Below are positions 1 through 64,000 of a DNA stretch of 64,000 bases, piece by piece. This DNA is from Gammaproteobacteria bacterium (GTDB lineage Bacteria > Pseudomonadota > Gammaproteobacteria > GCA-001735895). The position numbers and the translations under genes were made by a program. The stretch covers positions 2,976-66,975 of the forward strand of contig JBNKUM010000067.1 in assembly GCA_050298595.1 (NCBI GenBank), written 5' to 3'. The notes beneath the pieces are model-generated. The model was not told the origin of the DNA. It ran no database searches and worked only from the letters and a program-made list of their open reading frames with translations. How positions within the stretch are numbered: position 1 is the first letter of the stretch; each line of letters starts with the position of its first letter.

Positions 1-215
1 TCGTGACGATATTTGTTATCTTCCAGGCAATTAAAGGTGCTCACATTAGTTTTTAACCAACTGTATTTAAAGGATTAATTCGAAAAGGCGAGATTCGACA
101 TAAATTATGGAGCAAATTGTCATTGGATCATCATCGAAAAACCATCAATCTTCAGACTGATGCGATAACACCATCATGTTGTCATTTAAATCCACCTGAT
201 AAGAGCTTGAACGAC

Positions 216-2015
216 ATGTCTGAATATAAAGTCCCTCATCGAGATATGAGCTTTGTACTGAATGAAGTACTCGATTTACCGGCCCACTATAGTGAGCTAC
301 CCGATTGTGAGGAAGTCACACCAGATCTGGTAGAAGCTATTCTTGAAGAATGCGGAAAATTTTCCGAACGCGTACTTTCACCCTTAAACCAGATTGGCGA
401 CCAGCAGGGTTGCAAATTCAATGATGGCGAAGTTACCACGCCTGACGGTTTTAAAGAAGCATACCAGCAATATTGTGAGGCTGGCTGGCCTTCACTCCCA
501 CATAGCCCCGAATGGGGTGGCCAGGGTCTTCCTGAATCACTAGGTATCTTAGTCAGTGAAATGACGGGGACCGCTAACTGGTCCTGGAGCATGTATACTC
601 ATTTGAGTCATGGCGCCATGAACACTCTGGAGCAGCATGGCACGCAGCAACAGAAGGAAACCTACCTGCCTCCTCTGGTAAGCGGTGAATGGACCGGCAC
701 CATGTGCCTGACTGAACCACACTGCGGCACCGATCTGGGTATGTTGCGTACCAAAGCCGAACCTCAGGAAGATGGTAGCTACACTATCAATGGCAGCAAA
801 ATCTTTATCTCGGCCGGACAGCATGACATGTCCTCCAACATCGTGCATATAGTGCTGGCGCGTCTACCCGGCGCACCCGAAGGTACCAAAGGTATCTCGT
901 TATTTGTAGTGCCCAGACAGTTACCCGACGAACAAGGTAATGCAGGTGCAGCAAACGGCGTTAGCTGCGGCTCTATTGAACATAAGATGGGGATACATGG
1001 CAATGCAACCTGCACCATTAACTTCGATGACGCAAAGGGCTTTTTAATTGGCCCACCGAATAAAGGCCTCAACTGCATGTTTACCTTTATGAATGGTGCA
1101 CGTATAGGCACAGCTGTGCAGGGTCTGGGGCATGCTGAAATGAGTTTCCAGAACTCTTTGACCTATGCACGCGAACGCCTGCAAATGCGCGCACTGACAG
1201 GCCCCAAAGCACCCGACAAAGCGGCCGACCCCATCATTGTGCATCCTGAAGTCCGCAAGATGCTGCTGATCCAGAAATCAATCGCCGAAGGTGGTAGAGC
1301 CATGCTGTACTTCCTTGCCATGCAGGCAGATAAAGCGCTGCGCCTGAAAGATGAAAAGGAGCGTACCGAAGCAGATACCTTATTATCCTTCATGACCCCT
1401 ATTGCAAAAGCTTTTCTGACCGAAATGGGCTTTGAAGCAGCTAATCATGGACTGCAGGTTTTTGGTGGTCATGGCTATATCGCTGAACACGGCATGGAAC
1501 AAAATGTACGCGATTGCCGTATCTCCATGCTATACGAAGGTACCACTCAGATACAGGCGCTAGATTTACTGGGACGTAAAGTTCTGATGACCAAGGGCGA
1601 TTCATTAAAGATGTTCACCAAAATCATCCACCTGTTCTGTAAAGAGCATGCCAAAGACAAGGCGATGAAAGAATTCATCAAACCGCTTGAAGAGCTGAAC
1701 AAGGAATGGGGCTCCATCACCATGAAGATTGGTATGAAAGCGATGATGAACAAGGATGAAGTTGGTGCCGCCTCGGTGGATTACCTGATGTACTCTGGCT
1801 ATGCAGTACTGGCCTATTTCTGGGCGAGAATGGCCAAAACTGCGCAGTTAAAACTTGCCGAAGGTAGTTCTGAGACAGGCTTTTATCAGGCAAAAATCAC
1901 CACTGCTCGTTTTTATTATCAGCGTATGTTGCCGCGCACCCGCAGTCTGGTGGAAACCATGCAGTCAGGCGCAGATAACCTGATGTCGCTGGATGAAGAG
2001 AACTTTTCATTTTAA
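216..2015 (+). CDS. fadE: Acyl-CoA dehydrogenase, ~600-aa FadE type
   Basis: ORF 117..2015 with ACAD-like motifs (GWPSLPHSPEWGGQG, CLTEPHCGTDLG, YEGTTQIQALDLLGRK). Start moved to the in-frame ATG at 216 (MSEYKVPHRDMSF) because this class typically begins M-x-x-Y-K-x-P. First gene of a fadE-SCP2-fadB-fadA run. Confidence 0.85.
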   Translation: MSEYKVPHRDMSFVLNEVLDLPAHYSELPDCEEVTPDLVEAILEECGKFSERVLSPLNQIGDQQGCKFNDGEVTTPDGFKEAYQQYCEAGWPSLPHSPEWGGQGLPESLGILVSEMTGTANWSWSMYTHLSHGAMNTLEQHGTQQQKETYLPPLVSGEWTGTMCLTEPHCGTDLGMLRTKAEPQEDGSYTINGSKIFISAGQHDMSSNIVHIVLARLPGAPEGTKGISLFVVPRQLPDEQGNAGAANGVSCGSIEHKMGIHGNATCTINFDDAKGFLIGPPNKGLNCMFTFMNGARIGTAVQGLGHAEMSFQNSLTYARERLQMRALTGPKAPDKAADPIIVHPEVRKMLLIQKSIAEGGRAMLYFLAMQADKALRLKDEKERTEADTLLSFMTPIAKAFLTEMGFEAANHGLQVFGGHGYIAEHGMEQNVRDCRISMLYEGTTQIQALDLLGRKVLMTKGDSLKMFTKIIHLFCKEHAKDKAMKEFIKPLEELNKEWGSITMKIGMKAMMNKDEVGAASVDYLMYSGYAVLAYFWARMAKTAQLKLAEGSSETGFYQAKITTARFYYQRMLPRTRSLVETMQSGADNLMSLDEENFSF

Positions 2016-2066
2016 AGCACAAAACACCCGCTTTAATGATGACACTAAACCCAAAAGGAGAACCCT

Positions 2067-2384
2067 ATGAGTGATGTAACAACGCTATTAGACACCATGC
2101 AACAGCGATTCAGCCCAGACGCAGCAGCCGGAATGGACGCTATTTTTCAATACGATATTACCGATGAAGGTAGCTGGCATATCTCGGTTAAGCAAAATCA
2201 ATGCGAGATTGCACCCGCCGATACCAGCGAAGCCACAGTCACGTTAAGCATGAGCAAAGACACTCTGGCTGAGGTTATCAGTGGTGAAACCGATGGCATG
2301 CAGGCATTTATGATGGGCGATATCACCGCCACTGGCGACGTGATGCTGGCTACACGCCTAAGTGATCTTTTTCCGCTGACTTAA
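2067..2384 (+). CDS. SCP2 (sterol carrier protein 2)-like lipid-binding domain protein
   Basis: 105-aa ORF with a good RBS (aaaaggagaaccctATG). SCP2-like C-terminal pattern GETDGMQAFMMGDITATGDVMLATRLSDLF. Confidence 0.7.
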   Translation: MSDVTTLLDTMQQRFSPDAAAGMDAIFQYDITDEGSWHISVKQNQCEIAPADTSEATVTLSMSKDTLAEVISGETDGMQAFMMGDITATGDVMLATRLSDLFPLT

Positions 2385-2442
2385 GGCAGTCAGTTACTAA
2401 CACATTTTATAAATAACTACTCTGATAAAGGAGACATATGCC

Positions 2443-5783
<3,341 letters not shown>

Positions 5784-5795
5784 GCAATATCCACT

Positions 5796-5825
5796 GGTGA
5801 CTATGGCCCGAAAGCCATGGTCACC
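5796..5825 (+). terminator. Stem-loop after fadA (putative terminator)
   Basis: ggtgactatggc-ccgaaa-gccatggtcacc: 12-bp stem with one mismatch, 13 nt after the fadA stop. No clear T-tract follows. Confidence 0.45.
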
Positions 5826-5960
5826 ATTTACAACTTATATCACCAAAACTGCACTATCCTCCCACGGACTGGTTGCTATCAGCTTGACCGGGCATTCAAG
5901 CTAGATATTTGGAAACATAGTCTCTATACTTTCCAGATTAACAAATCGGGCTAAAAAGCT

Positions 5961-6662
5961 ATGGACTTCAACGCTTTATCTAAACGACTTATCACAATTG
6001 GTTTGCTTATCTTTTTAAATGCCTGCGCAGAAGATGGGGCCGAAAAAGATTCAAGGGTTGTTATTTCAGATTCTGATGTAATTTCTGATCTTACTGACTT
6101 ACAGTATCAACTGCCCATAGTCGTTCAGGTAGCTGACTCAGATGGATCTCCTCAGGCAAATGCAGAGGTGAAAATAACCTTAACGACCCTGGGCTACTAC
6201 AAAGGCTACTATACTTATCAGGATATCAAGCTGCCACTTGACGGCACCCCTGAGCAATGGGCAGAATTTACATCATCCGTCCTGTGTCCTGCTGAAGACA
6301 TTAACAATAATTTAATGATGGATGCGGGAGAAGATCTCAATGGAAACGGCCTGTTGGAACCAGAAACACCCACCATTACCACACACCCTTCCGAGATACC
6401 AACCCTGATAGCCGGCACATCTACCCTGATCACTGACAGCAATGGCTTTGGGTATTTCACTATCACTTACCCTAAATCTGAAGCCCATTGGGTTAGATAC
6501 AGGCTGACAGCAACTACTCAAGGTGGTTTATCTGAAAATAGAGATGTTTTCGAACGTAATTTACCAGTCTCTGTAGCCGATTTGGAAAAACCGCAGAATG
6601 AACCGCCAGCCTTTATGAAAAGTCCTTATGGTATCACCGCCAACTGCGCCAGCACTAACTAA
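5961..6662 (+). CDS. Hypothetical lipoprotein
   Basis: 233-aa ORF with a signal peptide and lipobox (LLIFLNAC). No recognisable catalytic motif. Confidence 0.6.
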   Translation: MDFNALSKRLITIGLLIFLNACAEDGAEKDSRVVISDSDVISDLTDLQYQLPIVVQVADSDGSPQANAEVKITLTTLGYYKGYYTYQDIKLPLDGTPEQWAEFTSSVLCPAEDINNNLMMDAGEDLNGNGLLEPETPTITTHPSEIPTLIAGTSTLITDSNGFGYFTITYPKSEAHWVRYRLTATTQGGLSENRDVFERNLPVSVADLEKPQNEPPAFMKSPYGITANCASTN

Positions 6663-6849
6663 AACAACCCAAAAGAAACCGAACTCGACATAATTTAACA
6701 GCCATTTAATCTAATTAAATAGCTATTAACTGGTAGATTCAGTCATTTCATCCAGCAGCTTTTTGGGATGAATCAGGGCATCCAGCTGGTTATCGTAAAT
6801 CTTGCCCAATAACTGAGCCACATGTTAAATCTTTATTTTTTATCTGACT

Positions 6850-7091
6850 TGAACCTAGAATCCGCAGTTGGACGAATTGTAGTGCGTTTGTGGTGGTAAC
6901 GCAGAGATACGCCGCCTCAAACGTGCAATTCAGCTCGTAGCGGGACTCACCTGTTGGGTTTTCAGCATGGATGCTGTTATTTCGCGAATGCATGGAAGCA
7001 TAGGAGCGTGAAAATACAAACTGACTATGATCGTTTACGAAACAGTGGGTTACTCTCCAATGCGAGCGGTTAACTGCGGAATCCAGGTTAA
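6850..7091. repeat. MITE-like element with ~20-bp terminal inverted repeats and a conserved ~100-bp core
   Basis: Left end gaacctagaatccgcagttgg (6850-6870). Right end ttaactgcggaatccaggtt (7070-7089) is its imperfect reverse complement. Internal core 6896-6996 recurs at 40246-40346. Confidence 0.7.
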
Positions 7092-7152
7092 AGGGAGTTG
7101 CTATCACCTAAGAGATTATGACCCTTTGATGCTATTGATCAACTACTAAAAG

Positions 7153-7215
7153 ATTATCCACGAAGCACACGAATATAAACCTCTATTAATCTTCTTGCTC
7201 TTCATGGTTAATAAT
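7153..7215. repeat. REP-like imperfect palindrome (CCACGAAG variant)
   Basis: attatccacgaagcacacgaa...aacctctattaatcttcttgctcttcatggttaat. Shares its left arm and the aacctctattaatcttc segment with the element at 12643-12772. Confidence 0.6.
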
Positions 7216-7279
7216 ACTTTCTAACCATGAGAAAAGTATTCAATATAGGTTGTCCATGTTTGCATTAAATCCCTGAAAT

Positions 7280-7696
7280 TTATACTCCACTGTGTGAGTC
7301 ATTACTCGGCAGCAGGCTAGCAATAATCTTATCAACATCGTCGTAATCCTTTCCTTCATCCTCTACCGGGCAATTGTAGGTTACGAAGAGCATCAGCTGT
7401 CCACAGCAGAGATACCATTCACACCAATATTCTTCTTTAGTTGAATAGTCAAACCAGAATCCATGAAAATCATCCAGATCCAGCTCCTGTGGACTCGCGC
7501 CAGCTTGAAGATCTTCTTCTGCAATATGCATGAGATCATTCGGGGTTAATTCTTTATCGTGAATCACCGAACTGATGTGAACTTCGCCATGAGCGTTTTC
7601 GCCAAACAATACATCAATGCCTTCCTCATTGTCGTACTCCGAGTCCCAGGTGTCAGGTATGCTGACGGTAAAGTAGTTGCCTTGATGGATTTTCAT
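7280..7696 (-). CDS. Hypothetical acidic protein
   Basis: 138-aa ORF in its own intergenic context. Very acidic, no signal peptide, no recognised motif. Confidence 0.5.
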   Translation of the reverse strand: MKIHQGNYFTVSIPDTWDSEYDNEEGIDVLFGENAHGEVHISSVIHDKELTPNDLMHIAEEDLQAGASPQELDLDDFHGFWFDYSTKEEYWCEWYLCCGQLMLFVTYNCPVEDEGKDYDDVDKIIASLLPSNDSHSGV

Positions 7697-7818
7697 AATG
7701 TGAATCTAATGATTGGGAGGAATGATCTGCATATTGTACAGCAGCTTGTTCACTCGGGCGAAATATCACAGCCGGTATGAGCGACTATTCCTGTATCATC
7801 TAAGGCTTTTAGTCTACC

Positions 7819-8829
7819 TTGATTTGTGTGATTCTCGCTCCCGAAAATAGCCCTGTGCCAGATTCTATTACTCCGCCTGCAAGAATTTTACTTGCACCTA
7901 TGGAAAGTGTGATCGATTTTAATATGCGCCACTTGTTGACGAAGATTGGGAGCTTTGATCGATGTGTGACTGAATTTATCCGGGTCACAAACACCGTATT
8001 GCCTGCTCGGGTATTCCAGCGTTATTGTCCCGAGCTGCATCAGGATAGTCGTACCAGCAATGGCACACCCGTATTTGTACAACTGATGGGTGGCGATCCA
8101 TTGATGATGGCAGCAAATGCCAAACGAGCCTCAGAACTGGGTAGTGCCGGTATTGATCTTAATTTTGGCTGCCCGGCAAAAACTGTCAACCGAAAAGACG
8201 GTGGCTCTATTTTGTTACAGACACCCGCACGAGTGAAGGCTATCGTACAGGCTGTGCGGGATATTGTTCCTGAGACCGTGCCGGTTAGCGCAAAAATCAG
8301 GTTGGGTTTTGATGACAGTCGTTTACTCACACAGCTCTGCACTGGAATAGAGCAGGCTGGTGCCGATGAACTCTGTATCCATGCCCGTACAAAGCAGGAT
8401 GGTTACAAACCGCCTGCATACTGGTCTCAAATAAAACCTGTCCGTGAGTTGCTTTCCATACCTGTAGTGGTCAACGGTGAAATATGGAATCCACATGATG
8501 CCGATAAGGCAATCTATGAAAGCCAATGTAGCGACCTGATGCTCGGCCGTGGCGCTATTGCCTGTCCCGATCTGTCGATGCAAATCCGCGCTCGCTTATC
8601 AGGAGTCGAATATACGCCATTACAATGGCCAGAGATTGTGGAGTTATTGCAGCAATCATTCGATAGTACCGTACATGTACGACAGAAACATACCGGTAAT
8701 CGTCTTAAACAATGGCTGGTTTATCTTAAACGACAATACCCCCAGGCTGGAGAGCTTTTGCAATCCATTAAGCCACTCAAGGAAATTCATGCGATTAATG
8801 TTGCAATCGAAAGGCATCGTTCACGGTGA
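7819..8829 (+). CDS. dusC: tRNA-dihydrouridine synthase C
   Basis: Collinear with E. coli DusC (ILLAPMESV, CVTEFIRV, DLNFGCPAKTVN, IHARTKQDGY, VVNGEIW). Exact start uncertain: TTG 7819 or GTG 7828. Confidence 0.8.
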   Translation: MICVILAPENSPVPDSITPPARILLAPMESVIDFNMRHLLTKIGSFDRCVTEFIRVTNTVLPARVFQRYCPELHQDSRTSNGTPVFVQLMGGDPLMMAANAKRASELGSAGIDLNFGCPAKTVNRKDGGSILLQTPARVKAIVQAVRDIVPETVPVSAKIRLGFDDSRLLTQLCTGIEQAGADELCIHARTKQDGYKPPAYWSQIKPVRELLSIPVVVNGEIWNPHDADKAIYESQCSDLMLGRGAIACPDLSMQIRARLSGVEYTPLQWPEIVELLQQSFDSTVHVRQKHTGNRLKQWLVYLKRQYPQAGELLQSIKPLKEIHAINVAIERHRSR

Positions 8830-8889
8830 ATTCACTTAACTCAGTGCCAAACATAAGGTCTGCCACCTAAGGACATACTACTTTCACCA

Positions 8890-11800
8890 TTATTTTAAAT
8901 ACTGTTTTATAAAAGTACTTATCCCCTCAAGATCAAACCCTTTGGCCAGTTTGTTAAGCTTTCGGGCAAAAGAAATGTAAACCTCATTCTCTGCTTGCAG
9001 ACGAGAGGCCAGCTCCTGTATTTCAAAGACTTGTCCTATATCGGCTAACTGATACAACTCACGCAGCTGGTCGCTGGGCGGTGCAACCAGTGCTGCCTCG
9101 TGGTCGCTTTCTTCCTCAGCGTATACCAGGGTCAATCCCAGTTGCTTTTCCAGGATGTGGTAGATCTCATCGAAGCGGTAGGGCTTGCTGACGTAGTCAT
9201 CCATGCCTGATGCACGTAAGGTTTCCTCCTCCTCTTTTAGGGCGGATGCGGTAACGGCGACGACCTTCACCTGGTCCCCACCCGGCAATTCGCGAATGCG
9301 ACGGGTGGCCTCGTCCCCATCCATGACTGGCATGCGTCTATCCATCAAGATCAGGTCTGGCCTCCATTGCTGGAATATCTGTATACACTCTTCGCCGTTC
9401 TGCGCCACCTTTACGTCCAGGCCGAGGTCAGTCATCACCCTGGCGAGCAGGATTTGACTGTCCCGCTGATCCTCGGCGATCAGGATGCGGCGGGTGGCCT
9501 GCCCCGGCGCGAGGCCTGCCACTGCTCCGTGAGTTTCAGCACTGAGGCGGATCATCTCCGCTTCATCGGGCTCATTCAGCGGCAGATCGACGCGAAACAG
9601 CGAGCCCTGGCCCGGTTTGCTTTCAACGGAGACACTTCCACCCATCAGTTGCACGAACTGGCGCACGATGGCAAGTCCCAGGCCGGTCCCCTCCTGCGAA
9701 GAAGTGCCTGCGGACAGCTGTTCGAAAGGCTTGAACAGACGCCGTTGATCCTTTTTGCTAATCCCTGGGCCATTATCCTCGACCTCGATCAGTAGATGGT
9801 GATGGGCATTGTGTTTGCTGCGCAGGCGCATGGTTACGCTGCCCTGTTTGGTGAACTTCACCGCATTGCTCACCAGGTTGACCAGGATTTGCCGTAGCCG
9901 CGCCTCGTCGCCCTTGATGTAGCGAGGAAACGCTGACGACTGATCCAGCTCTAGTTGCAGCCCCTTCTGTTGCGCCTTCAGTCTCATCATGTCACTTACC
10001 TCACGCACCAGTTCATGCAGGTCAAAGGTGGAGATCTCCAGTTGCTGTTTACCCGCCTCAATCTTGGAGATCTCCAGTACATCGTTGATCAGCTTGAGCA
10101 GGTGATCGCCACTTTTGTTGATGATTTCCAGGTTTTCCCGCTGGCTGGAATTCAGAGACTGGTCCTTACGCATCAGTTGCGAGAAGCCGAGGATGGCGTT
10201 GAGTGGGGTGCGCAACTCATGGCTCATGTTGGCGAGGAAGGTGCTCTTCGCTTTGTTGGCCGCCTCTGCCGCATCACGCGCCAGGCGCAGCTCATCAGTA
10301 CGTTGCTGCACCAGCTCTTCCAGCTCATCCTTGTGCCGACGTAACGTCTCCTCTGCCTGTTTTTGATAGGTGATGTCGTGTGCAATCCCCAGCACGCTGA
10401 CCACCTTGTCCTCCTCATCGTGCTCTGGCGCATACAGGACTTCAAAAGTGCGCGGACCGTCGACCGTTTGCCATTGCATCTGAAGCTTCTGTGTTTGTGC
10501 GGTCGCAAACACCTGAAGGATGGATTGCTCAAGTTCGTAATTTATTGCGTCATCACCCGGCTTACCAATTTGTGTCGGGCTTTTGCCGATGAAGGTCTTG
10601 CGCGGGATGCCAAACGTTTTTTCTACAGACGGATTGACGAACAGGTGACGGCAGTCAGGGGCGAAACGGGTGATACAGTCAGGCAGGTTCTCGATCAGTG
10701 TGCGATAGTCTCGCTCTCGCGCTACCAGTGTCTGTTCTGCAAGTTTGCGCTCGCTAATATCCCGTACCAGGGCAAGATTATAACTCTGTTCGGCATATTC
10801 AATGAAATTGGCGCTAATTTCGACCGGTATGATACGCCCATCCTTTGCTCTATGCCGTCCCTCGAAGGTGATTGATCTCTTTTCCTGCAGATCCCGCCAA
10901 TGCTCCGGCCAGCGAACGGCCGGCCAGTCAGGGTCGATATCCTCCACGCCAGAAGCAAGCAATTCATCGTGAGAATAGCCCAGAATGCGACAGGCCTCCT
11001 CGTTCACGAAGTGGAATCTGGCCCTTTCGTCGATCAGGAATGCCGCTTCATGCACACTATTCAGGGCAAAGCTCAGCAGAGTGACCTGATGTTCGGTCTG
11101 CTTACGCTCTGTGATATCTTCCGAAATCCCCAGTAGATAGACAGGTAGTCCCTCTTTGTTACGCAGGGCAAGTTTTCTGGTATGCAGAATGCGGGTGCCG
11201 TTTACCGTTTCGACAGGCTCTTCCGGGATGTCCACTACACCCGTCTGAGTCAGCACATCACGGTCCTTGCTAATGAAGAAATCGGCCTGTTCCTTCGGAA
11301 AGAAGTCGTAATCATGCCGTCCCAGCAACTCTTCGCGACTAAGTCCCAACAGTTCCTGACCTGTACGGTTGAAGCGGATGAAGCTGAGATCTGATGCACG
11401 TTTCAGAAAGACCATTACCGGGAGATTGTCGACGATGTCGTCGAGCAGGTTTCGGCTCTCCGTGAGGGACCTGTTTAGTAGCAGCATGCCGATGCCAAAG
11501 AACAGCAGTAGCGTAAACACCACCGCGACGGCAACAACCTTGTCTCGGTAAAGTTCGTAAAAGTTTACCGGACGGTTAATAACGACCGAACCTTCAGGCA
11601 GAGACTTATCTTGCAGGTCGAAGCGCTGCAACTGCTCGTAATCGAAGAGGTAACGGTTCGCACTCTCCCATTCGATCGGGATTGAGTCTGCTTCTTCACC
11701 ATTGAGGATACGTATAACCTGCTGGGCTGCCACTTCGCCGTGGGCCTCGCCAGAGGTCAGCTTTCCACCGACAATACCATCGCCAAACATGTAATCCCAG

Positions 11801-12552
11801 ACCGAAAAGACTGGCTGCCTGCTGGCGTCACTGATGGCACGTACGGCAGTACTGCTGTCGATGGTCTCGCCATCATCGTTGGTGGGCCGGTTCAAGATGA
11901 AAACAACTGTATCTGACCCAGCGAGCCTGACTCTCTCCTCAATGTGCGAGAGTACTGGATCATCGAAAAGTTCAAGTTCAGAGGGCCTGCTCCGTTGTTC
12001 ATTGTCCTTTTGCAGACTCGCGAAGTTTCCACGGAAAGTCGGCGACTGCTCACCGAGTACAAGTACACGCCGCCCGGGCAGCAACTTATCAATGATCTCC
12101 AGCGTTTCCTTGAACGCAGCCTCTTCGGCAACACCCGTCAGGTTTTTGTATCGGTCCCGAATGTTGGGACTGAGGCCATTAATTCCACAGAAAACCACAG
12201 GTACGTCGGGCGCCAGCAGTGGACGCACGTCCAGCACAAAATCCAGAGCATTGTTGTCCGTTACCGCAATGACCTCAGGGGGATTCCTCTTGAATTTGCT
12301 CTCAAGGGTCTGCAGGAGATCCTGACGCATGAGATCCTTTTGCTCGCGGTAGCGTAAGGAATCGAGATACTCGATGTGCAGGTCAACCGGTATACCGTTA
12401 TTGGCAAGGGCGTTGATGAACCCCTGATGCTGAGAATCGGTCCAGGGCATGCCGCTGTGATAGGAATGGATTAATAGCACACTGTGACTCTGAGCGACAG
12501 CCGTTGCCGACAGCCCCAGCAGAGCAATGAACAAGACAAGTAGTCGAATCAT
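8890..12552 (-). CDS. Hybrid sensor histidine kinase with fused periplasmic ABC-SBP-like domain, PAS repeats, HisKA-HATPase, receiver and a C-terminal extension
   Basis: 1220 aa. Order: signal/TM, ~330-aa SBP-like periplasmic domain, TM (VVAVAVVFTLLLFFGIGMLLL), three PAS-like blocks. Then [19 protein letters not shown] (H-box), [12 protein letters not shown] (G2), and receiver ILIAEDQRDSQ...MDRRMPVMDG. Confidence 0.9.
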   Translation of the reverse strand: MIRLLVLFIALLGLSATAVAQSHSVLLIHSYHSGMPWTDSQHQGFINALANNGIPVDLHIEYLDSLRYREQKDLMRQDLLQTLESKFKRNPPEVIAVTDNNALDFVLDVRPLLAPDVPVVFCGINGLSPNIRDRYKNLTGVAEEAAFKETLEIIDKLLPGRRVLVLGEQSPTFRGNFASLQKDNEQRSRPSELELFDDPVLSHIEERVRLAGSDTVVFILNRPTNDDGETIDSSTAVRAISDASRQPVFSVWDYMFGDGIVGGKLTSGEAHGEVAAQQVIRILNGEEADSIPIEWESANRYLFDYEQLQRFDLQDKSLPEGSVVINRPVNFYELYRDKVVAVAVVFTLLLFFGIGMLLLNRSLTESRNLLDDIVDNLPVMVFLKRASDLSFIRFNRTGQELLGLSREELLGRHDYDFFPKEQADFFISKDRDVLTQTGVVDIPEEPVETVNGTRILHTRKLALRNKEGLPVYLLGISEDITERKQTEHQVTLLSFALNSVHEAAFLIDERARFHFVNEEACRILGYSHDELLASGVEDIDPDWPAVRWPEHWRDLQEKRSITFEGRHRAKDGRIIPVEISANFIEYAEQSYNLALVRDISERKLAEQTLVARERDYRTLIENLPDCITRFAPDCRHLFVNPSVEKTFGIPRKTFIGKSPTQIGKPGDDAINYELEQSILQVFATAQTQKLQMQWQTVDGPRTFEVLYAPEHDEEDKVVSVLGIAHDITYQKQAEETLRRHKDELEELVQQRTDELRLARDAAEAANKAKSTFLANMSHELRTPLNAILGFSQLMRKDQSLNSSQRENLEIINKSGDHLLKLINDVLEISKIEAGKQQLEISTFDLHELVREVSDMMRLKAQQKGLQLELDQSSAFPRYIKGDEARLRQILVNLVSNAVKFTKQGSVTMRLRSKHNAHHHLLIEVEDNGPGISKKDQRRLFKPFEQLSAGTSSQEGTGLGLAIVRQFVQLMGGSVSVESKPGQGSLFRVDLPLNEPDEAEMIRLSAETHGAVAGLAPGQATRRILIAEDQRDSQILLARVMTDLGLDVKVAQNGEECIQIFQQWRPDLILMDRRMPVMDGDEATRRIRELPGGDQVKVVAVTASALKEEEETLRASGMDDYVSKPYRFDEIYHILEKQLGLTLVYAEEESDHEAALVAPPSDQLRELYQLADIGQVFEIQELASRLQAENEVYISFARKLNKLAKGFDLEGISTFIKQYLK

Positions 12553-12642
12553 CTGATGGTTCTCCGTCTAGACCGATACACCTTTACCAAAGGTGAAAAG
12601 TTCTTTGATTTAGGTTCCTAATAATTTTTCGCCTGTCAAAAG

Positions 12643-12772
12643 ATTAACCACGAAGTACACAGAGCGCACGAAGAAAAACCTCTATTAATCTTCGTGACCT
12701 CGGCAACTGCTCGGCTCAGGCTTCCTGCGTTGTTCTAATTACGGGCATCCTGCCCTAATTCGTGGTTAATTA
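12643..12772. repeat. REP-like palindromic element (CCACGAAG variant, long form)
   Basis: Begins attaaccacgaagtacacagagcgcacgaag and ends ctaattcgtggttaat, so the termini are inverted. Shares aacctctattaatcttc with 7153-7215. Confidence 0.65.
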
Positions 12773-12908
12773 GATTTTCGAGTCATTGCATTCACAACGA
12801 CAGCCTTGAACGAATTAATCGAAGACTCCTTGGTAGTAAAATATATCACTCCGTCATCTAACAATTTAAAATTCAAGAGTTCAGACGCGTGGGTCAATGC
12901 GCCAATAG

Positions 12909-13973
12909 CTACAAAACCACCGGGAATTCCCCATGATGGTAAAAGGCATCTAGCTGATTGCTGCAGGATTCCAGATCAAAGTTGTTATCCGCCAGCCATT
13001 CATCATTGTAGTAGGTATGCTGGTAGCGCTCGCCACTATCGCACAACAGTGATACCACGCTGCCACTTTGACCCTTTTTATGCATCTCTGCCATAACCTG
13101 GAACGATGCGTAAACATTTGTCCCTGTCGATCCTCCACAACGTCGGTTGAGTAATTTCTGCAGGTAGTGGATGGTGGCTATAGAGGCTTCATCTGGAACC
13201 TTTATCATGTTGTCGATAACGCCAGAGATGAATGATGGCTCTACCCTTGGACGACCGATGCCTTCTATACGCGAGCCGCTGTTGATGGCGATGGAAGTAT
13301 CGCCGGTTTTGAAGTAATCGTAAAAAACCGAGTTTTCAGGGTCGGCTACACAGAGCTGGGTATTATGTTTTTTGTAGCGCACATAGCGGCCTAAAGTGGC
13401 CGAGGTGCCTCCGGTGCCAGCACTCATGACCAGCCAGCTGGGTTCGGGAAAGCGTTCGCAGGACATCTGCGCGAATATCGAATCAGCAATATTGTTGTTA
13501 CCGCGCCAGTCGGTGACACGCTCGGCATTAGTGAATTGATCGACATAGTGTCCGTTTAAATCCTCTGCCAGTCGTCTGGCTTCGGTATAGATATCGCCAT
13601 TGTCTACCAGATGGCATTCGCCCTGATAGAAACAGATCTGGCCGATTTTTTCCTGCGAGGTGCCGCGTGGCATTACCGCGATAAAACGCAGGCCTAACAG
13701 CTTGGCAAAATAGGCTTCGGAAACCGCCGTACTACCGGATGAGGATTCAATAATTGCAGTATCTTCATTGATGTTACCGTTACACAGCCCATACAGGAAC
13801 AGGGATCTGGCGAGTCGATGTTTCAGACTGCCGGTAGGGTGAGTGGATTCGTCTTTCAGATAAAAATCTATCTCCGGCAGGGCGGGTAGATCGACCCGGA
13901 TCAGATGGGTATCGGATGAGCGTTGAAAATCGGCTTCTATGGTAGCTATAGCCTGGTTGACCCATTCTCGCAT
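12909..13973 (-). CDS. PLP-dependent fold-type-II enzyme, cysteine synthase / cystathionine beta-synthase family
   Basis: 354 aa with the PLP-lysine region [12 protein letters not shown] and a glycine loop [14 protein letters not shown]. Specific reaction not assignable. Confidence 0.7.
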
Positions 13974-14041
13974 TTTTGTCCTCGGTTTGTATACTGACTA
14001 ATTTTTAATTGCAATGATCTTTTATTGCAACTCAGTATAGT

Positions 14042-15244
14042 ATGCCCGCTAACGAAACTAAACAAGAACGCTATATGTTTAACCGCAATCAATTAATCAT
14101 TGTTTATTGCACCATCATTGCATTTGCGATTTTGTACGAGCATCAACCCCTGCTGCCGCTGCTCGCCAAACAATGGGGCCGCTCCTTGAGTGACGCTGCA
14201 CTGCTGACTACGGTAACTATGATTCCACTGGCCCTGGCCCCTTTGATTTACGGTTACTTTCTGGAACGTATTTCATCGCGCCACATGTTGATAGGCGGCT
14301 TTTCTCTATTACTGATCACTCAGGCAATTCTATCAACTGCGCCCGGTTATTCATGGTTTCTGGTATTACGTGCGCTTGAAGGTCTGCTTTTGCCCGCTAT
14401 CTTTACTTCACTGATGACCTATACCTCGGCCAGTGGAGGCTCTCATCATTCGCGCCGCAATATCAGCTTTTATATCGCAGCCACTATCATAGGCGGCTAT
14501 TGTGGTCGTACTCTGACCGGTCTGGTGACCGATCTGTATAACTGGCAAACCTCGTTCTGGATGTGGTCAACCCTGGCTCTGGTCGCTGTCCTCAGTCTAC
14601 TCAAGCTGGATACCGATCCTCGCGGTCAACTGGTTAAGATATCCCTGCCCGAAATACGAAAACTGATCCGTAAGCCGGTGAACCGAGAAGGTCTGATCGG
14701 TGCATTCCTGCTATTTTTTGTCTCAGCCGCGATGATGAACTTCCTGCCCTTTCGCATCTTTGAACTCAAGCCCGATATAACTACAGGTACCATGTCGCTG
14801 GTATATACCGGTTATCTGATAGGTGCTGTTATTTCTGTATTTTCTACCCGTATCATTCCCTTATTCGGTAGTGAAAAGCGTACGCTGCTCACTGCAGCGG
14901 TTATATACGCCACAGGAGCCTTGCTGTTTATGGCTGAACAGATTGCAGTACTTTATCTCGCCATGTTTGTGATGATGGCTGGGATGTTTAGTATCCACAG
15001 CGTGCTTTCAGGCTATCTCAATCATCTGGAATCTTCGCGCAAGGGTATGATTAATGGTTTGTATGTATCCTGTTACTATAGCGGTGGTGTTCTCGGGTCT
15101 TTTGTTCCAGGCCTGCTATACCAATCGGCAGGATGGGTCGCTTTTTGCCTGCTATTGATTAGCCTGATTGGCCTGCTGGGTGTTATGATCTTGCTGATGC
15201 CGAGTTCTGGCAATCACGCAAGTGATAAACTGGTGAGCAGATGA
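14042..15244 (+). CDS. MFS transporter
   Basis: 400 aa with about 12 hydrophobic segments. An alternative start at ATG 14075 (MFNRNQ) is possible. Divergent from the PLP-enzyme gene. Confidence 0.8.
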   Translation: MPANETKQERYMFNRNQLIIVYCTIIAFAILYEHQPLLPLLAKQWGRSLSDAALLTTVTMIPLALAPLIYGYFLERISSRHMLIGGFSLLLITQAILSTAPGYSWFLVLRALEGLLLPAIFTSLMTYTSASGGSHHSRRNISFYIAATIIGGYCGRTLTGLVTDLYNWQTSFWMWSTLALVAVLSLLKLDTDPRGQLVKISLPEIRKLIRKPVNREGLIGAFLLFFVSAAMMNFLPFRIFELKPDITTGTMSLVYTGYLIGAVISVFSTRIIPLFGSEKRTLLTAAVIYATGALLFMAEQIAVLYLAMFVMMAGMFSIHSVLSGYLNHLESSRKGMINGLYVSCYYSGGVLGSFVPGLLYQSAGWVAFCLLLISLIGLLGVMILLMPSSGNHASDKLVSR

Positions 15245-15306
15245 TCTGCCTCATTTTCAAGCAACTACATGCGCCTAAACTGGCGTTTTTCTCTGGGAAC
15301 TGAGCT

Positions 15307-16518
15307 ATGGATTACGATTTAGCTATCATCGGAGCTGGCCCGGCCGGTCTGAGTTTTGCCCTTTCGCTACGCGACAGCGGGCTTAAAATCGTCGTTATTG
15401 AAAAATTGTCTCGCAAGGAACTGGCCGATCCACCGATAGATGGCCGTGATATCGCGCTCACCCATTTATCGCGCCGCCTGATGCAACAGCACGGTAGCTG
15501 GCAAAGAGTCGATGAGCATCAGATTTCACCGATTATCCGCGCCGAGGTTTTCGATGGCGATTCACCCTATACCCTGGGCTTTGATACCCCCTCTGACGAT
15601 ACCGATGCACTCGGCTTTATCATCTCTAACCACCTGATCCGCAAAGCCATCTATGAAGAATTCAGTACGCTGGACAATGCAACCCTGCTGGATGAGTGCA
15701 TGGTCAAACAGGTATCCACTGATGACAACTGCGGCAGTCTGGTGCTGGATAATGGACAAACTCTGCAGGTTAACCTGATTGTCGCTGCGGACACCCGTTT
15801 CTCTGATACGCGTCGCCAGATGGGCATCTCTGCCGGTTCATACGATTTTGGTCGTAGCGCGGTACTGTGCTGGATGGATCATGAACTCAGCCACAACAAC
15901 ACTGCATTTGAATGTTTTCATTATGGGCAGACCCTGGCGATCCTGCCACTGAGCGGCAACCGCAGCTCGGCAGTCATTACTATGCCCTCCAACGAGGTCA
16001 ACCAGATGCTGGGTATGAGCGAAGAGGATTTTAGTCTGGAGATAGAAAACCGTCTGGGTGGAAAACTCGGCAAGATGACTCAGGTTGGCGAACGCTTTAC
16101 CTATCCTCTGGTTGGTGTGCATGCAAACCGTTTTGCCGCCAGACGTTACGCACTCATCGGCGATGCTGCAGTCGGTATGCATCCGGTGACCGCGCATGGT
16201 TTTAATCTGGGGCTAAGTGGCCAGGACATACTCAAGGATGAAATCATCCACGCCATCCAGCATGGACATGCATACTGGGATATCAGTGTGCTTAGACGCT
16301 ACCAGCAACAACATATGCTATCCACCAGACCTCTATATCATGGCACCAATAGCGTGGTGACCCTGTTTACCAACGATAGCTTCCCTGCCACCCTGATTCG
16401 TAAGGCGGTACTACGCTTGAGTAATAACCTGCCACCAATCAAGTGGGCAATAACTCAGAAACTGATGACCAAGAATCATGTAAAACTGACATTGCCGGGG
16501 TTATTGGGACGCAGTTGA
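15307..16518 (+). CDS. UbiH/UbiF/VisC/COQ6-family FAD-dependent monooxygenase
   Basis: N-terminal dinucleotide fold DLAIIGAGPAGLSFA. Family motif ALIGDAAVGMHPVTAHGFNLG. Confidence 0.85.
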   Translation: MDYDLAIIGAGPAGLSFALSLRDSGLKIVVIEKLSRKELADPPIDGRDIALTHLSRRLMQQHGSWQRVDEHQISPIIRAEVFDGDSPYTLGFDTPSDDTDALGFIISNHLIRKAIYEEFSTLDNATLLDECMVKQVSTDDNCGSLVLDNGQTLQVNLIVAADTRFSDTRRQMGISAGSYDFGRSAVLCWMDHELSHNNTAFECFHYGQTLAILPLSGNRSSAVITMPSNEVNQMLGMSEEDFSLEIENRLGGKLGKMTQVGERFTYPLVGVHANRFAARRYALIGDAAVGMHPVTAHGFNLGLSGQDILKDEIIHAIQHGHAYWDISVLRRYQQQHMLSTRPLYHGTNSVVTLFTNDSFPATLIRKAVLRLSNNLPPIKWAITQKLMTKNHVKLTLPGLLGRS

Positions 16519-16712
16519 TCGGGCAGATGCAAATATAACTACCTGTCACCAACCATTGTCGCGAACGCAAGTGAATCGGTCTAACACAGCCAAGTTAAAA
16601 TCCACTGGCTTCGATAACCACCAACAGACTGCCGCGCCTGTCAATTCGTAGTAAAAACAGGAATTCCAGATAGTGTTCGTGAATCACCCTTTGAATGAGT
16701 TATCATTGATTC

Positions 16713-17099
16713 ATGATCACCAAGATACTTTTCACCATTACTATCATCGTTGCAGTTATATTTTATCTGCGCATGAGGAACACTTCAGAAGACTCTACTC
16801 CTGCCAGCGGCAGAGTTCACAGTAGCAAACCCACTGCACCCAGCGAAAATGAGAAAATGTTCCGTCAGGGTGCCTGGCTGTTCCTGATTTTTATGGGCAT
16901 TAGTGCGCTGGTGGTGGTCGTATTTGGCCTGAATGATCAATATACCACTGCCAATGTGCATGTGGTGAATACCCAGACCGGCCAAACAAAGACCTATCAG
17001 GCTGAGATGAAGGATATTAAATCCAACCAGTTCACGACGCTTGAAGGCCGTACCATCTACATCGCAGATATCGAAAGAATGGAAGTTGAACGCGATTAA
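16713..17099 (+). CDS. Hypothetical membrane protein
   Basis: 128 aa with two hydrophobic segments. Ends 44 nt before the likely lipase start, so it is probably co-transcribed with it. Confidence 0.5.
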   Translation: MITKILFTITIIVAVIFYLRMRNTSEDSTPASGRVHSSKPTAPSENEKMFRQGAWLFLIFMGISALVVVVFGLNDQYTTANVHVVNTQTGQTKTYQAEMKDIKSNQFTTLEGRTIYIADIERMEVERD

Positions 17100-17142
17100 C
17101 TTTTGATTGTCGAATTCACTTTATATCCACTACTTTGCATGG

Positions 17143-18045
17143 ATGTTTATGACTACAAAATTTTTCAGGTTTTCGCCCTTTCTGTTTTTCATCTTACTGG
17201 TTAATGTTCATATCTTTCAGTCGGCTAATGCCCAGCAGATTGACTTCAAACAGATTCGACAATTTGCCTCTTTGGCAAAAGCAGCCTATGAACCCGAAGA
17301 TATAATCAAACAGGCGGGGTATTTAGAAGGTTATACCCTAAAGCAGTATCGCAATATTCCTGAGGTTGAAGTCACCTACCTGATCGCTATTGATAAGCTT
17401 ACAAAGCAGCCCGTTATCGCGGTACGTGGCACTTCAAATGTCGAAAACGCCCTGGTCGATATCGCCGTTAAACTGCGTGACGATGAACATGCTGGCATCA
17501 AGTTGCACGAGGGTTTCTCACTATCTGCCAGTAAAATCTATCAGGATATTCAACCCCTGCTTGATAAATCTGGCAAAGTCCATTTAACCGGGCATAGTCT
17601 GGGTGGGGCTGTTGCCGTGATTCTGGCTATGTATCTTGATCATGATGGCTTTAATGTGGGTAAAGTTATTACCTTTGGTCAACCCAAGGTCACCAATATT
17701 GCGGGTAGTCGACAATATACCGATATCAATTTAATCCGCGTGGTAACGCCCAGAGATCTAGTGCCACTGGTACCGCCAATGGATCCATTGGATATTCAAA
17801 ATCTGGATGTCTACTGGCATGGTGGAACAGAAGTATTGCTCAACACCGATAACAGCTATTCAATTCTGCAAGGTACGGCCAGTATGTTACGTGCGACCAA
17901 ATTCACCCAACAGATGCTGGATGAGCAAAATCTGGTGAATCATAAGATGGATTTATATTTAAAGCTGATTGATTCGATGATAAAACAGTCTAAGCAGGTT
18001 CCCTTTGAGAATGACTTCAATCTGTTTAATTTGTTTGGTCAGTAA
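17143..18045 (+). CDS. Secreted class-3 lipase family protein
   Basis: ORF 17107..18045. Start set at ATG 17143, which gives a signal peptide (MFMTTKFFRFSPFLFFILLVNVHIFQSANA). Nucleophile elbow GHSLGGAVA. Confidence 0.75.
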   Translation: MFMTTKFFRFSPFLFFILLVNVHIFQSANAQQIDFKQIRQFASLAKAAYEPEDIIKQAGYLEGYTLKQYRNIPEVEVTYLIAIDKLTKQPVIAVRGTSNVENALVDIAVKLRDDEHAGIKLHEGFSLSASKIYQDIQPLLDKSGKVHLTGHSLGGAVAVILAMYLDHDGFNVGKVITFGQPKVTNIAGSRQYTDINLIRVVTPRDLVPLVPPMDPLDIQNLDVYWHGGTEVLLNTDNSYSILQGTASMLRATKFTQQMLDEQNLVNHKMDLYLKLIDSMIKQSKQVPFENDFNLFNLFGQ

Positions 18046-18079
18046 ACCGCTTTAAACCAGGTGACTTGATAACTAATAT

Positions 18080-18553
18080 CTACGACTGCGCTGCCTGCTC
18101 TTCTCTCAGTTTATCCCGAATCCCCATCAGCAACTTGCCAAAGGCGTTATTGCCGCGCATATCGCGGCCGCTGCCCCAGAAGTAGTCGTACTGGCTTACA
18201 TCAACAATTTCTACCTCGCCTGAATCCAGTAACATTTGCGCAACTTCCGGATGAGTGCGGCATTTGATATACATACCGCGTGTCATATAGGTCACCTTGA
18301 CCATATCCCAGTCCTTGCGCCTTTGGTGTTTTTTGCTTTTGCCCAATTTGGCTGCTTCTTTGGGATGGCTCGTCTGACGGATCTGCGCACTGTATTCGGC
18401 ATCTCCGAATTTCATCGCCTGATAGTAATGCTCAACCGAAGGCCACTCAAAACCATCAAGTTCGAATGCGTGTTTAGAGTAGGAAGCCAGCAGGTGATTG
18501 GGATCATTACGCGTGAGGGTCAGGAGTTTTTTCTCTTTTTGGTCAAAAAACAT
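18080..18553 (-). CDS. NADAR (YbiA/DUF1768) family protein
   Basis: Collinear with E. coli YbiA (WPSVEHYYQAMKF, YFWGSG). ORF extends to 18622, but ATG 18553 (MFFDQKEKK) gives the family-typical ~157 aa. Confidence 0.75.
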   Translation of the reverse strand: MFFDQKEKKLLTLTRNDPNHLLASYSKHAFELDGFEWPSVEHYYQAMKFGDAEYSAQIRQTSHPKEAAKLGKSKKHQRRKDWDMVKVTYMTRGMYIKCRTHPEVAQMLLDSGEVEIVDVSQYDYFWGSGRDMRGNNAFGKLLMGIRDKLREEQAAQS

Positions 18554-18740
18554 TATGCTTTTCCAAATTAGCCATGTGTGGGTAAAATACCATAAAGATT
18601 CCTGATCCAGATTGTTATTCAATTATTGGAGCAAGAATGTCTGAGGCTTTAAACTCCATATTTGAATTTTAACGAATACCTGTTCTCAGTTATTGTCACT
18701 AAACAGGCGTTTATGTCAGTCACCGCTTCAAACAATAAGC

Positions 18741-20369
18741 TCAAGTTTTAACGTCACAGGTTTGACCGGCGATCTTATCTAAATAACTTCTAATATCTCT
18801 TAAAAATTTCTCAAATTTATTTCCAGGCATCTGCTTCAACTGCTCATCCATTACAAAAACAAGGCTTTTTCGGTAAGCATTTTTCGCCAGTCTTACCCTT
18901 TTCTGAAACGCAAAAAATTCATTTTGATCCGGTATTAGTATATGGCTTTTCTGACTATCCTGCTGTAGACGAATCTTGTGAGTAAGAACAAGATCATAAA
19001 TCGAAGATTTAACCGACAGGTTCATTATTTTGACAGGATTACCCGCAACAAAAGGATTTACTTCACCACTATTGTTAGTAATTTTAATAAATCCATCATC
19101 CGTTTCACTTTGTAATTCAACGTATCGAATAGTCTTCCACTTTCCTAAAACAACTAATAGCAACCAGGCAAGAAATGATGGCTTGAGCGGCTTTATTTCA
19201 ATTGCAGTTGCACTAATTTGACTATCACTGGATACAAAAAAACGCAGGAATACTCGTTTACCTAAATACGGCTTGAATCCTTTTGGCTCAAAATCACCCA
19301 ACTTTAAGAAACCCATCTTTTTAATTTCTTTTTCCACTTTATCACAGAATTTTCGCGCAGCCTTATCAAGCTTAGTCGGAGTGAAATCGGCATTCGGGTC
19401 ACGCACATTCTTTGGAATATTCTGAGCGATACTATTCGCAATTTTCTGGTCTGGATTATCCTGCATATCTATATTAATTAATGCGCTGTCTTTTGCTTGA
19501 GTTAATTGATTTTCCTTAACATCTGGTAAATTATTTGCTATAGCACTGTCCTTTAAAACTTCACTCTTTGCTTTAATGTTAAGCAACTCTCCGCGTAGTG
19601 GATTTTCAATCTCCTCAGCGTCATTAAGGCTAACATTCAGACAGTCGTCTCTTTCCTGCTGGATGCTTATTCTAAACTCTTCTGCCTCACTACTAAGAGC
19701 GCTTAAAGCGCTGTCGTATGTGAAAATGGCTAGTTCGAAATCTTTCAGTTGTTTATATAAGCGGGCAATCTTCAGTGGTATTCTGAAATCCTCTTCGTCG
19801 CAATCCATCGCATCATTTAAATCATTTATTGCTTTTTTCAGAGGCCCGACTGCGTAAACTATGCCACAACAATCTTTTAGCTGCTCTTCTGCATCATCAG
19901 GGTGAAGGGAAAGACGTTGGTAAATCGATGCGCGTTCAATGAGTAGATCTTTTTTATTGTCTGGATGCTTTTTGATGGTAGCGTCAACCAGTGATCGCAT
20001 CTCATCGACTCGGTCTAAATCAGCAAGCAAATGAGATTTCTGGGCCAGCAGGGGTAAATTGTTCGGATTATAAAACAGTCCTTTATTAAGCGCTTTAAGC
20101 GCAGTTTCCAGATTTTTGTCTGCCTGATAGATGCGGGATAAACGAATCCATAAACCATAATTTTGTGGGAAAAGCCTGATGCCTTTGCTCAGCATGGCTC
20201 GGGCTTTTCCACGTTCGCCCAAATTTTCGAAGCCAGTAACTACTTCCAGGATGATGTCTAAATTGCTGGCATCTAATTTATACAAATTCTTGAGTATGTT
20301 TAATGCTGCTCTTGGTTTGCCCTCTTTATTCAGCGACCTCGCTTTTTTTAATTCCGCAATACTACCCAT
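18741..20369 (-). CDS. TPR-repeat protein with uncharacterised C-terminal half
   Basis: 542-aa ORF. N-terminal ~230 aa read as TPR-like helical repeats; C-terminal ~250 aa are unrecognised. Markedly AT-rich (spot count 20/60 GC at 19021-19080). Confidence 0.6.
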   Translation of the reverse strand: MGSIAELKKARSLNKEGKPRAALNILKNLYKLDASNLDIILEVVTGFENLGERGKARAMLSKGIRLFPQNYGLWIRLSRIYQADKNLETALKALNKGLFYNPNNLPLLAQKSHLLADLDRVDEMRSLVDATIKKHPDNKKDLLIERASIYQRLSLHPDDAEEQLKDCCGIVYAVGPLKKAINDLNDAMDCDEEDFRIPLKIARLYKQLKDFELAIFTYDSALSALSSEAEEFRISIQQERDDCLNVSLNDAEEIENPLRGELLNIKAKSEVLKDSAIANNLPDVKENQLTQAKDSALINIDMQDNPDQKIANSIAQNIPKNVRDPNADFTPTKLDKAARKFCDKVEKEIKKMGFLKLGDFEPKGFKPYLGKRVFLRFFVSSDSQISATAIEIKPLKPSFLAWLLLVVLGKWKTIRYVELQSETDDGFIKITNNSGEVNPFVAGNPVKIMNLSVKSSIYDLVLTHKIRLQQDSQKSHILIPDQNEFFAFQKRVRLAKNAYRKSLVFVMDEQLKQMPGNKFEKFLRDIRSYLDKIAGQTCDVKT

Positions 20370-20458
20370 TTAAATATCCTGATACAAAAATCTATGGATT
20401 TATATCAAAGCCTTATTTGATAACATTGCTTGTCCTGAAGATAGCCCATGCTCTAACT

Positions 20459-21217
20459 TCAAAAATCATTACTAACTTCTATAATGTCACTCTCCTGAAT
20501 CAAATCACTATAGCGGTCAGTCTCTATTATCTCTATTGCCAGTCCGGCAAAATGTGCAACCTGCTTCTTGTCATTGATGGTATAAGCAACCCATTGCCAT
20601 TCGCCCGGCCAGAGGGCTGATTTTTCATTCGGGCAGATTTCTTCATCAACAAATAAAAATTCTGGTTCCAACTCCTGTGCCATGATGCGATTCTCATCAC
20701 TCCACTCGGGCAACACCCAGCCAACACGTAGATCCTTATCTTTCTGTTTTGCGTAGGCCAGGGCATCATATTCATAAGAAATTAGCACAGCCTGTGAGTG
20801 AATTTTATTGAGCTGTTTTAGAACGAGCTCGACTGCCTTTAATCCAAAGTTATTCAGGCTGGCTTCTTTCAATTCAATAAAACAGATGGCATCCGGCCAC
20901 TGTGACATGAGTTCAATAAACTGCTCTAGCGTTGCAATTCGGCAATCCTGATATTTATTGCCAAAACGCTCAGCATGCCCTGCGGGGAGATCTTTAATCA
21001 CACTATACGCATGATCAGCAACTATGATTTGCTTCCCGGTCACTTTTAGCAGATGAGCGTCATGACTTAGAACCGGGATCGCATCGGCGGTGATCTGTAC
21101 ATCAGTTTCAACATATTTAGCACCAGACTTGAGTGCATGGCTGAAGCCCTGCAGGCTATTTTCAGGGAAAGTTGAGGGTTGGCCTCTATGTGCCACTAAA
21201 GAAACTCGACCCATCAT
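20459..21217 (-). CDS. Glycerophosphodiester phosphodiesterase family protein
   Basis: N-terminal GDPD signature VAHRGQPSTFPENSLQGF...ETDVQITADAIPVLSHD. Confidence 0.8.
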   Translation of the reverse strand: MMGRVSLVAHRGQPSTFPENSLQGFSHALKSGAKYVETDVQITADAIPVLSHDAHLLKVTGKQIIVADHAYSVIKDLPAGHAERFGNKYQDCRIATLEQFIELMSQWPDAICFIELKEASLNNFGLKAVELVLKQLNKIHSQAVLISYEYDALAYAKQKDKDLRVGWVLPEWSDENRIMAQELEPEFLFVDEEICPNEKSALWPGEWQWVAYTINDKKQVAHFAGLAIEIIETDRYSDLIQESDIIEVSNDF

Positions 21218-21423
21218 GGGGCATACTCCTCTTTTATAGTTTCAGGTTGTTTTTTTAGAGAGTATTCAGTATAGCGACAAATCACATGATCTAGTTCAAG
21301 AATGCAGATATTTGTGAATTTTTTTAGAGTGCGTTTAGGTTAAGGGCGAAGCGGGAAGCCAGAGCCAAGCAAAAATCTGTCACTGCGCTCGTGATATACA
21401 GTACATCCTGTACATAACAATGG

Positions 21424-21765
21424 TTAATTCATATAGGCTCTGGCTTCTTCGCCGGGATTGGGTAATCCAGCCATTTTCCACAGATTCAGACAGCTACCAA
21501 ACTGCTGCTTAAGCTCACGTTTATCGAGACCAGCCGACTTACATACGCTACGCATGGGCGGTAATGCACCTAGTCTCATGTATTTATCTCGAATAATGTC
21601 GATCAAATGCCAGTGCTGTTGAACCAGTTCGATGCCAGCTTCTTCCGCTCTACGTACAGTAAAGGATTCGGTCCAGTCGACTGGATTAATCAGATAACCG
21701 TCTTCGTCCAGTATTTGCTTATTCTGCAAATTTTCTATGTTGTTTTCAGTTTGTATATGAAGCAT
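21424..21765 (-). CDS. DsrC/TusE-family protein lacking the C-terminal cysteine
   Basis: 113 aa, collinear with E. coli TusE. It ends MAGLPNPGEEARAYMN where TusE has IAGLPKPVKCI. Confidence 0.7.
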   Translation of the reverse strand: MLHIQTENNIENLQNKQILDEDGYLINPVDWTESFTVRRAEEAGIELVQQHWHLIDIIRDKYMRLGALPPMRSVCKSAGLDKRELKQQFGSCLNLWKMAGLPNPGEEARAYMN

Positions 21766-21869
21766 TTTGGTGCCTCCAATATGGGGTGAGGAGATTATAG
21801 TCAGGCTGCATATATTAAATAAAATAATAAATAATGATTCAATATCATAGTTATTGATACACTCCGCTT

Positions 21870-22790
21870 ATGGAAATCCGTCAACTACAGACTCTGATCA
21901 CCCTGATCAATAATGACTTCAATGTTTCGGTCACTGCTGAAAAGCTATTTCTGGTTCAATCAGCAGTATCTCAACAGTTAAAACGTCTGGAGCTGGAGCT
22001 GGGTAGCGGTTTATTTATACGCAAGGGTAAGCGTATGACCGGCCTCACCCCATTTGGCGAACAGGTCGAACAACTGGCGTATGAAGCAATTCAGGTATTT
22101 AAAAATATTGAACGCCTGGCAGAGGATCAACTGCAACACAGCCAGGGCATACTACGTATTGGCTGTACGCATACTCAGGCGCGCTATATATTGCCAGCCG
22201 TAATCAATCTGTTCAATCGCAGCTACCCGGATGTTGAGCTACAGATGCATCAGGGCAATCCGCAACAGCTGGTTGAATGGGCCGTCCACGATGTAGTGGA
22301 TTTTTCTATCTGCACGGAAGAACTTGCTCAATCAGATAAGCTTGAGAGCATCCCCTGTTATCGTTGGAATCGTTGTCTTATCACTCTGCCTGATCATCCG
22401 ATTCAGCAACTGCAAAAGCCCACACTGGCTGACCTGTGCAAATATCCCATTGTTACCTATGTCGTGGGGTTTACCGGGCGTAAAAGTTTTAATCAAACCT
22501 TCGAAAAAGAAAAGCTTAAACCCAACACCGTACTCAGTGCTGCGGATACCGATATCATCAAGACCTATGTGCTGGATGGATTAGGCATTGGGGTCATCGC
22601 CAGTATGGCTTACAATGAAAACATTGACAAACAGCTTTGCTTTAAAGATTTAAGCCATCTTTTCCCCTGGGAAACCACCCGCATCGCCTACCTGAAAAAT
22701 AAGTATATTCGACGTTATCAGCAAACCTTTATCGATTTGTTTCTGGAAACCATCCGCAAAGATCAAAGCTCCCGGTTCGAAGCCTTATAG
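21870..22790 (+). CDS. LysR-family transcriptional regulator, CysB/Cbl subfamily
   Basis: Strong collinearity with E. coli CysB (THTQARYILP, PCYRWNR, YPIVTYVVGFTGR, TDIIKTYVLDGLGIGVIASMA). Confidence 0.85.
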   Translation: MEIRQLQTLITLINNDFNVSVTAEKLFLVQSAVSQQLKRLELELGSGLFIRKGKRMTGLTPFGEQVEQLAYEAIQVFKNIERLAEDQLQHSQGILRIGCTHTQARYILPAVINLFNRSYPDVELQMHQGNPQQLVEWAVHDVVDFSICTEELAQSDKLESIPCYRWNRCLITLPDHPIQQLQKPTLADLCKYPIVTYVVGFTGRKSFNQTFEKEKLKPNTVLSAADTDIIKTYVLDGLGIGVIASMAYNENIDKQLCFKDLSHLFPWETTRIAYLKNKYIRRYQQTFIDLFLETIRKDQSSRFEAL

Positions 22791-22791
22791 G

Positions 22792-23217
22792 TTAATCAGT
22801 ATCGCGCACCTTCGAACGCAGATTTTTGATCTGTCCTTTATGAGTTTTTGAATCCATACGTTTTCGTTTTGCCGCTCTGGAGGGTTTAGTTGCAATTCGC
22901 TTCTTCTGACTGATGTTGACACTCTTTATCAATTCAGCCAATCGAGCGAATGCATCATCACGATTTTTTTCCTGAGTCCGATATCGTTGCGCCTTAATCA
23001 CTATGACGCCTTCTTTACTGATACGTTTATCCTTCAGATTAAGCAGGCGCTGTTTATAAAAGTCAGGCAGGGACGAACTTTCAATATCAAAGCGGCAATG
23101 TATCGCACTGGAAACCTTATTGACGTTCTGGCCACCTGGACCCTGTGCGCGGATGGCTTCGAGCTCTATCTCGGTTTCGGGCAGTGAAACGTTAGAAGAA
23201 ATCTTTAACGCAATCAT
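22792..23217 (-). CDS. arfB: Alternative ribosome-rescue factor / peptidyl-tRNA hydrolase ArfB (YaeJ)
   Basis: 141 aa with GGQ motif (GPGGQNVNKVSSAI) and a basic C-terminal tail (KPSRAAKRKRMDSKTHKGQIKNLR). Confidence 0.9.
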   Translation of the reverse strand: MIALKISSNVSLPETEIELEAIRAQGPGGQNVNKVSSAIHCRFDIESSSLPDFYKQRLLNLKDKRISKEGVIVIKAQRYRTQEKNRDDAFARLAELIKSVNISQKKRIATKPSRAAKRKRMDSKTHKGQIKNLRSKVRDTD

Positions 23218-23271
23218 ATTGTTCGCATGGGAGGTTAGATATTAATACCTGTATAGCCTTTTGTAGGTTGG

Positions 23272-24741
23272 TCATTCTCCACGCTGTTGATCAATACGTC
23301 GTCTGAACGAAGCCATAATGCTTTTATATAACTGATGCCCCAACACCTTGTCTTCTACTTCGGAATCTATACTGGGGTTATCATTCACTTCGATCACAAA
23401 TACACCCGCATCGGTTTCTTTTAGATCTACTCCATATAGACCATCACCAATCAGGTTAGCTGCTTTGACTGCGGTCTTAACTACCTTTTTGGGTGCAGCT
23501 TCTATGGTCATAGTTTCAAAGTCACCGCTATAGTTTTCACCTGCCGCATGATCGTAGATTTGCCAATGTCCGGAAGACATCATGTATTTACACACAAACA
23601 GAGGTTTACGATCGAGTACTCCTACGCGCCAGTCATAATCTGTGTACATGTATTCCTGCGCGAGGATAAGGTCAGAATCGCGAAACAGCTTTTGACAGGT
23701 AGATTTCAGCTCTTTTAAGTTTTCAGCCTTGTAAACACCACGAGAAAAGGAGCCGTCGGGTATCTTTAGAATAATAGGGAAACTAATATCCTTACTGAGT
23801 TGCTTTTCCTGACCCTTGCTCAGGATTAATGTCTTTGGTGTCGGCACCTTATTGGCACGTAATAATTCTTCCAGAAACACCTTGTTAGTACAGCGCAATA
23901 TCGAATCAGGATCATCCATCACCACCAGTCCTTCATTCTGCGCCCGGCGCGCAAAACGAAAGGTATGGTGATCTATGGAAGTCGTTTCACGAATAAACAG
24001 GGCATCATATTCAGCAATGCGACCGTAATCTTTTTTAGTGATCAATTCTGCGGACATGCCTGACTCGTTTGCCGCCTTAATAAAGCACCCGAGTGCCTCT
24101 GCATCTGATGGCGGTAATTTCTCCGCTGGATTGTGCAAGATTGCCAGTTCATATTTATATTGGCGCTGAGCTTTTGGTTTACGCCAGGGTTTACTCAGAT
24201 AAGCCTGTAACGCTGAGACAAAAGTAATCTTTTCCTGATCATCAAGAGACTTGAGTGAAACTGGCCGAACATCTTCTATCCTCCAACCTTTTTTATACCT
24301 GAAATCTACTCGCAGTAAAGGCGTACTAAAGATCTCAAAAATCTGTTGCCCCAGTTCCTGTAACTCAGGAATAGAGGAACGACCAAACATCACTTTGATT
24401 TTCAGGCGTGTTATTTCCGAAGATAGTCCTTTTTTACTGATGGCTTTTTCCACCTGGTTTTCAAGATTTCGTGTCATCAGGCTATAGATAGAGCGTCGAC
24501 TCAAATCCTGAATAGTGCGCACCGACGGTATTACCTTATGGTTCCTGGCTTCGGCTAGCAGTGAACAGTAATAGCCCAGACTGGCATAGCGATGACTGCG
24601 ACACAGATTGACGATGCGCAAGCGCTGCTCGGGGGGATAGCTTTTGCCTGTCAGGTATTCATTTACGGTAATCACTTTCAGATCCGGAAATTGCTTAGGC
24701 CAGTGTGACAGCTTTTCGACGATGACTATGTGCTCTGACAT
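23272..24741 (-). CDS. RimK-like ATP-grasp ligase with long N-terminal domain
   Basis: 489 aa. The C-terminal ~290 aa look like a RimK/glutathione-synthetase-type ATP-grasp (PIILKIPDGSFSRGV, LILAQEYMYTDYDWRV, GVDLKETDAGVFVIEVNDNP). The N-terminal ~200 aa fit the RimK-like N-terminal (RLAN) position; this needs an HMM check. Confidence 0.75.
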   Translation of the reverse strand: MSEHIVIVEKLSHWPKQFPDLKVITVNEYLTGKSYPPEQRLRIVNLCRSHRYASLGYYCSLLAEARNHKVIPSVRTIQDLSRRSIYSLMTRNLENQVEKAISKKGLSSEITRLKIKVMFGRSSIPELQELGQQIFEIFSTPLLRVDFRYKKGWRIEDVRPVSLKSLDDQEKITFVSALQAYLSKPWRKPKAQRQYKYELAILHNPAEKLPPSDAEALGCFIKAANESGMSAELITKKDYGRIAEYDALFIRETTSIDHHTFRFARRAQNEGLVVMDDPDSILRCTNKVFLEELLRANKVPTPKTLILSKGQEKQLSKDISFPIILKIPDGSFSRGVYKAENLKELKSTCQKLFRDSDLILAQEYMYTDYDWRVGVLDRKPLFVCKYMMSSGHWQIYDHAAGENYSGDFETMTIEAAPKKVVKTAVKAANLIGDGLYGVDLKETDAGVFVIEVNDNPSIDSEVEDKVLGHQLYKSIMASFRRRIDQQRGE

Positions 24742-24762
24742 TCTTTTTCTCAGCCCGGGTAA

Positions 24763-25866
24763 TTATTTTTTGTGGTTATTCGAAATCAATACGACAGCCT
24801 GCAGGCCAGAACGACCGAAACGTGCCATGCGTGAGAACTCCCTGCGCGGGATAGCGATATTGATTGAGTCAGTTGGTGTTTCTCCTTCCTCACGATCAAC
24901 AAAAGGGTCATTCACGTATACCAGATGCTGGTCAAATCCACAAACGACTACCCAGTGAGGATTCTTTTCACCATAAATACGGTAAGAACTGATCAGTACA
25001 ATCGGAATCGCACCTGAGTTAAGCCTGGCTTCCATCTCCGGTTGTTCCAGGTTCTGGTAATGCACCGGGATCTGGTAATCTTTGATCTCCCCCAGCATCT
25101 CTTCATGTACCAGACGCATGACTTCTTTCTTTTCTGGGCTACGTACTGTTTCCACAAATGGCACGCCCTGATCATTAACATGAATAACTGCATTGAATCC
25201 ACGCTTATGAGCCGCTAGCGCCAGACCAAAGGGGCCGCAGCCGCCATGGCCGGATGTCATAAATATCGTAGTCGCTTCACGCCATAGACGGATTTCCAGT
25301 GTTCTATCCAGTGTCAATTCAGGTTGCAGACTTTTCATTGCCATCATCAAAGCAGAAGCACCGCAGGTAAATTCCAGTGTCTGCTCGTAAAAAGGCATAT
25401 TGGCTAATTGTGGAGGCTGATCTGGTTGCAGGCTTTTCTCGAAGCGTAGTGCGGGCATATGATCTTCATAATAATCTGCCAGTACGCCAAAGCGATGGTA
25501 GCCCAGTCCTTCAAACAGTCGCAATGACGCAGCATTGTCTTCTCGTATTTCAAGGCGAATATAAAAACGTCCCTGATCACGTGCCGCGGTTTCGGCAGCA
25601 TTGACCAGCCGCCTGCCTATTCCCATGCCACGAGCGCGTTCCTCGATGGCAATAGAATACAGACGTGCAACCGAGGTTGCCCGGTTATATAGCACCATGA
25701 CATATCCAGCCAGCCCTTCATTATCTTCAGATAACAGTATATCCGCATGAGAGCGGGTCAGCAGATAACGCCATTGTCGACGTGAAATCAGGTCTGTCTC
25801 GAAACAACGTTTTTCTATACCCGTGAGCTGGTCAATATCAGAAAGTTTGGCAGGGCGGATCAACAA
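24763..25866 (-). CDS. GNAT N-acetyltransferase fused to papain-like (C39-like) peptidase domain
   Basis: 367 aa. N-terminal half is GNAT (ARGMGIGRRLVNAAE). C-terminal half has Cys (LEFTCGASALMMA), His (NPHWVVVCGF) and Asp (VYVNDP) in papain-fold order. Start is TTG. The 21-nt gap to the ATP-grasp gene suggests an operon. Confidence 0.75.
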   Translation of the reverse strand: MLIRPAKLSDIDQLTGIEKRCFETDLISRRQWRYLLTRSHADILLSEDNEGLAGYVMVLYNRATSVARLYSIAIEERARGMGIGRRLVNAAETAARDQGRFYIRLEIREDNAASLRLFEGLGYHRFGVLADYYEDHMPALRFEKSLQPDQPPQLANMPFYEQTLEFTCGASALMMAMKSLQPELTLDRTLEIRLWREATTIFMTSGHGGCGPFGLALAAHKRGFNAVIHVNDQGVPFVETVRSPEKKEVMRLVHEEMLGEIKDYQIPVHYQNLEQPEMEARLNSGAIPIVLISSYRIYGEKNPHWVVVCGFDQHLVYVNDPFVDREEGETPTDSINIAIPRREFSRMARFGRSGLQAVVLISNNHKK

Positions 25867-26155
25867 AGTATCGCAATTGGGATATTTAGAAATCTTATCT
25901 TAGCAACTTTGAATAAAAAGGAAATGGATATTTTTTAAAGTTGGAATAGCTACTATGACTGTTATTTTTGGCATTAAATTGAATTCCTGACCAATATGAA
26001 AATCCGATAAAACTACTTTTTTGTGATCGTGCTCGTTAAAATACAGCCTTAACCACCAGATGAACCACAACAGTGATCAGTTTTTTTATCTGTTACATGA
26101 TGCCGTATCGTAAGCAACCACACACTTTACTTGCAAAAGAACATCGGGGTTCCTG

Positions 26156-27283
26156 ATGAGTTTCTGCCGCTTTTACGATAATGCAGACTGCCGTTCCTGT
26201 TCGTTGCTTGAGCTCTCCTACCCAATGCAATTGCAACAGAAAGAACAACAACTGCATCAGATTCTCGATCACTTCAAACCAGCCCACTGGCTTGCGCCGA
26301 TAACCGGATCTCAAACAGGTTTCCGCAACAAAGCAAAAATGGTCGCTACAGCGTCACCCCAGGGTATCGTACTCGGATTGTCTGGTGGCATTAGTCTGAT
26401 CGAATGTCCACTGTATGAAAGCAACATGCAAAGGGTATTGCAGCAGGTGCAGCGCTGGTTGAATACTATAGGGGTCAAAGCATATGACGTAAAACGTAAA
26501 AGCGGTGAATTAAAGTATGTATTATTCACCCGCAGCACATACGATAACTCGATGATGCTGCGTTTTGTATTACGCTCGACGTCCAGTATTGATGTTCTGC
26601 GCAAATCTCTCAACTTACTACTCAATAGCGCAACTGAATTAAAAGTAGTCAGTGTCAATCTACAACCTGTACACATGGCGATACTCGAGGGTGATGAAGA
26701 GATTTTTCTCACAGAGCAAACTGTGCTGGAGGAATCCCTGAATGGAATCCCGCTGTTCATCCGGCCCAAAAGCTTTTTCCAGACCAATCCTGAAGTAGCG
26801 GCAAAGCTATACCAGAGCGCAGCTGAATGGGTCGACTCTACCGGCGCTAAAACTATTATGGATCTGTTTTGCGGTGTCGGCGGATTTGCCCTGCATGTCG
26901 CGAATAATGATCGTAACGTCATTGGCATTGAAATCGAAGAGGAAGCCATCATCTGTGCGTCCAAATCTGCCAGGCGACTCGGCATCAATACTCTGAGCTT
27001 TAAAGCACTGGATGCAACGAGTTACAGCACAGAAACATCTACTCCGCCTGAGGTACTCATTGTCAATCCTCCGCGCAGAGGATTAGGCCAACAGCTATGC
27101 AACTGGATAGAAAGCAGTTCGCCTCAGCATATTATTTATTCAAGCTGTAATGCCGCCAGTCTCGGCCAGGATCTGACTGCAATGGAATCTTACAGTGTTG
27201 CCAAAGTACAGATGTTTGATATGTTCCCTCACTCGCGGCATTTCGAGACACTGGTTTATCTGGTAAAAAAAACAGGTAAATGA
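26156..27283 (+). CDS. rlmC: 23S rRNA (uracil747-C5)-methyltransferase
   Basis: 375 aa, the same length as E. coli RlmC and collinear with it (CRSC cluster, GFRNKAKMV, GELKYVLFT, FFQTNPEVA, DLFCGVGGF, NPPRRGLG, YSSCNA). Confidence 0.9.
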   Translation: MSFCRFYDNADCRSCSLLELSYPMQLQQKEQQLHQILDHFKPAHWLAPITGSQTGFRNKAKMVATASPQGIVLGLSGGISLIECPLYESNMQRVLQQVQRWLNTIGVKAYDVKRKSGELKYVLFTRSTYDNSMMLRFVLRSTSSIDVLRKSLNLLLNSATELKVVSVNLQPVHMAILEGDEEIFLTEQTVLEESLNGIPLFIRPKSFFQTNPEVAAKLYQSAAEWVDSTGAKTIMDLFCGVGGFALHVANNDRNVIGIEIEEEAIICASKSARRLGINTLSFKALDATSYSTETSTPPEVLIVNPPRRGLGQQLCNWIESSSPQHIIYSSCNAASLGQDLTAMESYSVAKVQMFDMFPHSRHFETLVYLVKKTGK

Positions 27284-27286
27284 TAT

Positions 27287-30100
27287 TTAGTCTTTCAATG
27301 CTTTTAATATGGTCGTGTAGTCAAAGTTCCTGGCGAGCTGAGTCAGTTTGCTCTGTAATTCCTGGTCGTGCATCGAAACCTGCTGGATGACCGCCTCAAT
27401 GCGCTTGGACTCCAGGCTTTCTAGCACTTCAACGAACTCATTGCGCAGTGCTTCAGGCAGGCTATTCAACATCTGCGGCGTTAACGATATATCCGGTTCT
27501 ATTACGTCTGATTCCACAGCGCTCTCATAAAGATATTTCACGCCTAGCTGTCTTGAAAGGCAATCATAAATCTCGCCCGGTCGGTAGGGCTTGCGCACAT
27601 AGTCATCCATGCCACTAGCAAGCATTTCGTCCCGCTCTTCGTCAAACGCCGATGCAGTCACTGCAGCAATCTTAACCTCCTTGCCACCCGCTAATTCACG
27701 GATGCGCCGTGTCGCCTGTATGCCATCCATCACAGGCATGCGTCTATCCATCCAGATGAAATGTGGATGCCAGCTCTCAAACAGTTGTACCCCCTGCTCA
27801 CCGTTCTCGGCTATCCTGACCTTAAAACCAACAGATTCCATAAACCTGCTCAGTAGCAACTGATTATCACGCTGGTCTTCCACGATCAAAATACGATACT
27901 CGCCCTGGTCAGGGGCCAGCGCCATCACTTCGTCCTTGACGATCACCTGCTCTGCCATAGTAATATCTGCCTCCTGTGCTTCAATCAGGGGTAGGTCGAG
28001 CCTGAACAACGAGCCTTTACCTGGAGCACTTTCCAGCCAGATATTCCCGCCCATCATCTTTACAAATTGACGCGTAATCGTTAATCCCAGCCCGGTGCCT
28101 TTATTGGTACCCTGTTCGCCAAGTTGCACAAAAGGCTCGAAAACCTTTTGCTGGTCTTCAACCGCTATGCCAATGCCAGTGTCCTCTACATCGATCAGCA
28201 GATGAGAGATCTTATTATCCTTTGTGTCCAGGCGTAGCGTGACCCCCCCCTGCTCAGTATTTTTGATGGCGTTGCTTACCAGATTGATCAGAATCTGCCG
28301 TAGACGGGCCTGATCACCGACAATGAAACGTGGGAATAGAGAACTCTGGTCGATCCTTAATTGCAGGCCTTTGTTGAAAGCACGTTGCTGCATCATGTCA
28401 ATAATATCGCGCACCAGAGTACCCAGATCGAAGGCTGCATTTTCCAGATTCACCTGTCCCGCTTCGATCTTGGCCATATCTAGCACATCGTTAATCAGCG
28501 CCAGCAGATGTTTACCGCTACGACTAATAATTTCGATGTTCTCACGCAGGGATTCGTGTAGTAATGGATTATTGGTCATGAGTTCGGAGAACCCGAGGAT
28601 GGCGTTCAGAGGTGTGCGAAGTTCATGACTCATATTGGCCAGGAAGGCACTCTTGGCACGGCTGGCTGATTCAGCGTGTTCCTTGGCAGATAGCAACTGC
28701 CGATTTGAATCGGCTAACTCGTGAGTACGTTCATTCACCTTTGCCTCCAGGCCCCCAATTAATGCATGCAATTGACCTGCAATATTATTAAAGACGGATG
28801 TCAGCTCACTGATTTCATCTTCCGATTGGGGTGCTATTGGATGCTGTAGATAACGTCTCAGAGCAATACGCTGGCTATACTCTCTATCTACTTCTTCTTC
28901 CACCATCTCAGGTTTCTCCAGACCCATCGCAGATACTGCCCTGGTAAGCGCCCTGATCGGTGCAACGATTCTACTGATCAAGGAGTATCCGACGGCACCT
29001 CCCAACACAAGAATAAACACAGACGCGGCAATAATGCCCATGACGGTTTGGCGGATGGTGGCAATGGTGTTTTCCCTCGAAAGTGCCTGACTCAGAATAA
29101 GCGAGCTACCATCCTCTGCTATCTGCCAGGGCATAGAAGCCTGGTAGTAGGAATCCCCTCCTATATTTACGGTATGCAACTGGATAAGCGGGTCTCTTTG
29201 CGCAGACAAAACTTCAGTTGGTGTAGCCAGATCTACCAATTGAACACGCTGCTGCCCATCTGCGGAGATAATAGCCGGCAACAAACCCGTCTTCTCAGTA
29301 AGATTTTGCAGAAAGCCTTTGTCAAATACCTGAGTAAAAACAAACATACCGATCCTGACCGGTAAGTCCTCCTGCGTTAGCTGGGCTTGCAAAGCTGTCG
29401 TAGGCGTGGCTATGCTCAGGTTTTCGGCAATGACTTCGTTAAAAGACTGGCGAATCATACCTTGAATCGGCACTATCACGTGCAGCTCGATAACCTCTTG
29501 TGCAGGAAAATCGAAGCTTACCGTCACCCTGTCCACATTGGGAAAGTGGCGATGGATTGATCCTGGCAGTGGGATTTCTGACCAGTTACGCCAGTCATCC
29601 AGCGGTACCTTACCATTTCTGTACTGCTGAATCCCAACCACCCTAGTTTGACTATCGTGTCGCTTTATCATGCCCGCCGCCTGCGGCGTCACAAAATGTG
29701 ACAGGTCATCATCTAGATACACCGCCACACTGGACAGGCGTGCGGAGAGCAGGATTAACTGTAAGCGGTTTAAGGATGTGACCCGGTTAAGACTTACAGC
29801 GCTGTCGAGAGGAGCGCTAGGTTGATTTTTCAGCTTGAGTAGCTGGCTGTATAAAACAGCCATATCGCTAAGATTCTTTTCGTCACGCGCGGCTTGCATA
29901 GACACATTAGACATACGGTTGCGCATTTCCTGTAGATCGTTTTGAAATACGATCAACTCACGTGACAATCGGTTATAGGCTTCTGCCTGACTCTCGCGGT
30001 TAATCAGGTATGAAGCCAGCAGGGCATTAAGCAGCGTAACCGCTAACAGAAATGCCGCAAAGATAGCCAGTAGCTTGTATTTAATACTTACAATTTTCAC
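27287..30100 (-). CDS. Hybrid sensor histidine kinase (HK1): periplasmic domain, HAMP, HisKA-HATPase, receiver, C-terminal extension
   Basis: 937 aa with two TM segments flanking a ~330-aa periplasmic region. [20 protein letters not shown]; GTGLGLTITRQF; receiver ILIVEDQRDNQ...MDRRMPVMDG. Paralogue of 31766..34588. Confidence 0.9.
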   Translation of the reverse strand: MKIVSIKYKLLAIFAAFLLAVTLLNALLASYLINRESQAEAYNRLSRELIVFQNDLQEMRNRMSNVSMQAARDEKNLSDMAVLYSQLLKLKNQPSAPLDSAVSLNRVTSLNRLQLILLSARLSSVAVYLDDDLSHFVTPQAAGMIKRHDSQTRVVGIQQYRNGKVPLDDWRNWSEIPLPGSIHRHFPNVDRVTVSFDFPAQEVIELHVIVPIQGMIRQSFNEVIAENLSIATPTTALQAQLTQEDLPVRIGMFVFTQVFDKGFLQNLTEKTGLLPAIISADGQQRVQLVDLATPTEVLSAQRDPLIQLHTVNIGGDSYYQASMPWQIAEDGSSLILSQALSRENTIATIRQTVMGIIAASVFILVLGGAVGYSLISRIVAPIRALTRAVSAMGLEKPEMVEEEVDREYSQRIALRRYLQHPIAPQSEDEISELTSVFNNIAGQLHALIGGLEAKVNERTHELADSNRQLLSAKEHAESASRAKSAFLANMSHELRTPLNAILGFSELMTNNPLLHESLRENIEIISRSGKHLLALINDVLDMAKIEAGQVNLENAAFDLGTLVRDIIDMMQQRAFNKGLQLRIDQSSLFPRFIVGDQARLRQILINLVSNAIKNTEQGGVTLRLDTKDNKISHLLIDVEDTGIGIAVEDQQKVFEPFVQLGEQGTNKGTGLGLTITRQFVKMMGGNIWLESAPGKGSLFRLDLPLIEAQEADITMAEQVIVKDEVMALAPDQGEYRILIVEDQRDNQLLLSRFMESVGFKVRIAENGEQGVQLFESWHPHFIWMDRRMPVMDGIQATRRIRELAGGKEVKIAAVTASAFDEERDEMLASGMDDYVRKPYRPGEIYDCLSRQLGVKYLYESAVESDVIEPDISLTPQMLNSLPEALRNEFVEVLESLESKRIEAVIQQVSMHDQELQSKLTQLARNFDYTTILKALKD

Positions 30101-30184
30101 TATTAATTAGCATCAGTAATCGATGCACGTCCCTCAATCAATCAGCTGATAAAAAACAGGGGCTCGTTGCACATCCGTTCAACA

Positions 30185-31546
30185 CTACCGATGAGCATAA
30201 CCGTTATGATCTTGAATGTCCTGATCAATCTTTTCGGCTGCTTTACTGAGTTCGGCCTGCACATCAGCCCCTTTAATTATATTATCTACCGCCTCGGCGA
30301 AGACTTTGGTGATAGTTGCATAGGCTGGCGTGAGGGGACGAGGCACAGCCCAACCGGCTTCTATCTGTTGAACATACACGTTTAAAGGGCCACCTGGCTG
30401 GTAAAGCTCTGACCTGGCAAATGCCGATTTACGCGCCGGTACACCAGGGTGAATACCTGTCCAACGCACAATCTTGTCGGGTTGCAGAATATAGTCCAGG
30501 ATCGCCCAGCTCCCTTCAGGATTCTGGCAGGAGCTGGTGATACCAAAATTCCAGGCACCCAAACCAGTTTTGGGTCCATTGCCAAAGTCAGGCATGGGGA
30601 TGACAACCAAATCTTCGCCCAAAGCATCCGCATAGCTGCTATAGGTCCAGTGTCCTACCCAGGAAAGCGCCGCTTTGCCAGAAGCAAAATCCGTATCTCC
30701 CTGTGGGCTGGGGTTAGCCCAGCCCTTCTGGAACCAGCTCTGGAAATGCTGCATAGCTGTGACGGATTGAGGTCCATCCAGTACGCCTTTGGCAGACTGG
30801 TAGTTATTGCGATCAATCAAGTCACCGCCGAAAGACTGCAGGATGGGTGAAAAACCATAGGTAAAGAATTCACCGCGCCCATAGTTGATTTTCATATCCA
30901 GTGGATATTCAACGTCTGGGACGGCGGCCAGTTTTTCTAAAGCCGCTTCAAACTCAGCCAGATCCCATGGCTGCTGGATGGTAGGTATGCGCACGCCAGC
31001 TGCCTTTAGGTACTGGCGATTGCCATACATCGCCAGACCAGAGTCAACTATACCCAGTGTATACAGATTATTATTGTAGGTTCCCTGGGCAATGATAGAG
31101 GGCAGGAAATCGGCCTTCATCTGTGCTGACACAAAGCGGTCTATGGGTTGCAGGTAACCCAGCCAGGCCAGATATGAGACCATAGGTCCGTCAAAGAAAA
31201 GCAGGCAGGGCAGATCACCTGTGCGCCCGGCAGCCAGGATGCGGTCGGTGTAAATGCCTTCTGGCACCAGTGTCATCTCGGCTGAGTAGCGATCCTGCTC
31301 CTTGTTAAAGTCCTTCAGATTGAGTTCCATTGCTTTTAAGGCATTACCGGTACCGGCATTGAACCATACCGTCACGATTTGATTCCTGCTAACTGCGGCT
31401 GATGGAGGCTTAATCTTAGTGGGCGCTGGTTCAGGCGCTATACTGGCTGGTGGGCTTTTAGCAGTGGGTTCACTGGGTGGATCGCAAGCCGTTAGCACGG
31501 ATGCTAGCATGAATAAAATTATTAGATAACTAACCTTCTTGTGCAT
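30185..31546 (-). CDS. Orphan ABC-type (family 1, sugar/MalE-like) substrate-binding lipoprotein (SBP1)
   Basis: 453 aa. Lipobox LTAC followed by Asp at +2 and a Pro-rich linker. No permease or ATPase gene adjacent. 84 nt upstream of HK1. Confidence 0.8.
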   Translation of the reverse strand: MHKKVSYLIILFMLASVLTACDPPSEPTAKSPPASIAPEPAPTKIKPPSAAVSRNQIVTVWFNAGTGNALKAMELNLKDFNKEQDRYSAEMTLVPEGIYTDRILAAGRTGDLPCLLFFDGPMVSYLAWLGYLQPIDRFVSAQMKADFLPSIIAQGTYNNNLYTLGIVDSGLAMYGNRQYLKAAGVRIPTIQQPWDLAEFEAALEKLAAVPDVEYPLDMKINYGRGEFFTYGFSPILQSFGGDLIDRNNYQSAKGVLDGPQSVTAMQHFQSWFQKGWANPSPQGDTDFASGKAALSWVGHWTYSSYADALGEDLVVIPMPDFGNGPKTGLGAWNFGITSSCQNPEGSWAILDYILQPDKIVRWTGIHPGVPARKSAFARSELYQPGGPLNVYVQQIEAGWAVPRPLTPAYATITKVFAEAVDNIIKGADVQAELSKAAEKIDQDIQDHNGYAHR

Positions 31547-31765
31547 GACTTTTCACCTGTAAATGAATCGAATACCTTTTCAATCGTCGAGCTCTAATGA
31601 TCTGCCTGTCAGCAGCGGGATGCATGCGCTACTGCTTTTACTTTTATCTTCATACCCTTCAGACTCCTGAGTGTGAAAACCTATTTCTTACTTACGCGAT
31701 ATATAGCCCAGTTTGCACAGCGGTGTATGAATAATAAACGCCTCAGCCTTAGATCGACAGGCCAA

Positions 31766-34588
31766 TTATTCAGCCTTATTTAGTGCTCTTAATATAGCAG
31801 GGTAATCAAACTTACTGGCGAGCTGGCTGAGTGCCCTGTGTAACGCCGGGTCAATCGCCTCGGTGCGCTGGATCACTGCCTCAATGCTCTCGGGCTCCAG
31901 ACTTTCCAGTACCTCAATAAGCTCACTACGTAACACTTCTGGTAACTTTTCCAGCATCTGTGGCGTTAATACTACATGCTCATCTTGCGCCTTTGACGCA
32001 GTACTTCCGTACAGATATTTAACGCCCAGGTGTTTTGATATCACATCGTAGATTAGCGTCGCTCTGTATGGTTTGCTCACGTAATCGTCCATACCGATTT
32101 TTAGAATTTCATTGCGCTCCTCTTCAAAGGCCGAGGCGGTCACCGCGACAATCTTTACCTCTTTGCCGTCAGGCAATTCCCGGATACGTCGTGTTGCCTG
32201 CATGCCATCCATCACCGGCATATGTATATCCATCCAGATTAAATGTGGATGCCAGCTCTGAAACAGTTGTACACCCTGCTCACCATTTTCCGCCAGCTTT
32301 ATCTGGAAACCAACACTCTCCATAATTTCAGAAAGAAGGAGTTGATTGTCGCTCTGGTCTTCGACGATCAGGATACGGTATTCGGGTTGTCCCGGCGCAA
32401 GGCTAGTCACAACCCCCCTGCCAATCTGATCCGGTTTGCTGATATCCTGTTCCAGTGCTTCCTGCAAGATCAGTTCTATGCTGAATACCGTGCCTTTATC
32501 AATCTCGCTTTGCAGGCTGATACTGCCACCCATCATTTGCACGAACTGGCGCGTAATAGCCAGCCCGAGTCCCGTGCCCTTACTGCTATCCTTTTCACCC
32601 ACCTGTACGAAGGGGTCGAAGATAAGTTGTTGATCTTCAGGGCTGATACCTATGCCTGTATCCTCAACCTCGATCAGCAGATGAGATATTCTGTTTTGCT
32701 TTGTGGCCAGACGCAGAGTCACGCCCCCCTGCTGGGTAGCTCTGATGGCATTCCCTATCAGATTGATCAGAATCTGGCGCAGGCGCGACTCGTCGCCTAC
32801 GATGTAACGAGGGAACTGCGATGACTGGTCGACATGTAATTGCAGATCCTTATTTTCCGCGCGTATGCGCATCATATCGATAACATCTCGTAGCATACCG
32901 CCCAGATCAAAAGGCTCATTCTCCAGTTGTACCCGCCCGGCTTCTATCTTGGCCATTTCCAACACATCGTTGATCAGCGTTAGCAGGTATTCGCCACTAC
33001 GATTAATAATATTATTATTGTGCTGTAATCTTTCAGGCAGTGATGGATCCTGGTTCATCAGGTTGGAAAACCCGAGGATAGCGTTCAATGGGGTACGCAG
33101 TTCGTGGCTCATGTTGGCAAGGAAAGTACTCTTGGCTCGGTTGGCAACTTCGGCCTTTTCTTTGGCCGCCTGTAACTCCTGAGTGCGTTCGTCAACGCGT
33201 TGCTCCAGTGTTTCAAACGATTGCCGCAGTTGCCTGATCATGGCATTGAAGGCGGCGGCCAGTTGCCCTACTTCATCACTGGCTTTAAGGTCAATCTCGA
33301 TCAGCTTATCCGAGACTACAGGCGTATCTTTCGCTGTGGAACTATTAATCTGGGTGTTCAGACCGATGCGTGAAACGCTTTCCGTTAAGGCCACAATCGG
33401 TTTGACCAGACGATCTAACAGTATATAGCCCAATATCCAGACCACGATCAAAACCAGAGTAGCCAGGCCAATGAGTGCAGTAACGGTTTCTCGTATCTTC
33501 TGGGAGGCGCTCGCCCCTGATTGCGTAAACCCGATAATCAGCCGGGCTTTATCGCCATAGTGCAACAGGGTCAGGGCCTGGTAATAGGTTTCATCATCCA
33601 CGCTCAGAATCCTTTGTTGCATCGGTTGTTCAGGTGTCGCCTGACTCTGTTGCACCCATTGCACCAGATCTTCCGGCTTCATCTTCATTTTGACGATTTC
33701 GATTTGATGCATCCCATCTAACGAATACAGTGCTGGTAATAAACCACTTTTCTGCGCAATGCCTTGCAAAAATGCCTGGTCAAAGACCTTCTTGAATACA
33801 AAGGCACCAATGAGAACTGGTTTGATTTGGTCGGGATTTTTCTGGTTAAGCGCTTCCTGAGAAGCGATGACTGGATTGTTGACCACAAATCCTTCGGAGG
33901 AACCCAGGGTAATATTGTTTCGCATTACCGTTCGAGTAATTGCCTGTACCGGGACAACGATTTGCAATACCAACGCCTGCTGTTCAGAAAAATAAAAGGA
34001 AATCATGGGTTGCCTGGGTAATGTAATTTGAGATGAGATTAATGGAGGAGGGGTACCCAGCGGCCATATTGGCCAGTTATTGAACTTCATCTCTCCGCTC
34101 TGATCTGGATCAGTTTTAATCAGCCTCTGCTGCCCCTCCCGAAACACACTGATGCCAGCCTCAGTAGTAGTCACGAAATGACTTAACTCATTGCCCGTGT
34201 AAACGGCGGCGCTGGAAAATCCGGCCGTACGCAGAATAATCTGAAACCGATTCAGTGAAATGGTTTTATCGAACAGGAATCCGCGTTCATTCTTTGATGC
34301 TAGCTCAGGATAGTTCTTAAATTGCTGTGTTTTTGCATACAGCGTAGCCAGATCACTCAAGTTATCGATTCCGGTAACATTTTTTTCGGCAACCCTGCGC
34401 AGATCAGTTATCGTTTCCTGCAACTCGTACTGTAACAGGTCGGTCTGTTTGGTCAGGCTGCTAAACGCCTCTCGCTCGCTTTGTTGCGTGGTCAGGTAGA
34501 TGGCGAGTGCTACATTAAGCCCAGCGATAATGATCAGGGCCGTGCTAAACGCCAGCAGCAATTTCGTCTTGATACCCGATATGTTCAC
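31766..34588 (-). CDS. Hybrid sensor histidine kinase (HK2), paralogue of HK1
   Basis: 940 aa with the same architecture as HK1. [20 protein letters not shown]; [13 protein letters not shown]; receiver [11 protein letters not shown]...[10 protein letters not shown]. Confidence 0.9.
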
Positions 34589-34614
34589 TGTAACTTGTCA
34601 GCTTTTTCTGTGCA

Positions 34615-35982
34615 CTATTTGATCGGATAGCCGCCGTGATCTTTTATATCCTGGTCAATTTCCTGCGCCGCCCGGTGAAGTTCCGTTTTGACGTCTGCGC
34701 CATTAATAATATTCTCCATCGCTTCGGCAAAGACCTTTGAGATCACGGCATACGCTGGAGTGATCGGACGAGGAATGGCGCGCTCGCTTTCCAGTTGTTG
34801 TGCAATCAAATGTAAGGGGCCTGATTCACCATACAATTTTGACTGTGCCAGCACTGACTTCCGGGCCGGTGGGCCTCCGTTTTCGTTCGTCATACGTAAC
34901 ATTTCCTGCGGGGATAGCAGGAACTCGATGAATGTCCAGGCGCCAGTGGGATCCGGGCAATTGCTGGATATCCCCCAGCTCCAGCTACCCATCGCGGTTT
35001 TTGACCCATACCCAAAATCAGGCTGCGGTAACAACACCAGATCTTCCCCCAGAGCCTCGGCATGCGGTTTGTACATCCAGTGCCCCACCCAGGCGAGGGC
35101 CGCTTTTTTAGATCCGTAAAAATCGTCGTCCGTGGTCCTGGATTTGCCGGCCCAGCCCTTTTCAAACCAGCTCTGAAAGTGTTGCATGGCCTCAATCGAC
35201 TGGGGACTATCCAGCACGCCAGTTGCATGCTGGTAGCTGCTGCGATCAATCAGATCACCACCAAATGACTGGATGATGGGCGTAAAACACCATGAATAAA
35301 ACTCGCCAGGACCATAATTAATTTTCATATCAATTGCATACTCTACGTCAGGCAGGGCGGTCAGTTTTGCCAGCGCCTCTTCAAATTCGACCAGATTCCA
35401 CGGTTTTTCAAAGGTCGGTATGCGGATTCCAGCCGCGTTCAGATAGCGGCGATTGCCGTAGATTACCAGCCCTGAGTCAAACTGTCCGAGGCTATAGAGC
35501 TGTCCGTTGAAGGTTCCCTGGGTGAGAATCGAGGGCAATAAGTCGGCTTTTAGATCTGCTGAAACAAAACGGTCAATCGGCTGCAGATAGCCTGGCCATG
35601 CAAAGTTATAGAGGTATGGACCGTCAAACTCCAGGGCGCAGGCCAAACTACCAGACTGTGCGCTGCCAATGATCCGGTCAGCATAGATTTCCGGTGCAAT
35701 CGGCACATATTCTATGGTGTATTTATTTTGAGCCTGCTCAAAGGCTTCCACCGACTTAGCAAACACATCACCTTCTATGCTGCCAGGTAACATATGCGTC
35801 CAGACGCTGATCACTTTGCGCCTGTCTGTCTGGGGCGAGGGTGTTGAAGGTAGCGCTGTTGGTACTGAAGAGGGAGCGGCTAAAGCAGTGGATGTAGTCA
35901 AGTCCGAAATCCTGCAAAAAGTTAGTATCATGGCCACCAGAATCAGCTTATTTTGATAAAGTATTTTCTTTCTCATTTTCAC
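34615..35982 (-). CDS. Orphan ABC-type (family 1) substrate-binding protein (SBP2), paralogue of SBP1
   Basis: 455 aa with a signal sequence and a Pro/Ser/Thr-rich linker. Long blocks shared with SBP1 (DMKINYG, IQSFGGDLIDR, MQHFQSWF). 26 nt upstream of HK2. Confidence 0.8.
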   Translation of the reverse strand: MKMRKKILYQNKLILVAMILTFCRISDLTTSTALAAPSSVPTALPSTPSPQTDRRKVISVWTHMLPGSIEGDVFAKSVEAFEQAQNKYTIEYVPIAPEIYADRIIGSAQSGSLACALEFDGPYLYNFAWPGYLQPIDRFVSADLKADLLPSILTQGTFNGQLYSLGQFDSGLVIYGNRRYLNAAGIRIPTFEKPWNLVEFEEALAKLTALPDVEYAIDMKINYGPGEFYSWCFTPIIQSFGGDLIDRSSYQHATGVLDSPQSIEAMQHFQSWFEKGWAGKSRTTDDDFYGSKKAALAWVGHWMYKPHAEALGEDLVLLPQPDFGYGSKTAMGSWSWGISSNCPDPTGAWTFIEFLLSPQEMLRMTNENGGPPARKSVLAQSKLYGESGPLHLIAQQLESERAIPRPITPAYAVISKVFAEAMENIINGADVKTELHRAAQEIDQDIKDHGGYPIK

Positions 35983-36121
35983 TCCCCTCTAATGTACTTC
36001 AATACCAATGAGTAATTTCGGGCTCCTGACAAGCCGGCTCTGCTTATAATTAGGGCACCTCCGATGTAAATATTATGCCTTTCATATGTATCCAAATTAT
36101 GATTTGCCTGCTACATCATTA

Positions 36122-37927
36122 TTATTTCTGGAAATTTTCGGGTGAAATCCCCTTGCTGCACATCTCCAGAATTTTGTCTCCTGATACGGACTTGCTGTAA
36201 TAAAACCCTTGCGCAACATCACAATCCACGGATTTCAGAAATTCCTGCTGAGTACCCATCTCAACGCCTTCAGCAACCACTTTCAGATTCAGGCTATGGG
36301 CCATGGCAATAATGGCCAACGGAATCGCATTGCCATGCTCAGTACCAATGTTTTTTATAAAGGACTTATCGATCTTCAGTTCGTTGACGGGGAAATCCTG
36401 CAAATAGGCTAGACTTGAATATCCTGTTCCGAAATCATCAACTGAAAGCCCAACACCTAAATCATGCAGCTTGTTTAGAATATCCAGATTAGTTTTACTG
36501 TACTGCATCAGCAGACTTTCGGTTATCTCCAGTCCAAGCCTGGAGGGCGGTATCTGAAACTCTTCAATAGTACGATGCACGGTATCTTCAAAGCCATCTG
36601 AGTGTAATTGCGGCACTGAGATATTTACCGAGATAGATAAATCATCATAACCAGCATCATGCCATCGTCTTAATTCTGCACAACTCTCACGTAAGCCAAA
36701 CGCTCCAAGTTCCTTGATCAGTCCATTCGCTTCTGCTACCGGGATAAATTCTGCCGGGGATATCAACGTTCCATTGGCGAGACGCCATCGCATTAGCGCT
36801 TCAGCACCTATGATTTTATTTGTAGTTAAATCAATCTGTGGTTGATACTCCATAAACAGTTCCTGATTATGAATCGCATCTATGAGCAAATTGGAAAGGT
36901 TAAGATGATCCTGCACAGTCCTGTTTAATTCGCTGGTATACAGTTTGATTTCGGCTCGACCAGATTGCTTGGCGTGATACATGGCGGTATCGGCATTGCT
37001 CAACAGGGTATCCACATCCGTGCCGTCCTCCGGGTAAACAGCTATACCAATGCTAGCACCTATATGAAAATTCAAATCATTCATTTGAAATGGTATTCGA
37101 AGAGAATCAAATATTTTTCTGGCCATAGCCATGATATCTTGATTTTTCTGATGCAATGGTAGACAAATTACAAACTCATCTCCACCCAGCCTGGCAACAA
37201 TATCTTCATCACGTATGGCACTTTTAAGTCTATCGGCAACTTTACTTAGCAGCTTGTCGCCAGCATGATGTCCTAACGAATCGTTAATAATTTTAAATTG
37301 ATCCAGATCGAGAAACATCAATGCAATATTCTCATCACATCGTTTCGCTCGAGTGATTAGCTGGTTAAGTCGCTCCACCAACAATATACGATTGGGCATG
37401 TCGGTTAACGAATCATGAGTAGCGATATACCTGACCTGTTCTTCAACTCGCTTTCGCTCCTCAATTTCATGGCGTAATAAAACGTTAGCATCAACTAGCT
37501 CCTGAGTGCGCTCGCTAATACGTATATCAAGCTCTTTGCGTAAACCCGAAAGCTCGAGATGAGTATTGATTCGAGCCATTACTTCCGCAAAATTGATCGG
37601 TTTGGTAATGTAATCGACAGCACCCACGGCAAAACCATGCACCATATCGGATGTTTCTGTAGCAGCGCTTAAGAATATGATAGGGATATCTATCAGATCC
37701 TGTTCTAATCTGATGCGACGACAGGTCTCATAGCCATCAATACCCGGCATCATAATATCAAGCAGAATAAGGTCTGGCTTAGGGAGATTGGCCAGTTTTA
37801 GGCGTCGAAGTGCCTGTTCTCCACTTTGCGCGACTGCTATCTTGAGATTCTGCCCCTCAAGACCGTCAACTAGCAACTTCAGATTGGCAGGATTATCGTC
37901 AACTAGCAGGATAATTTTACTTACCAT
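36122..37927 (-). CDS. Response regulator with GGDEF and EAL domains (c-di-GMP turnover)
   Basis: 601 aa. Receiver ILLVDDNPANL...LLDIMMPGIDG. Intact GGDEF (RLGGDEFVI). Intact EAL domain (GAEALMRW, DDFGTGYSSL). Confidence 0.9.
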   Translation of the reverse strand: MVSKIILLVDDNPANLKLLVDGLEGQNLKIAVAQSGEQALRRLKLANLPKPDLILLDIMMPGIDGYETCRRIRLEQDLIDIPIIFLSAATETSDMVHGFAVGAVDYITKPINFAEVMARINTHLELSGLRKELDIRISERTQELVDANVLLRHEIEERKRVEEQVRYIATHDSLTDMPNRILLVERLNQLITRAKRCDENIALMFLDLDQFKIINDSLGHHAGDKLLSKVADRLKSAIRDEDIVARLGGDEFVICLPLHQKNQDIMAMARKIFDSLRIPFQMNDLNFHIGASIGIAVYPEDGTDVDTLLSNADTAMYHAKQSGRAEIKLYTSELNRTVQDHLNLSNLLIDAIHNQELFMEYQPQIDLTTNKIIGAEALMRWRLANGTLISPAEFIPVAEANGLIKELGAFGLRESCAELRRWHDAGYDDLSISVNISVPQLHSDGFEDTVHRTIEEFQIPPSRLGLEITESLLMQYSKTNLDILNKLHDLGVGLSVDDFGTGYSSLAYLQDFPVNELKIDKSFIKNIGTEHGNAIPLAIIAMAHSLNLKVVAEGVEMGTQQEFLKSVDCDVAQGFYYSKSVSGDKILEMCSKGISPENFQK

Positions 37928-38508
37928 ACTGAGTTAATCCCGACAGCACAAAACAGATAATTTGAGAGACAATATAGTTTTATTTTTTTCACAAAACTGC
38001 CTGCATAATTGATGAGTTCCTTATTTATTAAGCTGACGCTGTAAAACCCCGGATATCTATGCGCTCTGGAAGCGCCACCTTTTTGAGGACTTATCTATCA
38101 TTAAAAAAAGGTGAGAAAAACAACATCCTGCTATATTGTTTTCCTGTTAACCCTGAGATTCTTATACTGCAATATACTTTATAGCAAAATTTCAGGGAAT
38201 TCGCCTAAAAGGATTTTAAAGATTATTCAGGTAGTCTAAATCAAGTACATAGATTGAAATATGAGCCTGTTTATATTTTTATATTCAATAACTTATAGGA
38301 AATAGTTAGCTTTCTGATCAGTATTTTCAGGTTTATACAGGCATCCCAAAAAATTCAACTATGCGTGAGTCTGTCGGTACTTTTTCAGAGCTTCCTTAAA
38401 TGATGTTGTTCAAACCCACCACTGGAAAGCCAAATGTACTTGAAAAGTAAAAGCCAGGGATAGATCATCAGGGTTTAATTTTCATCCATTCCCAGAGAGC
38501 GGAAACCC

Positions 38509-38934
38509 ATGCATCATAATTCCAGCAAAGCTTATCGTGGTTCCTGCCTGTGTCGAGCTATTCAATTCGAAGCAAGTAACCTGTCACCACAAATGGGGCA
38601 TTGCCATTGCAGTATGTGCCGTAAGTTTCACGGTGCGGCTTTTGCTACCTTTGGCGAAACAACCTCTGAAAATTTTCGCTGGCTAAACGGAGCAGAGCTT
38701 CTTAAGAGTTATCAGGCCCCCAATGGAACCACCCGTCAGTTTTGTAGCGTCTGTGGCTCCAGTCTTACCTTTAAACCCAGTGGCGAGGATACCGGCCTGG
38801 TTGAATTTGCTCTGGGTGCACTGGATGGTCCAATTAGCGAACGGCCGGATGCTCACATCTTCACCGCCTACAAAGCTGACTGGATGGATCTTTGTGATGA
38901 TCTGCCTAAATTTAAGGAAGGCAGAGATGGTTGA
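38509..38934 (+). CDS. GFA (glutathione-dependent formaldehyde-activating / CENP-V-like) family protein
   Basis: 141 aa with zinc-ligand cysteine pattern CLC...CHCSMC...CSVCG. Confidence 0.8.
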   Translation: MHHNSSKAYRGSCLCRAIQFEASNLSPQMGHCHCSMCRKFHGAAFATFGETTSENFRWLNGAELLKSYQAPNGTTRQFCSVCGSSLTFKPSGEDTGLVEFALGALDGPISERPDAHIFTAYKADWMDLCDDLPKFKEGRDG

Positions 38935-39430
38935 CGCTAATACCATCAAGATTCGTGATTTTCATCCTTCTGATGTAAACCTGATTGTTACGTTAAATTA
39001 TCAATCGGTTGCGGTTTTAAGTGCGATGGATGAACAGCGTTTTGATCTTTTGCGGGAACAAAGCAGTGTATTGTGGATTGCCGAACTTAACCAGCAGCCG
39101 GTTGGATTTTTGATGGGTTTTGGCGATGGAAGCAACTACGACAGTGTTAATTATCAGTGGTTTAATGAGCGGTATGATAGTTTTGTGTATATCGACCGAG
39201 TGGTAGTTGGGGTCGAAGTGCGTAGTGCTGGCATAGGCAGCGCCTTTTATGCCCGGCTTGAGCAATGGGCATATGAGCAACAAAAGTCCTGCCTTGTAGC
39301 TGAGGTAGATATTGTTCCTCTTAATCAGGGTTCTCTCAATTTTCATCTGCGCCTGGGGTTTGTTGAAGCTGGGCAGCAGGTGTATGGAAATCCGCAAAAG
39401 AAGGTTTCATTGATGAGAAAAAATCTATGA
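38927..39430 (+). CDS. GNAT-family acetyltransferase
   Basis: In-frame ATG at 38927 with RBS aaggaaggcagagATG, overlapping the GFA stop (ATGGTTGA). Motif A-like VRSAGIGSAFYARLE. The longer ORF 38723.. is only an upstream extension. Confidence 0.7.
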   Translation: MVDANTIKIRDFHPSDVNLIVTLNYQSVAVLSAMDEQRFDLLREQSSVLWIAELNQQPVGFLMGFGDGSNYDSVNYQWFNERYDSFVYIDRVVVGVEVRSAGIGSAFYARLEQWAYEQQKSCLVAEVDIVPLNQGSLNFHLRLGFVEAGQQVYGNPQKKVSLMRKNL

Positions 39431-39533
39431 GCTTTCACAGCCGATTGATTTTCAGGCTTTGGGGTCACGAAACCCTGCGATAAGCTTAAATTCTATACGT
39501 AAGATAATCTGACTTACCTTCTATCCATTAATA

Positions 39534-40202
39534 ATGAAACGAACCATTAAGTCACTATCATTCAGGGCTGAATTTTCAATTGTGATCCTTATCGCTTTTG
39601 GATACTTCATGTTATCCAGCCTGCTTTTCATTTTTATCCCATACACTAACGCACCTGTTTCTGAGTCTCATCTCAGGTTTTTATTGGTCTACGAAACTTT
39701 GGTAACCATAGCGCTTTGGAAATTTTTATCTTTTCGAGGGTGGAAGATTCAACAGTTAGGATTAGTGCCTTCGATTCGAGATACTCTTATCGGTATTGGA
39801 CTTTTCGTTGTAGCGTACACTGCCTACCTGGTTGTATGGCTAATTTTTAACAACATAGTCACTGGGTTGGAGGATCAATCACGCGGACTTGTTTCTTCCG
39901 GACTAAGTCTGACAACCGTGCTGATAGTTTCCATTCTGAATCCGATCTTTGAAGAGGTCTTTGTGTGTGGCTATATCATCACGGCTCTAAGAAAAATGCG
40001 AAGTATCTCATTCGCTATTAACATGAGTATAGGTATAAGACTTGTTTACCACCTTTATCAAGGTTCGGTCGGGGTTATTGGTATAATCCCGCTGGGATTT
40101 ATCTTTGCGTATTGGTATGCAAAGACGGGACGTTTGTGGCCTGTAGTTATCGCACATGGTCTAATTGACTTTCTGGGCTTATTTGCCTATACGCAAAAGT
40201 AA
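39534..40202 (+). CDS. CPBP (CAAX/Abi) family intramembrane glutamic protease
   Basis: 222 aa, polytopic. Motifs NPIFEEVFVCGY, HLYQG and AHGLIDF match the three CPBP motifs. Confidence 0.8.
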   Translation: MKRTIKSLSFRAEFSIVILIAFGYFMLSSLLFIFIPYTNAPVSESHLRFLLVYETLVTIALWKFLSFRGWKIQQLGLVPSIRDTLIGIGLFVVAYTAYLVVWLIFNNIVTGLEDQSRGLVSSGLSLTTVLIVSILNPIFEEVFVCGYIITALRKMRSISFAINMSIGIRLVYHLYQGSVGVIGIIPLGFIFAYWYAKTGRLWPVVIAHGLIDFLGLFAYTQK

Positions 40203-40245
40203 GGCTTCCGCGTCCTGCTCACGCCCCTTGCCAATGTCCCGACAG

Positions 40246-40440
40246 GTAAGGTAGAGATACTCCGCCGCAAACGAGCAATTCAGCTCGTAGCAGAATTCAC
40301 CTATTTGGTTTTCAGCATGGATGATGTTATTTCGCGAATGCATGGACGCCTACATGGACGTAGGTGGTACGAGCTCAGGGGTGAGCGAAGGTAGGACAAT
40401 GCAGGACGCCTAAAGGGATTTAGGTGATAGAGCGAAAGCT
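40246..40440. repeat. Second copy of the ~100-bp repeat core (no terminal inverted repeats)
   Basis: 40246-40346 aligns with 6896-6996 at roughly 85-90% identity by hand alignment (about 12 mismatches in ~101 nt). The downstream aaaggga + ttaggtgatag segment is inverted relative to copy A (ctatcacctaa). Confidence 0.7.
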
Positions 40441-40697
40441 GGATGCCAGAGCAAACCGGTATCCAGAGAGTCAATTGCTGGATTGTCATACCCTGTGGTT
40501 GCACCAGCAAAGGCATAATCGGAAAGGATGGCGGAATAATGATTAACCAAATGCTCGACCCAGATGGTACCGTCAGAAAATCTCTTTACGTTGCCGTTAT
40601 CCGTAAGACTGTCACCGAATGTCAAACAGTACTATAACCCAGAGCACTCCCTGAGGTAAAAAGAGAAAAAAACAGAACAAGTACTAAATATTGCATA
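40410..40697 (-). pseudogene. GDSL/SGNH lipase gene remnant (frameshifted and 3'-truncated)
   Basis: Block-I motif FGDSLTDNGN in ORF 40410..40625. A signal-peptide-like ORF (MQYLVLVLFFSLFTSGSALGYSTV*) starts at ATG 40697 in a different frame. Homology stops where the repeat core begins (~40440). Confidence 0.65.
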
Positions 40698-41330
40698 TGA
40701 TTCAGGCCCATACGCGGTCCTCTTTCAACATTATTTGGATATCCAGGAACTTCTGGTCTCGCAGGATCCAGCTCCTGGTACTCTGCAGATTATTTTTGTC
40801 ATTTATGAGTAGCCTTCGTTTAGTAAATCTATATAAACTGATTGTGATTGATGCGATATGTAGGCAGGTTCAAGAACAAACGTAACCCACCCCGTCTTTA
40901 TCATTTTTTGCCCGATTCAAAGTGCTAAATGCTTTGAAATTGACACCATTACCAGGATTAATGGAATCTGCTTGCGTTGCGACGAGAAATGCCGTTGTAA
41001 TGACGGTAACTTGATATGTATTCATCTTCTTTCCATAAGTACTATTGACACTTAGTTAACAGATATTGAATAGGCATACTCTAACGTAAGAGACAAAAAA
41101 CAATAAAAATGGTTGATCTAGCTTGATAGAATAAAAGTTGAGAAGCCGATATTCTAGCAACTCCTTATAACGTTTAACTGCATTAATTCAGAGCTGCTTA
41201 TTCCGCGCGTGTTTTGATTAAAAAAAGTGTCATTTTTGTAGATGACAAGAATCAGGTACACATAAAGTTATTCTTTGAGTGATTCGAAGTGTACCTATCT
41301 AAATACTCAGTACATGTGAACGGCTGCTCC

Positions 41331-43027
41331 TGGCACAGCCTGTGTGAAAACCCTACTTAGGAGTATAATAAGTCATTCAAATAGACAGGTGAAACAATGA
41401 CTGGATTCATTGAAGGCGTAGCCAGAATACAAGCCACCTTATTTCCTGAATTACTTGACGATTACATCAGCGAAGAAAATCCCGTTCGCGTTATTGATGC
41501 CTTTGTCGATAATCTTGACCTCGATAAATTGGGTTTCAAAACCTACCCAGCAATAACCGGTCGTCCTGGTTACCACCCATCCAGCATGCTCAAGCTGTTT
41601 ATCTACGGTTACCTCAATCGTATCCAGTCTTCTCGTCGTTTAGAAAGGGAGTCGGGGCGTAATGTCGAGTTAATGTGGTTACTCGGTCGTCTATCTCCCG
41701 ACTTTAAAACCATAGCTGACTTTAGAAAAGATAATGGTAAAGGCATTAAAAATACCTGTCGAACCTTTATCGATTTGTGCAGACAATTAAATATGTTCAC
41801 CGATGCTATTGTCGCCATTGATGGCAGTAAATTTAAAGCAGTCAATAGTAAAGAAAATAATTACACACCCAAGAAACTACAATTTCATATAGACCGGGTT
41901 GAGAAGCATATCGAAGACTATTTACAACAACTCGATACCGCTGACAGGGCAGAAAAACCAGAGACTGATGGCAGGTCTATCGAAGATAAAATCACCTGGC
42001 TTAAGAAAAGACTCGCTGAGTTAAAGGCACTGGAAGGTGAGGTGGACAATCATCCTGACAAACAACTATCAACAACGGATCCGGACTCTCGATTAATGAA
42101 AACACAAGGGATGACCAGAGTGGTTTGTTACAATGTACAAACGGCCGTTGACCCCAAAAACCACCTGATTGTAGCCCATAAGGTAACGAATACACCTGAT
42201 CGTGGACAACTCTGCGGTGTAGGTAAACTGGCTCAAGACGCACTGGATACTAAAGGGATCACTGTTATTGCTGACAAAGGTTATTACAGTGGCCAGGATA
42301 TCAAAGATGCTCAGGATGCGGGTATGACGGTACTTGTACCCAAAGGTGATACTTCTGGCAGCGAGAAAAAAGGCATATTTAACCGATCCCGGTTCGAATA
42401 CGATGCAGAGCAAGATAGATATATTTGCCCCGCCAAACAAGAGTTATCCTATCGATTCACTTCGGTTGAGAAAGGACTATCGTTAAAGAAGTATTGGGCC
42501 TATGAACCCACTTGTAGGGCTTGCTCGATGAAACCACAATGCTCTAACAGTAATCAGGCTCGTAGAATCACTCGTTGGGTTCATCAGGATAGATTGGATC
42601 AAATGGACAAGTTACTCTCTTCTCAGCCAGAGTGCATGCTCATCAGAAAGCAAACCGTTGAACACCCTTATGGCACGATTAAATGCTGGATGGGATCAAC
42701 TCATTTTTTAACGAGACAATTCAAAAATGTCAGCACCGAAATGAGTCTGCATGTTTTGGCTTACAATTTAAAACGCATGATGTCGTTATTTGGACAGGCT
42801 GGATTAGTCGCCGCAATGACAAAGGTATAGGGATTAATGGCCCATAGTAATTGCATCTATAAAATACGTCGATATGACGTGTTTATTCTTTTGTGTAAGC
42901 CAGACAATTTTCTTATTCATAAAAAGGACTCTGAAAATAAGGAAGCTCAGGACTTAGCATAAGAAGTCTGAATAATGACTGGAGGACGAAATTATTAAGA
43001 TAATAGTTTTTACACAGCCTGGGCACA
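41331..43027 (+). mobile_element. IS1182-family insertion sequence
   Basis: Imperfect ~21-bp terminal inverted repeats: tggcacagcctgtgtgaaaac (41331-41351) versus the reverse complement of gtttttacacagcctgggcac (43006-43026), 16/21 matches by hand. They flank a single transposase ORF. Confidence 0.75.
41397..42830 (+). CDS. IS1182-family DDE transposase
   Basis: 477 aa, uninterrupted. N-terminal pattern LFPELLDDYISEENPVRVIDAFV...GRPGYHPSSMLKLFIYGYLNRIQSSRRLERE is typical of IS1182/IS5-like transposases. Confidence 0.85.
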   Translation: MTGFIEGVARIQATLFPELLDDYISEENPVRVIDAFVDNLDLDKLGFKTYPAITGRPGYHPSSMLKLFIYGYLNRIQSSRRLERESGRNVELMWLLGRLSPDFKTIADFRKDNGKGIKNTCRTFIDLCRQLNMFTDAIVAIDGSKFKAVNSKENNYTPKKLQFHIDRVEKHIEDYLQQLDTADRAEKPETDGRSIEDKITWLKKRLAELKALEGEVDNHPDKQLSTTDPDSRLMKTQGMTRVVCYNVQTAVDPKNHLIVAHKVTNTPDRGQLCGVGKLAQDALDTKGITVIADKGYYSGQDIKDAQDAGMTVLVPKGDTSGSEKKGIFNRSRFEYDAEQDRYICPAKQELSYRFTSVEKGLSLKKYWAYEPTCRACSMKPQCSNSNQARRITRWVHQDRLDQMDKLLSSQPECMLIRKQTVEHPYGTIKCWMGSTHFLTRQFKNVSTEMSLHVLAYNLKRMMSLFGQAGLVAAMTKV

Positions 43028-43154
43028 TACCTCCCTTTGCACGGCACATCTTGAACGTCCTCAATTGCATCCCTGTCCCCCACCACCGCCGGGGAGATAC
43101 AAAATCAAACGCAGATGTGCAATCCAGGTATATTTATATCCCTAAACTATTGGC

Positions 43155-43200
43155 TTGACATTGGAGTAAACTGGAATAGTATATCTGGATATCCGTATAT
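43155..43200 (+). promoter_or_regulatory. Putative sigma70 promoter plus palindromic ArsR/SmtB-type operator
   Basis: TTGACA (43155-43160), 16-nt spacer, TAGTAT (43177-43182). A 20-bp imperfect palindrome atatctggatatccgtatat (43181-43200, 16/20 self-complementary) overlaps the -10 region and ends 24 nt before the regulator ATG. Confidence 0.5.
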
Positions 43201-43224
43201 GCGTATTACCACAACAGATCTACT

Positions 43225-43566
43225 ATGAATGAATTCTTTAAAGTTCTGGCCGATGAGACAAGATTAAGGTGTCTGGCATTAATTTTTGAAAACGATGAGC
43301 TTTGTGTATGTGAATTAATACATGCGCTGGATCTACCGCAATCTAAAATATCGCGTCATTTATCCATCATCAAGTTGAATAATCTAATCACCCAGAGGCG
43401 TGAAGGTCAATGGGTGTTATATTCAAAAGAACCGACGTTATCAGACTTCAAGACAGGTTTGATCAAAATGACTATCGATGAGTTAAGTAAAACCAGCATC
43501 TTCAAGCAGGATAAGAAAAGATTAGCCACTATGAATAATCGACCAGCCTTGAGTTGCTGTAAGTAA
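43225..43566 (+). CDS. ArsR/SmtB-family metalloregulator
   Basis: 113 aa. ELCVCEL matches the As(III)-binding CVC site of ArsR. HTH region: QSKISRHLSIIKLNNLI. Confidence 0.85.
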   Translation: MNEFFKVLADETRLRCLALIFENDELCVCELIHALDLPQSKISRHLSIIKLNNLITQRREGQWVLYSKEPTLSDFKTGLIKMTIDELSKTSIFKQDKKRLATMNNRPALSCCK

Positions 43567-44519
43567 TGTTTGAGTTATTAGCCGACTTGATAGCCTACCA
43601 ATTACTGGGCCTTTCGACAGAATCCCAGTTTGGACAGAGCATGCACTTTTTTGTTATGGATGTAACCAAAATCTTCTTCATGCTGATTGCAGTTATTTAT
43701 GTGATGGGTTTATTTCGCTCCTTTGTTTCTGCGGAAAGAGTCAGGGATTATGTACGCGGAAAATCAAGCTTAGTCGCCAGGATTTTAGCAATATTTCTGG
43801 GAGCGATTACCCCTTTTTGCTCCTGTTCATCGGTTCCTTTATTTATCGGTTTTGTAGAAGCAGGTATACCGCTAGGCGTCACCTTTTCTTTTCTGATTGC
43901 CAGTCCGATGATTAATGAAATCGCGGTCGTGATGCTGTGGGGAATTGTCGGTTGGAAAATCACCGTGTTGTATGTAGTGTCGGGTATGTTCGCCGCATTT
44001 TTTGGCGGCATGGTGATGGAAAAATTCAAACCCGAAAGATGGGTTGAAGATTATGTGTGGAAAATCAAGGTGGGTGAGGCTGCAAGATTAGAGCAGGATA
44101 ACTCACTCAAAGCGAGACATTATTATGCTTATGCACAGGTCGATGAAATTGTCACGCGTATCTGGAAGTGGGTAATCCTGGGGGTTGGTGCAGGAGCCTT
44201 ATTTCATGGCTATTTTCCAGAAGCATGGGCTACAAACCTAAGCGATAGTAATAATTTCTTCGCGGTACCGATGGCAGTGCTTATCGGCGTTCCGCTCTAC
44301 TCGAATGCTGTTGGTGTTATCCCCTTAGCCGAAGCGATGTTGTTAAAAGGTGTTGCGATTGGAACAACGCTCAGTTTTATGATGAGTATTGCGGCCATAT
44401 CATTGCCAGAATTATTGATTCTAAAGAAGGTCATAAAATGGCAGGCTCTGGCACTATTTACTGCTATAGTGGCTATATCAATTATTTTAGTTGGCTGGTT
44501 TTTTAATATTATTCTGTGA
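43566..44519 (+). CDS. Permease of the UPF0718/ArsP-like family
   Basis: 317 aa, polytopic. Conserved TPFCSCSSVPLF motif. Start overlaps the regulator stop (TAATG). Confidence 0.7.
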   Translation: MFELLADLIAYQLLGLSTESQFGQSMHFFVMDVTKIFFMLIAVIYVMGLFRSFVSAERVRDYVRGKSSLVARILAIFLGAITPFCSCSSVPLFIGFVEAGIPLGVTFSFLIASPMINEIAVVMLWGIVGWKITVLYVVSGMFAAFFGGMVMEKFKPERWVEDYVWKIKVGEAARLEQDNSLKARHYYAYAQVDEIVTRIWKWVILGVGAGALFHGYFPEAWATNLSDSNNFFAVPMAVLIGVPLYSNAVGVIPLAEAMLLKGVAIGTTLSFMMSIAAISLPELLILKKVIKWQALALFTAIVAISIILVGWFFNIIL

Positions 44520-44527
44520 GGTGAAAA

Positions 44528-44794
44528 ATGATAGAAGTTAAGGTTTTAGGTTCTGGTTGTGCTAATTGTAAAAACACACAAAAGTTGATCGAAGAGGTTA
44601 CCGATGAAAATGGCATAGCCATAAACCTGCAGAAGGTAGAGGATATGGCTGAGATAATGTCGTATGGCATTATGTCAACGCCGGGTGTCATCGTTGATGG
44701 TAAAATAGCTCACGCAGGTGGCGTGCCAGATAAAAAAACAATCCTGTCCTGGTTTAAGGCATCCTGTTGCCCAGGTGATGATAATTGCTGTTAG
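44528..44794 (+). CDS. Small thioredoxin-fold protein (redox-active disulfide protein 2 type) with Cys-rich tail
   Basis: 88 aa with a CxxC motif (GSGCANCK) and STPGVIVDG. The tail SCCPGDDNCC is unusual. Confidence 0.7.
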   Translation: MIEVKVLGSGCANCKNTQKLIEEVTDENGIAINLQKVEDMAEIMSYGIMSTPGVIVDGKIAHAGGVPDKKTILSWFKASCCPGDDNCC

Positions 44795-44804
44795 TTAAAA
44801 AAAT

Positions 44805-44927
44805 TTACCACAGAGGGTTAAAAAAGGTGTTCTTAAAATTAAGGAACATTTCAAAATTCTGATAACTAGTGAATTTAAATGGCAATATTACGCTAATAGC
44901 CCTTCTCTGTGTCCTCTCTGTGGTTTT
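44805..44927. repeat. REP-like element (CCACAGAG variant)
   Basis: ttaccacagaggg ... ccttctctgtgtcctctctgtggtttta. The termini are inverted. Related to the hairpin at 63897-63952. Confidence 0.55.
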
Positions 44928-44935
44928 AAAAGCTT

Positions 44936-47001
44936 TTATAGGTTGTTCCGTAACCCTTCAATAGCCAATTTAAACTCATTAATGTCAGTAACGGGTTCAC
45001 GGCAGATCATGCCTTCGCAAAGATATGCTGATACCTGATCATTAATCGGTTTCTTATCATGGAATATGTCTGAAACTTCTGCCTGTTCGTCTACTGGAAA
45101 ACACAGAACATCAGGCAGGTAATATTGGTTAACTATCTGCTGCCATTCCTTTATTGCCTTGTGCTCACCACGAAGAATGACAATGGTAACAGAGTGAAGA
45201 TGGATATCGACCGCATTAAGCATAGAGGCATAGGCTATTGGTTGTTTGGCCAGCTGTAAAGAAGCTGCGCTTATGGTTTTTTCTGCGACATCAAGATAAC
45301 GGGGTTCAGTGCACAGATAACCCAGATAGTATAAAGCCTGAGCAGCAATCGCGTTGCCAGAAGGCATGGCATCATCATTAAATGTCTGGCTGCGCAGAAT
45401 CAGGTTTTCATGGTCATTGCGGGTGAAATAAAACCACCACTTTTCTTATTGGCAAAATCATCGATTAGGCTATCTGCCAGTTCAACACACCATGTAAATA
45501 TATCTTTATCCCATTTTGCCTGTAGCGCTTCGATACAGCTGAGCAACAAGTAGGCGTAATCATCCAGATAGGCATTCAGATGAGCCTTGCCATCTTTCCA
45601 GGTTGCAAGCAATCGGCCATCATGCCAGATATATTGGCGCACAAAGTCGAGTGCGCGGAATGCAGATTTTGCATAGTCAGGACGATTGAGTATACGTGCG
45701 GCAATCAACATGCCACGTATCATCAGCGCATTCCATGAGGTTAGTACCTTGTCATCGGTGCCAGGTTTGATACGCCGATTACGGTGTTCAAACAATTGAT
45801 GACGCGAGCTTTCCAGTGATTCAATTATTTCAACTTCTTTCAGGCCGAATTTTTGACTGAGTTGTGTGTAGGTACGGTAGATGTGCGGATACCAGCTACC
45901 CTCAAAATTCGCTGGGCGATCCAGTCCGTAGGTTTTTATAAAAATATCAAACTCAAATTCGGATAGCAGGTGCTTAACCTCCTCTACCTGCCAGATATAA
46001 TATTTACCTTCCTCACCTTCAGAATCTGCATCCTGTGAGGAATAGTAACCACCCGCAGGTGATTGCATTTCACGCATAAGCCAGTCAGCGGTTAGAGATA
46101 TTGCCCGTTCATAATAGTGGTTTCGTCGTAGTTGATTAGCCCAGACATATATCGGCATCAACTGTCCATTGTCATAAAGCATTTTTTCAAAGTGCGGTAT
46201 CATCCATTGATCGTCAGTAGAGTATCGACAGAAGCCGCCGCCAATCTGATCGAATAAACCACCCTGAGCCATTTTTTCTGCTGTAAATAAACCGGCCTCA
46301 AGTAAGTTAGCATAATCACTCCCATAGAGTGAAAACTGACGCAGACAGCGTTCAACAAAACAGGCATGTGGGAACTTGGGTCTAGGCGTAAAGCCGCCAT
46401 CATCCGCATCGAATTGCTCCAGCAATTGTTGGGACATTACTGCAAAAATATTATCGCTTAACTCGGCCTGATGCTTCGCTGGTTGATTGATATGTTGCAG
46501 TTGTTCAAGTAACGACCGGTTTTGAAATTCGATATCGTTGCGTTTTGTATTATAGGCATTGTGCACAGCCTGAATAATGGACCTGAAAGATTGCATGCCA
46601 TAACGTTCCTGCGGTGGAAAGTAGGTACCCGCAAGAAAAGGCGTCTGGTCATCTGGCATCAGGAACAGGGTTAGTGGCCAGCCACCGCCGCGATGGGTTA
46701 ATACTTGATGCGCCAGTTGATAGATCTTGTCCAGATCCGGGCGTTCTTCACGATCAACCTTGATATTGATGAAATACTCATTCATCAATGCTGCTGTTTG
46801 TTCATCTTCGAAAGATTCATGCGCCATCACATGGCACCAGTGGCAGGCGGAATAACCAATGGATAATAGTACAGGCTTATCCTGTTCTAGAGCTAGTCTT
46901 AAGGCTTCATCTCCCCAGGGGTGCCAGTCCACAGGATTGTGTTTGTGCTGTAAAAGATAAGGACTGGTTTCATCGGCCAGTCGGTTTTCATGCGTATTCA
47001 T
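44936..47001 (-). pseudogene. Thioredoxin-domain / N-acylglucosamine-2-epimerase-fold protein (YyaL/DUF255 type) split by a -1 frameshift
   Basis: ORFs 45400..47001 (533 aa; [11 protein letters not shown] thioredoxin-like motif) and 44936..45367 are consecutive parts of one protein. Reading ggtggttttatttcaccc with one extra T restores [30 protein letters not shown]. The break lies at an A4/T4 run near 45431-45434. Confidence 0.75.
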
Positions 47002-47640
47002 GATTCAGTTTCATCCGCAGGGCCTGAACTGGAACCTTGCTGTGACTTTAAAGTTTCAGTGTGTCTTCCTGGAGGTGGCGTCCAGCCTCGTTCGCTACCA
47101 TCATGAAACTGATTGTGATCTTTTTCTAGCAGGCCGCTCAATGTGTCCATATGCTCTCTGCTATGGGAAAGAAAATCATGTTCTTTGAGACCTCTTCGTG
47201 TTCATCCTAAAGTTCATACAGATGTTCTATGCCATGATAGTCGTGTTCGTGAAACGCCATGACCATTTTCTCCACCTTAGAAGGGGTAATCCGAGAAGTT
47301 TTAAAGCCAGCGGTCCTGTTTCAACAAGGCTATCAAATAGTTCTCGAAACGCATAATCAACGCTGGCTTTTTTAGTAAATAAAGATGCCCTACATCAAAG
47401 GCTCTGGCGAGAACCTTTATGTGAGGGTGATGTCGTTTTACATGCTCAAGCAGTTCTACAGCACGATCTTTGTCATCTATGGCAACAATAAGCGATAATG
47501 TTTTACCTGGTTCTACTGAGATTACGTGATATAGAGCAATTATCGTTTTCCCTGGTTGATGAATTTTGATTCTATACCGACATACCAGCCTCAACAAAAA
47601 CAGTGCGGTTAAACCGCGCCACAGTTCGGACATATAATCT
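46998..47640 (-). pseudogene. Remnant of a KefB/KefC-type K+ efflux protein (C-terminal RCK/ancillary part only)
   Basis: ORF 47301..47633 contains IVAIDDKDRAVELLEHVKRHHPHIKVLARAFDVGH (compare KefC [34 protein letters not shown]). Downstream homology continues across frameshifts and stops. The membrane domain is absent. The old stop overlaps the yyaL-like ATG (ATGA). Confidence 0.65.
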
Positions 47641-47833
47641 ATCCATCAGTTAAAAATTGGTAAATCATGCTAGTCCTGGGGACAAAAATCGATTTGAGAG
47701 CAGGATAAAGGTAAAAAAGTATTAATTTGCAGTAAAAATAGTAAATATTTCTACTTTTGTTGTTTATTAACAGGAGTATAAGGAACGAAAAACATAAAAC
47801 AAACATGGCAGGCATTTGGCTAGGGAGATCGCA

Positions 47834-48295
47834 ATGTTACGTTTAACAGGCTTTATTCTTCTATTTCTGACTTTCAACACATGTTTCGCAGACAGGTTGT
47901 GTGACACGGGATGCCGTCTGGATATAGACTTTCCAACAGGCGGGGATATACAGGCAGTTAATGATCTGACCATTGTTTTTGGGCAGTCGGGTCTGATAAA
48001 TACTGTTGCTACCACTGTAGGCTTCGTTAACAGGGATAGTCTGGTTTTACACGCTGGCGAACGACTTTTGTTTTTACCGGGTGGCAGCTTCAACCTTGGG
48101 GAAGGCGGAAATCTGGATTATTCACAGTTAATCATTCAAAGCGATGGCGAAATTCAGTTATCAGCGATAGGTGGAACAAGAACACTCTTCATATCGGCTG
48201 GTTCAAGTTTTATCTTATCAGGAAAGGCGAGAATTGAATTTGATGCATATAACCTCATTCTTGATGGAATCCTGACCCGTGTCGACAAAGAATAG
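47834..48295 (+). CDS. Hypothetical secreted protein
   Basis: ORF 47816..48295. ATG 47834 has RBS agggagatcgcaATG and gives a signal peptide (MLRLTGFILLFLTFNTCFA). No recognised domain. Confidence 0.55.
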   Translation: MLRLTGFILLFLTFNTCFADRLCDTGCRLDIDFPTGGDIQAVNDLTIVFGQSGLINTVATTVGFVNRDSLVLHAGERLLFLPGGSFNLGEGGNLDYSQLIIQSDGEIQLSAIGGTRTLFISAGSSFILSGKARIEFDAYNLILDGILTRVDKE

Positions 48296-48420
48296 AGGTC
48301 ACAATAAAGTAGTTACCGATATAGGATATGGAATGTAGTAATAAGTCGCAGCGCTTATCTTAAAAATTAGCCTTTATACATTTCGCGACAACACTTTTTA
48401 TACAGCAGGAGTTACCACTG

Positions 48421-48834
48421 ATGAATCTATTCGCGTATGGGACATTGATGGATGAGGCCATTATGCACAATGTCTGTGGTGAGCGGTTTCAATCACGAGT
48501 GGCTACTTTATCAGGCTATATGCGCAAAAAACTATGCGGTGAGGTTTATCCAGGGATTATTAGGCAGGCCGATTCAAAGGTTAAAGGGCGGGTATATCTT
48601 GATGTGACCGCGCAGGCTTTGCAGTATCTAGACCAGTTTGAAGGTTCGTTTTATCAAAGACAGCTCGTGTCAGCTGTTTTTGATGATGGCGCAAGCATGG
48701 AGGTTGAAACTTATGTGCTAACCAAAAGCTGTGCCAAACTGCTATCTGCGGAAGACTGGAGCCTGGAAGAGTTTCTAAACCGTGATAAGCCACTATTTGT
48801 GGATAAATATGGCGGTTATGAAAAGCTGGTTTAA
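48421..48834 (+). CDS. Gamma-glutamylcyclotransferase (AIG2/GGACT-like) family protein
   Basis: 137 aa with the N-terminal family signature LFAYGTLM and a YPGI motif. Confidence 0.7.
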   Translation: MNLFAYGTLMDEAIMHNVCGERFQSRVATLSGYMRKKLCGEVYPGIIRQADSKVKGRVYLDVTAQALQYLDQFEGSFYQRQLVSAVFDDGASMEVETYVLTKSCAKLLSAEDWSLEEFLNRDKPLFVDKYGGYEKLV

Positions 48835-49050
48835 ACACAAAAACAAGCACCTTTAGGCTGAAGGCTAAACTGACCAGGCTATTTATCTTAGTGTAATAAA
48901 GTCCTTACAAATAACTTGCTAAAATCAGAATTTATCCTAGAATTCGCGCCACTTTAATATCCATCGAGGATTTATGTTATTTCGCTAACCGTGCGCTAAT
49001 TCAAAACAGCGCCGGAACTATTTTTTCTGACGTTATTTTGAGGCTCTTTA

Positions 49051-49353
49051 GTGGAACACTTAACTTCTCAGGCACTGGATCGTGTGATCCAGATGTTGAT
49101 TCATCTCTCAATTCCTGCCATCGCCTACTCAGCTGATGATGAATTTGAGAATCATTTCATGACACACAATGGTATCGAATATGCTGGTATTCCTATCAGT
49201 GTGCCTGGCTTACCGGAACACAACTACGCGGCTTTCGATGCGTTTACTTGTACAGATGGCTGTCCAGAGACAGTGCTGCCCGTATTAAAACCACCTTTCT
49301 TCCCTCGGAGCATGGAAGTCACCGAGCAGCCACGTGGTATTATCCGAGATTAA
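49051..49353 (+). CDS. Hypothetical protein (coding status uncertain)
   Basis: 100-codon ORF with a GTG start, immediately upstream of speE. No recognisable motif and no obvious RBS. Confidence 0.25.
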
Positions 49354-49370
49354 AATTGGAGAATAGACCT

Positions 49371-50225
49371 ATGAAAGAATTCGAAGAAACTTTGTACGAT
49401 GCACTGGCACAGACCTTTCGTATCGATAAGCTGTATTTTGAACATAAAACCGATCATCAGCATCTGATGATTTTCCACAATGCTTTTCTTGGTCGTGTGA
49501 TGACCCTGGACGGAGTAGTTCAAACTACGGAAAAAGATGAGTTTTTCTATCATGAAATGCTGACACATGTGCCTGTTCTGGCGCATGGTAATGTAAAAAA
49601 GGTATTGATTATTGGTGGTGGTGATGGCGGCATGCTGCGAGAAGTGTTAAAGCATGCATCTGTGGAGCAGGTTACTATGGTCGAGATTGATGACAAAGTA
49701 ATCGAGATGGCGAAACAGTATTTACCCAACCACTCAGCCGGTGCATTTGACGATGCGCGAGCTAACATTGTGATTGCCGACGGTATAGATTTTGTGCGGA
49801 ATACTGACGAATGTTTTGATGTCATTATCTCTGACAGCACCGACCCTGTGGGTCCTGGTGAAGTACTGTTTACGGATAATTTTTATTCCGCCTGTCAGAA
49901 AATCCTGAATTCAGGTGGCGTTATGGTGACACAAAATGGCGTTCCTTTTTTTCAAATGGATGAATTAATTAATACGCAGAAGCGTATGGGCGCACAATTT
50001 AAGGATCAAACCTTTTATAGCGCCGCAGTACCTACCTATTACGGTGGGATTATGACATTCGCCTGGGGTAGCGATGATGAAACACTGAGACAGCAGGATA
50101 TCAGTGTTCTTCAACAGCGGTTTATTGATAGCGGTATTAAAACCCGTTACTACACACCGCAAATTCATCAGGCATCTTTTGCTTTACCAGCATATGTACT
50201 GGATAAACTGGAGAAAAACAGTTAG
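49371..50225 (+). CDS. speE: Spermidine synthase (aminopropyltransferase)
   Basis: ATG 49371 preceded by ggag. Motifs [35 protein letters not shown]. The 5' part of ORF 49248.. is only an upstream extension. Confidence 0.9.
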
Positions 50226-51367
50226 TGAACAAACGCTCTGTCAGATATGGTGCCAGTCCCGAAGAGAATGAATATTTCCAGGGGCTAGTGTCAAAGTATG
50301 GTTCTCCTTTATTGGTCATCAGTCGTAGTAAACTGATTCAACAGTATCAGAGTCTTAAAAACTACCTGCCCGGCGTGTCGCTATATTACGCCATCAAGGC
50401 TTTTCCTCACCCTGATGTGATTCGAATTCTGGCTGAACAGGGGTGTAATTTTGATGTGGCTTCAGAAGGCGAGATTGAGTTACTTAAGCCACAGCAAATC
50501 AGTGGTCGCAAAACTATCCATACTCATCCTATTAAGAAGGAAGCTCATATCAAGGCAGCATTGCGTGGCGGCTCAACCACTTTTGTAGTGGATAATATTG
50601 ATGAACTGAAAAAAATGATTCCATTTCGACAGCGAGTCGGTGTACTACTACGAGTTAGTTTTCGCAGTGATACCGCGAGTGTCGATCTATCGCGCAAGTT
50701 TGGTTGTAGCCCCGCCCAGGTCAGGGATCTGGTATTAGAGGCACAACAGTATGATATTCATATACGTGGACTGTCATTCCATGTAGGCTCACAGAGCCTG
50801 TCTTCAAATACGCATGTCGATGCGATTCAAAAATGTGCACAACTCATTGAAGAGATTAACGAAGATATTCCGAACCCGATGAATGTACTGGATATAGGCG
50901 GAGGTTTTCCAGTGGATTATGCTCAGGAAAATCCAGATCTGGAAGGATTCTTTAAGCCGATTCAACAGGCACTGTCTGAACTGCCAGATTATCTGGACAT
51001 TATCGCTGAGCCCGGACGTTATCTGGTGGCACCTGCAGTAACCGGCATCAGCAGTGTCACCGGTATCGCCAGGCGAGGGGAGTATATGTGGTATTACCTG
51101 GACGACGGTGTATATGGTTCTTATAGTGGGCAATTGTTTGACCATGTTCTGTACCCCCTGCAAATTCCGAATGATGCCGAACCACGCACTCTATCAATTC
51201 TATCTGGACCAACCTGCGACAGCATCGATATCATCTCCGAAGATATCATGCTGCCCGACCTGCGCGAAGGCGAACTGGTTATAGGCCACATGATGGGCGC
51301 CTATTCGGCAGCCACATCGACGCATTTTAATTCATTGTCGGGTGCCAGGATTATTCTTGAGGACTAG
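50225..51367 (+). CDS. PLP-dependent ornithine/lysine decarboxylase (alanine-racemase-fold Orn/DAP/Arg decarboxylase family)
   Basis: 380 aa. YAIKAF (PLP-lysine), HVGSQ, GGGFP, EPGRYLV, GPTCDSID. GTG start overlaps the speE stop by 1 nt. Confidence 0.85.
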   Translation: MNKRSVRYGASPEENEYFQGLVSKYGSPLLVISRSKLIQQYQSLKNYLPGVSLYYAIKAFPHPDVIRILAEQGCNFDVASEGEIELLKPQQISGRKTIHTHPIKKEAHIKAALRGGSTTFVVDNIDELKKMIPFRQRVGVLLRVSFRSDTASVDLSRKFGCSPAQVRDLVLEAQQYDIHIRGLSFHVGSQSLSSNTHVDAIQKCAQLIEEINEDIPNPMNVLDIGGGFPVDYAQENPDLEGFFKPIQQALSELPDYLDIIAEPGRYLVAPAVTGISSVTGIARRGEYMWYYLDDGVYGSYSGQLFDHVLYPLQIPNDAEPRTLSILSGPTCDSIDIISEDIMLPDLREGELVIGHMMGAYSAATSTHFNSLSGARIILED

Positions 51368-51624
51368 GCAAGTGGGCCAACAACAGGTGCATTTTGTTAT
51401 CCCCTTTTTTTTATTCATATTTATTTTTCACTGCTATACTTTGAGGACTAAAAATACCCAGGGCCAGGCGTATTGTTTTACATCAGCCAGGAATATGAAA
51501 TCTAATAAATAGAACGGAGTAGTCAGGTGCTATCTATCTCCTTAATTAAACTGGGTTATCTCAAAGACAATTGTTGTGACTTTTTACATTCACAGGCTGT
51601 GAGCTGCAAAGTACTTTTGTCGCA

Positions 51625-53700
51625 ATGAATAGCTGGAAGTTATGCATTTTGCTCTGTGCATCCGCCTTTTCTTTATCGGCTGTGGCAGGTAGTGATGACA
51701 GGCTCGATCACTTTCTTTCCTTAAGTTTTGAAGATCTGGTGAATCTGGAAACCAGTATAGCCACAGCATCTCGTCAAACCATTTCTCGAGCACCAGCAGT
51801 TGTTTCAGTAATAACAGCAGATGATATCAAGGCAACTGGAGCGGTAAATCTGGTTGACGCTTTACGTACAGTGCCGGGTCTTCACATCAGGACAGACCCC
51901 TTTGGCAACCGCCCCCTCATCCACTTCCGTGGTTCAAAAGCGGTAAATACTTTGTTAATGGTCAACGGAAACCCAATGAAAGATCTTATGTGGGTATTTG
52001 GCATATTCTGGAAAGGATTACCCGCCAGTATAATTGATCGCATAGAGATTATCCGAGGACCTGGTTCAGCACTATTTGGTGCCGATGCAGCTGCCGGTGT
52101 TATTAATGTGATCACTAAAACAGCAGGCAAGACCGAAGGTACAGAAGCAGGCTTACGTATCGGCAGCTTTAACAGCAAAACCAGCTGGCTACAGCATGGT
52201 GGTAACCTTAATGGCTTCGATATTGGGCTCACGGCCAATATTCATGATACGGATGGATATAGTCCGTTTATCTCAAGCGACAACCAAACCCTCTATGATC
52301 AGGCGCAGACAAGCAATGTTTCGCTTGCACCATCCAATGTGCATTATGGTTGGCATGGCGAAGATCTTCGGCTCTCTATTGGCAAAGGAAACTGGCGATT
52401 ACTGGCGGATTATATGGGTCATAACGATATTCAAACCGGCATGACTGGAACTGCTGTGATCGATCCGCTTACTGTGGCCAGTGATAGCAGATATAACATT
52501 GATGTACTGTATAGCAATGATAACCTGTATGAAGACTGGTTGATCAATGCTGATTTTGGATATGAGCATTTGCAGTATGATTCCGGTGAAGGGTTTCAGG
52601 AACGGCCACCAGGCTTTGTTGATTCCAGTGGCGTTTACCCGAACGGTCTTATCAACCAGATGGAATCGGCTGAGCGTAGTCTGTCTTTTGAAGCCAGCGG
52701 TTTGTATAGTGGTTTTGAAAACCATGTACTTCGCGTCGGTGCGGGTTATTCGGTAAAAGATTTATACTCAGTCGTGCAACGGGTGAACTTTGGACTGGGA
52801 CCCGATGGCAATCAGTTGCCCGCTGGTGGACCGCTGGTTGATGTATCGGATACGCCGTACGCATTCGCCCCTGAAAAAAAACGTGAAATTGCTCATCTGT
52901 TTATTCAGGATATCTGGACTATTACTGACGACTGGGAGCTGACTGCTGGTGCGCGCTACGACGACTATTCTGATTTTGGCGATACGCTGAATCCACGTCT
53001 GGCTCTGGTATGGCAAACTACCGATAAACTAACTAGTAAGTTCATGTATGGAAAAGCATTCCGGGCGCCTTCTTTCCAGCAGCTTTTTTCTGAAACCTCT
53101 CGCGCCCTGCCTAACGACCAGCTTGATGCAGAAGAGTTTGATACGACTGAACTATCACTTTCATATGCCGCAACACAAAAACTTCAACTATCGATGAATA
53201 TGTTCCACCTTAATCAGGAAAATATTATTCAGCGTGTGGCAGTCAGCGGTCTAACCAAGAATCAATATAATAACATTGGAGATCACTGGACCAGGGGCTT
53301 CGAACTCGAAATGAAGTGGCAGACACTGCCGGATCTTAGAATGTCGGCAAACTATGCAGTTCAGCAGCAGAAAGATGATGAGTTTCGATATTTTCTGGTT
53401 CCAGAACAGTCTGCCTACCTGCGTGCTGACTGGTCATTTCACCCCAAATGGAACTGGGATTTTCAGGCAAACTGGATTGGTGAGCGGGTACGCCCATCTA
53501 CTGACACCCGCCCCTCACTTGCCGCTTATACGATTAGCGATACAACGCTTCGTTACACCGATTCAAACTCCTGGTCATTTGCCGCTTCGGTAAGAAATCT
53601 TTTTGACGAGGAGGCAAAAGAATATAGTTCGGGTTCTCTTGAGGATGACCTGCCATTACCAGAACGTAGTTTTTATGTTGAGATGCAATATAAATTTTAA
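51625..53700 (+). CDS. TonB-dependent outer-membrane receptor
   Basis: 691 aa with a signal peptide. Plug motifs (VSVITADDIKATGAVNLVDALRTVPGL, IEIIRGPGSALFG). The barrel ends in a terminal aromatic residue (EMQYKF). Confidence 0.9.
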   Translation: MNSWKLCILLCASAFSLSAVAGSDDRLDHFLSLSFEDLVNLETSIATASRQTISRAPAVVSVITADDIKATGAVNLVDALRTVPGLHIRTDPFGNRPLIHFRGSKAVNTLLMVNGNPMKDLMWVFGIFWKGLPASIIDRIEIIRGPGSALFGADAAAGVINVITKTAGKTEGTEAGLRIGSFNSKTSWLQHGGNLNGFDIGLTANIHDTDGYSPFISSDNQTLYDQAQTSNVSLAPSNVHYGWHGEDLRLSIGKGNWRLLADYMGHNDIQTGMTGTAVIDPLTVASDSRYNIDVLYSNDNLYEDWLINADFGYEHLQYDSGEGFQERPPGFVDSSGVYPNGLINQMESAERSLSFEASGLYSGFENHVLRVGAGYSVKDLYSVVQRVNFGLGPDGNQLPAGGPLVDVSDTPYAFAPEKKREIAHLFIQDIWTITDDWELTAGARYDDYSDFGDTLNPRLALVWQTTDKLTSKFMYGKAFRAPSFQQLFSETSRALPNDQLDAEEFDTTELSLSYAATQKLQLSMNMFHLNQENIIQRVAVSGLTKNQYNNIGDHWTRGFELEMKWQTLPDLRMSANYAVQQQKDDEFRYFLVPEQSAYLRADWSFHPKWNWDFQANWIGERVRPSTDTRPSLAAYTISDTTLRYTDSNSWSFAASVRNLFDEEAKEYSSGSLEDDLPLPERSFYVEMQYKF

Positions 53701-53761
53701 GGATTGATATCATCAGGATGAAAAGACAAAAAAGAATGGCAAGGCATCTGGCCAACCGGGA

Positions 53762-54334
53762 ATGGAGTATCTGTTGAAGCCTATGATAAGGACATGGATG
53801 CTGTGGCTTCTACTATGCCTGTTGTCAGGCATGAAAAATATTGCTGTTGCTGAACAATACCCCGCTGAGGTTCATTTATTTAAAGCTGCTTACATCTACA
53901 ATTTTGGCAAACTGGTGAGTTGGCCAGAGGGAACCTGGCAATCTCAGGAAAGCCCCTTCACTCTATGTACTCTTGGTCAGGATGATGTTATCAATGCGCT
54001 AAATAAATTAGGTGGAAGGAAAATTCAAGGCCACCGTGTCACTATTCAATCGTTTAAAAATAATTTCCCTACAGGTCATTGTCAGATACTGTATATCGCT
54101 AAGAGCAGCGCCCACAACTATCCAGATAAACAGGATAAAGCCTCCCAGCAGGCACTATTAACGGTTAGTGAAATTCCTGGCTTTATAGATCAGGGTGGCA
54201 TTATCGAGCTCTATCGAGAAGATAATCGAACCCGCTTTAAGATTAATCTTGGCAAAGCTCGTGAACTGGGTCTCGAGATCAGTTCTCGATTGTTGACCCT
54301 GGCAACATCTGTTGAGGATAAAATAAAACAATGA
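53762..54334 (+). CDS. YfiR-family (DUF4154) periplasmic protein
   Basis: 190 aa with a signal sequence. Family pattern [16 protein letters not shown]...FTLCTLG...CQILYIAKS. Confidence 0.75.
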
Positions 54335-56232
54335 TCCTCAGAAATGCCAAAATACAGCAAAAGCTGGAAGCTATCATGCTCATCACCACGGCAGCTGTAT
54401 TAGTGCCGTGTATCCTTGCATTCATGTTTCTTGAGGCCTCATCGGCACGTGATGAGGCCATCATACGTTTAGAATCTCTGGCAACTGTTTTAGCGGTCAA
54501 CAGTAGTGCCGCAATTGCTTTCAGGGATGAGAAGGCAGCATCCGAAGTTATCAACAGCCTTTCTTCTCAGGGTGATATCATCTGGTCAGGCATTCGACTG
54601 ATGAATGGGGAGCTGTTTATCGTGACTAAATCCGGAAGTTTCGAGAAAACCCGTATCCCAAATATCTGGCTTTCAATGTTCAAATCTTTACTGGGTAATA
54701 TCGAGGTAAAAAAAGCGATTGTATTCGATGGGTCCAAGCTTGGTGATTTCATCATTATTGGTGATATGAGTCGGCTGTATCATCATCTCATTCAGCAAAT
54801 ATACGTCGGCCTGGGCATGTTTGTTATCGCCATGCTAATAGCTCTGGTTCTGGCTGATCGGCTGCAACTGGTAGTTTCTGTGCCGGTAAAGAGATTGCTA
54901 GAAACCATGGAAAAAGTCATAGCAGGAAAAGGTTTTGGCTTTAGAGCTGAACGAGTCAGTAATGACGAACTTGGTATTTTGGTCGATGGGTTCAACGAGA
55001 TGCTGCAAAAGATTCAATCCTATGATGAAGAACTGAATAGTCAGCAGAAAAATCTTGAGCTGCAGGTTATAGAGAGAACCCAGCAGCTACAGGAGTCAAA
55101 GATACAGGCTGAATCAGCCAATAAGGCAAAAAGTCTTTTTCTTGCCACCATGAGTCATGAGATACGAACGCCTTTGAATGGTGTGGTGGGGATGATTCAG
55201 GTGTTACGCGAAACGGCGCTGGATAAAGAGCAGCAAAAGTATATCGAGACTCTGGATAGCTCAAGTAAGAGTCTGATGATGCTGATTGATGACCTGCTTG
55301 ATCTTTCAAAAATCGAGTCGGGGAAACTGATATTGGACATTGAACCTTTCTCAAGTAGACAGTGGATAGGCGATATTAGAAATCTGGTCAGCCCTCTTTT
55401 TGACGGTACTCAGGTCGAATTCGACATTAAAGTAAGCAATAACTTGCCGGCCTATCTGCAAGGAGATGCTGCCCGACTGCTTCAGATCGTAGTGAATCTT
55501 GTGACTAATGCGGCCAAATTTACCCGATTTGGAAGGGTGACATTAGATATAGGCGGCCAGCCAGCAAAACAGGGTTATTATGATTTGAGGCTATCCGTTG
55601 AAGATACCGGAATTGGCATACAGGAAGATAAGCTGGATCTCATCTTCAAAGCTTTTCAACAATTAGAAGTGGACCAGATCACCAATAAAGGGGTCGGCCT
55701 TGGGCTTGCGATATGCAAGAGGTTGGCAGATATCATGCAAGGAAGCCTGCGCGTTACCTCTCAACCTGAAGAGGGAAGTTGCTTTACCTTAGAGGTGACT
55801 CTGGCTGAAGCTGAAGTAGGCAGTGATAGCGTCAATAGTGACAATATGCTGGTCATAAACCGGAACCTTTCGGTTCTATTGGTTGATGATGACAATATAA
55901 ATCGTTTTGTTGCACGGTCATTACTGGAAAATGTCGGAATAAAAATCACTGAAGCTCAGAATGGTCAAATTGCCTATGACAAAGTCAAACAGCAGGCATT
56001 TGACCTGATTTTAATGGATATTCAAATGCCTGTAGTGGATGGCATAACAGCGACAAAAATGATTCGAGAATCCGAGGGTGAGGCTCATCGAGTTCCTATC
56101 ATCGGTATAAGTGCCAGCGTCATGAGTGATGAAAAAATTCGCTATCTTGATTCGGGTATGGATGCTGTAGTTGAGAAACCATTGGTGGTCGAGAAGCTGT
56201 TTAAAACTATTCAATCCCTGCTGTATAAGTAG
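54331..56232 (+). CDS. Hybrid histidine kinase with small periplasmic (CHASE8-like) sensor, HAMP, HisKA-HATPase and receiver
   Basis: 633 aa. N-terminus [23 protein letters not shown]...[24 protein letters not shown] resembles the CHASE8-type sensor found in YfiN-like proteins (needs an HMM check). [16 protein letters not shown]; receiver [11 protein letters not shown]...[15 protein letters not shown] overlap with the YfiR-like gene. Confidence 0.85.
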
Positions 56233-56236
56233 TCGT

Positions 56237-56256
56237 CCCTGAAAAAGTTTTCAGGG
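56237..56256 (+). terminator. Stem-loop after the kinase gene
   Basis: ccctgaaa-aagt-tttcaggg: 8-bp stem beginning 5 nt after the stop. No T-tract follows. Confidence 0.4.
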
Positions 56257-56280
56257 CGCGTTCCATAGTGTTGTGAATAA

Positions 56281-56412
<132 letters not shown>

Positions 56413-56745
56413 TCAGTTAGAAAAAGAGCAAACAGATAACTTGTTGAAAAATAGGTAAAAATCAATGCGATTGCCTGCAAATTCTGTTCACTCATTGGGC
56501 AACCTGATAAAGCTATAAGCATTTGTGAAAAATACATGTCCAACTGCGGAATCCAGGATTATTTTGCCAATCCTCGAATTGTCCGTAGAGAGCTATACGG
56601 AATAGCTACTTATCGCTGCTTTACCAAAAAGTAATTGCTGAGTTTAATTGACGCAATATGCATATATCTTAAATAATTAATGCGACATGATATTTAATAA
56701 GCTACAGTACGCAATATAAACAACAATTACACATATGTCGACATC

Positions 56746-58236
56746 ATGAAAGATACGAATCTACCTCCATCTGTCCTCCACAATCGGCTCGATAGCCATG
56801 GCAAAGCTATAGCCTGGGACACTCAGTCATTTCATGACGCACTGATCGCTGCTGGTGCCAACCACTCGTTGCGGACTTCGGAAAGAGAGCTGGAGAATCT
56901 ACTCCCTGCTGCCGTATCGGTGGACAATCTGATCGATGAGACAGGTCGTCAAGCTCTGAAGCTGGTCGTCAGGCAACTGCTGGATGATGTTAAACGCAAG
57001 CGCCACCAGTCCTTGATCCTGCAGCTTGTTGCCTTGCCTGAATCCGGATATCTGTTGCTGGCAAACGATGGTCGTTCTGGCAGGAGATGGATTTTTATTA
57101 ATGAGCTGGATCATCAGACGCTGATAGATGCACTGGACTTATTGGCCGCCGGAAAAACTACATTGTTCTGGCCACATGGCGAGGTGACAAAATATTGCAG
57201 AGATCTGGTGCGGGTACAGGGCAGCATCAAACTCGATTTAGCATCAGGAACTGCTGCATCTCTGGCTACCGTAATATACCGTGAGCCCCTTACGCTACAG
57301 ACCCAGACTCGCCAGAGTGCCGAGTTGATCGAGAAGGCACAACTCTCGCACCTGGACAGGTTAGAGGCCGAGAGCATCTATATCATCCGGGAGGTTGTTG
57401 CCCAGGCGGAAAACCCTGTCATGCTCTACTCAATCGGCAAAGACTCATCTGTGATGTTGCATCTGGCCAAAAAGGCGTTCTACCCCAGCCCGCCTCCATT
57501 CCCGTTGATGCATGTAGATACGCGCTGGAAATTCACCGCTATGTATGACTTTCGGGATCGCATGGCAGAAGAAGTAGGTATGGATCTGATTGTTCACACC
57601 AATCCTGAAGGCATAGAAAAAAATATCAACCCCTACGACCATGGCAGTGCGCTACACACCGACGTGATGAAAACTCAGGGCCTGAAACAGGCACTGGACA
57701 AATACAAATTTGATGCTGCCCTTGGTGGGGCCAGAAGAGACGAGGAAAAAAGCAGAGCGAAGGAAAGGGTCTTCTCGTTCAGATCCACAGCCCATCGCTG
57801 GGACCCGAAGAACCAGAGGCCAGAGCTGTGGAATCTATACAACGGGTACAAGAAAAAGGATGAAAGCATCCGCGTGTTTCCTTTGTCCAACTGGACAGAG
57901 CTGGATATCTGGCAATACATATATCGAGAGAGCATACCCATCGTTCCTCTTTATTTCGCGGCAGAACGGCCAGTTGTTATGCAGGATGGCATGCTGGTGC
58001 TGGTGGACGATGACAGAATGCACCTGTTTGAAGATGACAAGATTGAAATCCGCAAGGTACGTTTCCGTACACTGGGTTGCTATCCGCTGACCGGTGCCGT
58101 CGAATCAGAGGCGGACAATCTCTCCTCTATCGTTCTTGAACTGCTACAGAGCAGAACCAGCGAACGAGAGGGTCGAGCCATAGATAGTGATTCATCTGCA
58201 TCCATGGAAAAGAAAAAACAGGAGGGCTACTTCTGA
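56746..58236 (+). CDS. cysD: Sulfate adenylyltransferase subunit 2 (CysD) with ~190-aa N-terminal in-frame extension
   Basis: Residues ~196-496 are collinear with canonical ~305-aa CysD ([66 protein letters not shown]). The frame stays open upstream to ATG 56746. An internal TTG at 57325 would give a canonical-length protein. Confidence 0.85.
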
Positions 58237-60104
58237 TGAACGAGCTTATTAAACAGGTCGATGACTACATAGAAACTCAGTCAAAACTTGACCTTCTCAG
58301 ATTCATCACTTGCGGTAGCGTGGATGACGGCAAGAGCACACTTATCGGCAGGATGCTGTATGATGCTCAGTTACTCTTTGAAGATCAGGTTAGCGCTCTT
58401 CAGAGCGATTCCAGAAAGATGGGAACCCAGGGGGGCGATATAGACTTCGCGTTGCTGGTCGATGGACTGGGAGCCGAACGGGAACAGGGAATTACCATTG
58501 ATGTAGCCTACCGCTACTTCAATACCGACAGACGAAAGTTTATCGTGGCGGATACACCGGGGTACGAACAGTACACCCGTAACATGGTAACCGGGGCCTC
58601 TACTGCAGACGTCGCTGTGATACTTGTGGATGCATCGCAGGGGATTCTTAGTCAGACCCGCAGGCACTCATTCATCGCTTCGCTGCTGGGTATCAAGCAT
58701 GTGGTCCTTGCGATCAACAAAATGGATATAGTCGACTATAAAGAAACGATATTCGATCAAATCCATGAAGCCTACCTGAATTTTGCCGAGCTACTGAACT
58801 TTGAGGCTATCACAGCCATTCCGCTATCGGCACTGAAGGGCGACAACGTTATTCAGCGCTCCAAAATGACAGACTGGTATCACGGCCCAACCTTGCTGGG
58901 TTTCCTGGAAACCGTTGATGTTCGAAAATCCCAGCTAGACTATCCATTCCGCTACCCGGTTCAGTGGGTTAATCGTCCAAATTCTGAATTCCGTGGTTTT
59001 TCTGGTACTGTCGTCGCTGGCAGTATTGCGCGCGGCGAAGCAGTCAGAGTGCTGCCTTCTGGAGAAGTCGCCAATGTGAAGGAAATCGTACTGTATCAGG
59101 ATCAGCTCAGCCGCTGTGTTGCTGATCAGTCCGTTACCATTACCCTGGACAGGGAGATCGATATTTCACGCGGAGACATACTCGTTACCGCTGATGACCC
59201 CTGTGAAGTATCCGACCAGTTTGAGGTTACCCTCGTCTGGATGGATCAGGAAGAAGGTTTTGCCGGTCGCTCCTACCTGATGAAAATTGGCACCCAGCTG
59301 GTTAATGCCACAATCACAGACATCAAATACAAGTACGACATCAATACACACGACCGGCTCTCCTCCAAGACATTGCACCTCAATGAAATTGGTCGCGCCA
59401 CCATAAGTCTCGACAAAGCAGTACCTTTTGAGGCCTACGAAAAATGCAGGCAAATGGGAGCCTTCGTACTAATTGACCGCTACCGTTTCGCCACGGTATC
59501 AGCCGGGATGATTTCTTTCGCCCTGCGTCGCGCGAGTAATGTACACACCCAGGCCCTCACTGTTGACAGAGCAGCACGGGAACGGCTGAATAATCACAGC
59601 GGCAAGGTCATCTGGTTTACAGGGCTGAGCGGATCAGGAAAGTCGACGCTGGCTAACGCCATGGAACAACAGCTGTACAAACGGGGTATTCGCACCTACA
59701 TACTGGATGGTGACAATGTCCGACAGGGACTCAACAAGGATCTAGGCTTTACCGATGCAGACAGAGTCGAAAATATCCGGCGCATTGCCGAGGTGGCCAA
59801 ACTCATGGTTGATGCTGGTCTGGTGGTGATGACCGCCTTCATTTCTCCATTCCGTTCAGAGCGCGACATGGCGCGCTCTCTGTTCGGCGAAGGTGAGTTT
59901 ATAGAGGTGTTTGTCGATACGCCACTGGCGATAGCTGAGGAGCGAGATCCGAAAGGACTGTACAGGAAAGCTCGTCGTGGAGAACTACCCCACTTTACCG
60001 GCATAGACAGCCCTTACGAAGCACCGGAAGCGCCCGAACTTGATTTGAATACAGGAAGCTTATCGATTGACGAATGTGTCGAGAAGTTGCTGAAATTATT
60101 CTGA
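58236..60104 (+). CDS. cysNC: Bifunctional sulfate adenylyltransferase subunit 1 / adenylylsulfate kinase (CysN-CysC fusion, NodQ-like)
   Basis: 622 aa. GTPase part: [28 protein letters not shown]-kinase part: [17 protein letters not shown] overlaps the cysD stop (TGATG). Confidence 0.9.
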
Positions 60105-60109
60105 TGAAT

Positions 60110-60636
60110 AAGTCCTACTACAGAGAAACGCATCTCTAAAGCATGGCAAAAGTACTGTCCTGGTGGGTGACGGCAACGCTCACCAGGGGCCTCATTGCGT
60201 TCTTTATAACCAGTGATTTTATACGGCTCTGACCATCCAGTGATCATGGCAAAGGATACCCTTGAAATGAGGCAGGATGCCGGTTTCATCGGCCTGAGCC
60301 AGTTTGTCTTTAGTCAACTGTTCAAATTGGAATAAACTCGACGATATAGGGATCATCCGTCTTTTTCAGCATCTTGCCCATATACCCTGTTTGAGCTCCT
60401 GAGGGTTTGTCTGATTTCTTGTGTGAGGTCTTTAAACGATTTGGATCACTCGACGGTGGCTTGCTGCTGTTTTTACTGGTCAGTGTTGTGCGGTTTATCA
60501 GCACAGAAACTAACAGCAGCAGAACCTTTAAAGCGGCTCGAACAGAAGATGACAGTCCAAGTTCCTGGTCAATCAGTTGCCGGGCATTATGGAGAGTCTT
60601 TTCAACCTCAATCGAATCTATTTTCAATGGATACAC
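60110..60636 (-). pseudogene. Decayed IS66-family transposase (TnpC) remnant
   Basis: ORF 60322..60636 has the IS66 N-terminal hallmark KNSSKPPSSDPN...KPSGAQTGYMG. Downstream fragments read ADETGILPHFKGILCHDHW and then shift frame. Internal deletions are evident and there is no tnpA/tnpB. Confidence 0.65.
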
Positions 60637-61154
60637 CCGTCCCTTTCAGTACAGGGGTATTCTCGTATGACTTTTCAGGGGCGACTTTTTCTCTTTGTAT
60701 AGCTCTGTGCGCCGTTAAAAAAATGAATTCATGAATGGGGTCACTGTCATGCTGTTAAAGCAATTAAACATTATCAGGTACGACCTGAGTACGCTTTATT
60801 ATACGATTGATAATTCTTGTGAAATTTTCAAAAAACCTATGAAATCCACCCAAGCTTTTTTTATGATTAATTTACGGTGAGTAGTTACACTTAAATTTTA
60901 AATAAGTGTTATAAATCTGTGCATAAATATGGGGCAGAGAGCATTATTCTCTAATGCTGGAATCAATGGCTCTATGCTCCGGACTTTAGCAGTAATCTTT
61001 CACCAGCTCTGAATAATATTAAGCGCGCTCGGTTAGAACTTGATTTTGTCCATGTTTCTATATAAATACACTGTATTGAGTATTTGTATAGAAAGAATTT
61101 GATTATTGAGTAGTATCGTGGCCACAATGTTCCTATTCACTAAGATCTTAAGCT

Positions 61155-62648
61155 ATGGCAAATAAAAATATAGACGTCCTTTTAGTCGGTGCGGGAGCAA
61201 TGAGCGCGACTTTAGGCTCTATGCTCAACCAGCTCGATCAAAACCTTACTATCACCATGGTAGAAAAGCTCGATAAGCCATTACAGGAAAGTAGCGATGG
61301 CTGGAATAATGCAGGCACTGGACATGCCGCTTATTGCGAACTCAACTACACGCCAGAGAAAGAGGACGGAAGTATCGACGTCCATAGAGCCTATGGTATC
61401 AATGCGCGCTACGAAGTAAGCCTGCAATACTGGTCACATCTGGTTAAGAGTGGAGCACTACCATCGCCAGAAAAGTTCATTAACCCTGTCCCGCATATTA
61501 GTTTTGTATGGGGTGAGGCAAACGTAGAGTTTTTACGTAAACGTCATCAGTTATTAATTGAACACCCGATGTTTGAACAAATGGAGTTTACCGAAGACCA
61601 CGAAGTTTTAAAGCAGTGGCTCCCTTTAATGATGAAAAACAGAGATCCTGCGCAAAAGCTCGCTGCTACCAGGGTTTCTTATGGAACCGATGTGAATTTT
61701 GCTGCCGTAAGTAGAGGCATGATTAATCACCTGAAAACTCAGGATAGCTTCAACCTACTACTTAACAGCTCGGTTGAAGATTTAGTACAAAACCCTGACT
61801 CAAGCTGGCAAGCCACTATAAAGAATATTCAGACTGGAGAGACTGAAAAAATTAACGCAAAATTTGTATTTATAGGAGCTGGTGGGGCAGCACTTCCTCT
61901 ATTGCAAAAATCAGGGATTGAGAATATTAATGGTTATGCCGGTTTTCCGGTGAGTGGTCAGTGGCTGGTGTGCAAAAATCCGGATATTGTTAATCAGCAC
62001 ATGGCGAAGGCGTATGGTAAAGCACCGTTAAACGGGCCACCGATGTCTGTACCCCATCTGGACACGCGAATAATCGACGGTGAAAAAGCCTTATTATTTG
62101 GCCCTTTTGCCGGGTTCACTACCAAATTTTTAATCCATGGTTCTATTTTTGATTTATTTAAATCTATTCGTTTAGACAACCTCTGGCCGTTATTAAATGT
62201 TGGCTTAAGAAACTTTGCCCTGATTAAATACCTGATCACTGAAGTCCTGCAAACACATAAGTCGCGCATGGTTGCTTTACGAGATTTCTATCCTGATGCC
62301 AAAAGTTCTGACTGGAAGCTGGCTAAAGCTGGCCAACGCGTTCAAATCATCAAAAAATGTCCCGAAAAGGGTGGCAAATTAGAGTTTGGAACAGAGGTTG
62401 TACACTCGAATGATGGCACATTAGCAGGCTTACTGGGCGCATCTCCTGGCGCATCATTACTGGTACCAATTATTTTAGAAGTTATTGAAGATTGTTTTAG
62501 CGAAAAGCTGGCGACACCGGAATGGCATAAAAAGATTAGACAAATTATCCCATCCTATGGAATATCCATCGTTTCCCATAAGGATTTATTTATGTCGATT
62601 CGTGAAGACACTTTATCTACGCTAAAATTAAACAGGAATTTAAATTGA
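61155..62648 (+). CDS. mqo: Malate:quinone oxidoreductase
   Basis: 497 aa. DVLLVGAGAMSATLG and ESSDGWNNAGTGHAAYCELNYTP are typical Mqo N-terminal signatures. Confidence 0.9.
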   Translation: MANKNIDVLLVGAGAMSATLGSMLNQLDQNLTITMVEKLDKPLQESSDGWNNAGTGHAAYCELNYTPEKEDGSIDVHRAYGINARYEVSLQYWSHLVKSGALPSPEKFINPVPHISFVWGEANVEFLRKRHQLLIEHPMFEQMEFTEDHEVLKQWLPLMMKNRDPAQKLAATRVSYGTDVNFAAVSRGMINHLKTQDSFNLLLNSSVEDLVQNPDSSWQATIKNIQTGETEKINAKFVFIGAGGAALPLLQKSGIENINGYAGFPVSGQWLVCKNPDIVNQHMAKAYGKAPLNGPPMSVPHLDTRIIDGEKALLFGPFAGFTTKFLIHGSIFDLFKSIRLDNLWPLLNVGLRNFALIKYLITEVLQTHKSRMVALRDFYPDAKSSDWKLAKAGQRVQIIKKCPEKGGKLEFGTEVVHSNDGTLAGLLGASPGASLLVPIILEVIEDCFSEKLATPEWHKKIRQIIPSYGISIVSHKDLFMSIREDTLSTLKLNRNLN

Positions 62649-62650
62649 AC

Positions 62651-62682
62651 CTGAATCCGCAGTGGCTCAACTGCGGATCCAG
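62651..62682. terminator. Bidirectional stem-loop between convergent mqo and prpF; sequence-related to the MITE terminal repeats
   Basis: ctgaatccgcagt-ggctca-actgcggatccag: 13-bp stem with one mismatch, 6-nt loop. The left flank ttgaacctgaatccgcagtgg nearly matches the left end of the 6850-7091 element. Confidence 0.55.
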
Positions 62683-62697
62683 CTTGAAAGAAGTTTC

Positions 62698-63876
62698 CTA
62701 AAAACAATCCCCCGGCACACGAACCCAGCCTTCCATCAATACTCGTGCACTGCGACTCATAGCGACTTTCTTTACTGCCCATAGTCCATCAACTTCAGTG
62801 GCTTCTGCGCCCACCTTTAAGGTACCTGAAGGATGTCCAAAAACAACAGAATCCCGTTCACCGCCACCGGCGGCCAGATTAACCAGCGTACCGGGTATGG
62901 TTGCAGCGGTACCGATGGCAACTGCCGCTGTGCCCATCATCGCATGGTGTAATTTGCCCATGGATAAGGCGCGAACATTAAGGTCAATATCTGTGGCATT
63001 AATCTGTTTGGCGCTGGATGAGGTATAAGCCTGGGCTGGTGACACAAAAGCCACCTTGGGTGTATGCTGGCGCGCAGCAGCATCTTCCAGTTTCTCAATC
63101 AAGCCCATTCTGATCGCGCCATGTGCGCGGATGCTTTCAAACATCGCCAGTGCTTTTTCGTCGCTATTAATGCTGTCCTGTAATTCGGTGCCAGAGTAAC
63201 CGATATCGGCGGCATTCAGGAATATAGTCGGGATACCGGCATTGATCATAGTGGCGTTAAATGTGCCAATGCCTGGAACCTCAAGTTTGTCGACCAGATT
63301 TCCAGTGGGGAACATATCGCCTTCACCATCGGCGGGATCGAGAAACTCAACCTTCACTTCGGCAGCAGGGAAGGTGACGCCATCCAGCTCAAAATCTCCG
63401 GTTTCCTGAACCTCACCATTGGTCATGGGTACATGCGCAATAATGGTTTTTTTGATATTGGCCTGCCAGATGCGCACCACTGCGGTACCATTTACAGGTA
63501 CTCGCTCAGGGTCTACCAGTCCACTGCTGATGGCAAATGAACCAACCGCTGCGGTCAGGTTGCCACAGTTACCACTCCAGTCTACGAAAGGCCTGTCGAT
63601 GGAGACCTGTCCGAACAGGTAATCCACGTCATGCTCCGGCTGGCTGCTTTTGGACAGGATAACGGTCTTGCTGGTGCTTGAAGTCGCACCACCCATACCA
63701 TCGGTTTGTTTGCCGTAAGGGTCCGGGCTGCCGATAACACGCAATAATAATTTATCGCGCGCTTCACCGGGAACCTGTGCCGATTCGGGTAAATCACTCA
63801 GGTTAAAGAAAACGCCCTTGCTGGTACCGCCACGAATATAGGTAGCAGGTATCTTAATTTGTGGTACGTGGGTCAT
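62698..63876 (-). CDS. prpF: 2-methylaconitate cis-trans isomerase PrpF
   Basis: 392 aa. N-terminus PQIKIPATYIRGGTSKGVFF and overall length match PrpF of the AcnD-type methylcitrate pathway. Confidence 0.85.
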   Translation of the reverse strand: MTHVPQIKIPATYIRGGTSKGVFFNLSDLPESAQVPGEARDKLLLRVIGSPDPYGKQTDGMGGATSSTSKTVILSKSSQPEHDVDYLFGQVSIDRPFVDWSGNCGNLTAAVGSFAISSGLVDPERVPVNGTAVVRIWQANIKKTIIAHVPMTNGEVQETGDFELDGVTFPAAEVKVEFLDPADGEGDMFPTGNLVDKLEVPGIGTFNATMINAGIPTIFLNAADIGYSGTELQDSINSDEKALAMFESIRAHGAIRMGLIEKLEDAAARQHTPKVAFVSPAQAYTSSSAKQINATDIDLNVRALSMGKLHHAMMGTAAVAIGTAATIPGTLVNLAAGGGERDSVVFGHPSGTLKVGAEATEVDGLWAVKKVAMSRSARVLMEGWVRVPGDCF

Positions 63877-63896
63877 AGTTATTTGATCTCTTGTTT

Positions 63897-63952
63897 AACC
63901 ACAGAGGGCACAGAGGTAATTAATAAATAAAATCTCTGTGTTCTCTGTGGTT
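63897..63952. repeat. REP-like hairpin (CCACAGAG variant)
   Basis: aaccacagagggcacagag (63897-63915) pairs with ctctgtgttctctgtggtt (63934-63952) across an AT-rich loop. Confidence 0.65.
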
Positions 63953-63962
63953 GATATGTTTT

Positions 63963-64000
63963 TTAATGATTCGATTCAAGAAAGTCCTGTGCGAAGCGCT
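63963..64000 (-). CDS. 3' end of a gene running off the window (acnD expected from prp-cluster synteny; not verifiable)
   Basis: The minus strand reads ...RFAQDFLESNH* with its stop codon at 63963-63965. Only 12 codons are visible. Confidence 0.3.
   Translation of the reverse strand, partial: RFAQDFLESNH

Follow-up and report, generated by a model that had tools for sequence, protein, structure and literature searches.

The element at positions 6854-7087 (+ strand) of the window, by which we mean the whole stretch of 64 000 nucleotides of gammaproteobacterial DNA that was analysed, is a complete but degenerate MITE of 234 bp, referred to here as copy A. We consider it probable (roughly 0.8) that copy A is a MITE with ISEcp1-type IS1380 ends which has been moved in trans, and that its internal stem has been selected in single-stranded form. 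Its + strand is the folded strand, called the top strand below. The unusual part of the family to which copy A belongs is a conserved, covarying and strand-specific internal domain.

Limits and parts of copy A

The initial annotation had reported a 242 bp element bounded by inverted repeats at 6850-7091. The inverted repeats were confirmed by the arm motif AACTGCGGAATCCAGGTT, which at three or fewer mismatches has three matches in the window, at 6852-6869 (- strand), 7072-7089 (+ strand) and 56542-56559 (+ strand), compared with 0.03 expected. The limits have been corrected inward by family-wide comparison, to CCTAG...CCAGG at 6854-7087. When 50 arms from the window and from the MAG loci described below were catalogued, the true ends were found to be CCTGG.../...CCAGG, and the TIRs are 18-20 bp long with the family consensus CCTRGAWTCCGCAGTTG. 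The outermost nucleotides, TTGAA at 6849-6853 and TTAAA at 7088-7092, form a target-site duplication (TSD) with one mismatch (4/5), and are not part of the arms; the 5 nt flanks are direct repeats across the family. Using full-length copies as blastn queries, the family covers 6852-7089 and 40201-40452 in the window, together with a solo arm.

The left TIR, CCTAGAATCCGCAGTTGGAC, is at 6854-6873 (+ strand), and its helix is conserved in sequence, without covariation. The adjacent 6874-6936 (+ strand) is the remnant of a long internal stem, P1, recognized from the cmsearch alignment, from the covariation in P1 and by comparison with the copy L012:847-1082. The 5′ strand of the remnant is 6874-6896 and the 3′ strand 6911-6936, and cmsearch gives 13 nt for the P1 apex of copy A versus 64 nt in the model. 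The junction GTAGCG follows at 6937-6942 (+ strand). It is unpaired in the consensus fold and invariant in 24/24 aligned canonical copies. The sub-terminal palindrome P3 extends over 6947-7012 (+ strand), with TCACC at 6947-6951 and GTGAA at 7008-7012, and is split by an inserted module. This module, C2, is lineage-specific and about 50 nt long (6958-7007, + strand, limits good to a few nt) and holds the 22-mer used in the genome scan; cmsearch places a 57 nt insertion in the P3 loop of copy A. To its right, an A+T-rich sub-terminal region at 7013-7069 (+ strand) aligns without large gaps to the interval between IRL and palindrome in ISEcp1. The right TIR, TTAACTGCGGAATCCAGG, is at 7070-7087 (+ strand) and is an IRL-type end when read on the - strand.

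Compared with the family covariance model R1, copy A scores 93.6 bits (E 1.4e-28, + strand, model positions 1-236), and only 24.3 bits on the - strand. The RNA fold z-score of copy A is -3.6. Because the P1 apex is missing and a 50 nt module lies inside the palindrome, copy A is probably immobile.

Two descriptions of the interior can also be revised or settled. The 'payload core' of the initial annotation is not one unit. It is made up of the 3′ strand of P1, GTAGCG, half of the sub-terminal palindrome and the inserted 50 nt lineage-specific module. The ORF that runs across it (6790..7107, - strand), already suspected of being spurious, is spurious, because it has no Pfam match and because 11 non-synonymous changes (one a stop) but only 2 synonymous changes separate copy A from the second copy in the window, copy B, across that ORF.

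Target-site duplications

In 61 two-armed copies, drawn from the sister MAG and more than 100 metagenome contigs, the TIRs are flanked on both sides by a 5 nt direct repeat with the consensus WTNAW. The two flanks are identical in 22 of these copies and match at 4/5 positions in another 22, whereas in the control, the next 5 nt outward, there are never four or more matches. Some identical pairs are not palindromic (ATGAA/ATGAA, ATCAT/ATCAT, GTTAT/GTTAT and TTGAG/TTGAG), and this excludes a mere extension of the inverted repeats. A duplication of this kind is the signature of a transposase that makes staggered cuts. However, of the 22 pairs with a 4/5 match, 10 have their mismatch at the central N, which exceeds even decay, and part of the flank pattern may therefore reflect target preference in addition to duplication. 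With the ends listed above, these 5 bp WTNAW duplications provide the definition of the element that the initial annotation had left to further comparison.

Contigs of the same species all carry the elements. A search for an empty site via PrpF homologues recovered none, and the nearest relatives are non-syntenic downstream of prpF.

Size, spread and canonical form of the family

One genome per species was scanned with a 22-mer from the core. The scan gave 25 loci, of which 24 belong to a single gammaproteobacterial MAG (JBNKMF01); in some loci, the matches are repeated in tandem at intervals of 50, 97-98 or 145 nt. L008, which is among these 24, is on a low-coverage contig that was binned with this MAG and is actually from the window's own species. 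The suggestion in the initial annotation that copy A represents a MITE-like, non-autonomous family is upheld by many more copies. Full-length copies used as blastn queries detected approximately 39 elements in 190 kb of MAG loci, all of them intergenic and many only 0-20 nt from a stop codon, and a metagenome scan with the arm pattern yielded at least 120 loci, with marine-sediment, sediment and microbial-mat assemblies among their names. The insertion represented by copy A is also present on contigs of the window's species in other assemblies, and three independent Logan assemblies of this species break off at one and the same base inside it, as is expected for a repeat.

Model R1 was built from 24 canonical copies. 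At E<1e-5, it has 101 matches in 100 of the metagenome loci, and the spread of G+C content, 0.36-0.69, suggests many different hosts. Among the metagenome loci listed, the distance from arm to arm peaks sharply at 233-239 nt, and the canonical element is about 236 nt. At the sequence level, the canonical copies from metagenomes share with copy A only about 20-28 nt of each terminus. The canonical order begins with the left TIR, the 5′ strand of P1, GGCAAGGCGCGA, a variable hairpin P2, GCAACGCCGCC and the 3′ strand of P1, and continues with GTAGCG, TCACC-loop-GGTGA (P3), about 55 nt of A+T-rich sequence, AGCGGT and the right TIR.

No match to a canonical copy was found by blastn in the plasmid collection. 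A single match to a viral contig lies inside a coding region and is considered to be due to chance. The terminal stems of the sister MAG copies also have a conserved A·A mismatch; this feature was discarded, as it fails in the metagenome copies. We found no paper on the arm sequence, and the accessible portions of the literature that names both IS1380 and MITEs describe no IS1380-derived MITE. The large repeat family is real and probably undescribed, and as an IS1380-derived MITE family it is apparently widespread in marine sediments. A practical effect is that short-read assemblies of these genomes are interrupted by the family and spurious ORFs arise from it.

Further family members in the window

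The second copy, copy B, is an armless internal fragment at 40201-40452 (+ strand), as defined by blastn with full-length copies from the sister MAG; an nhmmer match lies within it at 40239-40329. It lies between the stop codon of a CAAX-protease gene, at which it begins, and a truncated GDSL-lipase gene, which it adjoins, and it is beside an unrelated IS; its sequence is also present in L008. Pfam searches of the genes neighbouring the family members in the window identified Mqo, PrpF, the CAAX protease and a weak N-terminal GDSL-lipase fragment. The core of copy A had been reported to recur near 40246, and this was found to be correct (88 % identity over 108 nt, with 13 differences, for 6895-7002 versus 40245-40352), but the extent was not, as copy B is longer. 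An 11-mer, TTAGGTGATAG, that is inverted between the two copies had been taken as a hint of structure. It is present at 7101-7111 (- strand) and 40420-40430 (+ strand), and the suspicion of structure was right. However, the 11-mer is outside copy A and in no other family copy among 156 loci; it is therefore not a family feature, and it is not the evidence for the structure.

The solo arm reported at about 56538 is also a family member, namely a left-type TIR remnant, GTCCAACTGCGGAATCCAGGAT, at 56538-56559 (- strand). Recognition by R1 is weak (10 bits, E 0.03, at 56474-56557, - strand), and the remnant formed no hairpin on folding.

Between mqo and prpF, a 34 bp arms-only derivative, CCTGAATCCGCAGTGGCTCAACTGCGGATCCAGC, at 62650-62683 consists of a TIR, a 6 nt loop and a TIR and forms a 13 bp hairpin. 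It is flanked by a perfect 5/5 direct repeat, TTGAA, at 62645-62649 and 62684-62688, and the left TSD contains the mqo stop codon TGA. The arms had been recognized as the same as those of copy A, and indeed the shorter arm core ACTGCGGATTC matches both halves of the hairpin at 62645-62687, and R1 also recognizes it (17.9 and 14.7 bits, E ~1e-4 to 1e-3). The folding energies are -19.7 and -23.1 kcal/mol, with z-scores of -4.5 and -5.1. In a scan for the terminator consensus pattern, which reports a pattern match only, the - strand has a 13 bp stem with a T-rich tail 16 nt past the prpF stop codon, and the + strand has no T-run. Relatives have ordinary terminators at this position, followed by other genes.

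The initial annotation had interpreted this hairpin as the empty form of an element that can carry a payload. In this interpretation, a payload of about 200 bp enters the loop of a REP-like or terminator hairpin that was present beforehand as its target, and 62645-62687 is an unfilled site. The same arms do occur with and without the interior, and there is a second arms-only case, at L040:2364-2396 on an unrelated metagenome contig. However, the duplication is found outside the arms in full and arms-only copies alike, no duplication is present at the boundary between arm and interior, and the arms are continuous, in sequence and in spacing, with an IS1380 IRL end (see below). Arms-only forms are also rare, 2 among more than 100 copies, while intermediates of 77-200 nt are common. 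We disfavour insertion into a hairpin and regard it as highly improbable, and the original interpretation is backwards, the arms being the transposon ends of an element of about 236 nt and the hairpin a deletion bordered by TTGAA/TTGAA. As the arms-only form recurs independently and deletion forms of 77-200 nt are common, the simplest origin of the hairpin at 62650-62683 is internal deletion of a full element, with both repeats and the duplication retained. This internally deleted copy now occupies the place where a prpF terminator would be expected. All three, hairpin, solo arm and armless core, are members of one family.

Remodelling in the lineage of the window

The canonical copy used as reference was L012:847-1082 from the sister MAG. 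Relative to this copy, copy A is missing the 52 nt P1/P2 apex, and the module of about 50 nt (6958-7007) sits between GGGT and TGAA of P3, such that its removal restores TCACC-TGTTG-GGTGA. In L028, which is this locus in a second MAG of the species, the 50 nt module is absent and the next 32 nt differ at 9 positions, but the flanks are identical. This difference is due either to gene conversion between copies or to an assembly chimera. In copies from the sister MAG, the module is present in 0, 1, 2 or 3 tandem copies, at a spacing of 50 or 97-98 nt, and tandem modules of 47, 50, 97-98 and 24 nt lead to copies of 300-590 nt. The copies in the window's lineage have been remodelled by the insertion of modules, by tandem amplification and by deletion.

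Relationship to IS1380 elements

The ISEcp1 sequence used for comparison was from plasmid pC15-1a. The IRL of ISEcp1 is CCTAGATTCTACGT and the reverse complement of its IRR is CCTAAATTCCACGT, compared with CCTRGAWTCCGCAGT for the family consensus. The outer 9 nt of the family terminus, CCTAGATTC, are identical to the ISEcp1 IRL, and 10/12 nt match the IRR. The similarity is not confined to the terminus. In ISEcp1, TTTCACCCATTGGGTGAAAG is found 75 nt inside the IRL, and 16 nt of it are identical to the P3 consensus of the family, at the same distance. The palindrome TTCACCC..GGTGA is 74-76 nt from the terminus in the family, ISEcp1, ISSsu5 and IS1678; in ISSsu5 and IS1678, which are Gram-positive IS1380 members, the sequences at about 76 nt are TTTCACCCCTTAAGTGA and CTTCACCCGTTAAGTGA, respectively. 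In an alignment of the ISEcp1 IRL with the right ends (bottom strand) of eight family members, the termini share their columns, and so do the palindromes. Between terminus and palindrome, we also note a putative IHF-like motif, near the consensus WATCAR-N4-TTR, in ISEcp1 and in the family (ATCATAGAGTTR in the family).

This anatomy gives good support for reading the right half of the element, on the bottom strand, as an IS1380 IRL end and for the derivation of the family from an IS1380-type IS. If so, the folded top strand would be antisense to the direction of the transposase gene in the parent. IS1380-family elements such as ISEcp1 spread antibiotic-resistance genes, and to our knowledge their end recognition is poorly understood. 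A palindrome about 75 nt inside the IRL is conserved between ISEcp1, a clinical element, and marine MITEs, which suggests that the site is functional.

We propose that an IS1380-family DDE transposase supplied in trans would bind both repeats and would insert the element at WTNAW sites with duplication of 5 bp. The proposal is based on the anatomy and on ISEcp1, which produces 5 bp duplications (PMC2887853). The duplication made by ISEcp1 itself, TATGA, does not fit WTNAW. IS1380 transposases are placed as the prokaryotic outgroup of piggyBac in one study (PMC10813416).

Mobilization in trans is inferred from the anatomy, since no transposase partner was found. In tblastn searches with the ISEcp1 transposase, neither the window nor the 25 MAG loci nor the metagenome loci listed (at least 120) gave a match, even at E=20. 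In the same set of sequences, no ORF is enclosed by two arms at a distance of 0.7-6 kb, and no recurrent ORF was detected inside unpaired arms, where clustering gave only chance matches in housekeeping genes, NADH dehydrogenase and a multihaem cytochrome among them. The IS at ~41332-43026 of the window (DDE_Tnp_1_6/DUF772, IS5/IS1182 type) was considered as a partner and rejected, as its termini are unrelated. An autonomous element with the same termini, as envisaged in the initial annotation, is thus absent from the window, the MAG loci, the metagenome loci listed, the plasmid collection and the viral contigs.

The internal stem

The P1/P2 stem-loop domain is about 125 nt long and lies between the left repeat and the IRL-type half. 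RNAalifold predicted 46 pairs, 26 of which include compensatory changes. In a structure of 51 pairs, the proportion of paired cells is 93.8 %, compared with 34-38 % when the partners are slid, and 180 cells have double changes, compared with 62±6 in shuffles; none of 500 shuffles reached the observed value, although these controls ignore kinship. The TIRs form a helix that is 97 % paired; its sequence is conserved and there is almost no covariation, which is what would be expected of a protein-binding site. In contrast, nearly every pair in P1 (columns 19-62 with 100-144) varies yet stays paired. The covariance and folding analysis suggested at the outset has therefore uncovered strong, strand-specific covariation in P1.

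The strand was indicated by several measures. G·U pairs outnumber A·C pairs by 121 to 13, and by 63 to 8 when 12 lineages of <75 % identity are each represented by one copy, with G·U larger in 12/12. The consensus fold is -49.9 kcal/mol for the top strand and -30.8 kcal/mol for the bottom strand. The top strand has the lower energy in 22/24 aligned copies and folds better in 21/24 copies that were left out of the alignment. As the sequence drifts while pairing is kept on one strand only, the P1/P2 fold is selected as single-stranded RNA or DNA. When folded, the right ends of ISEcp1, IS1247, ISSsu5 and IS1678 were not unusually structured and contained no P1-like stem, and P1 is therefore not a general trait of IS1380 elements.

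Our preferred guess for P1/P2 is a cis-acting or regulatory structure from the parent IS, which could be, for example, an antisense-oriented RNA element. More tentatively, P1/P2 together with GTAGCG may constitute a new class of RNA or ssDNA on IS1380-type elements, either an antisense or other regulatory RNA acting on the transposase or a cis-acting fold needed in transposition, which selection would have retained in the non-autonomous elements of many marine bacterial lineages. Should it act as an RNA regulator or as a cofactor in transposition, the domain would raise a testable question about the transposon superfamily that includes piggyBac. Separately, we note that a DDE mechanism acting on dsDNA offers no obvious reason for structural selection on one strand.

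The initial annotation had also raised a small RNA gene. A mobile gene of this type, in which P1/P2, GTAGCG and the hairpin form a top-strand non-coding RNA carried by IS1380-type ends, would be compatible with a MITE. The strong covariation with its excess of G·U in all 12 lineages, the better folding of the top strand in most copies, a length of about 234-239 nt even in very diverged copies, and the conservation of the unpaired motifs GTAGCG, GGCAAGGCGCGA and GCAACGCCGCC are all in its favour. However, no consistent sigma-70 promoter is present in or before the structured part, and the structure begins 19 nt from the end of the element, a distance too short for a portable promoter. The copies are oriented at random with respect to the 5′ neighbouring gene (24 same, 28 opposite), which argues against a simple read-through RNA, and 22 copies are out of reach of read-through into the top strand. 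Short derivatives without P1 are also common. In Rfam 15, there was no match at the gathering score for the window or for 20 loci with canonical copies, and nothing relevant at permissive E-values. On balance, a small RNA gene appears rather unlikely.

The strand-specific structure also bears on whether the element could be of the REP/REPIN type and moved as ssDNA by a RAYT (HUH/Y1) recognizing GTAG and a hairpin. REP sequences have a GTAG head plus a hairpin, and the family has the invariant GTAGCG and then the hairpin TCACC..GGTGA, as well as palindromic right-end doublets at L019:7596-7703 (108 nt) and L022:2030-2106 (77 nt). Nevertheless, variable 5 bp direct duplications flank the element, whereas we know of no target duplications for REP and IS200/IS605-type elements. 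Terminal inverted repeats of 18-20 bp are present, the end anatomy matches the IS1380 IRL in sequence and spacing, no recurrent ORF of any kind was found beside the arms, and the architecture is not that of a REP doublet. We therefore disfavour this origin, to which we would assign only a very slim chance, and retain the reading of copy A as a MITE with IS1380-type ends.

Comparison with known systems

The closest resemblance is to the IRL ends of IS1380 elements. As in ISEcp1, ISSsu5 and IS1678, a terminal repeat starting with CC is followed by an A+T-rich spacer and the palindrome TTCACCC-N-GGTGA about 75 nt in, and with ISEcp1 the family also shares the identical outer 9 nt and a 5 bp target duplication. 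Unlike IS1380 elements, the family is without a transposase gene and is 236 bp rather than about 1.6 kb in length, and its target, WTNAW, is more palindromic than the TATGA of ISEcp1. The covarying stem of about 125 nt and the invariant GTAGCG were not seen in the four reference IS.

The family shares several properties with known bacterial MITEs, namely Correia/NEMIS, ERIC, RUP and the Tn3-derived TIMEs. These are likewise short, non-coding, multi-copy and intergenic, often at the 3′ ends of genes, and have TIRs and a target duplication, folding of the whole element into a hairpin and no autonomous partner nearby. It differs from them in that its ends are of the IS1380 type and its interior is more than joined IS ends, with a covarying, strand-specific domain retained across lineages of <75 % identity. 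A domain under structural selection as a single strand is not predicted by the usual view of MITE mobilization as dsDNA.

In the window's lineage, the mosaic with fixed ends and modules of 47, 50, 97-98 and 24 nt in 0-4 tandem copies resembles BOX elements of Streptococcus pneumoniae (boxA-boxB(n)-boxC) and BIMEs. However, there is no sequence relationship, and the amplification of modules in the family is a lineage-specific overlay on a 236 nt element. For BOX elements, we know of no transposase-type termini or 5 bp duplications. REP/REPIN elements are similar in the GTAG motif followed by a hairpin, in strand-specific folding and in palindromic doublets, but differ from the family in its target duplications, long terminal repeats and IS1380 end anatomy, and no RAYT gene was seen.

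Finally, piggyBac has a palindromic TTAA target, terminal repeats CC(C)TAG and a sub-terminal palindromic internal repeat. The family likewise has a palindromic A+T target that is TTNAA-like, terminal repeats that begin CC(C)TAG and a sub-terminal palindrome, but its duplication is 5 bp rather than 4 bp and its host is bacterial.

Rearranged copies of the element

Within the sister MAG JBNKMF01, copies of this IS1380-derived MITE family contain arrays of mini-hairpin units (L020:7650-7835, L024:6330-6480 and L010:6400-6560). The units are a 24-nt sequence, GGTACGAGACTATGGATGGTCGAA, and one of about 22 nt, GAACAATGCAGGAGCTATTGTC, each found in 3 copies, and a 47-nt sequence, GGCTTCCGCGTCCTGCTCACGCCCCTTACCTATGTCCCTATAGGCAA, found in up to 4 copies. 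The runs of N in two further loci binned with this MAG, L006 and L008 (the latter from the window's own species), lie exactly within such arrays. At two other loci, L019:7596-7703 (108 nt) and L022:2030-2106 (77 nt), the left-type end is absent and two right (IRL-type) ends lie in inverted orientation. These show that IRL-IRL palindromic derivatives also arise in the MITE family.

A second MAG from the window's species also has the copy A locus, where L028:1022-1588 aligns with 6663-7279 of the window. L028 is without the 50-nt module and has 9 differences in the 32 nt that follow it, whereas the two flanks match at 100 % over approximately 300 nt each. Either gene conversion has taken place among copies of the element, or the assembly path is chimeric and runs through another copy.

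A further short match links copy B with sequence beside copy A. In copy B, AAAGGG is followed by TTAGGTGATAG on the plus strand (40410-40432), and the same two parts are found on the minus strand immediately outside the right end of copy A (7092-7130). The spacer between them is 10 nt beside copy A versus 2 nt in copy B. The exact 11-mer in this match was found at no other site in the window or in 156 loci, apart from these two positions as they appear in other assemblies, and the chance expectation for a match of this kind is roughly estimated at 0.003-0.01. The sequence beside copy A may be a remnant of an older, decayed copy.

Other repeats and mobile DNA in the window

An IS encoding a 477-aa transposase (DUF772, DDE_Tnp_1 and DDE_Tnp_1_6) occupies approximately 41332-43026 and adjoins copy B and a truncated GDSL-lipase gene. 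This IS has the terminal repeats GGCACAGCCTGTGTGAAAAC / GTTTTTACACAGCCTGGGCAC and is unrelated to the MITE. It sits in a local patch of mobile and decayed DNA.

Comparison within the window also revealed a 39-nt intergenic repeat, D12, with two copies that are 85 % identical, CACGAAGCACACGAATATAAACCTCTATTAATCTTCTTG (7159-7197) and CACAGAGCGCACGAAGAAAAACCTCTATTAATCTTCGTG (12658-12696), both downstream of genes on the minus strand. The second has 8 bp inverted ends (CACGAAGA / TCTTCGTG). D12 could be a further small repeat family or a common regulatory or terminator hairpin.

A larger duplication involves a gene pair, repeated in tandem with a spacing of about 4.48 kb and 69-75 % DNA identity. 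The pair consists of an ORF of approximately 940 aa (27287-30100 and 31766-34588) and one of approximately 455 aa (30185-31546 and 34615-35982). The larger gene also has a third paralogue, more diverged, at 8890-12552, which encodes a PAS/HisKA/response-regulator hybrid kinase.

Comparison with IS1380-family ends

A palindrome, TTCACCC-N3-5-(G/A)GTGA, was found 75-76 nt inside the IRL of ISEcp1 (L032:797-890), ISSsu5 (L155:530-625) and IS1678 (L156). In ISEcp1, a putative IHF-like palindromic site, AATCAAAGCCTTGATA, lies between this palindrome and the terminus. The IS1380-family members with the TTCACCC palindrome span Enterobacteria and Gram-positive cocci. The palindrome looks like a conserved sub-terminal site that would be functionally important for the family.

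Follow-up and report, generated by a model that had tools for sequence, protein, structure and literature searches.

A RimK-like ATP-grasp ligase paired with a GNAT/papain-fold fusion protein: a typical member of a widespread, uncharacterised two-gene system

Introduction

Acetyltransferase, ligase and peptidase are combined both in the NAGGN cassette (the TIGR03103 'trio', which includes a peptidase gene) and in the mammalian NAT8L + RIMKLA pathway, where RIMKLA is itself a RimK-family enzyme, while microviridin-type clusters combine ATP-grasp, GNAT and C39-type activities. In E. coli, RimK modifies ribosomal protein S6 and RimI modifies S18. In Pseudomonas, RimK-RimB(-RimA) is the S6 polyglutamylation system (PMC4741518, PMC11957791), in which RimK is partnered by a protease of its own, RimB, which trims poly-alpha-glutamate and stimulates its synthesis; RimB-RimK hybrid proteins also exist (PMC11957791, PMC10092738). 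RimK relatives are known to polymerise glutamate (PMC8141765). CtaG, assigned by HHpred to PF11814 and BtrH, is a Cys-His-Asp transacylase that acts with an iterative ATP-grasp enzyme (PMC7183216), and the components of graspetide clusters are listed in PMC8939145.

Here we compare these systems with a gene pair found in the window, a 64,000-nucleotide stretch of a gammaproteobacterial contig (JBNKUM010000067.1). The copy in the window is an ordinary and typical example of a two-gene system that is widespread and uncharacterised; the literature searched offered no experimental treatment of its two families (RLAN ligases and DUF3335).

The gene pair

Two open reading frames on the minus strand, separated by 21 nt, had been proposed in a first-pass annotation, and both are borne out:

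23272..24741, minus strand: gene 2, RLAN + RimK-type ATP-grasp carboxylate-amine ligase, 489 aa (ORF, Pfam, NCBIfam)
24742..24762, minus strand: intergenic spacer, 21 nt, with a weak GAGA-type ribosome-binding site (sequence)
24763..25866, minus strand: gene 1, GNAT + DUF3335 fusion, 367 aa (ORF, Pfam, NCBIfam)

Gene 1 opens with a TTG codon in the window, and its start may lie at 25863 instead of 25866, since its closest relative (locus L001) carries a TAG stop ahead of the second TTG; an identical 367-aa protein has been called in GCA_050305375.1. No minus-strand terminator was predicted between 22700 and 26300, the spacer included, and we therefore treat the two genes as one operon. The 367-aa sequence has no visible signal-like hydrophobic N-terminus, and PADLOC defence-system models matched the pair only at chance level (E = 0.002-0.004).

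Pfam assignment agrees with the domains first read from the sequence, namely a GNAT joined to a Cys/His/Asp papain fold and a RimK-type ATP-grasp enzyme with some 200 extra N-terminal residues. The suggestion that the same activities are here shuffled into a different architecture overstated the novelty, as both families are already in Pfam and named by NCBI ('GNAT family N-acetyltransferase/peptidase C39 family protein' for the gene 1 type and 'RimK family protein' for the gene 2 type). Both proteins are members of established Pfam families with thousands of homologues: more than 5,700 clusters at 90% for gene 1 and at least 8,000 for gene 2.

Domains and predicted active sites

The features of the two proteins are as follows:

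25432..25866, minus strand: GNAT domain, residues ~1-145 (Pfam, NCBIfam, PDB sequence matches)
24784..25398, minus strand: DUF3335 / C39-like papain-fold domain, predicted cysteine peptidase or transacylase, residues 157-361
25381..25383, minus strand: Gln162, predicted oxyanion-hole residue, invariant in 14 and 97 sequences
25363..25365, minus strand: Cys168, predicted catalytic nucleophile (FTCG), invariant in 14 and 97 sequences
25231..25266, minus strand: Gly-rich loop FMTSGHGGCGPF, residues 201-212, including His207 and Cys210 (conservation, model)
24955..24957, minus strand: His304, predicted catalytic histidine (PHWVV), invariant in 14 and 97 sequences
24907..24909, minus strand: Asp320, predicted third triad member (V-N/H-D-P), invariant in 14 and 97 sequences
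24217..24663, minus strand: RLAN domain, residues 27-175 (Pfam, model)
23362..24057, minus strand: catalytic ATP-grasp domain, RimK/LysX branch, residues ~229-460 (NCBIfam, alignment)

The GNAT domain matches Acetyltransf_1 over residues 22-123 (E = 8e-16, 58.8 bits), and its best family is RimI, although a TIGR01575 score of 67.8 bits against a cut-off of 86.4 falls short of RimI proper, the ribosomal protein S18-alanine N-acetyltransferase. With 4pv6 (Ard1, 1.3e-9), 6zmp and 7l1k (Naa30) as its best PDB sequence matches, the domain is closest to the protein N-alpha-acetyltransferases RimI and Ard1/Naa10/Naa30. The acetyl-CoA loop R79-G-x-G82-x-G84 is present, R79 and G82 being invariant and G80 at least 90% conserved.

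C-terminal to the GNAT, PF11814 (DUF3335, 'Peptidase_C39 like family') covers residues 157-361 at E = 8.5e-88 (293.6 bits, profile positions 1-205 of 206), placing the protein among the GNAT-fused DUF3335 proteins; full-length representatives of the family mostly run to 355-400 aa and carry the domain C-terminally. The motifs FTCGASAL, NPHWVVVCGF and VNDP, singled out in the first reading, are all found in the translation. The papain-type set is intact, with Q162, C168, H304 and D320 invariant in 97 sequences and, in a confident model of the papain fold, occupying their canonical positions: Cys168 (domain residue 19) stands at the N-terminus of a helix, His304 at the start of strand E154-162 and Asp320 after strand E166-170. 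Gln162 presumably lines the oxyanion hole, as in papain-fold enzymes generally, lying six residues before the catalytic cysteine as it does in papain. In the Gly-rich loop F202, M203, S205, G206, H207, G208, G209, C210, G211 and P212 are invariant among the 97 sequences and T204 is at least 90% conserved; the model drops below a pLDDT of 50 over three or more residues only at domain residues 52-59, and the loop is flagged as flexible.

Pfam gave no match to PF03412 (Peptidase C39) on the 367-aa protein, and PF13529 (C39_2) matched a stretch of just 46 residues, with 25.5 bits against a cut-off of 24. The missing PF03412 match and the lack of a transporter recurring beside the pair speak against a bacteriocin-processing Peptidase C39. 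The C39 domains of bacteriocin/PCAT ABC transporters differ further: the domain described here is not fused to a transporter, has no double-glycine precursor linked to it, and carries family-specific insertions, namely the FMTSGHGGCGP loop and a conserved helix at about residues 242-260.

An intact papain-type site might serve transfer rather than cleavage, in which case an acyl or peptidyl group would be loaded onto Cys168 and passed to an amine, the domain sharing in amide-bond synthesis with the ATP-grasp enzyme much as CtaG does with CtaD and BtrH with BtrJ, or as phytochelatin synthase acts with glutathione. True transacylases do occur among the relatives of the domain (CtaG, BtrH and the phytochelatin-synthase-like Alr0975), of which CtaG unites a PF11814 assignment, demonstrated Cys-His-Asp transacylation and an ATP-grasp partner; more speculatively, the RLAN cysteines described below and the loop with the invariant Cys210 are conceivable thioester carriers. 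Against this, it is hydrolases that head the structural matches (PeiR, C39 leader peptidases and 3erv), and the known transacylase systems are thiotemplated, whereas no carrier-protein gene (among ORFs of at least 70 aa) recurs near the pair. We consider such a transferase decidedly unlikely.

As a separate observation, a distant standalone DUF3335 gene ends an ABC transporter operon on a Sinorhizobium plasmid (a substrate-binding protein, two ATPases and two permeases), a setting in which a cytoplasmic peptidase that works on imported substrates would make sense.

The 489-aa protein carries RLAN (PF14401) at residues 27-175 (E = 1.2e-49, 168.2 bits against a cut-off of 25) followed by RimK ATP-grasp (PF08443) at residues 286-460 (E = 7.5e-12, 45.7 bits against 21), and is thus an RLAN-containing RimK-like ligase. 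The modelled RLAN resembles a shortened ATP-grasp module, comprising the pre-ATP-grasp and part of the central region and lacking ATP/Mg motifs, and is probably inactive; that reading comes from AF2 models only, and profile comparison of RLAN gave it no support. Two of its cysteines, C47 and C59, are near-invariant. In the catalytic domain the motifs ILKIPDGSFSRGV, AQEY, DWRVGV, GVDLK and IEVNDNP show conservation of 90% or more across 119 sequences and supply the ATP-grasp set of a Lys/Gly-rich loop, QEY hinge, DxR, Mg-binding D and ExN; an alignment with LysX (1uc8) and P. aeruginosa RimK (7qyr) runs the length of the domain. By NCBIfam score the ligase is closest to TIGR00768 rimK_fam (83 bits), LysX (82) and MptN (59), all below cut-off, and it falls short of RimK proper at 23.7 against 331 for NF007764 and 83 against 143.4 for rimK_fam. 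The sole other ATP-grasp system model to match was grasp_GAK, at 17 bits against 300.

Linkage across genomes

A census was made of the best 80 of at least 568 loci, all at 52% identity or more and hence a biased sample. In 74 of these best 80 the ligase follows immediately downstream on the same strand, and in three further loci it is adjacent in another orientation; one more has a ligase start at its truncated end. Adjacency in 77 of the 80 far exceeds what chance would give. Gaps have a median of 1 nt and the genes overlap in 34 of 72 pairs, pointing to frequent translational coupling. Pairs with 43-65% identity span Alpha-, Beta- and Gammaproteobacteria, Verrucomicrobiales and Acidobacteriota (Burkholderiales, Mesorhizobium, Aquamicrobium and Azospirillum among the named groups), and this adjacency across several phyla upholds the first proposal that the two genes form one system.

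Among the best 80 of at least 568 loci, no third gene was found to recur beside the pair across lineages, nor did a transporter gene or an amidotransferase, and carrier-like families were absent from the gene clusters common to at least three loci and from five Pfam-annotated contexts (ORFs of at least 70 aa). Three features flank the pair in the window:

22792..23217: arfB (NF006718, 193 bits)
25900..25974, minus strand: 24-codon ORF, tail of a 56-aa TTG-initiated ORF (ORF list)
26156..27283: rlmC (TIGR02085, 476 bits)

The ORF bears on a graspetide-like RiPP cluster, for which it would be the precursor. It has a plausible ribosome-binding site, and ATP-grasp, GNAT and C39-type activities do co-occur in microviridin-type clusters. 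Yet it is confined to near-identical contigs of the window's own species and is missing from every other locus, L001 included, where the GNAT-C39 protein is 87% identical; its peptide lacks a core that is acidic or rich in Ser/Thr/Lys; the ligase belongs to the RimK/LysX rather than a macrocyclase type; and no transporter recurs. With no conserved precursor and a ligase nearest to RimK/LysX, membership of a microviridin-type cluster is effectively refuted, and we find it hardly credible. The doubts already expressed about the ORF as a precursor, and about any role for arfB and rlmC (both correctly named), were justified, as neither linkage extends beyond the immediate lineage.

Translation-related neighbours are seen in several lineages: besides arfB, an RsmB/F-like gene lies near the pair in 11 and an RMND1-like DUF155 gene in five of the best 80 of at least 568 loci, with tRNA_edit in Burkholderiales and era/rnc and YgfZ-like genes in Rhizobiales. 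At L079 a canonical 301-aa RimK (Rimk_N + RimK, 230 bits) and a RimB-like gene adjoin the pair, and clustering suggests the same arrangement at L080 and L060. These neighbours, together with best family matches to RimK and RimI, could indicate a ribosome-modification module, in which the ligase would glutamylate S6 or another ribosomal protein, the GNAT acetylate S18 or a neighbour, and the peptidase trim the tail. Both proteins nevertheless score below the cut-offs for those families, the arfB/rlmC linkage is local, and translation genes are so common in core-genome regions that the neighbour pattern may be chance. Since pair-bearing genomes also hold the canonical 301-aa RimK, the ligase appears to be a RimK paralogue with presumably another target, and modification of the ribosome is very unlikely.

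A small-molecule route like that of NAAG or NAGGN would begin with N-acetylation of free Glu, Asp or Gln by the GNAT; the ligase would add Glu, and the peptidase would recycle the N-acetyl di- or oligopeptide, which would serve as an osmolyte or store. The same three activities in the NAGGN cassette and the mammalian pathway speak for it, as does the lack of a linked substrate protein gene, and argA (N-acetylglutamate synthase) and argE lie divergently beside the pair in 8 and 19, respectively, of the best 80 of at least 568 loci. That linkage, however, is confined to related Gammaproteobacteria (Chromatiaceae, Ectothiorhodospiraceae, and Competibacter and relatives), and neither gene accompanies the pair in the window; the best GNAT matches are protein N-terminal rather than amino-acid acetyltransferases, and a free amino acid would not need a docking-type domain such as RLAN. 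The Ngg/NAGGN system itself is ruled out by 24 bits against 569 for TIGR03103, on the GNAT domain only, and by the lack of a recurrent amidotransferase partner. Overall, a small-molecule route is unlikely.

Comparison with described systems

The RimK-RimB(-RimA) system likewise couples a RimK-family ligase genetically to a protease, in an add-and-trim arrangement on alpha-glutamyl chains for which ligase-protease fusions are known. RimB is a retropepsin, whereas the protease of the pair would be a papain-fold cysteine enzyme (DUF3335) with a GNAT fused to it; the ligase, unlike RimK, has the extra RLAN and scores far below the equivalog cut-off, and some genomes hold both the pair and the canonical RimB-RimK cluster. 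The Ngg/AsnO pathway shares GNAT and ATP-grasp chemistry, giving an N-acetylated dipeptide, but there the GNAT is fused to the ligase and not the peptidase, and an amidotransferase is required. In mammalian NAA/NAAG metabolism (NAT8L, RIMKLA/RIMKLB and glutamate carboxypeptidase II) an acetyltransferase is followed by a RimK-family ligase, which adds Glu to an N-acetyl amino acid, and by a degrading peptidase; the likeness is one of logic only, and that peptidase is a metalloenzyme, unlike a papain-fold domain.

CtaD/CtaG (closthioamide) and BtrJ/BtrH (butirosin) also pair an ATP-grasp enzyme with a Cys-His-Asp papain-fold enzyme, related to PF11814 by HHpred (PMC7183216). They are thiotemplated on carrier proteins within large biosynthetic clusters, whereas the pair is two genes; the gene clusters common to at least three loci (ORFs of at least 70 aa) hold no carrier protein gene, which sets the pair outside the CtaD/CtaG type. 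LysX/ArgX, which ligate an amino acid to the C-terminal glutamate of the small protein LysW, rank with the nearest ATP-grasp relatives in both sequence and structure, but the pair lacks a LysW-like carrier gene and downstream biosynthetic genes.

Proposed mechanism

We tentatively propose, at a little short of an even chance, that the pair is a RimK/RimB-like, self-contained, co-translated, cytoplasmic module that adds, trims and caps a peptide linkage, its target being a glutamate-containing peptide or protein terminus encoded elsewhere. The ligated amino acid would most likely be L-glutamate, with a single residue or several in succession joined to the acceptor's C-terminal carboxylate, because to our knowledge every characterised close relative of the ligase (RimK, LysX/ArgX, MptN, CofF, MyfB and RIMKLA) ligates glutamate or uses a glutamate carboxylate as substrate; this specificity is extrapolated to a protein that scores below every curated NCBIfam cut-off. 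RLAN, in the models a catalytically dead module, would probably dock the acceptor or the partner protein.

The papain-fold domain would cleave the chain made or extended by the ligase, setting its length as RimB does for RimK, an activity suggested by the intact Gln-Cys-His-Asp residues; trimming may be the wrong activity, since the relatives of the domain include true transacylases. As either the first or the last step, the RimI/Naa-like GNAT would acetylate an alpha-amino group, most probably an amino terminus exposed or recognised by the fused peptidase domain. No acceptor gene lies beside the pair. Two kinds of acceptor would then be left, a small molecule of ubiquitous occurrence (Glu, N-acetyl-Glu or a short acidic peptide) or the terminus of a conserved protein whose gene lies elsewhere, and we lean slightly towards a peptide or protein terminus.

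It is also possible, if doubtful, that the pair is a stand-alone, carrier-free machine for building and editing peptides, with a product class so far undescribed in bacteria. Its product might be an N-acetylated oligo-alpha-glutamyl peptide, the bacterial counterpart of NAAG, or a trimmed, acetyl-capped glutamyl tag on a conserved protein other than S6, and the pseudo-ATP-grasp RLAN and the FMTSGHGGCGP loop might act as substrate-docking or acyl-relay elements.

Significance

The window copy adds nothing past being a typical member of the system, whose hosts include tractable organisms such as Mesorhizobium and Azospirillum brasilense. With only two genes and no linked substrate, the system is easy to express and test. 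Identification of its product would give a function to two Pfam families, RLAN and DUF3335, and would reveal whether bacterial RimK-type chemistry extends past S6, to a new metabolite or a new protein tag.

A conserved and coupled gene pair

The first-pass annotation described two minus-strand ORFs, which exist in the window exactly as described, 21 nt apart and with every motif it quoted. HMM assignment, which it had proposed as a check, was made with Pfam and gives GNAT plus DUF3335 for one product and RLAN plus a RimK-type ATP-grasp domain for the other:

24763..25866, minus strand: gene 1, GNAT-C39 protein, ORF of 367 aa with a TTG start
Gene 1 residues 22-123: Acetyltransf_1 (GNAT), Pfam, E=8e-16
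Gene 1 residues 157-361, after the GNAT domain: DUF3335/PF11814 'Peptidase_C39 like family', Pfam, E=8.5e-88
23272..24741, minus strand: gene 2, RLAN-ligase, ORF of 489 aa
Gene 2 residues 27-175: RLAN/PF14401, Pfam, E=1.2e-49
Gene 2 residues 286-460, after RLAN: RimK-type ATP-grasp domain, Pfam

Contig JBNLFE010000015.1 (GCA_050305375.1) matches the window, with an identical 367-aa protein and the same gene order. Directly 5' of the TTG start lies TTGCGATACTT (window 25861..25880), which is shared with the closest related locus, L001, just upstream of its position 8001; farther upstream the two sequences differ, and a TAG ahead of the second TTG in L001 suggests that the window gene starts at 25863.

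Scanning a single genome for each species recovered at least 568 loci with a relative of the GNAT-C39 protein, the best 80 of which (52-87% identity) were examined; they belong mostly to the Chromatiales, Ectothiorhodospirales, Competibacteraceae and Thiohalomonadales, with some Betaproteobacteria and Acidobacteriota. Among these best 80, the RLAN-ligase lies directly downstream of gene 1 on the same strand in 74 and is adjacent in another orientation in three (L044, L052, L062), a truncated locus (L053) still shows the ligase start, and two (L058, L078) have no ligase in the 8 kb downstream of gene 1. The median interval between the gene 1 stop and the gene 2 start is 1 nt (72 cases); 33 of these cases are overlaps, of 8, 4 or 1 nt, and such short or overlapping junctions point to translational coupling. 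A 34th negative value comes from L024:8055-10556, where a single 833-aa ORF carries GNAT, C39, RLAN and ATP-grasp in one frame; that contig also carries a frameshift close to the N-terminus of the GNAT, so this fusion may be an assembly artefact. Beyond the best 80, the pair was also met from searches starting with the ligase or with more distant homologues, and further carriers are a complete Burkholderiales genome, a Verrucomicrobiales contig, Mesorhizobium opportunistum, Aquamicrobium and Azospirillum brasilense. Census and distant carriers together establish conservation of the two genes as neighbours, the lack of which the first-pass annotation had named among the results that would refute its reading, and the two genes form one functionally coupled unit.

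Protein families and architectures

Both proteins belong to established families, with homologues in thousands of 90% clusters and the NCBI names 'RimK family protein' and 'GNAT family N-acetyltransferase/peptidase C39 family protein'. RLAN was reportedly defined by Iyer et al. in 2009 (Mol Biosyst), who are also said to have predicted the gene neighbourhood of the pair. [quoted passage not shown]

At 50% clustering the DUF3335 family is compact (651 representatives at E<=1e-3, 108 at E<=1e-30), and most representatives are GNAT-fused proteins of 355-400 aa, with a few carrying DUF3335 in tandem. Four representatives of 411-471 aa (P0320, P0335, P0342, P0385) each hold two DUF3335 stretches and no GNAT match, which suggests a DUF3335-DUF3335 architecture. 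P0267 looks standalone, but its 94-96% identical relatives are 366-aa GNAT fusions and its gene call has most likely been cut short. The one true standalone form encountered is a distant homologue (33% identity, 'peptidase C39 family protein') on the Sinorhizobium meliloti AK83 plasmid pSINME02 (L090:7004-7672), where its gene comes last in an ABC transporter operon encoding a substrate-binding protein, two ATPases and two permeases; no ligase lies near it.

Predicted active sites

To judge from their sequences, the enzymes of the pair are predicted to be active. Two alignments of the gene 1 product, with 14 and 97 sequences, show no variation at Gln162, Cys168, His304 or Asp320, and in an AlphaFold2 model covering residues 150-367 (pLDDT 88, pTM 0.89) Cys168 lies at a helix start and His304 and Asp320 on consecutive strands, so that the modelled triad has the papain arrangement. 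The loop FMTSGHGGCGPF (residues 201-212, window 25231..25266), which includes a His and another Cys, is nearly all invariant in the 97 sequences; part of it forms the only low-confidence segment of the model and is marked flexible. A PDB sequence search with DUF3335 gave only a marginal match (3erv, E=0.0025). The GNAT half retains its acetyl-CoA loop, R79-G-x-G82-x-G84, and finds its best matches among protein N-alpha-acetyltransferases (RimI at 67.8 bits against a cut-off of 86.4; Ard1 and Naa30 in the PDB).

The ATP-grasp half of the ligase aligns over its full length to LysX and RimK, and its Lys/Gly-rich loop, QEY, DxR, Mg-binding Asp and ExN motif are all retained; its best families (rimK_fam 83 bits, LysX 82, MptN 59) all score under their cut-offs. 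That RLAN may be a duplicated ATP-grasp comes from structure comparisons only: hhalign of RLAN against its own ATP-grasp half returned a probability of 1%, on which sequence evidence for a duplication was rejected, and no solved RLAN structure was matched in the PDB sequence search.

Known systems and genomic neighbours

Tested for membership, the pair falls outside RimK proper, RimI, the transporter-linked C39 peptidases and defence systems, and defence-system models give no match. In three loci a canonical cluster of RimB-like retropepsin (PF05618), 301-aa RimK (Rimk_N + RimK) and AstE/AspA-like deacylase lies directly downstream of the pair or a few kb away (L079:11459-13874, L080:5995-8401, L060:3010-5439). 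Two RimK-type systems thus stand side by side in these genomes, which makes the RLAN-ligase a RimK paralogue and no substitute for RimK, and their proximity hints at related chemistry.

All-against-all clustering of neighbouring ORFs in the 80 loci, with greedy ORF calling and with clusters 3 and 4 ignored as antisense shadow ORFs of high-GC loci, found no universal third gene. The first-pass annotation had put forward a 24-codon ORF (25900..25974, minus strand) as a very weak precursor candidate. We reject it: tblastn against all loci matched only the near-identical contigs L081-L083, and in L001, despite 87% identity of the GNAT-C39 protein, the upstream region is unrelated and the ORF absent. 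A RiPP cluster, for which the pair also fails the graspetide membership test, is scarcely credible.

Divergent argE (acetylornithine deacetylase) lies near the pair in 19 of the 80 loci (e.g. L020:1830-3080) and divergent argA (N-acetylglutamate synthase) in eight (e.g. L019:5322-6668). The loci concerned come from Gammaproteobacteria that are related to one another (Chromatiaceae, Ectothiorhodospiraceae, Competibacter and relatives), and the arrangement may be plain synteny or may hint at N-acetyl-glutamate chemistry. A route to an N-acetyl-dipeptide metabolite resembling NAAG or NAGGN is unlikely, and the pair fails the Ngg/NAGGN membership test.

Other neighbours are a gene for an RsmB/F-like methyltransferase (11 of 80, Chromatiaceae and relatives), a YpfJ-like Zn peptidase (six), LysR regulators (five) and DUF155 (RMND1/Sif2-like; five, upstream in L051, L058 and L076, downstream at L079:10571-11377 and L080:5095-5901); in Rhizobiales the pair comes after rnc-era-recO. 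A role in ribosome modification is distinctly doubtful. The names arfB and rlmC were rightly given by the first-pass annotation, and their positions reflect lineage synteny: arfB comes after the pair in L001 alone (in L030 it is distant and on the other strand), and linkage to rlmC is confined to the same species. Terminator prediction finds none on the minus strand between ligase and arfB in the window, so arfB may be co-transcribed there, a lineage-specific detail.

The genes adjoining rlmC, at 27287..30100 and 30185..31546 (both minus strand) with one more upstream (L081:1-101), comprise a periplasmic solute-binding-protein gene and, on either side of it, a large hybrid histidine kinase/response-regulator gene; they are unrelated to the pair. 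In the Burkholderiales genome CP070753.1 a YbaK/ProX-type tRNA_edit gene (L084:8517-9011) follows the ligase, with tsaD nearby, and is a further translation-related neighbour in an independent lineage.

A proposed activity and its meaning

Every characterised close relative of the ligase either attaches Glu to a carboxylate or has a Glu carboxylate as its site of action, the targets being S6 (RimK), LysW (LysX/ArgX), cofactors (MptN, CofF) and methylofuran (MyfB) (PMC8141765). In Pseudomonas a dedicated protease, RimB, trims the poly-alpha-glutamate tail made by RimK and stimulates its synthesis, and hybrids of RimB and RimK are known (PMC10092738, PMC11957791). By analogy, the ligase would extend the carboxylate of an acceptor by one or more glutamate residues, the papain-fold domain would limit or release the chain, and the fused RimI/Naa-like GNAT would cap an alpha-amino group; the acceptor would be encoded elsewhere or be a common metabolite. 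We hold this general scheme tentatively, at a little under an even chance. The papain-fold domain might instead be a transacylase, a role demonstrated for CtaG, a protein linked to PF11814 by HHpred (PMC7183216); the pair falls outside the thiotemplated CtaD/CtaG pathways, and we consider this rather improbable.

The pair is real, correctly described by the first-pass annotation and functionally coupled. Its copy in the window is an ordinary member of a widespread, catalogued system for which literature searches found no characterisation, and the interest rests with the product of the family and not with this copy.

Follow-up and report, generated by a model that had tools for sequence, protein, structure and literature searches.

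We propose that five genes at positions 27,287 to 37,927 of the window, the 64,000-nucleotide stretch of DNA analysed here, encode two parallel binding-protein-dependent sensors, or three-component systems, which would signal through an HPt protein to a REC-GGDEF-EAL response regulator. We give this reading a probability of about 0.6. The binding of each solute-binding protein (SBP) to its kinase, the nature of the ligand, and how the signal reaches the GGDEF-EAL protein are the parts that we infer. The central idea of an earlier, sequence-only reading, that orphan SBPs act as co-sensors of hybrid kinases, gains support from the recurrence of the SBP-kinase adjacency, the grouping of these SBPs in one clade, the dCache-like fold of the sensor, and the co-location of SBP, kinase and c-di-GMP response regulator in distant relatives.

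Organization of the locus

ORF calling places the five genes on the minus strand, in the order and at the coordinates that the sequence-only reading had given. The host is a salt-marsh root bacterium.

36122..37927, minus strand: REC-GGDEF-EAL response regulator, 601 aa (Response_reg-GGDEF-EAL in Pfam)
34615..35982, minus strand: SBP2, CUT1-type (SBP_bac_1/8) solute-binding protein, 455 aa (Pfam)
31766..34588, minus strand: HK2, hybrid histidine kinase, 940 aa (Pfam, hydrophobic segments, motifs in the translation)
33503..34483, minus strand: periplasmic sensor domain of HK2, aa 36-362, predicted dCache-like fold after extra helices; no Pfam model
31769..32017, minus strand: C-terminal tail of HK2 behind REC, aa 858-940, small helical domain, not an HPt
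30185..31546, minus strand: SBP1, paralogue of SBP2, 453 aa (Pfam SBP_bac_8/SBP_bac_1)
27287..30100, minus strand: HK1, hybrid histidine kinase, paralogue of HK2 with the same architecture, 937 aa (Pfam)
29045..29998, minus strand: periplasmic sensor domain of HK1, aa 35-352, sharing 32% identity with the HK2 domain

Public gene calls start SBP2 two codons later, giving 453 aa. The intervals of 26 and 84 nt from SBP stop to kinase start had been read correctly. The motifs quoted as shared are all present, except that IQSFGGDLIDR is exact in SBP2 only, SBP1 having LQSFGGDLIDR.

Two diverged modules

SBP1 and SBP2 are 53% identical (E 1e-180; 56% over the mature part) and HK1 and HK2 49% identical (E 0), far beyond chance, so that the pairs are clear paralogues, as had been proposed. 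The earlier impression, gained by eye, that the periplasmic parts have diverged more than the cytoplasmic cores holds when measured: identity between the kinases is 32% in the periplasmic part against 72% in DHp, 68% in CA and 76% in REC. With divergence concentrated in the sensor and far smaller in the transmitter and REC, the kinases fit an arrangement of two sensors with one output; most likely, the modules report different ligands or ligand ranges to one shared downstream path.

The duplication is old, not recent. A related genome carries the modules at separate sites: DGC-SBP1-HK1 lies in the same synteny at locus L016, with SBP2-HK2 on another contig (L015). The SBP-HK modules move as units. 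In L009 and L016, HK1-type kinases have an SBP1-type orthologue (94-97% identity) in front of them, and at other loci HK2-type kinases come after SBPs with 70-81% identity to SBP2. In three genomes the pairing is unchanged: SBP1 goes with HK1, SBP2 with HK2.

The binding proteins and their transporter cousins

Both SBPs belong to SBP_bac_8/SBP_bac_1 (Pfam E 1e-23 and 2.5e-20). A PDB profile search with SBP2 returned 70 matches, essentially all to carbohydrate-type SBPs (best 5ci5, 1e-27), and this typing as family-1 (CUT1) sugar SBPs agrees with the description given earlier. Read from the sequence, both would be exported. The N-terminus of SBP1 is hydrophobic and has LTAC as its lipobox, with Asp at position +2; that of SBP2 has a hydrophobic segment, a Cys (ILTFC) and a Pro/Ser/Thr-rich linker. 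The Cys belongs to the consensus of the SBP family, and SBP2 is a probable lipoprotein.

Pfam scans, together with two genes for which public annotation alone was used, took in all non-nested ORFs of 130 aa or more in the 64-kb window. None encodes a BPD_transp_1 permease or a genuine ABC_tran ATPase, which bears out the reported lack of ABC permease and ATPase genes. The sole ABC_tran match, a sub-threshold P-loop in a CysN/CysC protein, was rejected as an ABC ATPase.

A survey of 79 related loci separates two contexts. At all 12 distinct loci of the kinase-linked clade among them, and at 13 loci besides the window in all, the gene directly after that of the SBP encodes a kinase with a homologous sensor, and there is no permease; among the others, the SBP is followed by two BPD_transp_1 permeases in about 63 of 67. 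In this survey, the kinase-linked clade is always next to a kinase, and its sister members are mostly in ABC operons; the earlier reading had called for this comparison. Flanks were inspected to 10 kb where the contig allows, and no permease occurs in those of the 13 kinase-linked loci or of L084, L087 and L088, so that SBP-kinase adjacency free of ABC genes extends across all of these and the window. The CUT1 arrangement of an SBP encoded with two BPD_transp_1 permeases is found neither in the window nor in the kinase-linked clade. In a neighbour-joining tree, the kinase-linked SBPs are monophyletic inside the CUT1 sugar-SBP family, nearly all other members of which are encoded in ABC operons together with LacI, fructokinase and GH32 genes. 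We propose that they represent a signalling-dedicated lineage, apparently derived from CUT1 ABC-transporter SBPs.

The alternative that survives best, though it is unlikely, is that these SBPs have a dual role, delivering sugar to an ABC importer encoded elsewhere and informing the kinases secondarily. The family is one of bona fide CUT1 transporter SBPs, the family alignment shows many residues invariant across the kinase-linked and transporter-linked groups, and GltB-GtrS, CBP-ChiS and ChvE-VirA work in this manner (PMC8050422). Moreover, the genome was inspected over 64 kb, and a cognate ABC transporter may lie elsewhere. Against a dual role stand the consistent lack of permeases at the kinase-linked loci, when most sister loci have one directly downstream, and the separate clade, a pattern shown by the signalling-dedicated CuaD and NagB1.

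The neighbours of the transporter-linked cousins give some indication of ligand. LacI genes occur at 46 of 63 loci, GH32 beta-fructosidase-like genes at about 32, PfkB kinases at 17 and sucrose-phosphate-synthase-like GT4 genes at 19. It is tempting to suppose a sucrose- or fructoside-like sugar, but our confidence is low: identity between the sensor SBPs and the transporter SBPs of sucrose or fructoside type is no more than 48-57%, and the transfer of ligand is correspondingly weak.

The hybrid kinases and their sensor domain

Both kinases are HAMP-HisKA-HATPase_c-Response_reg proteins in Pfam, and neither has an Hpt match. HK2 consists of TM1, a periplasmic sensor of about 330 aa, TM2, HAMP, HisKA, HATPase_c, REC and a tail of about 85 aa; the H-box, the G-boxes and the Asp of REC can all be recognized in its translated sequence. 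SHELRTP and WMD..MPVMDG are common to HK1 and HK2, which thus carry the phospho-accepting His and Asp of a hybrid kinase.

The sensor domains lie between two TM segments and are modelled with confidence as dCache-like, the fold of LuxQ, NagS and HptS and one known to dock SBPs. Neither matches Pfam dCache_1 (PF02743) or HK_sensor_dom_bact (PF21623) at E up to 0.01; both Pfam models do match an unrelated kinase beside the L079 SBP. The sequence family is separate from Pfam dCache, although the modelled fold is dCache-like. Rare as a family (69 clusters out of 1.84 billion representatives), it is also modular, being carried by kinases, hybrid kinases and four chemoreceptors. Distant members, at 24-29% identity, still lie beside an SBP of the same family. 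SBP and sensor-domain distances correlate closely (r = 0.96 over 18 pairs, including both paralogue pairs; Mantel 0/5000), although co-inheritance by itself could produce such a correlation.

An SBP gene and a kinase gene may be neighbours without any functional connection, as AgtS and AruS illustrate (PMC11113362). The least probable alternative, direct sensing of small molecules by the dCache-like pockets, with the SBP genes merely co-located or co-regulated and making no contact with the kinases, runs against an adjacency of SBP clade and rare sensor that persists across phyla and down to 24% sensor identity, and against the matched paralogue pairs in three genomes. If the genes had no functional link, such a lasting association would be difficult to account for. 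We presume SBP1 to be the co-sensor of HK1, and SBP2 that of HK2.

The tail of HK2 is ruled out as an HPt: it has no conserved His across homologues and no Pfam match, and it forms four short helices in the AF2 model. Tails of this type are also found on other hybrid kinases. Another hybrid kinase, the third in the window (8890..12552), has the same type of transmitter and tail as HK1 and HK2. No Hpt domain was found among the window ORFs of 130 aa or more, whether fused to the kinases or encoded nearby, and the earlier description of hybrid kinases with no HPt in the locus stands.

The c-di-GMP enzyme as candidate output

Pfam assigns REC to aa 6-120 (Response_reg, 1.3e-28), GGDEF to aa 169-324 (6.6e-53) and EAL to aa 349-579 (7.5e-72) of the response regulator. 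The REC Asp and the GGDEF, EAL(MR), EITE, DDFGTG and EGVE motifs are readable in the translation, and an RxxD I-site lies 5 residues upstream of GGDEF. Both catalytic motifs are intact, as had been noted, and the protein is presumed to be the output enzyme, making and/or breaking c-di-GMP.

Response regulators for c-di-GMP adjoin the module in seven distinct proteobacterial loci: REC-GGDEF-EAL in the window and, as orthologues, in L009, L014 and L016; REC-PAS-GGDEF-EAL in L004 and L087; and REC-HD-GYP in L012. No c-di-GMP gene is seen at four proteobacterial loci; of these, L005 has full flanks, and the contigs of L006, L015 and L088 are cut or short. In Chloroflexota, the modules are accompanied by other kinases and REC proteins and not by c-di-GMP genes.

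Outer-membrane partners also recur. A LamB-type porin gene directly precedes the SBP in L004, L012 and L014, and a TonB-dependent receptor gene does so in L087 and L088. In some distant relatives, an outer-membrane receptor, the SBP, the hybrid kinase and a REC-PAS-GGDEF-EAL protein still follow one another in that order, and Ca. Thiodiazotropha loci have a LamB-type porin in addition.

A somewhat less probable alternative than a dual role of the SBPs is that the modules are real sensors whose output is something other than the adjacent REC-GGDEF-EAL protein, an HPt passing the signal to a regulator elsewhere. A hybrid kinase depends on an HPt, which is not encoded in this region; the Chloroflexota versions and L005 do without c-di-GMP genes; and the third hybrid kinase suggests a wider shared relay. 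The composition of the GGDEF-EAL gene differs too (GC3 of 0.41, against 0.52-0.55 in the four SBP and HK genes), so its pairing with the modules in this genome may be secondary. What argues for the adjacent output is that REC-containing c-di-GMP enzymes of three architectures adjoin the seven loci, including the distant L087.

Proposed mechanism

The SBPs would be exported and, judging from signal sequence and lipobox, probably lipid-anchored. Each would bind a periplasmic carbohydrate, the class being suggested by the family, and would dock on the dCache-like domain of the kinase encoded just downstream, as adjacency, co-inheritance and fold suggest. Docking would shift the kinase/phosphatase balance of the hybrid kinase. 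Phosphoryl groups would pass from His to Asp inside the kinase and then, most likely, through a stand-alone HPt encoded elsewhere, and on reaching the REC domain of the REC-GGDEF-EAL protein would set the balance of c-di-GMP synthesis and breakdown. No HPt is encoded in the window, so that this last part of the route is tentative.

Comparison with known systems

GltB-GtrS of Pseudomonas aeruginosa resembles the present modules in having an SBP_bac_1 sugar SBP, which activates the neighbouring sensor kinase GtrS, and a sensor without a Pfam profile (PMC8050422). A family-1 SBP as kinase co-sensor, considered unusual earlier, thus has a precedent. However, GltB also serves a glucose ABC transporter and chemoreceptors, whereas no transporter partner is seen for the present SBPs.

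NspS-MbaA of Vibrio cholerae shares an SBP_bac_8 protein and a dCache-like periplasmic domain, and NspS gates c-di-GMP turnover (PMC8050422). NspS, however, binds polyamines, and its direct target is a GGDEF-EAL protein of the membrane; in the present locus, a hybrid kinase and phosphorelay are proposed to stand between a sugar-type SBP and a soluble REC-GGDEF-EAL protein.

TorT-TorS likewise combines an orphan binding protein with a hybrid kinase. The NCBIfam TorS model (TIGR02956) is the best NCBIfam match to the cytoplasmic part of our kinases, but at 375-380 bits against an equivalog cut-off of 676.5, and the sensor is not covered. The matches end at model position 825-838 of 967, leaving unmatched the C-terminal part, which we take to be the HPt of TorS. 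The LuxQ equivalog scores 280-308 bits against a cut-off of 1200, matching the cytoplasmic part alone; LuxQ and TorS matches begin at residue 369 or later in HK1 and HK2. The TorS sensor is HBM-like (PMC8050422), whereas those here are dCache-like.

LuxP-LuxQ, the autoinducer-2 sensor of Vibrio, has quorum-sensing transcription, not c-di-GMP, as its output. A review places only MBP, PotD and NspS in SBP_bac_8, with GltB in SBP_bac_1 (PMC8050422); since LuxP is absent from these listings, we do not regard it as a CUT1-type SBP.

CuaD-CuaS-CuaR of Ruminiclostridium cellulolyticum (PMC10384115) and, in Paenibacillus sp. FPU-7, NagB1 and the sensor kinase encoded next to it (PMC8233162) are sugar three-component systems, with sugar SBPs encoded beside two-component genes. 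Their hosts are Firmicutes, in contrast to the Gram-negative host here, and CuaDSR drives expression of sugar-uptake genes, whereas the adjacent regulator here is a c-di-GMP enzyme. The present kinases, unlike theirs, are hybrids with a distinct sensor sequence family, and relatives add a porin or a TonB-dependent receptor. Binding-protein sensing is thus a known type, found here in a rare and undescribed family.

The five-gene locus

Five long minus-strand open reading frames follow one another in the same orientation; they are listed here in transcription order:

36122..37927, minus strand, REC-GGDEF-EAL response regulator, hereafter the GGDEF-EAL gene (Pfam Response_reg-GGDEF-EAL)
34615..35982, minus strand, SBP2, sugar solute-binding protein (Pfam SBP_bac_8/SBP_bac_1)
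31766..34588, minus strand, HK2, hybrid histidine kinase (Pfam HAMP-HisKA-HATPase_c-Response_reg)
30185..31546, minus strand, SBP1, paralogue of SBP2 (Pfam SBP_bac_8/SBP_bac_1)
27287..30100, minus strand, HK1, paralogue of HK2 (Pfam HAMP-HisKA-HATPase_c-Response_reg)

The two SBPs are 53% identical and the two kinases 49%, and the gene order, domains and paralogy that a sequence-only reading had proposed are thus borne out by the reading frames, the Pfam matches and these identities. That reading had also judged the periplasmic parts of the kinases to be more diverged than the cytoplasmic cores, which agrees with the regional identities: 32% in the periplasmic part against 72% in the DHp, 68% in the CA and 76% in the REC domain, with 55% in the C-terminal tail. 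One motif described as shared by the SBPs, IQSFGGDLIDR, is exact in SBP2 and reads LQSFGGDLIDR in SBP1. In translation, a Pro-rich linker comes after the LTAC lipobox of SBP1, and SBP2 has ILTFC with a Pro/Ser/Thr linker. The GGDEF, RxxD I-site, EAL, DDFGTG and EGVE motifs of the GGDEF-EAL protein are all intact, and each kinase has two hydrophobic segments enclosing ~320-330 residues.

NCBIfam provides no SBP family name for SBP1 or SBP2. Its TorS, BarA and LuxQ models match HK1 and HK2 below their cut-offs and in the cytoplasmic parts only; by these cut-offs, membership in LuxQ or TorS is ruled out. A promoter and terminator scan of the locus gave counts no higher than those of shuffled controls.

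Pfam scans and the public annotation, covering all non-nested reading frames of at least 130 aa, revealed no ABC permease and no true ABC ATPase in the window, as had been claimed from the sequence. The exact SBP2 protein also occurs on contigs of assemblies JBNKYM and JBNKSW, which are MAGs from Spartina alterniflora roots (Gammaproteobacteria, GTDB order GCA-001735895, ~45% GC; PMC13061883).

The window holds a further trio of genes at 51625..56232 (plus strand), for a TonB-dependent receptor, a periplasmic DUF4154 protein resembling YfiR/HmsC and a hybrid histidine kinase of the CHASE8 type; the trio looks like another envelope-signalling module.

Phosphorelay and the post-REC tail

Neither HK1 nor HK2 contains an HPt domain, and Pfam finds none elsewhere among the window's non-nested reading frames of at least 130 aa, so the earlier remark that the locus encodes no HPt holds for the whole window. 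The REC domains are followed by a helical tail of ~65-85 aa:

31769..32017, minus strand, post-REC helical tail of HK2
27290..27541, minus strand, post-REC helical tail of HK1
15445..17799 of L004 (a related locus), kinase with the same tail

A degenerate HPt in this ~85-aa tail is ruled out, since it has no conserved His and no Pfam match even at E = 1; its model consists of four short helices and not a long four-helix bundle. It must be assumed that the relay uses a stand-alone HPt encoded elsewhere or direct DHp-to-REC transfer.

The tail is conserved and found on many hybrid kinases, among them a cytoplasmic REC-PAS kinase in L004 and a 1220-aa hybrid histidine kinase of the window (8890..12552, minus strand). 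The latter has an N-terminal periplasmic domain like ABC_sub_bind (PF04392) and three PAS domains; its transmitter, REC and tail are of the HK1/HK2 type (51% identity to the L004 cytoplasmic kinase). Given this fusion kinase beside the SBP-HK pairs, the genome has both fused and separate binding-protein sensors, which possibly share one relay.

The sensor domain

The periplasmic sensor domain of HK1 and HK2 has no match in Pfam and none in a sequence search of the PDB. A word-indexed protein search returned 15 relatives only; in an exhaustive HMM search that covered 1.84 billion cluster representatives, no more than 69 clusters matched, 40 at values below 1e-30. The 31 long matches were aligned with HK1 and HK2, and a Pfam scan of these 33 proteins found HATPase_c in 27, 16 of which also have REC; a chemoreceptor signalling domain occurs in four and an HPt in one. 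Taken together, the negative searches, the 69 clusters and the varied architectures describe a modular, rare, unannotated extracytoplasmic sensor, and a profile for it would improve the annotation of kinases and chemoreceptors.

Its model has a dCache-like fold, the fold of the SBP-docking LuxQ, NagS and HptS; only ~217 residues align, and extra helices stand ahead of the first PAS-like module. By this likeness each SBP would dock on the sensor of the adjoining kinase. Alternatively, the dCache domain may sense a ligand directly; against this stands the persistence of the SBP next to the kinase, which even at 24-29% sensor identity (L084/L085, L087 and L088) still adjoins an SBP (SBP_bac_1/8) from the family of SBP1 and SBP2. 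Adjacency can nonetheless mislead, as work on P. aeruginosa AgtS and AruS showed (PMC11113362).

Transporter-linked and kinase-linked relatives

An SBP profile scan, limited to one genome per species, yielded 79 loci. Reading frames were called in each, and kinases, sensor domains, GGDEF-EAL proteins and permeases were marked by BLAST and locally built HMMs, with the permease seeds checked against Pfam. In L004-L016 the gene immediately 3′ of the SBP encodes a kinase with a periplasmic domain homologous to the one in HK1 or HK2; the same marking found no permease in these loci, which belong to Ca. Thiodiazotropha, unclassified Gammaproteobacteria MAGs, and Anaerolineae or Promineifilaceae MAGs. 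In ~63 of the remaining 67, two BPD_transp_1 permease genes come next after the SBP. Such transporter-linked SBPs share 48-57% identity with SBP2; their sources are Chloroflexota, Actinomycetota, Atribacterota and Spirochaetes.

The split is clean, and in a neighbour-joining tree the kinase-linked SBPs form one clade with SBP1-type and SBP2-type sub-clades. This is a clean evolutionary case in which one clade of transporter SBPs turned to signalling along with a rare sensor domain that lacks a Pfam profile. The SBPs may still have a dual role and also serve a distant ABC transporter, as their ancestry would allow; the permease-free loci speak against it.

One exception, L079 (9854..14241), has an SBP within the transporter clade beside an unrelated hybrid kinase with a canonical dCache_1/HK_sensor_dom_bact sensor; here the SBP family seems to have been recruited to signalling independently.

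Inheritance and movement of the modules

The distance matrices of SBPs and sensor domains correlate at r = 0.96 over 18 pairs (Mantel 0/5000), which shows co-inheritance as a unit and not contact. The SBP1-HK1 and SBP2-HK2 pairings are kept in three genomes. In a related MAG, L016 (7927..18638) reads DGC-SBP1-HK1, the DGC being the orthologue of the GGDEF-EAL gene, followed by the same downstream genes as in the window and without SBP2-HK2; the SBP2-HK2 pair of that MAG is on a separate contig, L015 (1991..6241). From the kept pairings and this separation it follows that the SBP-kinase pair is a mobile unit and that the duplication is old. The duplication itself, noted earlier from the sequence, is confirmed as two paralogous pairs; a recent tandem event is ruled out, the paralogues being 49-56% identical while each has 93-97% orthologues in other genomes.

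Among the downstream genes, a RimK-like ATP-grasp protein with an RLAN domain lies beside a GNAT-DUF3335 (peptidase C39-like) protein in the window (23272..25866, minus strand), and this pair is also kept 3′ of HK1 in L016.

GC3 is 0.52-0.55 in the four SBP/HK genes (27287..35982) against 0.41 in the GGDEF-EAL gene and 0.41-0.48 in the neighbours, a contrast that would fit modules acquired horizontally. Nearby, at 41397..42830, there is a gene for an IS-type DDE transposase. SBP2-type SBPs also occur in four Chloroflexota MAGs (L007, L008, L010 and L013; Anaerolineae, Promineifilaceae), one on a 1.96-Mb contig, and are 75-80% identical in the mature region to the gammaproteobacterial protein. 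This implies cross-phylum transfer, with mis-binning possible for L007. The kinases are non-hybrid and ~700 aa long in three of the four loci and 973 aa in L007, and all sit within clusters of other PAS/GAF kinases. The higher GC3 and the Chloroflexota SBPs together suggest horizontal spread of the modules.

c-di-GMP enzymes and outer-membrane partners

A c-di-GMP enzyme with a REC domain adjoins the module in seven distinct proteobacterial loci: REC-GGDEF-EAL orthologues in the window, L009, L014 and L016, REC-PAS-GGDEF-EAL in L004 and L087, and REC-HD-GYP in L012. The modules may nevertheless feed an output other than the neighbouring enzyme. L005 shows no c-di-GMP gene, and neither do L006, L015 and L088, whose contigs are cut or short; in the Chloroflexota loci, other kinases and single REC proteins take its place.

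In Ca. Thiodiazotropha a LamB-family porin gene lies directly 5′ of the sensor SBP:

L004, 6990..8507, LamB-family porin
L012, 8415..9905, LamB-family porin
L014, 3293..4843, LamB-family porin

These porins, of 496-516 aa, fall under the maltoporin cut-off (173 vs 394 bits) and have an N-terminal extension of ~70-90 aa, which may resemble that of the sucrose porin ScrY. In L087 and L088 a TonB-dependent receptor is directly 5′ of the SBP. Neither kind of gene adjoins the locus in the window.

Candidate ligands

Of the 63 loci of transporter-linked cousins, 46 have a LacI repressor among the flanking genes, ~32 a GH32 beta-fructosidase-like enzyme, 19 a sucrose-phosphate-synthase-like GT4 protein and 17 a PfkB sugar kinase. 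These neighbours point to uptake of sucrose or a fructoside by the transporter branch and give a weak hint of such a ligand for the sensor branch. Sucrose accumulates in the rhizospheres of seagrass and marine plants (PMC9262712), and Caulobacter has a sucrose TonB-dependent receptor (PMC11909599). The hosts are uncultured Gammaproteobacteria of salt-marsh Spartina roots, with relatives in Ca. Thiodiazotropha of roots and lucinid clams (PMC13061883, PMC11059160). Habitats, rhizosphere sucrose and the Caulobacter receptor together make a plant-sugar signal plausible, if speculative.

Interpretation and significance

The best-supported reading is that two parallel binding-protein-dependent sensors feed a single downstream path, whose most likely output is the adjacent c-di-GMP enzyme; docking would then set the kinase, with one sign or the other, and thereby c-di-GMP. 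SBP-dependent kinases are established in LuxPQ, TorTS, HptAS, ChvE-VirA, AioXS, CBP-ChiS and GltB-GtrS, and NspS-MbaA is such a system for c-di-GMP (PMC8050422); sugar SBPs are also encoded beside two-component genes, as with CuaD (PMC10384115) and NagB1 (PMC8233162). Because GltB-GtrS is a precedent for a family-1 SBP as kinase co-sensor, a MalE-like SBP is not unusual in this role, contrary to the sequence-only reading. What differs from the known systems is the rare sensor-domain family, the duplication of the module, the hybrid kinase beside a c-di-GMP response regulator and, in relatives, the outer-membrane partner. The locus thus extends a known mechanism and overturns no current understanding.

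It is tempting, though we consider it rather unlikely as a whole, to propose that the modules are part of a hitherto undescribed pathway for sensing sugars across the envelope in plant- and animal-associated sulfur oxidisers of the Gammaproteobacteria (Ca. Thiodiazotropha and relatives). A host-derived sugar (sucrose, a fructoside) would enter through an outer-membrane glycoporin or TonB-dependent receptor, to be caught by a lipoprotein SBP that has left transport and read by a new dCache-type domain specialised for CUT1 SBP docking. The hybrid-kinase phosphorelay would then switch the bifunctional c-di-GMP enzyme and so control root or host attachment, and the duplication would provide two sugar channels for one c-di-GMP decision.

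Few of the signals that govern c-di-GMP enzymes are known. For this locus the input side is possibly tractable: soluble SBPs lend themselves to purification and ligand screening, and the context of their transporter cousins already gives candidate ligands. If true, control of c-di-GMP by sugars would matter for the way in which these sulfur oxidisers colonise their plant and animal hosts.

Follow-up and report, generated by a model that had tools for sequence, protein, structure and literature searches.

Does a YfiR-like periplasmic protein connect a TonB-dependent receptor in the outer membrane with a histidine kinase in the inner membrane? This question is raised by a three-gene cassette that spans positions 51625-56232 of a 64,000-nucleotide stretch of gammaproteobacterial DNA (hereafter the window), with all ORFs on the + strand (Table 1). 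An initial annotation of the window had described three co-oriented genes, and the ORFs are located exactly at the coordinates it gave; the 16-residue peptide quoted there for the YfiR-family protein is identical to residues 40-55 of ORF 2. The ATGA overlap of the last two genes is likewise present, and a 4-nt overlap is the commonest arrangement of the YfiR-like and sensor genes in related loci (20 loci). ORF 1 and ORF 2 are separated by 61 nt. The publicly available annotation for this species places the start of ORF 2 at 53798 (178 aa), and a signal peptide results from either start (53762 or 53798). A hairpin 3' of the kinase gene could conceivably mark the end of the operon; it has no U-tract, and a consensus terminator scan made no call at this site. 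The next genes 3' of the trio are cysD and cysNC. Among the surrounding genes that were scanned with Pfam, no OmpA-like lipoprotein of the YfiB type is encoded, and a partner for the phosphorelay output is not adjacent to the trio in the window. The polyamine genes upstream of the trio keep their synteny in close relatives only, indicating that inheritance alone accounts for part of the gene order here.

Table 1. Features of the receptor, YfiR-like protein and kinase cassette (positions in the window)
Feature	Position	Strand	Description
TonB-dependent receptor gene (ORF 1)	51625..53700	+	691 aa; Pfam Plug and barrel
Conserved N-terminal extension of receptor	51703..51750	+	residues 27-42, LDHFLSLSFEDLVNLE
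Putative TonB box	51751..51771	+	residues 43-49, TSIATAS; alignment to CirA
YfiR-like periplasmic protein gene (ORF 2)	53762..54334	+	190 aa; Pfam DUF4154
Hybrid sensor histidine kinase gene (ORF 3)	54331..56232	+	633 aa; Pfam domains
ATGA overlap, start codon of the kinase gene with stop codon of the YfiR-like gene	54331..54334	+	sequence
CHASE8 periplasmic sensor domain	54463..54747	+	residues 45-139; 35.8 bits
AAIAF motif	54508..54522	+	residues 60-64; counterpart of YfiN 'AAVVF'
Hairpin, possible operon end	56234..56260	+	directly 3' of kinase stop codon; RNAfold -13.2 kcal/mol

The assignment of ORF 2 to the DUF4154/YfiR family is supported by several searches. The protein matches Pfam DUF4154 'YfiR/HmsC-like' at 8.7e-39 (133 bits, cut-off 24.9) and passes the NCBIfam model NF053591 (129.9 bits, cut-off 125), which is also passed by approximately 69 of 79 relatives when the E-value is matched to the model cut-off. 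Its profile matches the structures of P. aeruginosa YfiR at 4e-9. The top Foldseek hits of its AF2 model (pLDDT 85.4) are all YfiR, with target-normalised TM-scores (TMt) of 0.75-0.80, and the next hits are substrate-binding proteins. F159 is the counterpart of the central phenylalanine of YfiR, F162, and the residues forming the hydrophobic pocket (L163, A166, I173, S175 and L178) belong to the best-conserved positions. In the alignment, C69 and C107, both near-invariant, match the C71-C110 pair of YfiR. The family defined by the profile is large, with 7,891 clusters (50% identity) at E <=1e-30 and 28,379 at <=1e-3, and is common in Acidobacteriota, Nitrospirota, Desulfobacterota and Verrucomicrobiota.

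ORF 3 encodes a hybrid kinase with the order TM1, periplasmic CHASE8, TM2, HAMP, HisKA (H276), HATPase and REC (D563). CHASE8, which had been proposed from its resemblance, is matched at 9.9e-9 with a score above the Pfam cut-off of 27, and HisKA, HATPase_c and Response_reg are matched as well, whereas HAMP reaches 20.6 bits and is under its cut-off of 25. Two hydrophobic segments (~14-34 and ~156-178) enclose a periplasmic stretch of ~120 residues; together with the signal-peptide-like N-termini of the other two proteins, they agree with the envelope topology claimed at the outset. F64 of the AAIAF motif and D66 are near-invariant across 65 sensors, and the YfiN motif 'AAVVF' has been proposed to bind YfiR (PMC3375315). 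H276, N389/N393, D425/G427/G429 and G454/G456/G458 are near-invariant among the kinase relatives and are read as the phospho-acceptor histidine and the N, G1 and G2 boxes. The sensor region is under the cut-off of NF053592 (136.5 bits against 194), which is passed by approximately 36 of the 65 related sensors. Pfam gives neither a GGDEF nor an Hpt match in the window kinase; 13 of the 65 relatives have an HPt domain. The kinase also scores below every cut-off of the TorS, BarA, ArcB and LuxQ equivalog models.

The receptor encoded by ORF 1 has a signal-peptide-like N-terminus (residues ~1-21), a plug (1.8e-21, residues 54-159), a barrel (TonB_dep_Rec_b-barrel, 6.1e-43, residues 290-659) and the C-terminal end ...QYKF. 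The nearest solved structures, CirA, PfeA and PirA, are all distant. The receptor is below the cut-off of every NCBIfam receptor model, including NF053590 (157.2 bits against 645), for which the best-scoring stretch is the N-terminus and plug; the cut-off of this model is reached by only approximately 11 of 56 cassette receptors. Pfam does not detect an STN domain in the receptor, in which the signal peptide is followed by only ~30 residues before the plug begins. These residues include the window version of a cassette motif, DLxxLSLE[DE]LMN[IV]E, located just before the TonB box (short consensus across the cassette receptors, DLxxLSLEDLMN). L38 of this extension is invariant (56/56), and S34, L35 and E36 are each kept in 44-46 of the 56 cassette receptors. 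The extension is conserved at the level of the plug and more strongly than the barrel, and is retained in all cassette receptors although their barrels share 18-28% identity. Receptors lying divergently or convergently near cassettes also carry it, and no solved receptor structure aligns over it. The (V)TSVSK columns of the cassette receptors are aligned with MVVTASS near the N-terminus of CirA, a segment that we take to be its TonB box; the corresponding window sequence is unlike the majority version (7% identity). The extension may simply be the sequence beside the TonB box in a single receptor clade that was passed on along with the operon.

The gene-neighbourhood census called for in the initial annotation finds the three genes together far beyond chance in both search directions. 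In the forward census, which covers 80 genome loci where a relative of the YfiR-like protein is encoded, a receptor is encoded immediately upstream in 56 loci and within 7 kb in 67, and a CHASE8-like sensor immediately downstream in 74. The receptor gene is the first gene of the operon in most loci. All 65 downstream sensors scanned contain CHASE8. Most of them are kinases (60-61); a REC domain is present in 42, and GGDEF in only 3. The 13 loci with no receptor within 7 kb, including five from Marinobacter (four genomes and one MAG), indicate that the YfiR-like/kinase pair can work without a receptor. In the reverse census of metagenomes, in which receptors were found by the N-terminal motif (53 evaluable), a YfiR-like gene directly follows the receptor gene in 46, and a CHASE8-like sensor then follows in 38 of 39. 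The trio spans ~10 phylum-level lineages as labelled in the sequence records (Pseudomonadota, Acidobacteriota, Nitrospirota, Desulfobacterota, Myxococcota, Verrucomicrobiota, Bacteroidota, Armatimonadota and others). YfiB/OmpA-like genes are almost lacking from the cassettes, with only 2 cases in the 115 ORFs that neighbour related loci downstream. The 25 neighbour families encountered most often on each side include no ABC, MFS, TonB, ExbBD, FecR or ECF-sigma/sigma-70 family, so the receptor lies outside an uptake or classical surface-signalling locus. In Mantel tests, the YfiR-like protein correlates with CHASE8 (rho 0.65, p 0.001) and with the receptor (rho 0.30, p 0.001), whereas the correlations of the YfiR-like protein and the receptor with the kinase core are not significant (rho ~0.1). 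The receptor and the YfiR-like protein thus co-diverge only moderately, and inheritance of the two genes together would be enough to give such a correlation.

The trio may constitute a three-tier envelope signalling module, in which the receptor provides the input, the YfiR-like protein the relay and the kinase the output. We hold this reading tentatively. Against it weigh the loci that have no receptor, the only moderate co-divergence of receptor and YfiR-like protein, the possible origin of the extension as a clade-specific flank, the scores of the window receptor and kinase sensor under the NCBIfam cut-offs, and the atypical TonB box. The contact features of YfiR (AAxxF motif, central phenylalanine and hydrophobic pocket) are kept. 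The YfiR-like protein would bind CHASE8 of the kinase, a step with good support, probably by contact of its C-terminal hydrophobic surface (F159 and the pocket) with the sensor AAIAF (F64), and would fix the kinase in a single signalling state, just as YfiN is held by YfiR. With moderate support, the receptor would replace YfiB as the outer-membrane input: ligand binding or TonB engagement would free its N-terminal segment, the LSLEDLMN-type extension and TonB box, into the periplasm, where the segment would capture the YfiR-like protein, in analogy to activated YfiB, in which an extended N-terminal loop puts hydrophobic side chains into the YfiR pocket. This capture is the most likely of the readings considered. 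As suggested by the domains, the freed kinase would then autophosphorylate on H276 and transfer the phosphate to D563 of its own receiver, from which it would pass to a separately encoded HPt protein and a response regulator. The regulator is a REC-GGDEF protein in many relatives, so that the output may often be c-di-GMP.

The cassette resembles YfiBNR (TpbB/HmsCDE; P. aeruginosa, E. coli and Yersinia) in that a DUF4154/YfiR-fold gene is located directly 5' of a gene for an inner-membrane protein with CHASE8/PAS-like and HAMP regions, in that the sensor motif, central phenylalanine, partner pocket and first cysteine pair are conserved, and in that the same operon encodes an outer-membrane third component. 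It differs in that the output is HisKA-HATPase-REC instead of GGDEF, and in that the partner in the outer membrane, a TonB-dependent receptor with 22 strands, is encoded first and takes the position of an OmpA/Pal-like lipoprotein encoded last. The YfiR-like protein also lacks the second disulfide of YfiR (C145-C152) and scores below the cut-off of NF053586, the equivalog model for canonical YfiR ('regulatory sequestration protein YfiR'; 41 bits against 85). The initial annotation knew of no characterised example of the combination, but this claim of novelty goes too far. Distant YfiR/YfiN-sensor pairs without YfiB, with histidine-kinase, hybrid-kinase or HPt outputs, were described in silico by Malone et al. 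in 2012, in lineages that overlap our census (Acidobacteria, Geobacter, Opitutus and Desulfobacterium autotrophicum); that paper mentions TonB-dependent receptors 0 times and describes neither the receptor link nor the N-terminal motif (PMC3375315). We found no paper in the literature that links YfiR-like proteins to TonB-dependent receptors. NCBIfam release 20 names all three families, as NF053590 (TOL_0244 receptor), NF053591 (TOL_0243 YfiR-like) and NF053592 ('sensor histidine kinase, YfiR-like protein-associated'). The window cassette has this three-gene architecture, with the receptor, YfiR-like and kinase genes in that order on one strand. Only the YfiR-like protein of the window passes its model; the failure of the receptor and kinase sensor marks the window cassette as a divergent branch of this trio. 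The models provide names only, and no functional study of the trio was found in the literature; one proteome report gives a seven-fold increase of TOL_0244 on n-C28 alkane (PMC6304351).

Other arrangements would also place these genes together. The receptor may only bring a ligand in, and the YfiR-like protein or CHASE8 may bind it and switch the kinase without any receptor/YfiR-like contact, a logic akin to LuxP/LuxQ, TorT/TorS and PfeA/PfeS. Tight synteny is equally expected for this arrangement, the YfiR fold is half a periplasmic substrate-binding protein, as the Foldseek hits after YfiR also indicate, and the partner pocket of P. aeruginosa YfiR accommodates vitamin B6 and L-Trp, but with affinities of only 35-77 mM (PMC4887326). 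Inner-membrane transporters are not enriched nearby, though sensing alone strictly needs none. The arrangement is rather unlikely. It leaves unexplained why a periplasm-facing extension is conserved while the ligand-binding barrels diverge.

It is less probable still that the YfiR-like/kinase pair senses another cue, such as the envelope or redox stress proposed for YfiR, and that the receptor is a co-transcribed gene or regulatory target instead of the input. Two-component systems often adjoin receptor genes under their control, the receptor-free loci of the forward census fit this explanation, and C69 and C107 correspond to the redox-sensitive Cys71-Cys110 pair of YfiR. However, receptors with the motif are nearly always accompanied by a YfiR-like gene, a coupling stronger than the usual relation of regulator and target; the receptor gene heads the operon in most loci; and the receptor co-diverges with its two periplasmic partners and not with the kinase core. 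Adjacency by chance or by lineage-specific synteny, with no functional link, is very improbable: the polyamine genes show that synteny can be confined to close relatives, but the trio is kept over ~10 phylum-level lineages and is recovered from both ends, and chance is effectively refuted by the two censuses.

Capture of the YfiR-like protein by the receptor, the favoured reading, shares parts of its logic with other envelope systems. Like FecA/FecR/FecI, the cassette has a conserved periplasmic N-terminal element before the receptor TonB box and co-encodes inner-membrane signalling partners; unlike it, this element is an extension of ~16-20 residues and not an STN domain, and the proposed relay places a soluble YfiR-like protein between the receptor and a two-component kinase, without an anti-sigma or ECF sigma factor. 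In CpxP/CpxA and ExoR/ExoS, a soluble periplasmic protein restrains a sensor kinase until it is titrated or removed, but these proteins have unrelated folds, and a receptor in the outer membrane as a dedicated partner is lacking in both systems. The window kinase shares HisKA, HATPase and a receiver, with H276 and D563, with phosphorelays of the BarA/TorS/ArcB type, but has no C-terminal HPt. It is possible, though doubtful, that the cassettes represent a second class of TonB-dependent signalling at the cell surface, and a widespread one, in which a short extension before the TonB box, and not STN, reports occupancy to a YfiR-like adaptor, which would release a CHASE8 kinase that often feeds REC-GGDEF and not an anti-sigma/ECF-sigma pair.

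YfiBNR is the textbook example of periplasmic sequestration controlling c-di-GMP and persistence. The module keeps the YfiR/sensor core and would have YfiB replaced by a ligand-gated, TonB-energised receptor, so that its input could be a defined molecule. If the proposed relay is correct, TonB-dependent receptors would be tied to two-component signalling; to our knowledge, their link to signalling has so far been described mainly for sigma/anti-sigma pairs. We know of almost no characterised signalling pathways in Acidobacteriota, Nitrospirota, Desulfobacterota and Verrucomicrobiota, and because the YfiR-like family is large, a tested mechanism would annotate thousands of operons.

The three genes described in the initial annotation are borne out by ORF calls as co-oriented, and the overlap of the last two genes, the assignment of the middle protein to DUF4154/YfiR and that of the kinase sensor to the CHASE8 type all hold (see the table). 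The peptide quoted in that annotation is located at residues 40-55 of the YfiR-like protein. The CHASE8 match of the kinase scores 35.8 bits against a cut-off of 27, and its HAMP match is weak (Pfam). Hydrophobic segments at approximately residues 14-34 and 156-178 of the kinase bracket a periplasmic stretch of approximately 120 residues. Its phospho-acceptor histidine is H276 and its receiver aspartate is D563, and no HPt domain is detected in this kinase by the Pfam scan. Identical loci are present in several GCA_0503 assemblies, and the host belongs to an unclassified gammaproteobacterial MAG lineage.

Positions of the trio and of neighbouring features in the window
Feature	Position	Strand	Description
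TonB-dependent receptor ORF	51625-53700	+	691 aa; Pfam Plug (residues 54-159) 1.8e-21, barrel 6.1e-43
YfiR-like ORF	53762-54334	+	190 aa; Pfam DUF4154 'YfiR/HmsC-like' 8.7e-39
Hybrid kinase ORF	54331-56232	+	633 aa; CHASE8, HAMP, HisKA, HATPase_c, receiver (Pfam)
ATGA overlap of YfiR-like and kinase genes	54331-54334	+	from the sequence
REC-GGDEF-EAL response regulator	36122-37927	-	among the nearest candidate partners; type adjoins cassettes in other lineages
Two paralogous hybrid kinases	27287-30100; 31766-34588	-	~940 aa, HAMP; with the regulator, 16-27 kb upstream of the trio
Hybrid histidine kinase	8890-12552	-	1220 aa; three PAS after N-terminal periplasmic region
Polyamine-type cluster	48421-51367	+	GGACT-family gene, short AdoMetDC-like ORF, speE, Orn/DAP/Arg-family decarboxylase; directly upstream of the trio
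cysD ORF	56746-58236	+	496 aa; CysD models cover just residues 183-496
Thioredox_DsbH (DUF255) gene	45400-47001	-	533 aa in the window and in loci L001 and L004

The co-occurrence of the three genes, for which the initial annotation called for a neighbourhood census, is conserved. When relatives of the YfiR-like protein were scanned in one genome per species, at least 583 loci were confirmed; the best 80 of these were kept, and their ORFs were called and compared with the three window proteins. The census is thereby restricted to the loci with the highest similarity to the query and describes this YfiR-like subfamily rather than all DUF4154 proteins. Of the 80 loci, 56 have a co-directional receptor gene directly upstream, 67 have one within 7 kb, and 74 have a gene for a CHASE8-like sensor directly downstream. 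The commonest spacing between the YfiR-like and sensor genes is a 4-nt overlap (20 loci). Going by their record titles, the loci span Gammaproteobacteria, Betaproteobacteria, Acidobacteriota, Nitrospirota, Desulfobacterota, Myxococcales, Verrucomicrobiota, Bacteroidota, Armatimonadota, Baltobacteraceae and Binataceae. CHASE8 is detected by Pfam in all 65 downstream sensors from this set; 60-61 of them carry HisKA or HATPase, 42 a receiver and 13 HPt, and only 3 carry GGDEF. Cultured carriers of the cassette include Thalassolituus oleivorans MIL-1 (TOL_0244 and TOL_0243, beside a kinase gene), Desulfogranum mediterraneum DSM 13871 (L033) and Fluviicoccus keumensis DSM 105135 (L019); PMC3375315 names Geobacter sp. 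M21 and Opitutus terrae PB90-1.

Thirteen of the 80 loci have no receptor within 7 kb. Five of them are Marinobacter loci (L028, L060, L064, L075 and L077), in which the YfiR-like gene is accompanied by that of a short CHASE8 kinase (~485-500 aa) and which form a natural comparison group without the receptor. Other arrangements are also found. Receptor/YfiR-like pairs are duplicated in tandem at L113 and L030, L046 has two adjoining receptor genes followed by two adjoining YfiR-like genes, and some YfiR-like proteins (P0025, P0026, P0027, P0036 and P0062) are tandem two-domain proteins of 340-380 aa with two DUF4154 stretches. Thauera has been reported to have two YfiR homologues and one sensor (PMC3375315).

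Searches of the PDB with single sequences give zero matches for the YfiR-like protein and for the sensor region; only a profile built from the YfiR-like protein together with its relatives succeeds, matching P. aeruginosa YfiR crystal structures (4e-9). The AF2 model of the YfiR-like protein (pLDDT 85.4) gives YfiR entries as all of its 15 best Foldseek matches, with target-normalised TM-scores of 0.75-0.80 at ~19% identity, followed by half-size substrate-binding proteins. C69 and C107 align with C71 and C110 of YfiR, respectively, and the second YfiR disulfide has no counterpart in the aligned protein. The most conserved positions (K41, A42, A43, N47, F48, W54, P55, F159, N162, L171, S174, L177, L178 and A181) map to helix 1, to the edge strand (~residues 156-162) and to the final two helices, a surface through which YfiR binds YfiB and, it has been proposed, YfiN (PMC4655355). 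F159 is the counterpart of the 'central' F162 of YfiR, and the YfiR pocket that accommodates F57 or M59 of YfiB, L166/I169/V176/P178/L181 (PMC4887326; PMC4655355), corresponds to L163/A166/I173/S175/L178. On the sensor side, AAIAF (kinase residues 60-64) is the counterpart of the YfiN motif 'AAVVF' (PMC3375315), and its F64 is near-invariant among the 65 sensors. The contact between the YfiR-like protein and the CHASE8 sensor is very probably retained, because the surface, the pocket and the AAxxF-type positions are conserved.

The pairwise identities of the proteins were compared by Mantel tests for 42 sources with all three proteins, the window included. The YfiR-like protein correlates with the CHASE8 periplasmic domain (rho 0.65, p 0.001) and with the receptor (rho 0.30, p 0.001), and CHASE8 correlates with the receptor (rho 0.22, p 0.01). 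The kinase core does not correlate significantly with any of the three (rho 0.07-0.11), although these values may be weakened by alignment trouble around inserted PAS domains. The YfiR-like protein, CHASE8 and the receptor, all of which face the periplasm, evolve as a unit, and the cytoplasmic output is shuffled. Co-inheritance adds to the correlations, and the co-divergence fits a physical partnership, most clearly for the YfiR-like protein and CHASE8.

In every cassette receptor, a short shared extension separates the signal peptide from the TonB box, a feature that the initial annotation had not spotted. The consensus of the extension and TonB box is DLxxLSLE[DE]LMN[IV]EVTSVSK, and the window version is LDHFLSLSFEDLVNLETSIATAS (residues 27-49). 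All 56 cassette receptors have L38, one of just 11 invariant columns over the full-length protein. In the comparison with solved receptor structures, EVTSVSK pairs with MVVTASS at the N-terminus of CirA, a segment that we take to be its TonB box, and LSLEDLMN has no aligned counterpart in any structure. The mean top-residue frequency is 0.61 for the extension, 0.64 for the plug and 0.40 for the barrel, so that conservation of the extension equals that of the plug and exceeds that of the barrel. The window receptor shares 18-28% identity with receptors outside its own clade. The motif is also present on receptors that are divergent, convergent or 3' of the kinase near other cassettes. In a reverse test, metagenome contigs were searched with the receptor motif region. 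Downstream sequence was sufficient for 53 receptors, and 46 of these are directly followed by a YfiR-like gene; of the seven negatives, two are broken ORFs and two more adjoin a cassette or a YfiR-like gene. A CHASE8-like sensor comes next in 38 of 39 receptor/YfiR-like pairs. The receptor/YfiR-like linkage holds from both search directions.

The leading explanation is that the receptor stands in for YfiB as the outer-membrane input. The YfiR-like protein would keep the CHASE8 kinase in one state; once a ligand binds or TonB engages, the receptor would expose its N-terminal extension and TonB box, which would capture the YfiR-like protein, and phosphate would then pass from H276 of the kinase to D563, then to an HPt protein outside the kinase and on to a regulator. 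There is a precedent in activated YfiB, whose N-terminal loop, when extended, docks hydrophobic anchor residues in the pocket of YfiR and strand-pairs with the YfiR edge strand (PMC4655355; PMC4887326). The analysis shows the domain identities and the linkage; all of these interactions are inferred, and the explanation as a whole is tentative. The 13 loci without a nearby receptor count against it, as does the possibility that the extension is a mere clade-specific flank of the TonB box. The idea of the initial annotation, a relay from the receptor through the YfiR-like protein to the kinase, is plausible and is better motivated by the extension motif.

The receptor might instead just import a ligand that is sensed by the YfiR-like protein or CHASE8. 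This is rather unlikely, since the ligand affinities of YfiR are millimolar and the extension is conserved though the barrels diverge. That the receptor is co-regulated cargo and not an input is improbable in view of the reverse census, and chance adjacency of the three genes is hardly credible.

Response regulators predominate downstream of the cassettes: among 115 downstream neighbour ORFs, Response_reg is found in 40, GGDEF in 16, EAL in 6, PilZ in 4, Hpt in 3 and the OmpA family (YfiB type) in 2. The usual output of the cassettes is a phosphorelay, often ending in c-di-GMP enzymes. TonB, ExbB/D, ABC/MFS transporters, FecR and ECF sigma factors are not among the 25 commonest neighbour families on either side, and therefore the receptor lies outside an uptake or classical surface-signalling locus. 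No response regulator adjoins the trio in the window; the nearest candidates are the REC-GGDEF-EAL protein and three other hybrid kinases. The periplasmic region of the 1220-aa kinase matches ABC_sub_bind (PF04392) at 25.4 bits, just below the cut-off of 25.9; 3LFT and 3LKV, substrate-binding structures that YfiR resembles, presumably belong to this family.

The polyamine genes were rejected as functional context: their position beside the trio is conserved in the close relatives L005-L008 alone and is lost from L009/L010 onwards, which indicates lineage synteny. Iron regulation likewise has no support: no Fur box is found upstream of the receptor, the best match there is 11/19, and 139 window positions (both strands) score 12 or more. 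A promoter/terminator scan gives counts not above those of shuffled sequence. Approximately 180 N-terminal residues of CysD have no family match, and related assemblies call the same 496-aa gene. Loci with the 533-aa Thioredox_DsbH gene carry an adjoining 143-aa ORF, and L002 and L003 have a single 688-aa gene; the split may be a frameshift or strain polymorphism. A strain-variable region lies downstream of cysNC (window ~60100-61150): a DUF6444 fragment and then mqo follow 3' of cysNC in the window, L002, L003 and L004, and L001 (16300-20500) has DUF2061, a Y1 transposase, DUF1240 and a type I restriction-modification methylase in their place.

The trio is not the canonical YfiBNR system, from which it differs in having neither YfiB nor a GGDEF output, and its YfiR-like protein scores 41 bits with the canonical YfiR equivalog model, below the cut-off of 85. 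Malone et al. (2012) described in silico distant YfiR/YfiN-sensor pairs without YfiB and with kinase, hybrid-kinase or HPt outputs, and did not mention TonB-dependent receptors (PMC3375315). Each of the three genes has a model in NCBIfam release 20 (NF053590, NF053591 and NF053592), and therefore curators have noticed the trio. The YfiR-like protein passes NF053591 (129.9 against a cut-off of 125), and the receptor and kinase sensor fail NF053590 (157 against 645) and NF053592 (136.5 against 194), respectively. At E-values matched to each cut-off, these models reach ~69 of 79 YfiR-like, ~11 of 56 receptor and ~36 of 65 sensor relatives. TOL_0244, the Thalassolituus receptor naming NF053590, is up seven-fold on n-C28 alkane in the proteome (PMC6304351), the sole experimental note found. 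Alcanivorax OmpS was set aside as its signalling relative, the basis being a statement of 40% similarity only (PMC6304351). Caulobacter HmrABC was rejected as a characterised relative: HmrA is alike in being a hybrid kinase, one whose periplasmic domain is LapD-like, but HmrC, which is a membrane protein of five helices, is not YfiR-like.

Literature searches for DUF4154, CHASE8 and YfiR-like find no description of the trio, and those for YfiR with TonB find no paper joining YfiR-like proteins to TonB-dependent receptors. The initial annotation had regarded the combination as having no characterised example; this stands for the link between the YfiR-like protein and the receptor, whereas YfiB-less pairs with kinase outputs and the NCBIfam models precede it. 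The trio forms a module that is real and widespread and has yet to be characterised. Judged from its sequences, it has a core of the YfiR/YfiN-sensor kind, its outer partner is a TonB-dependent receptor and its output is a phosphorelay.
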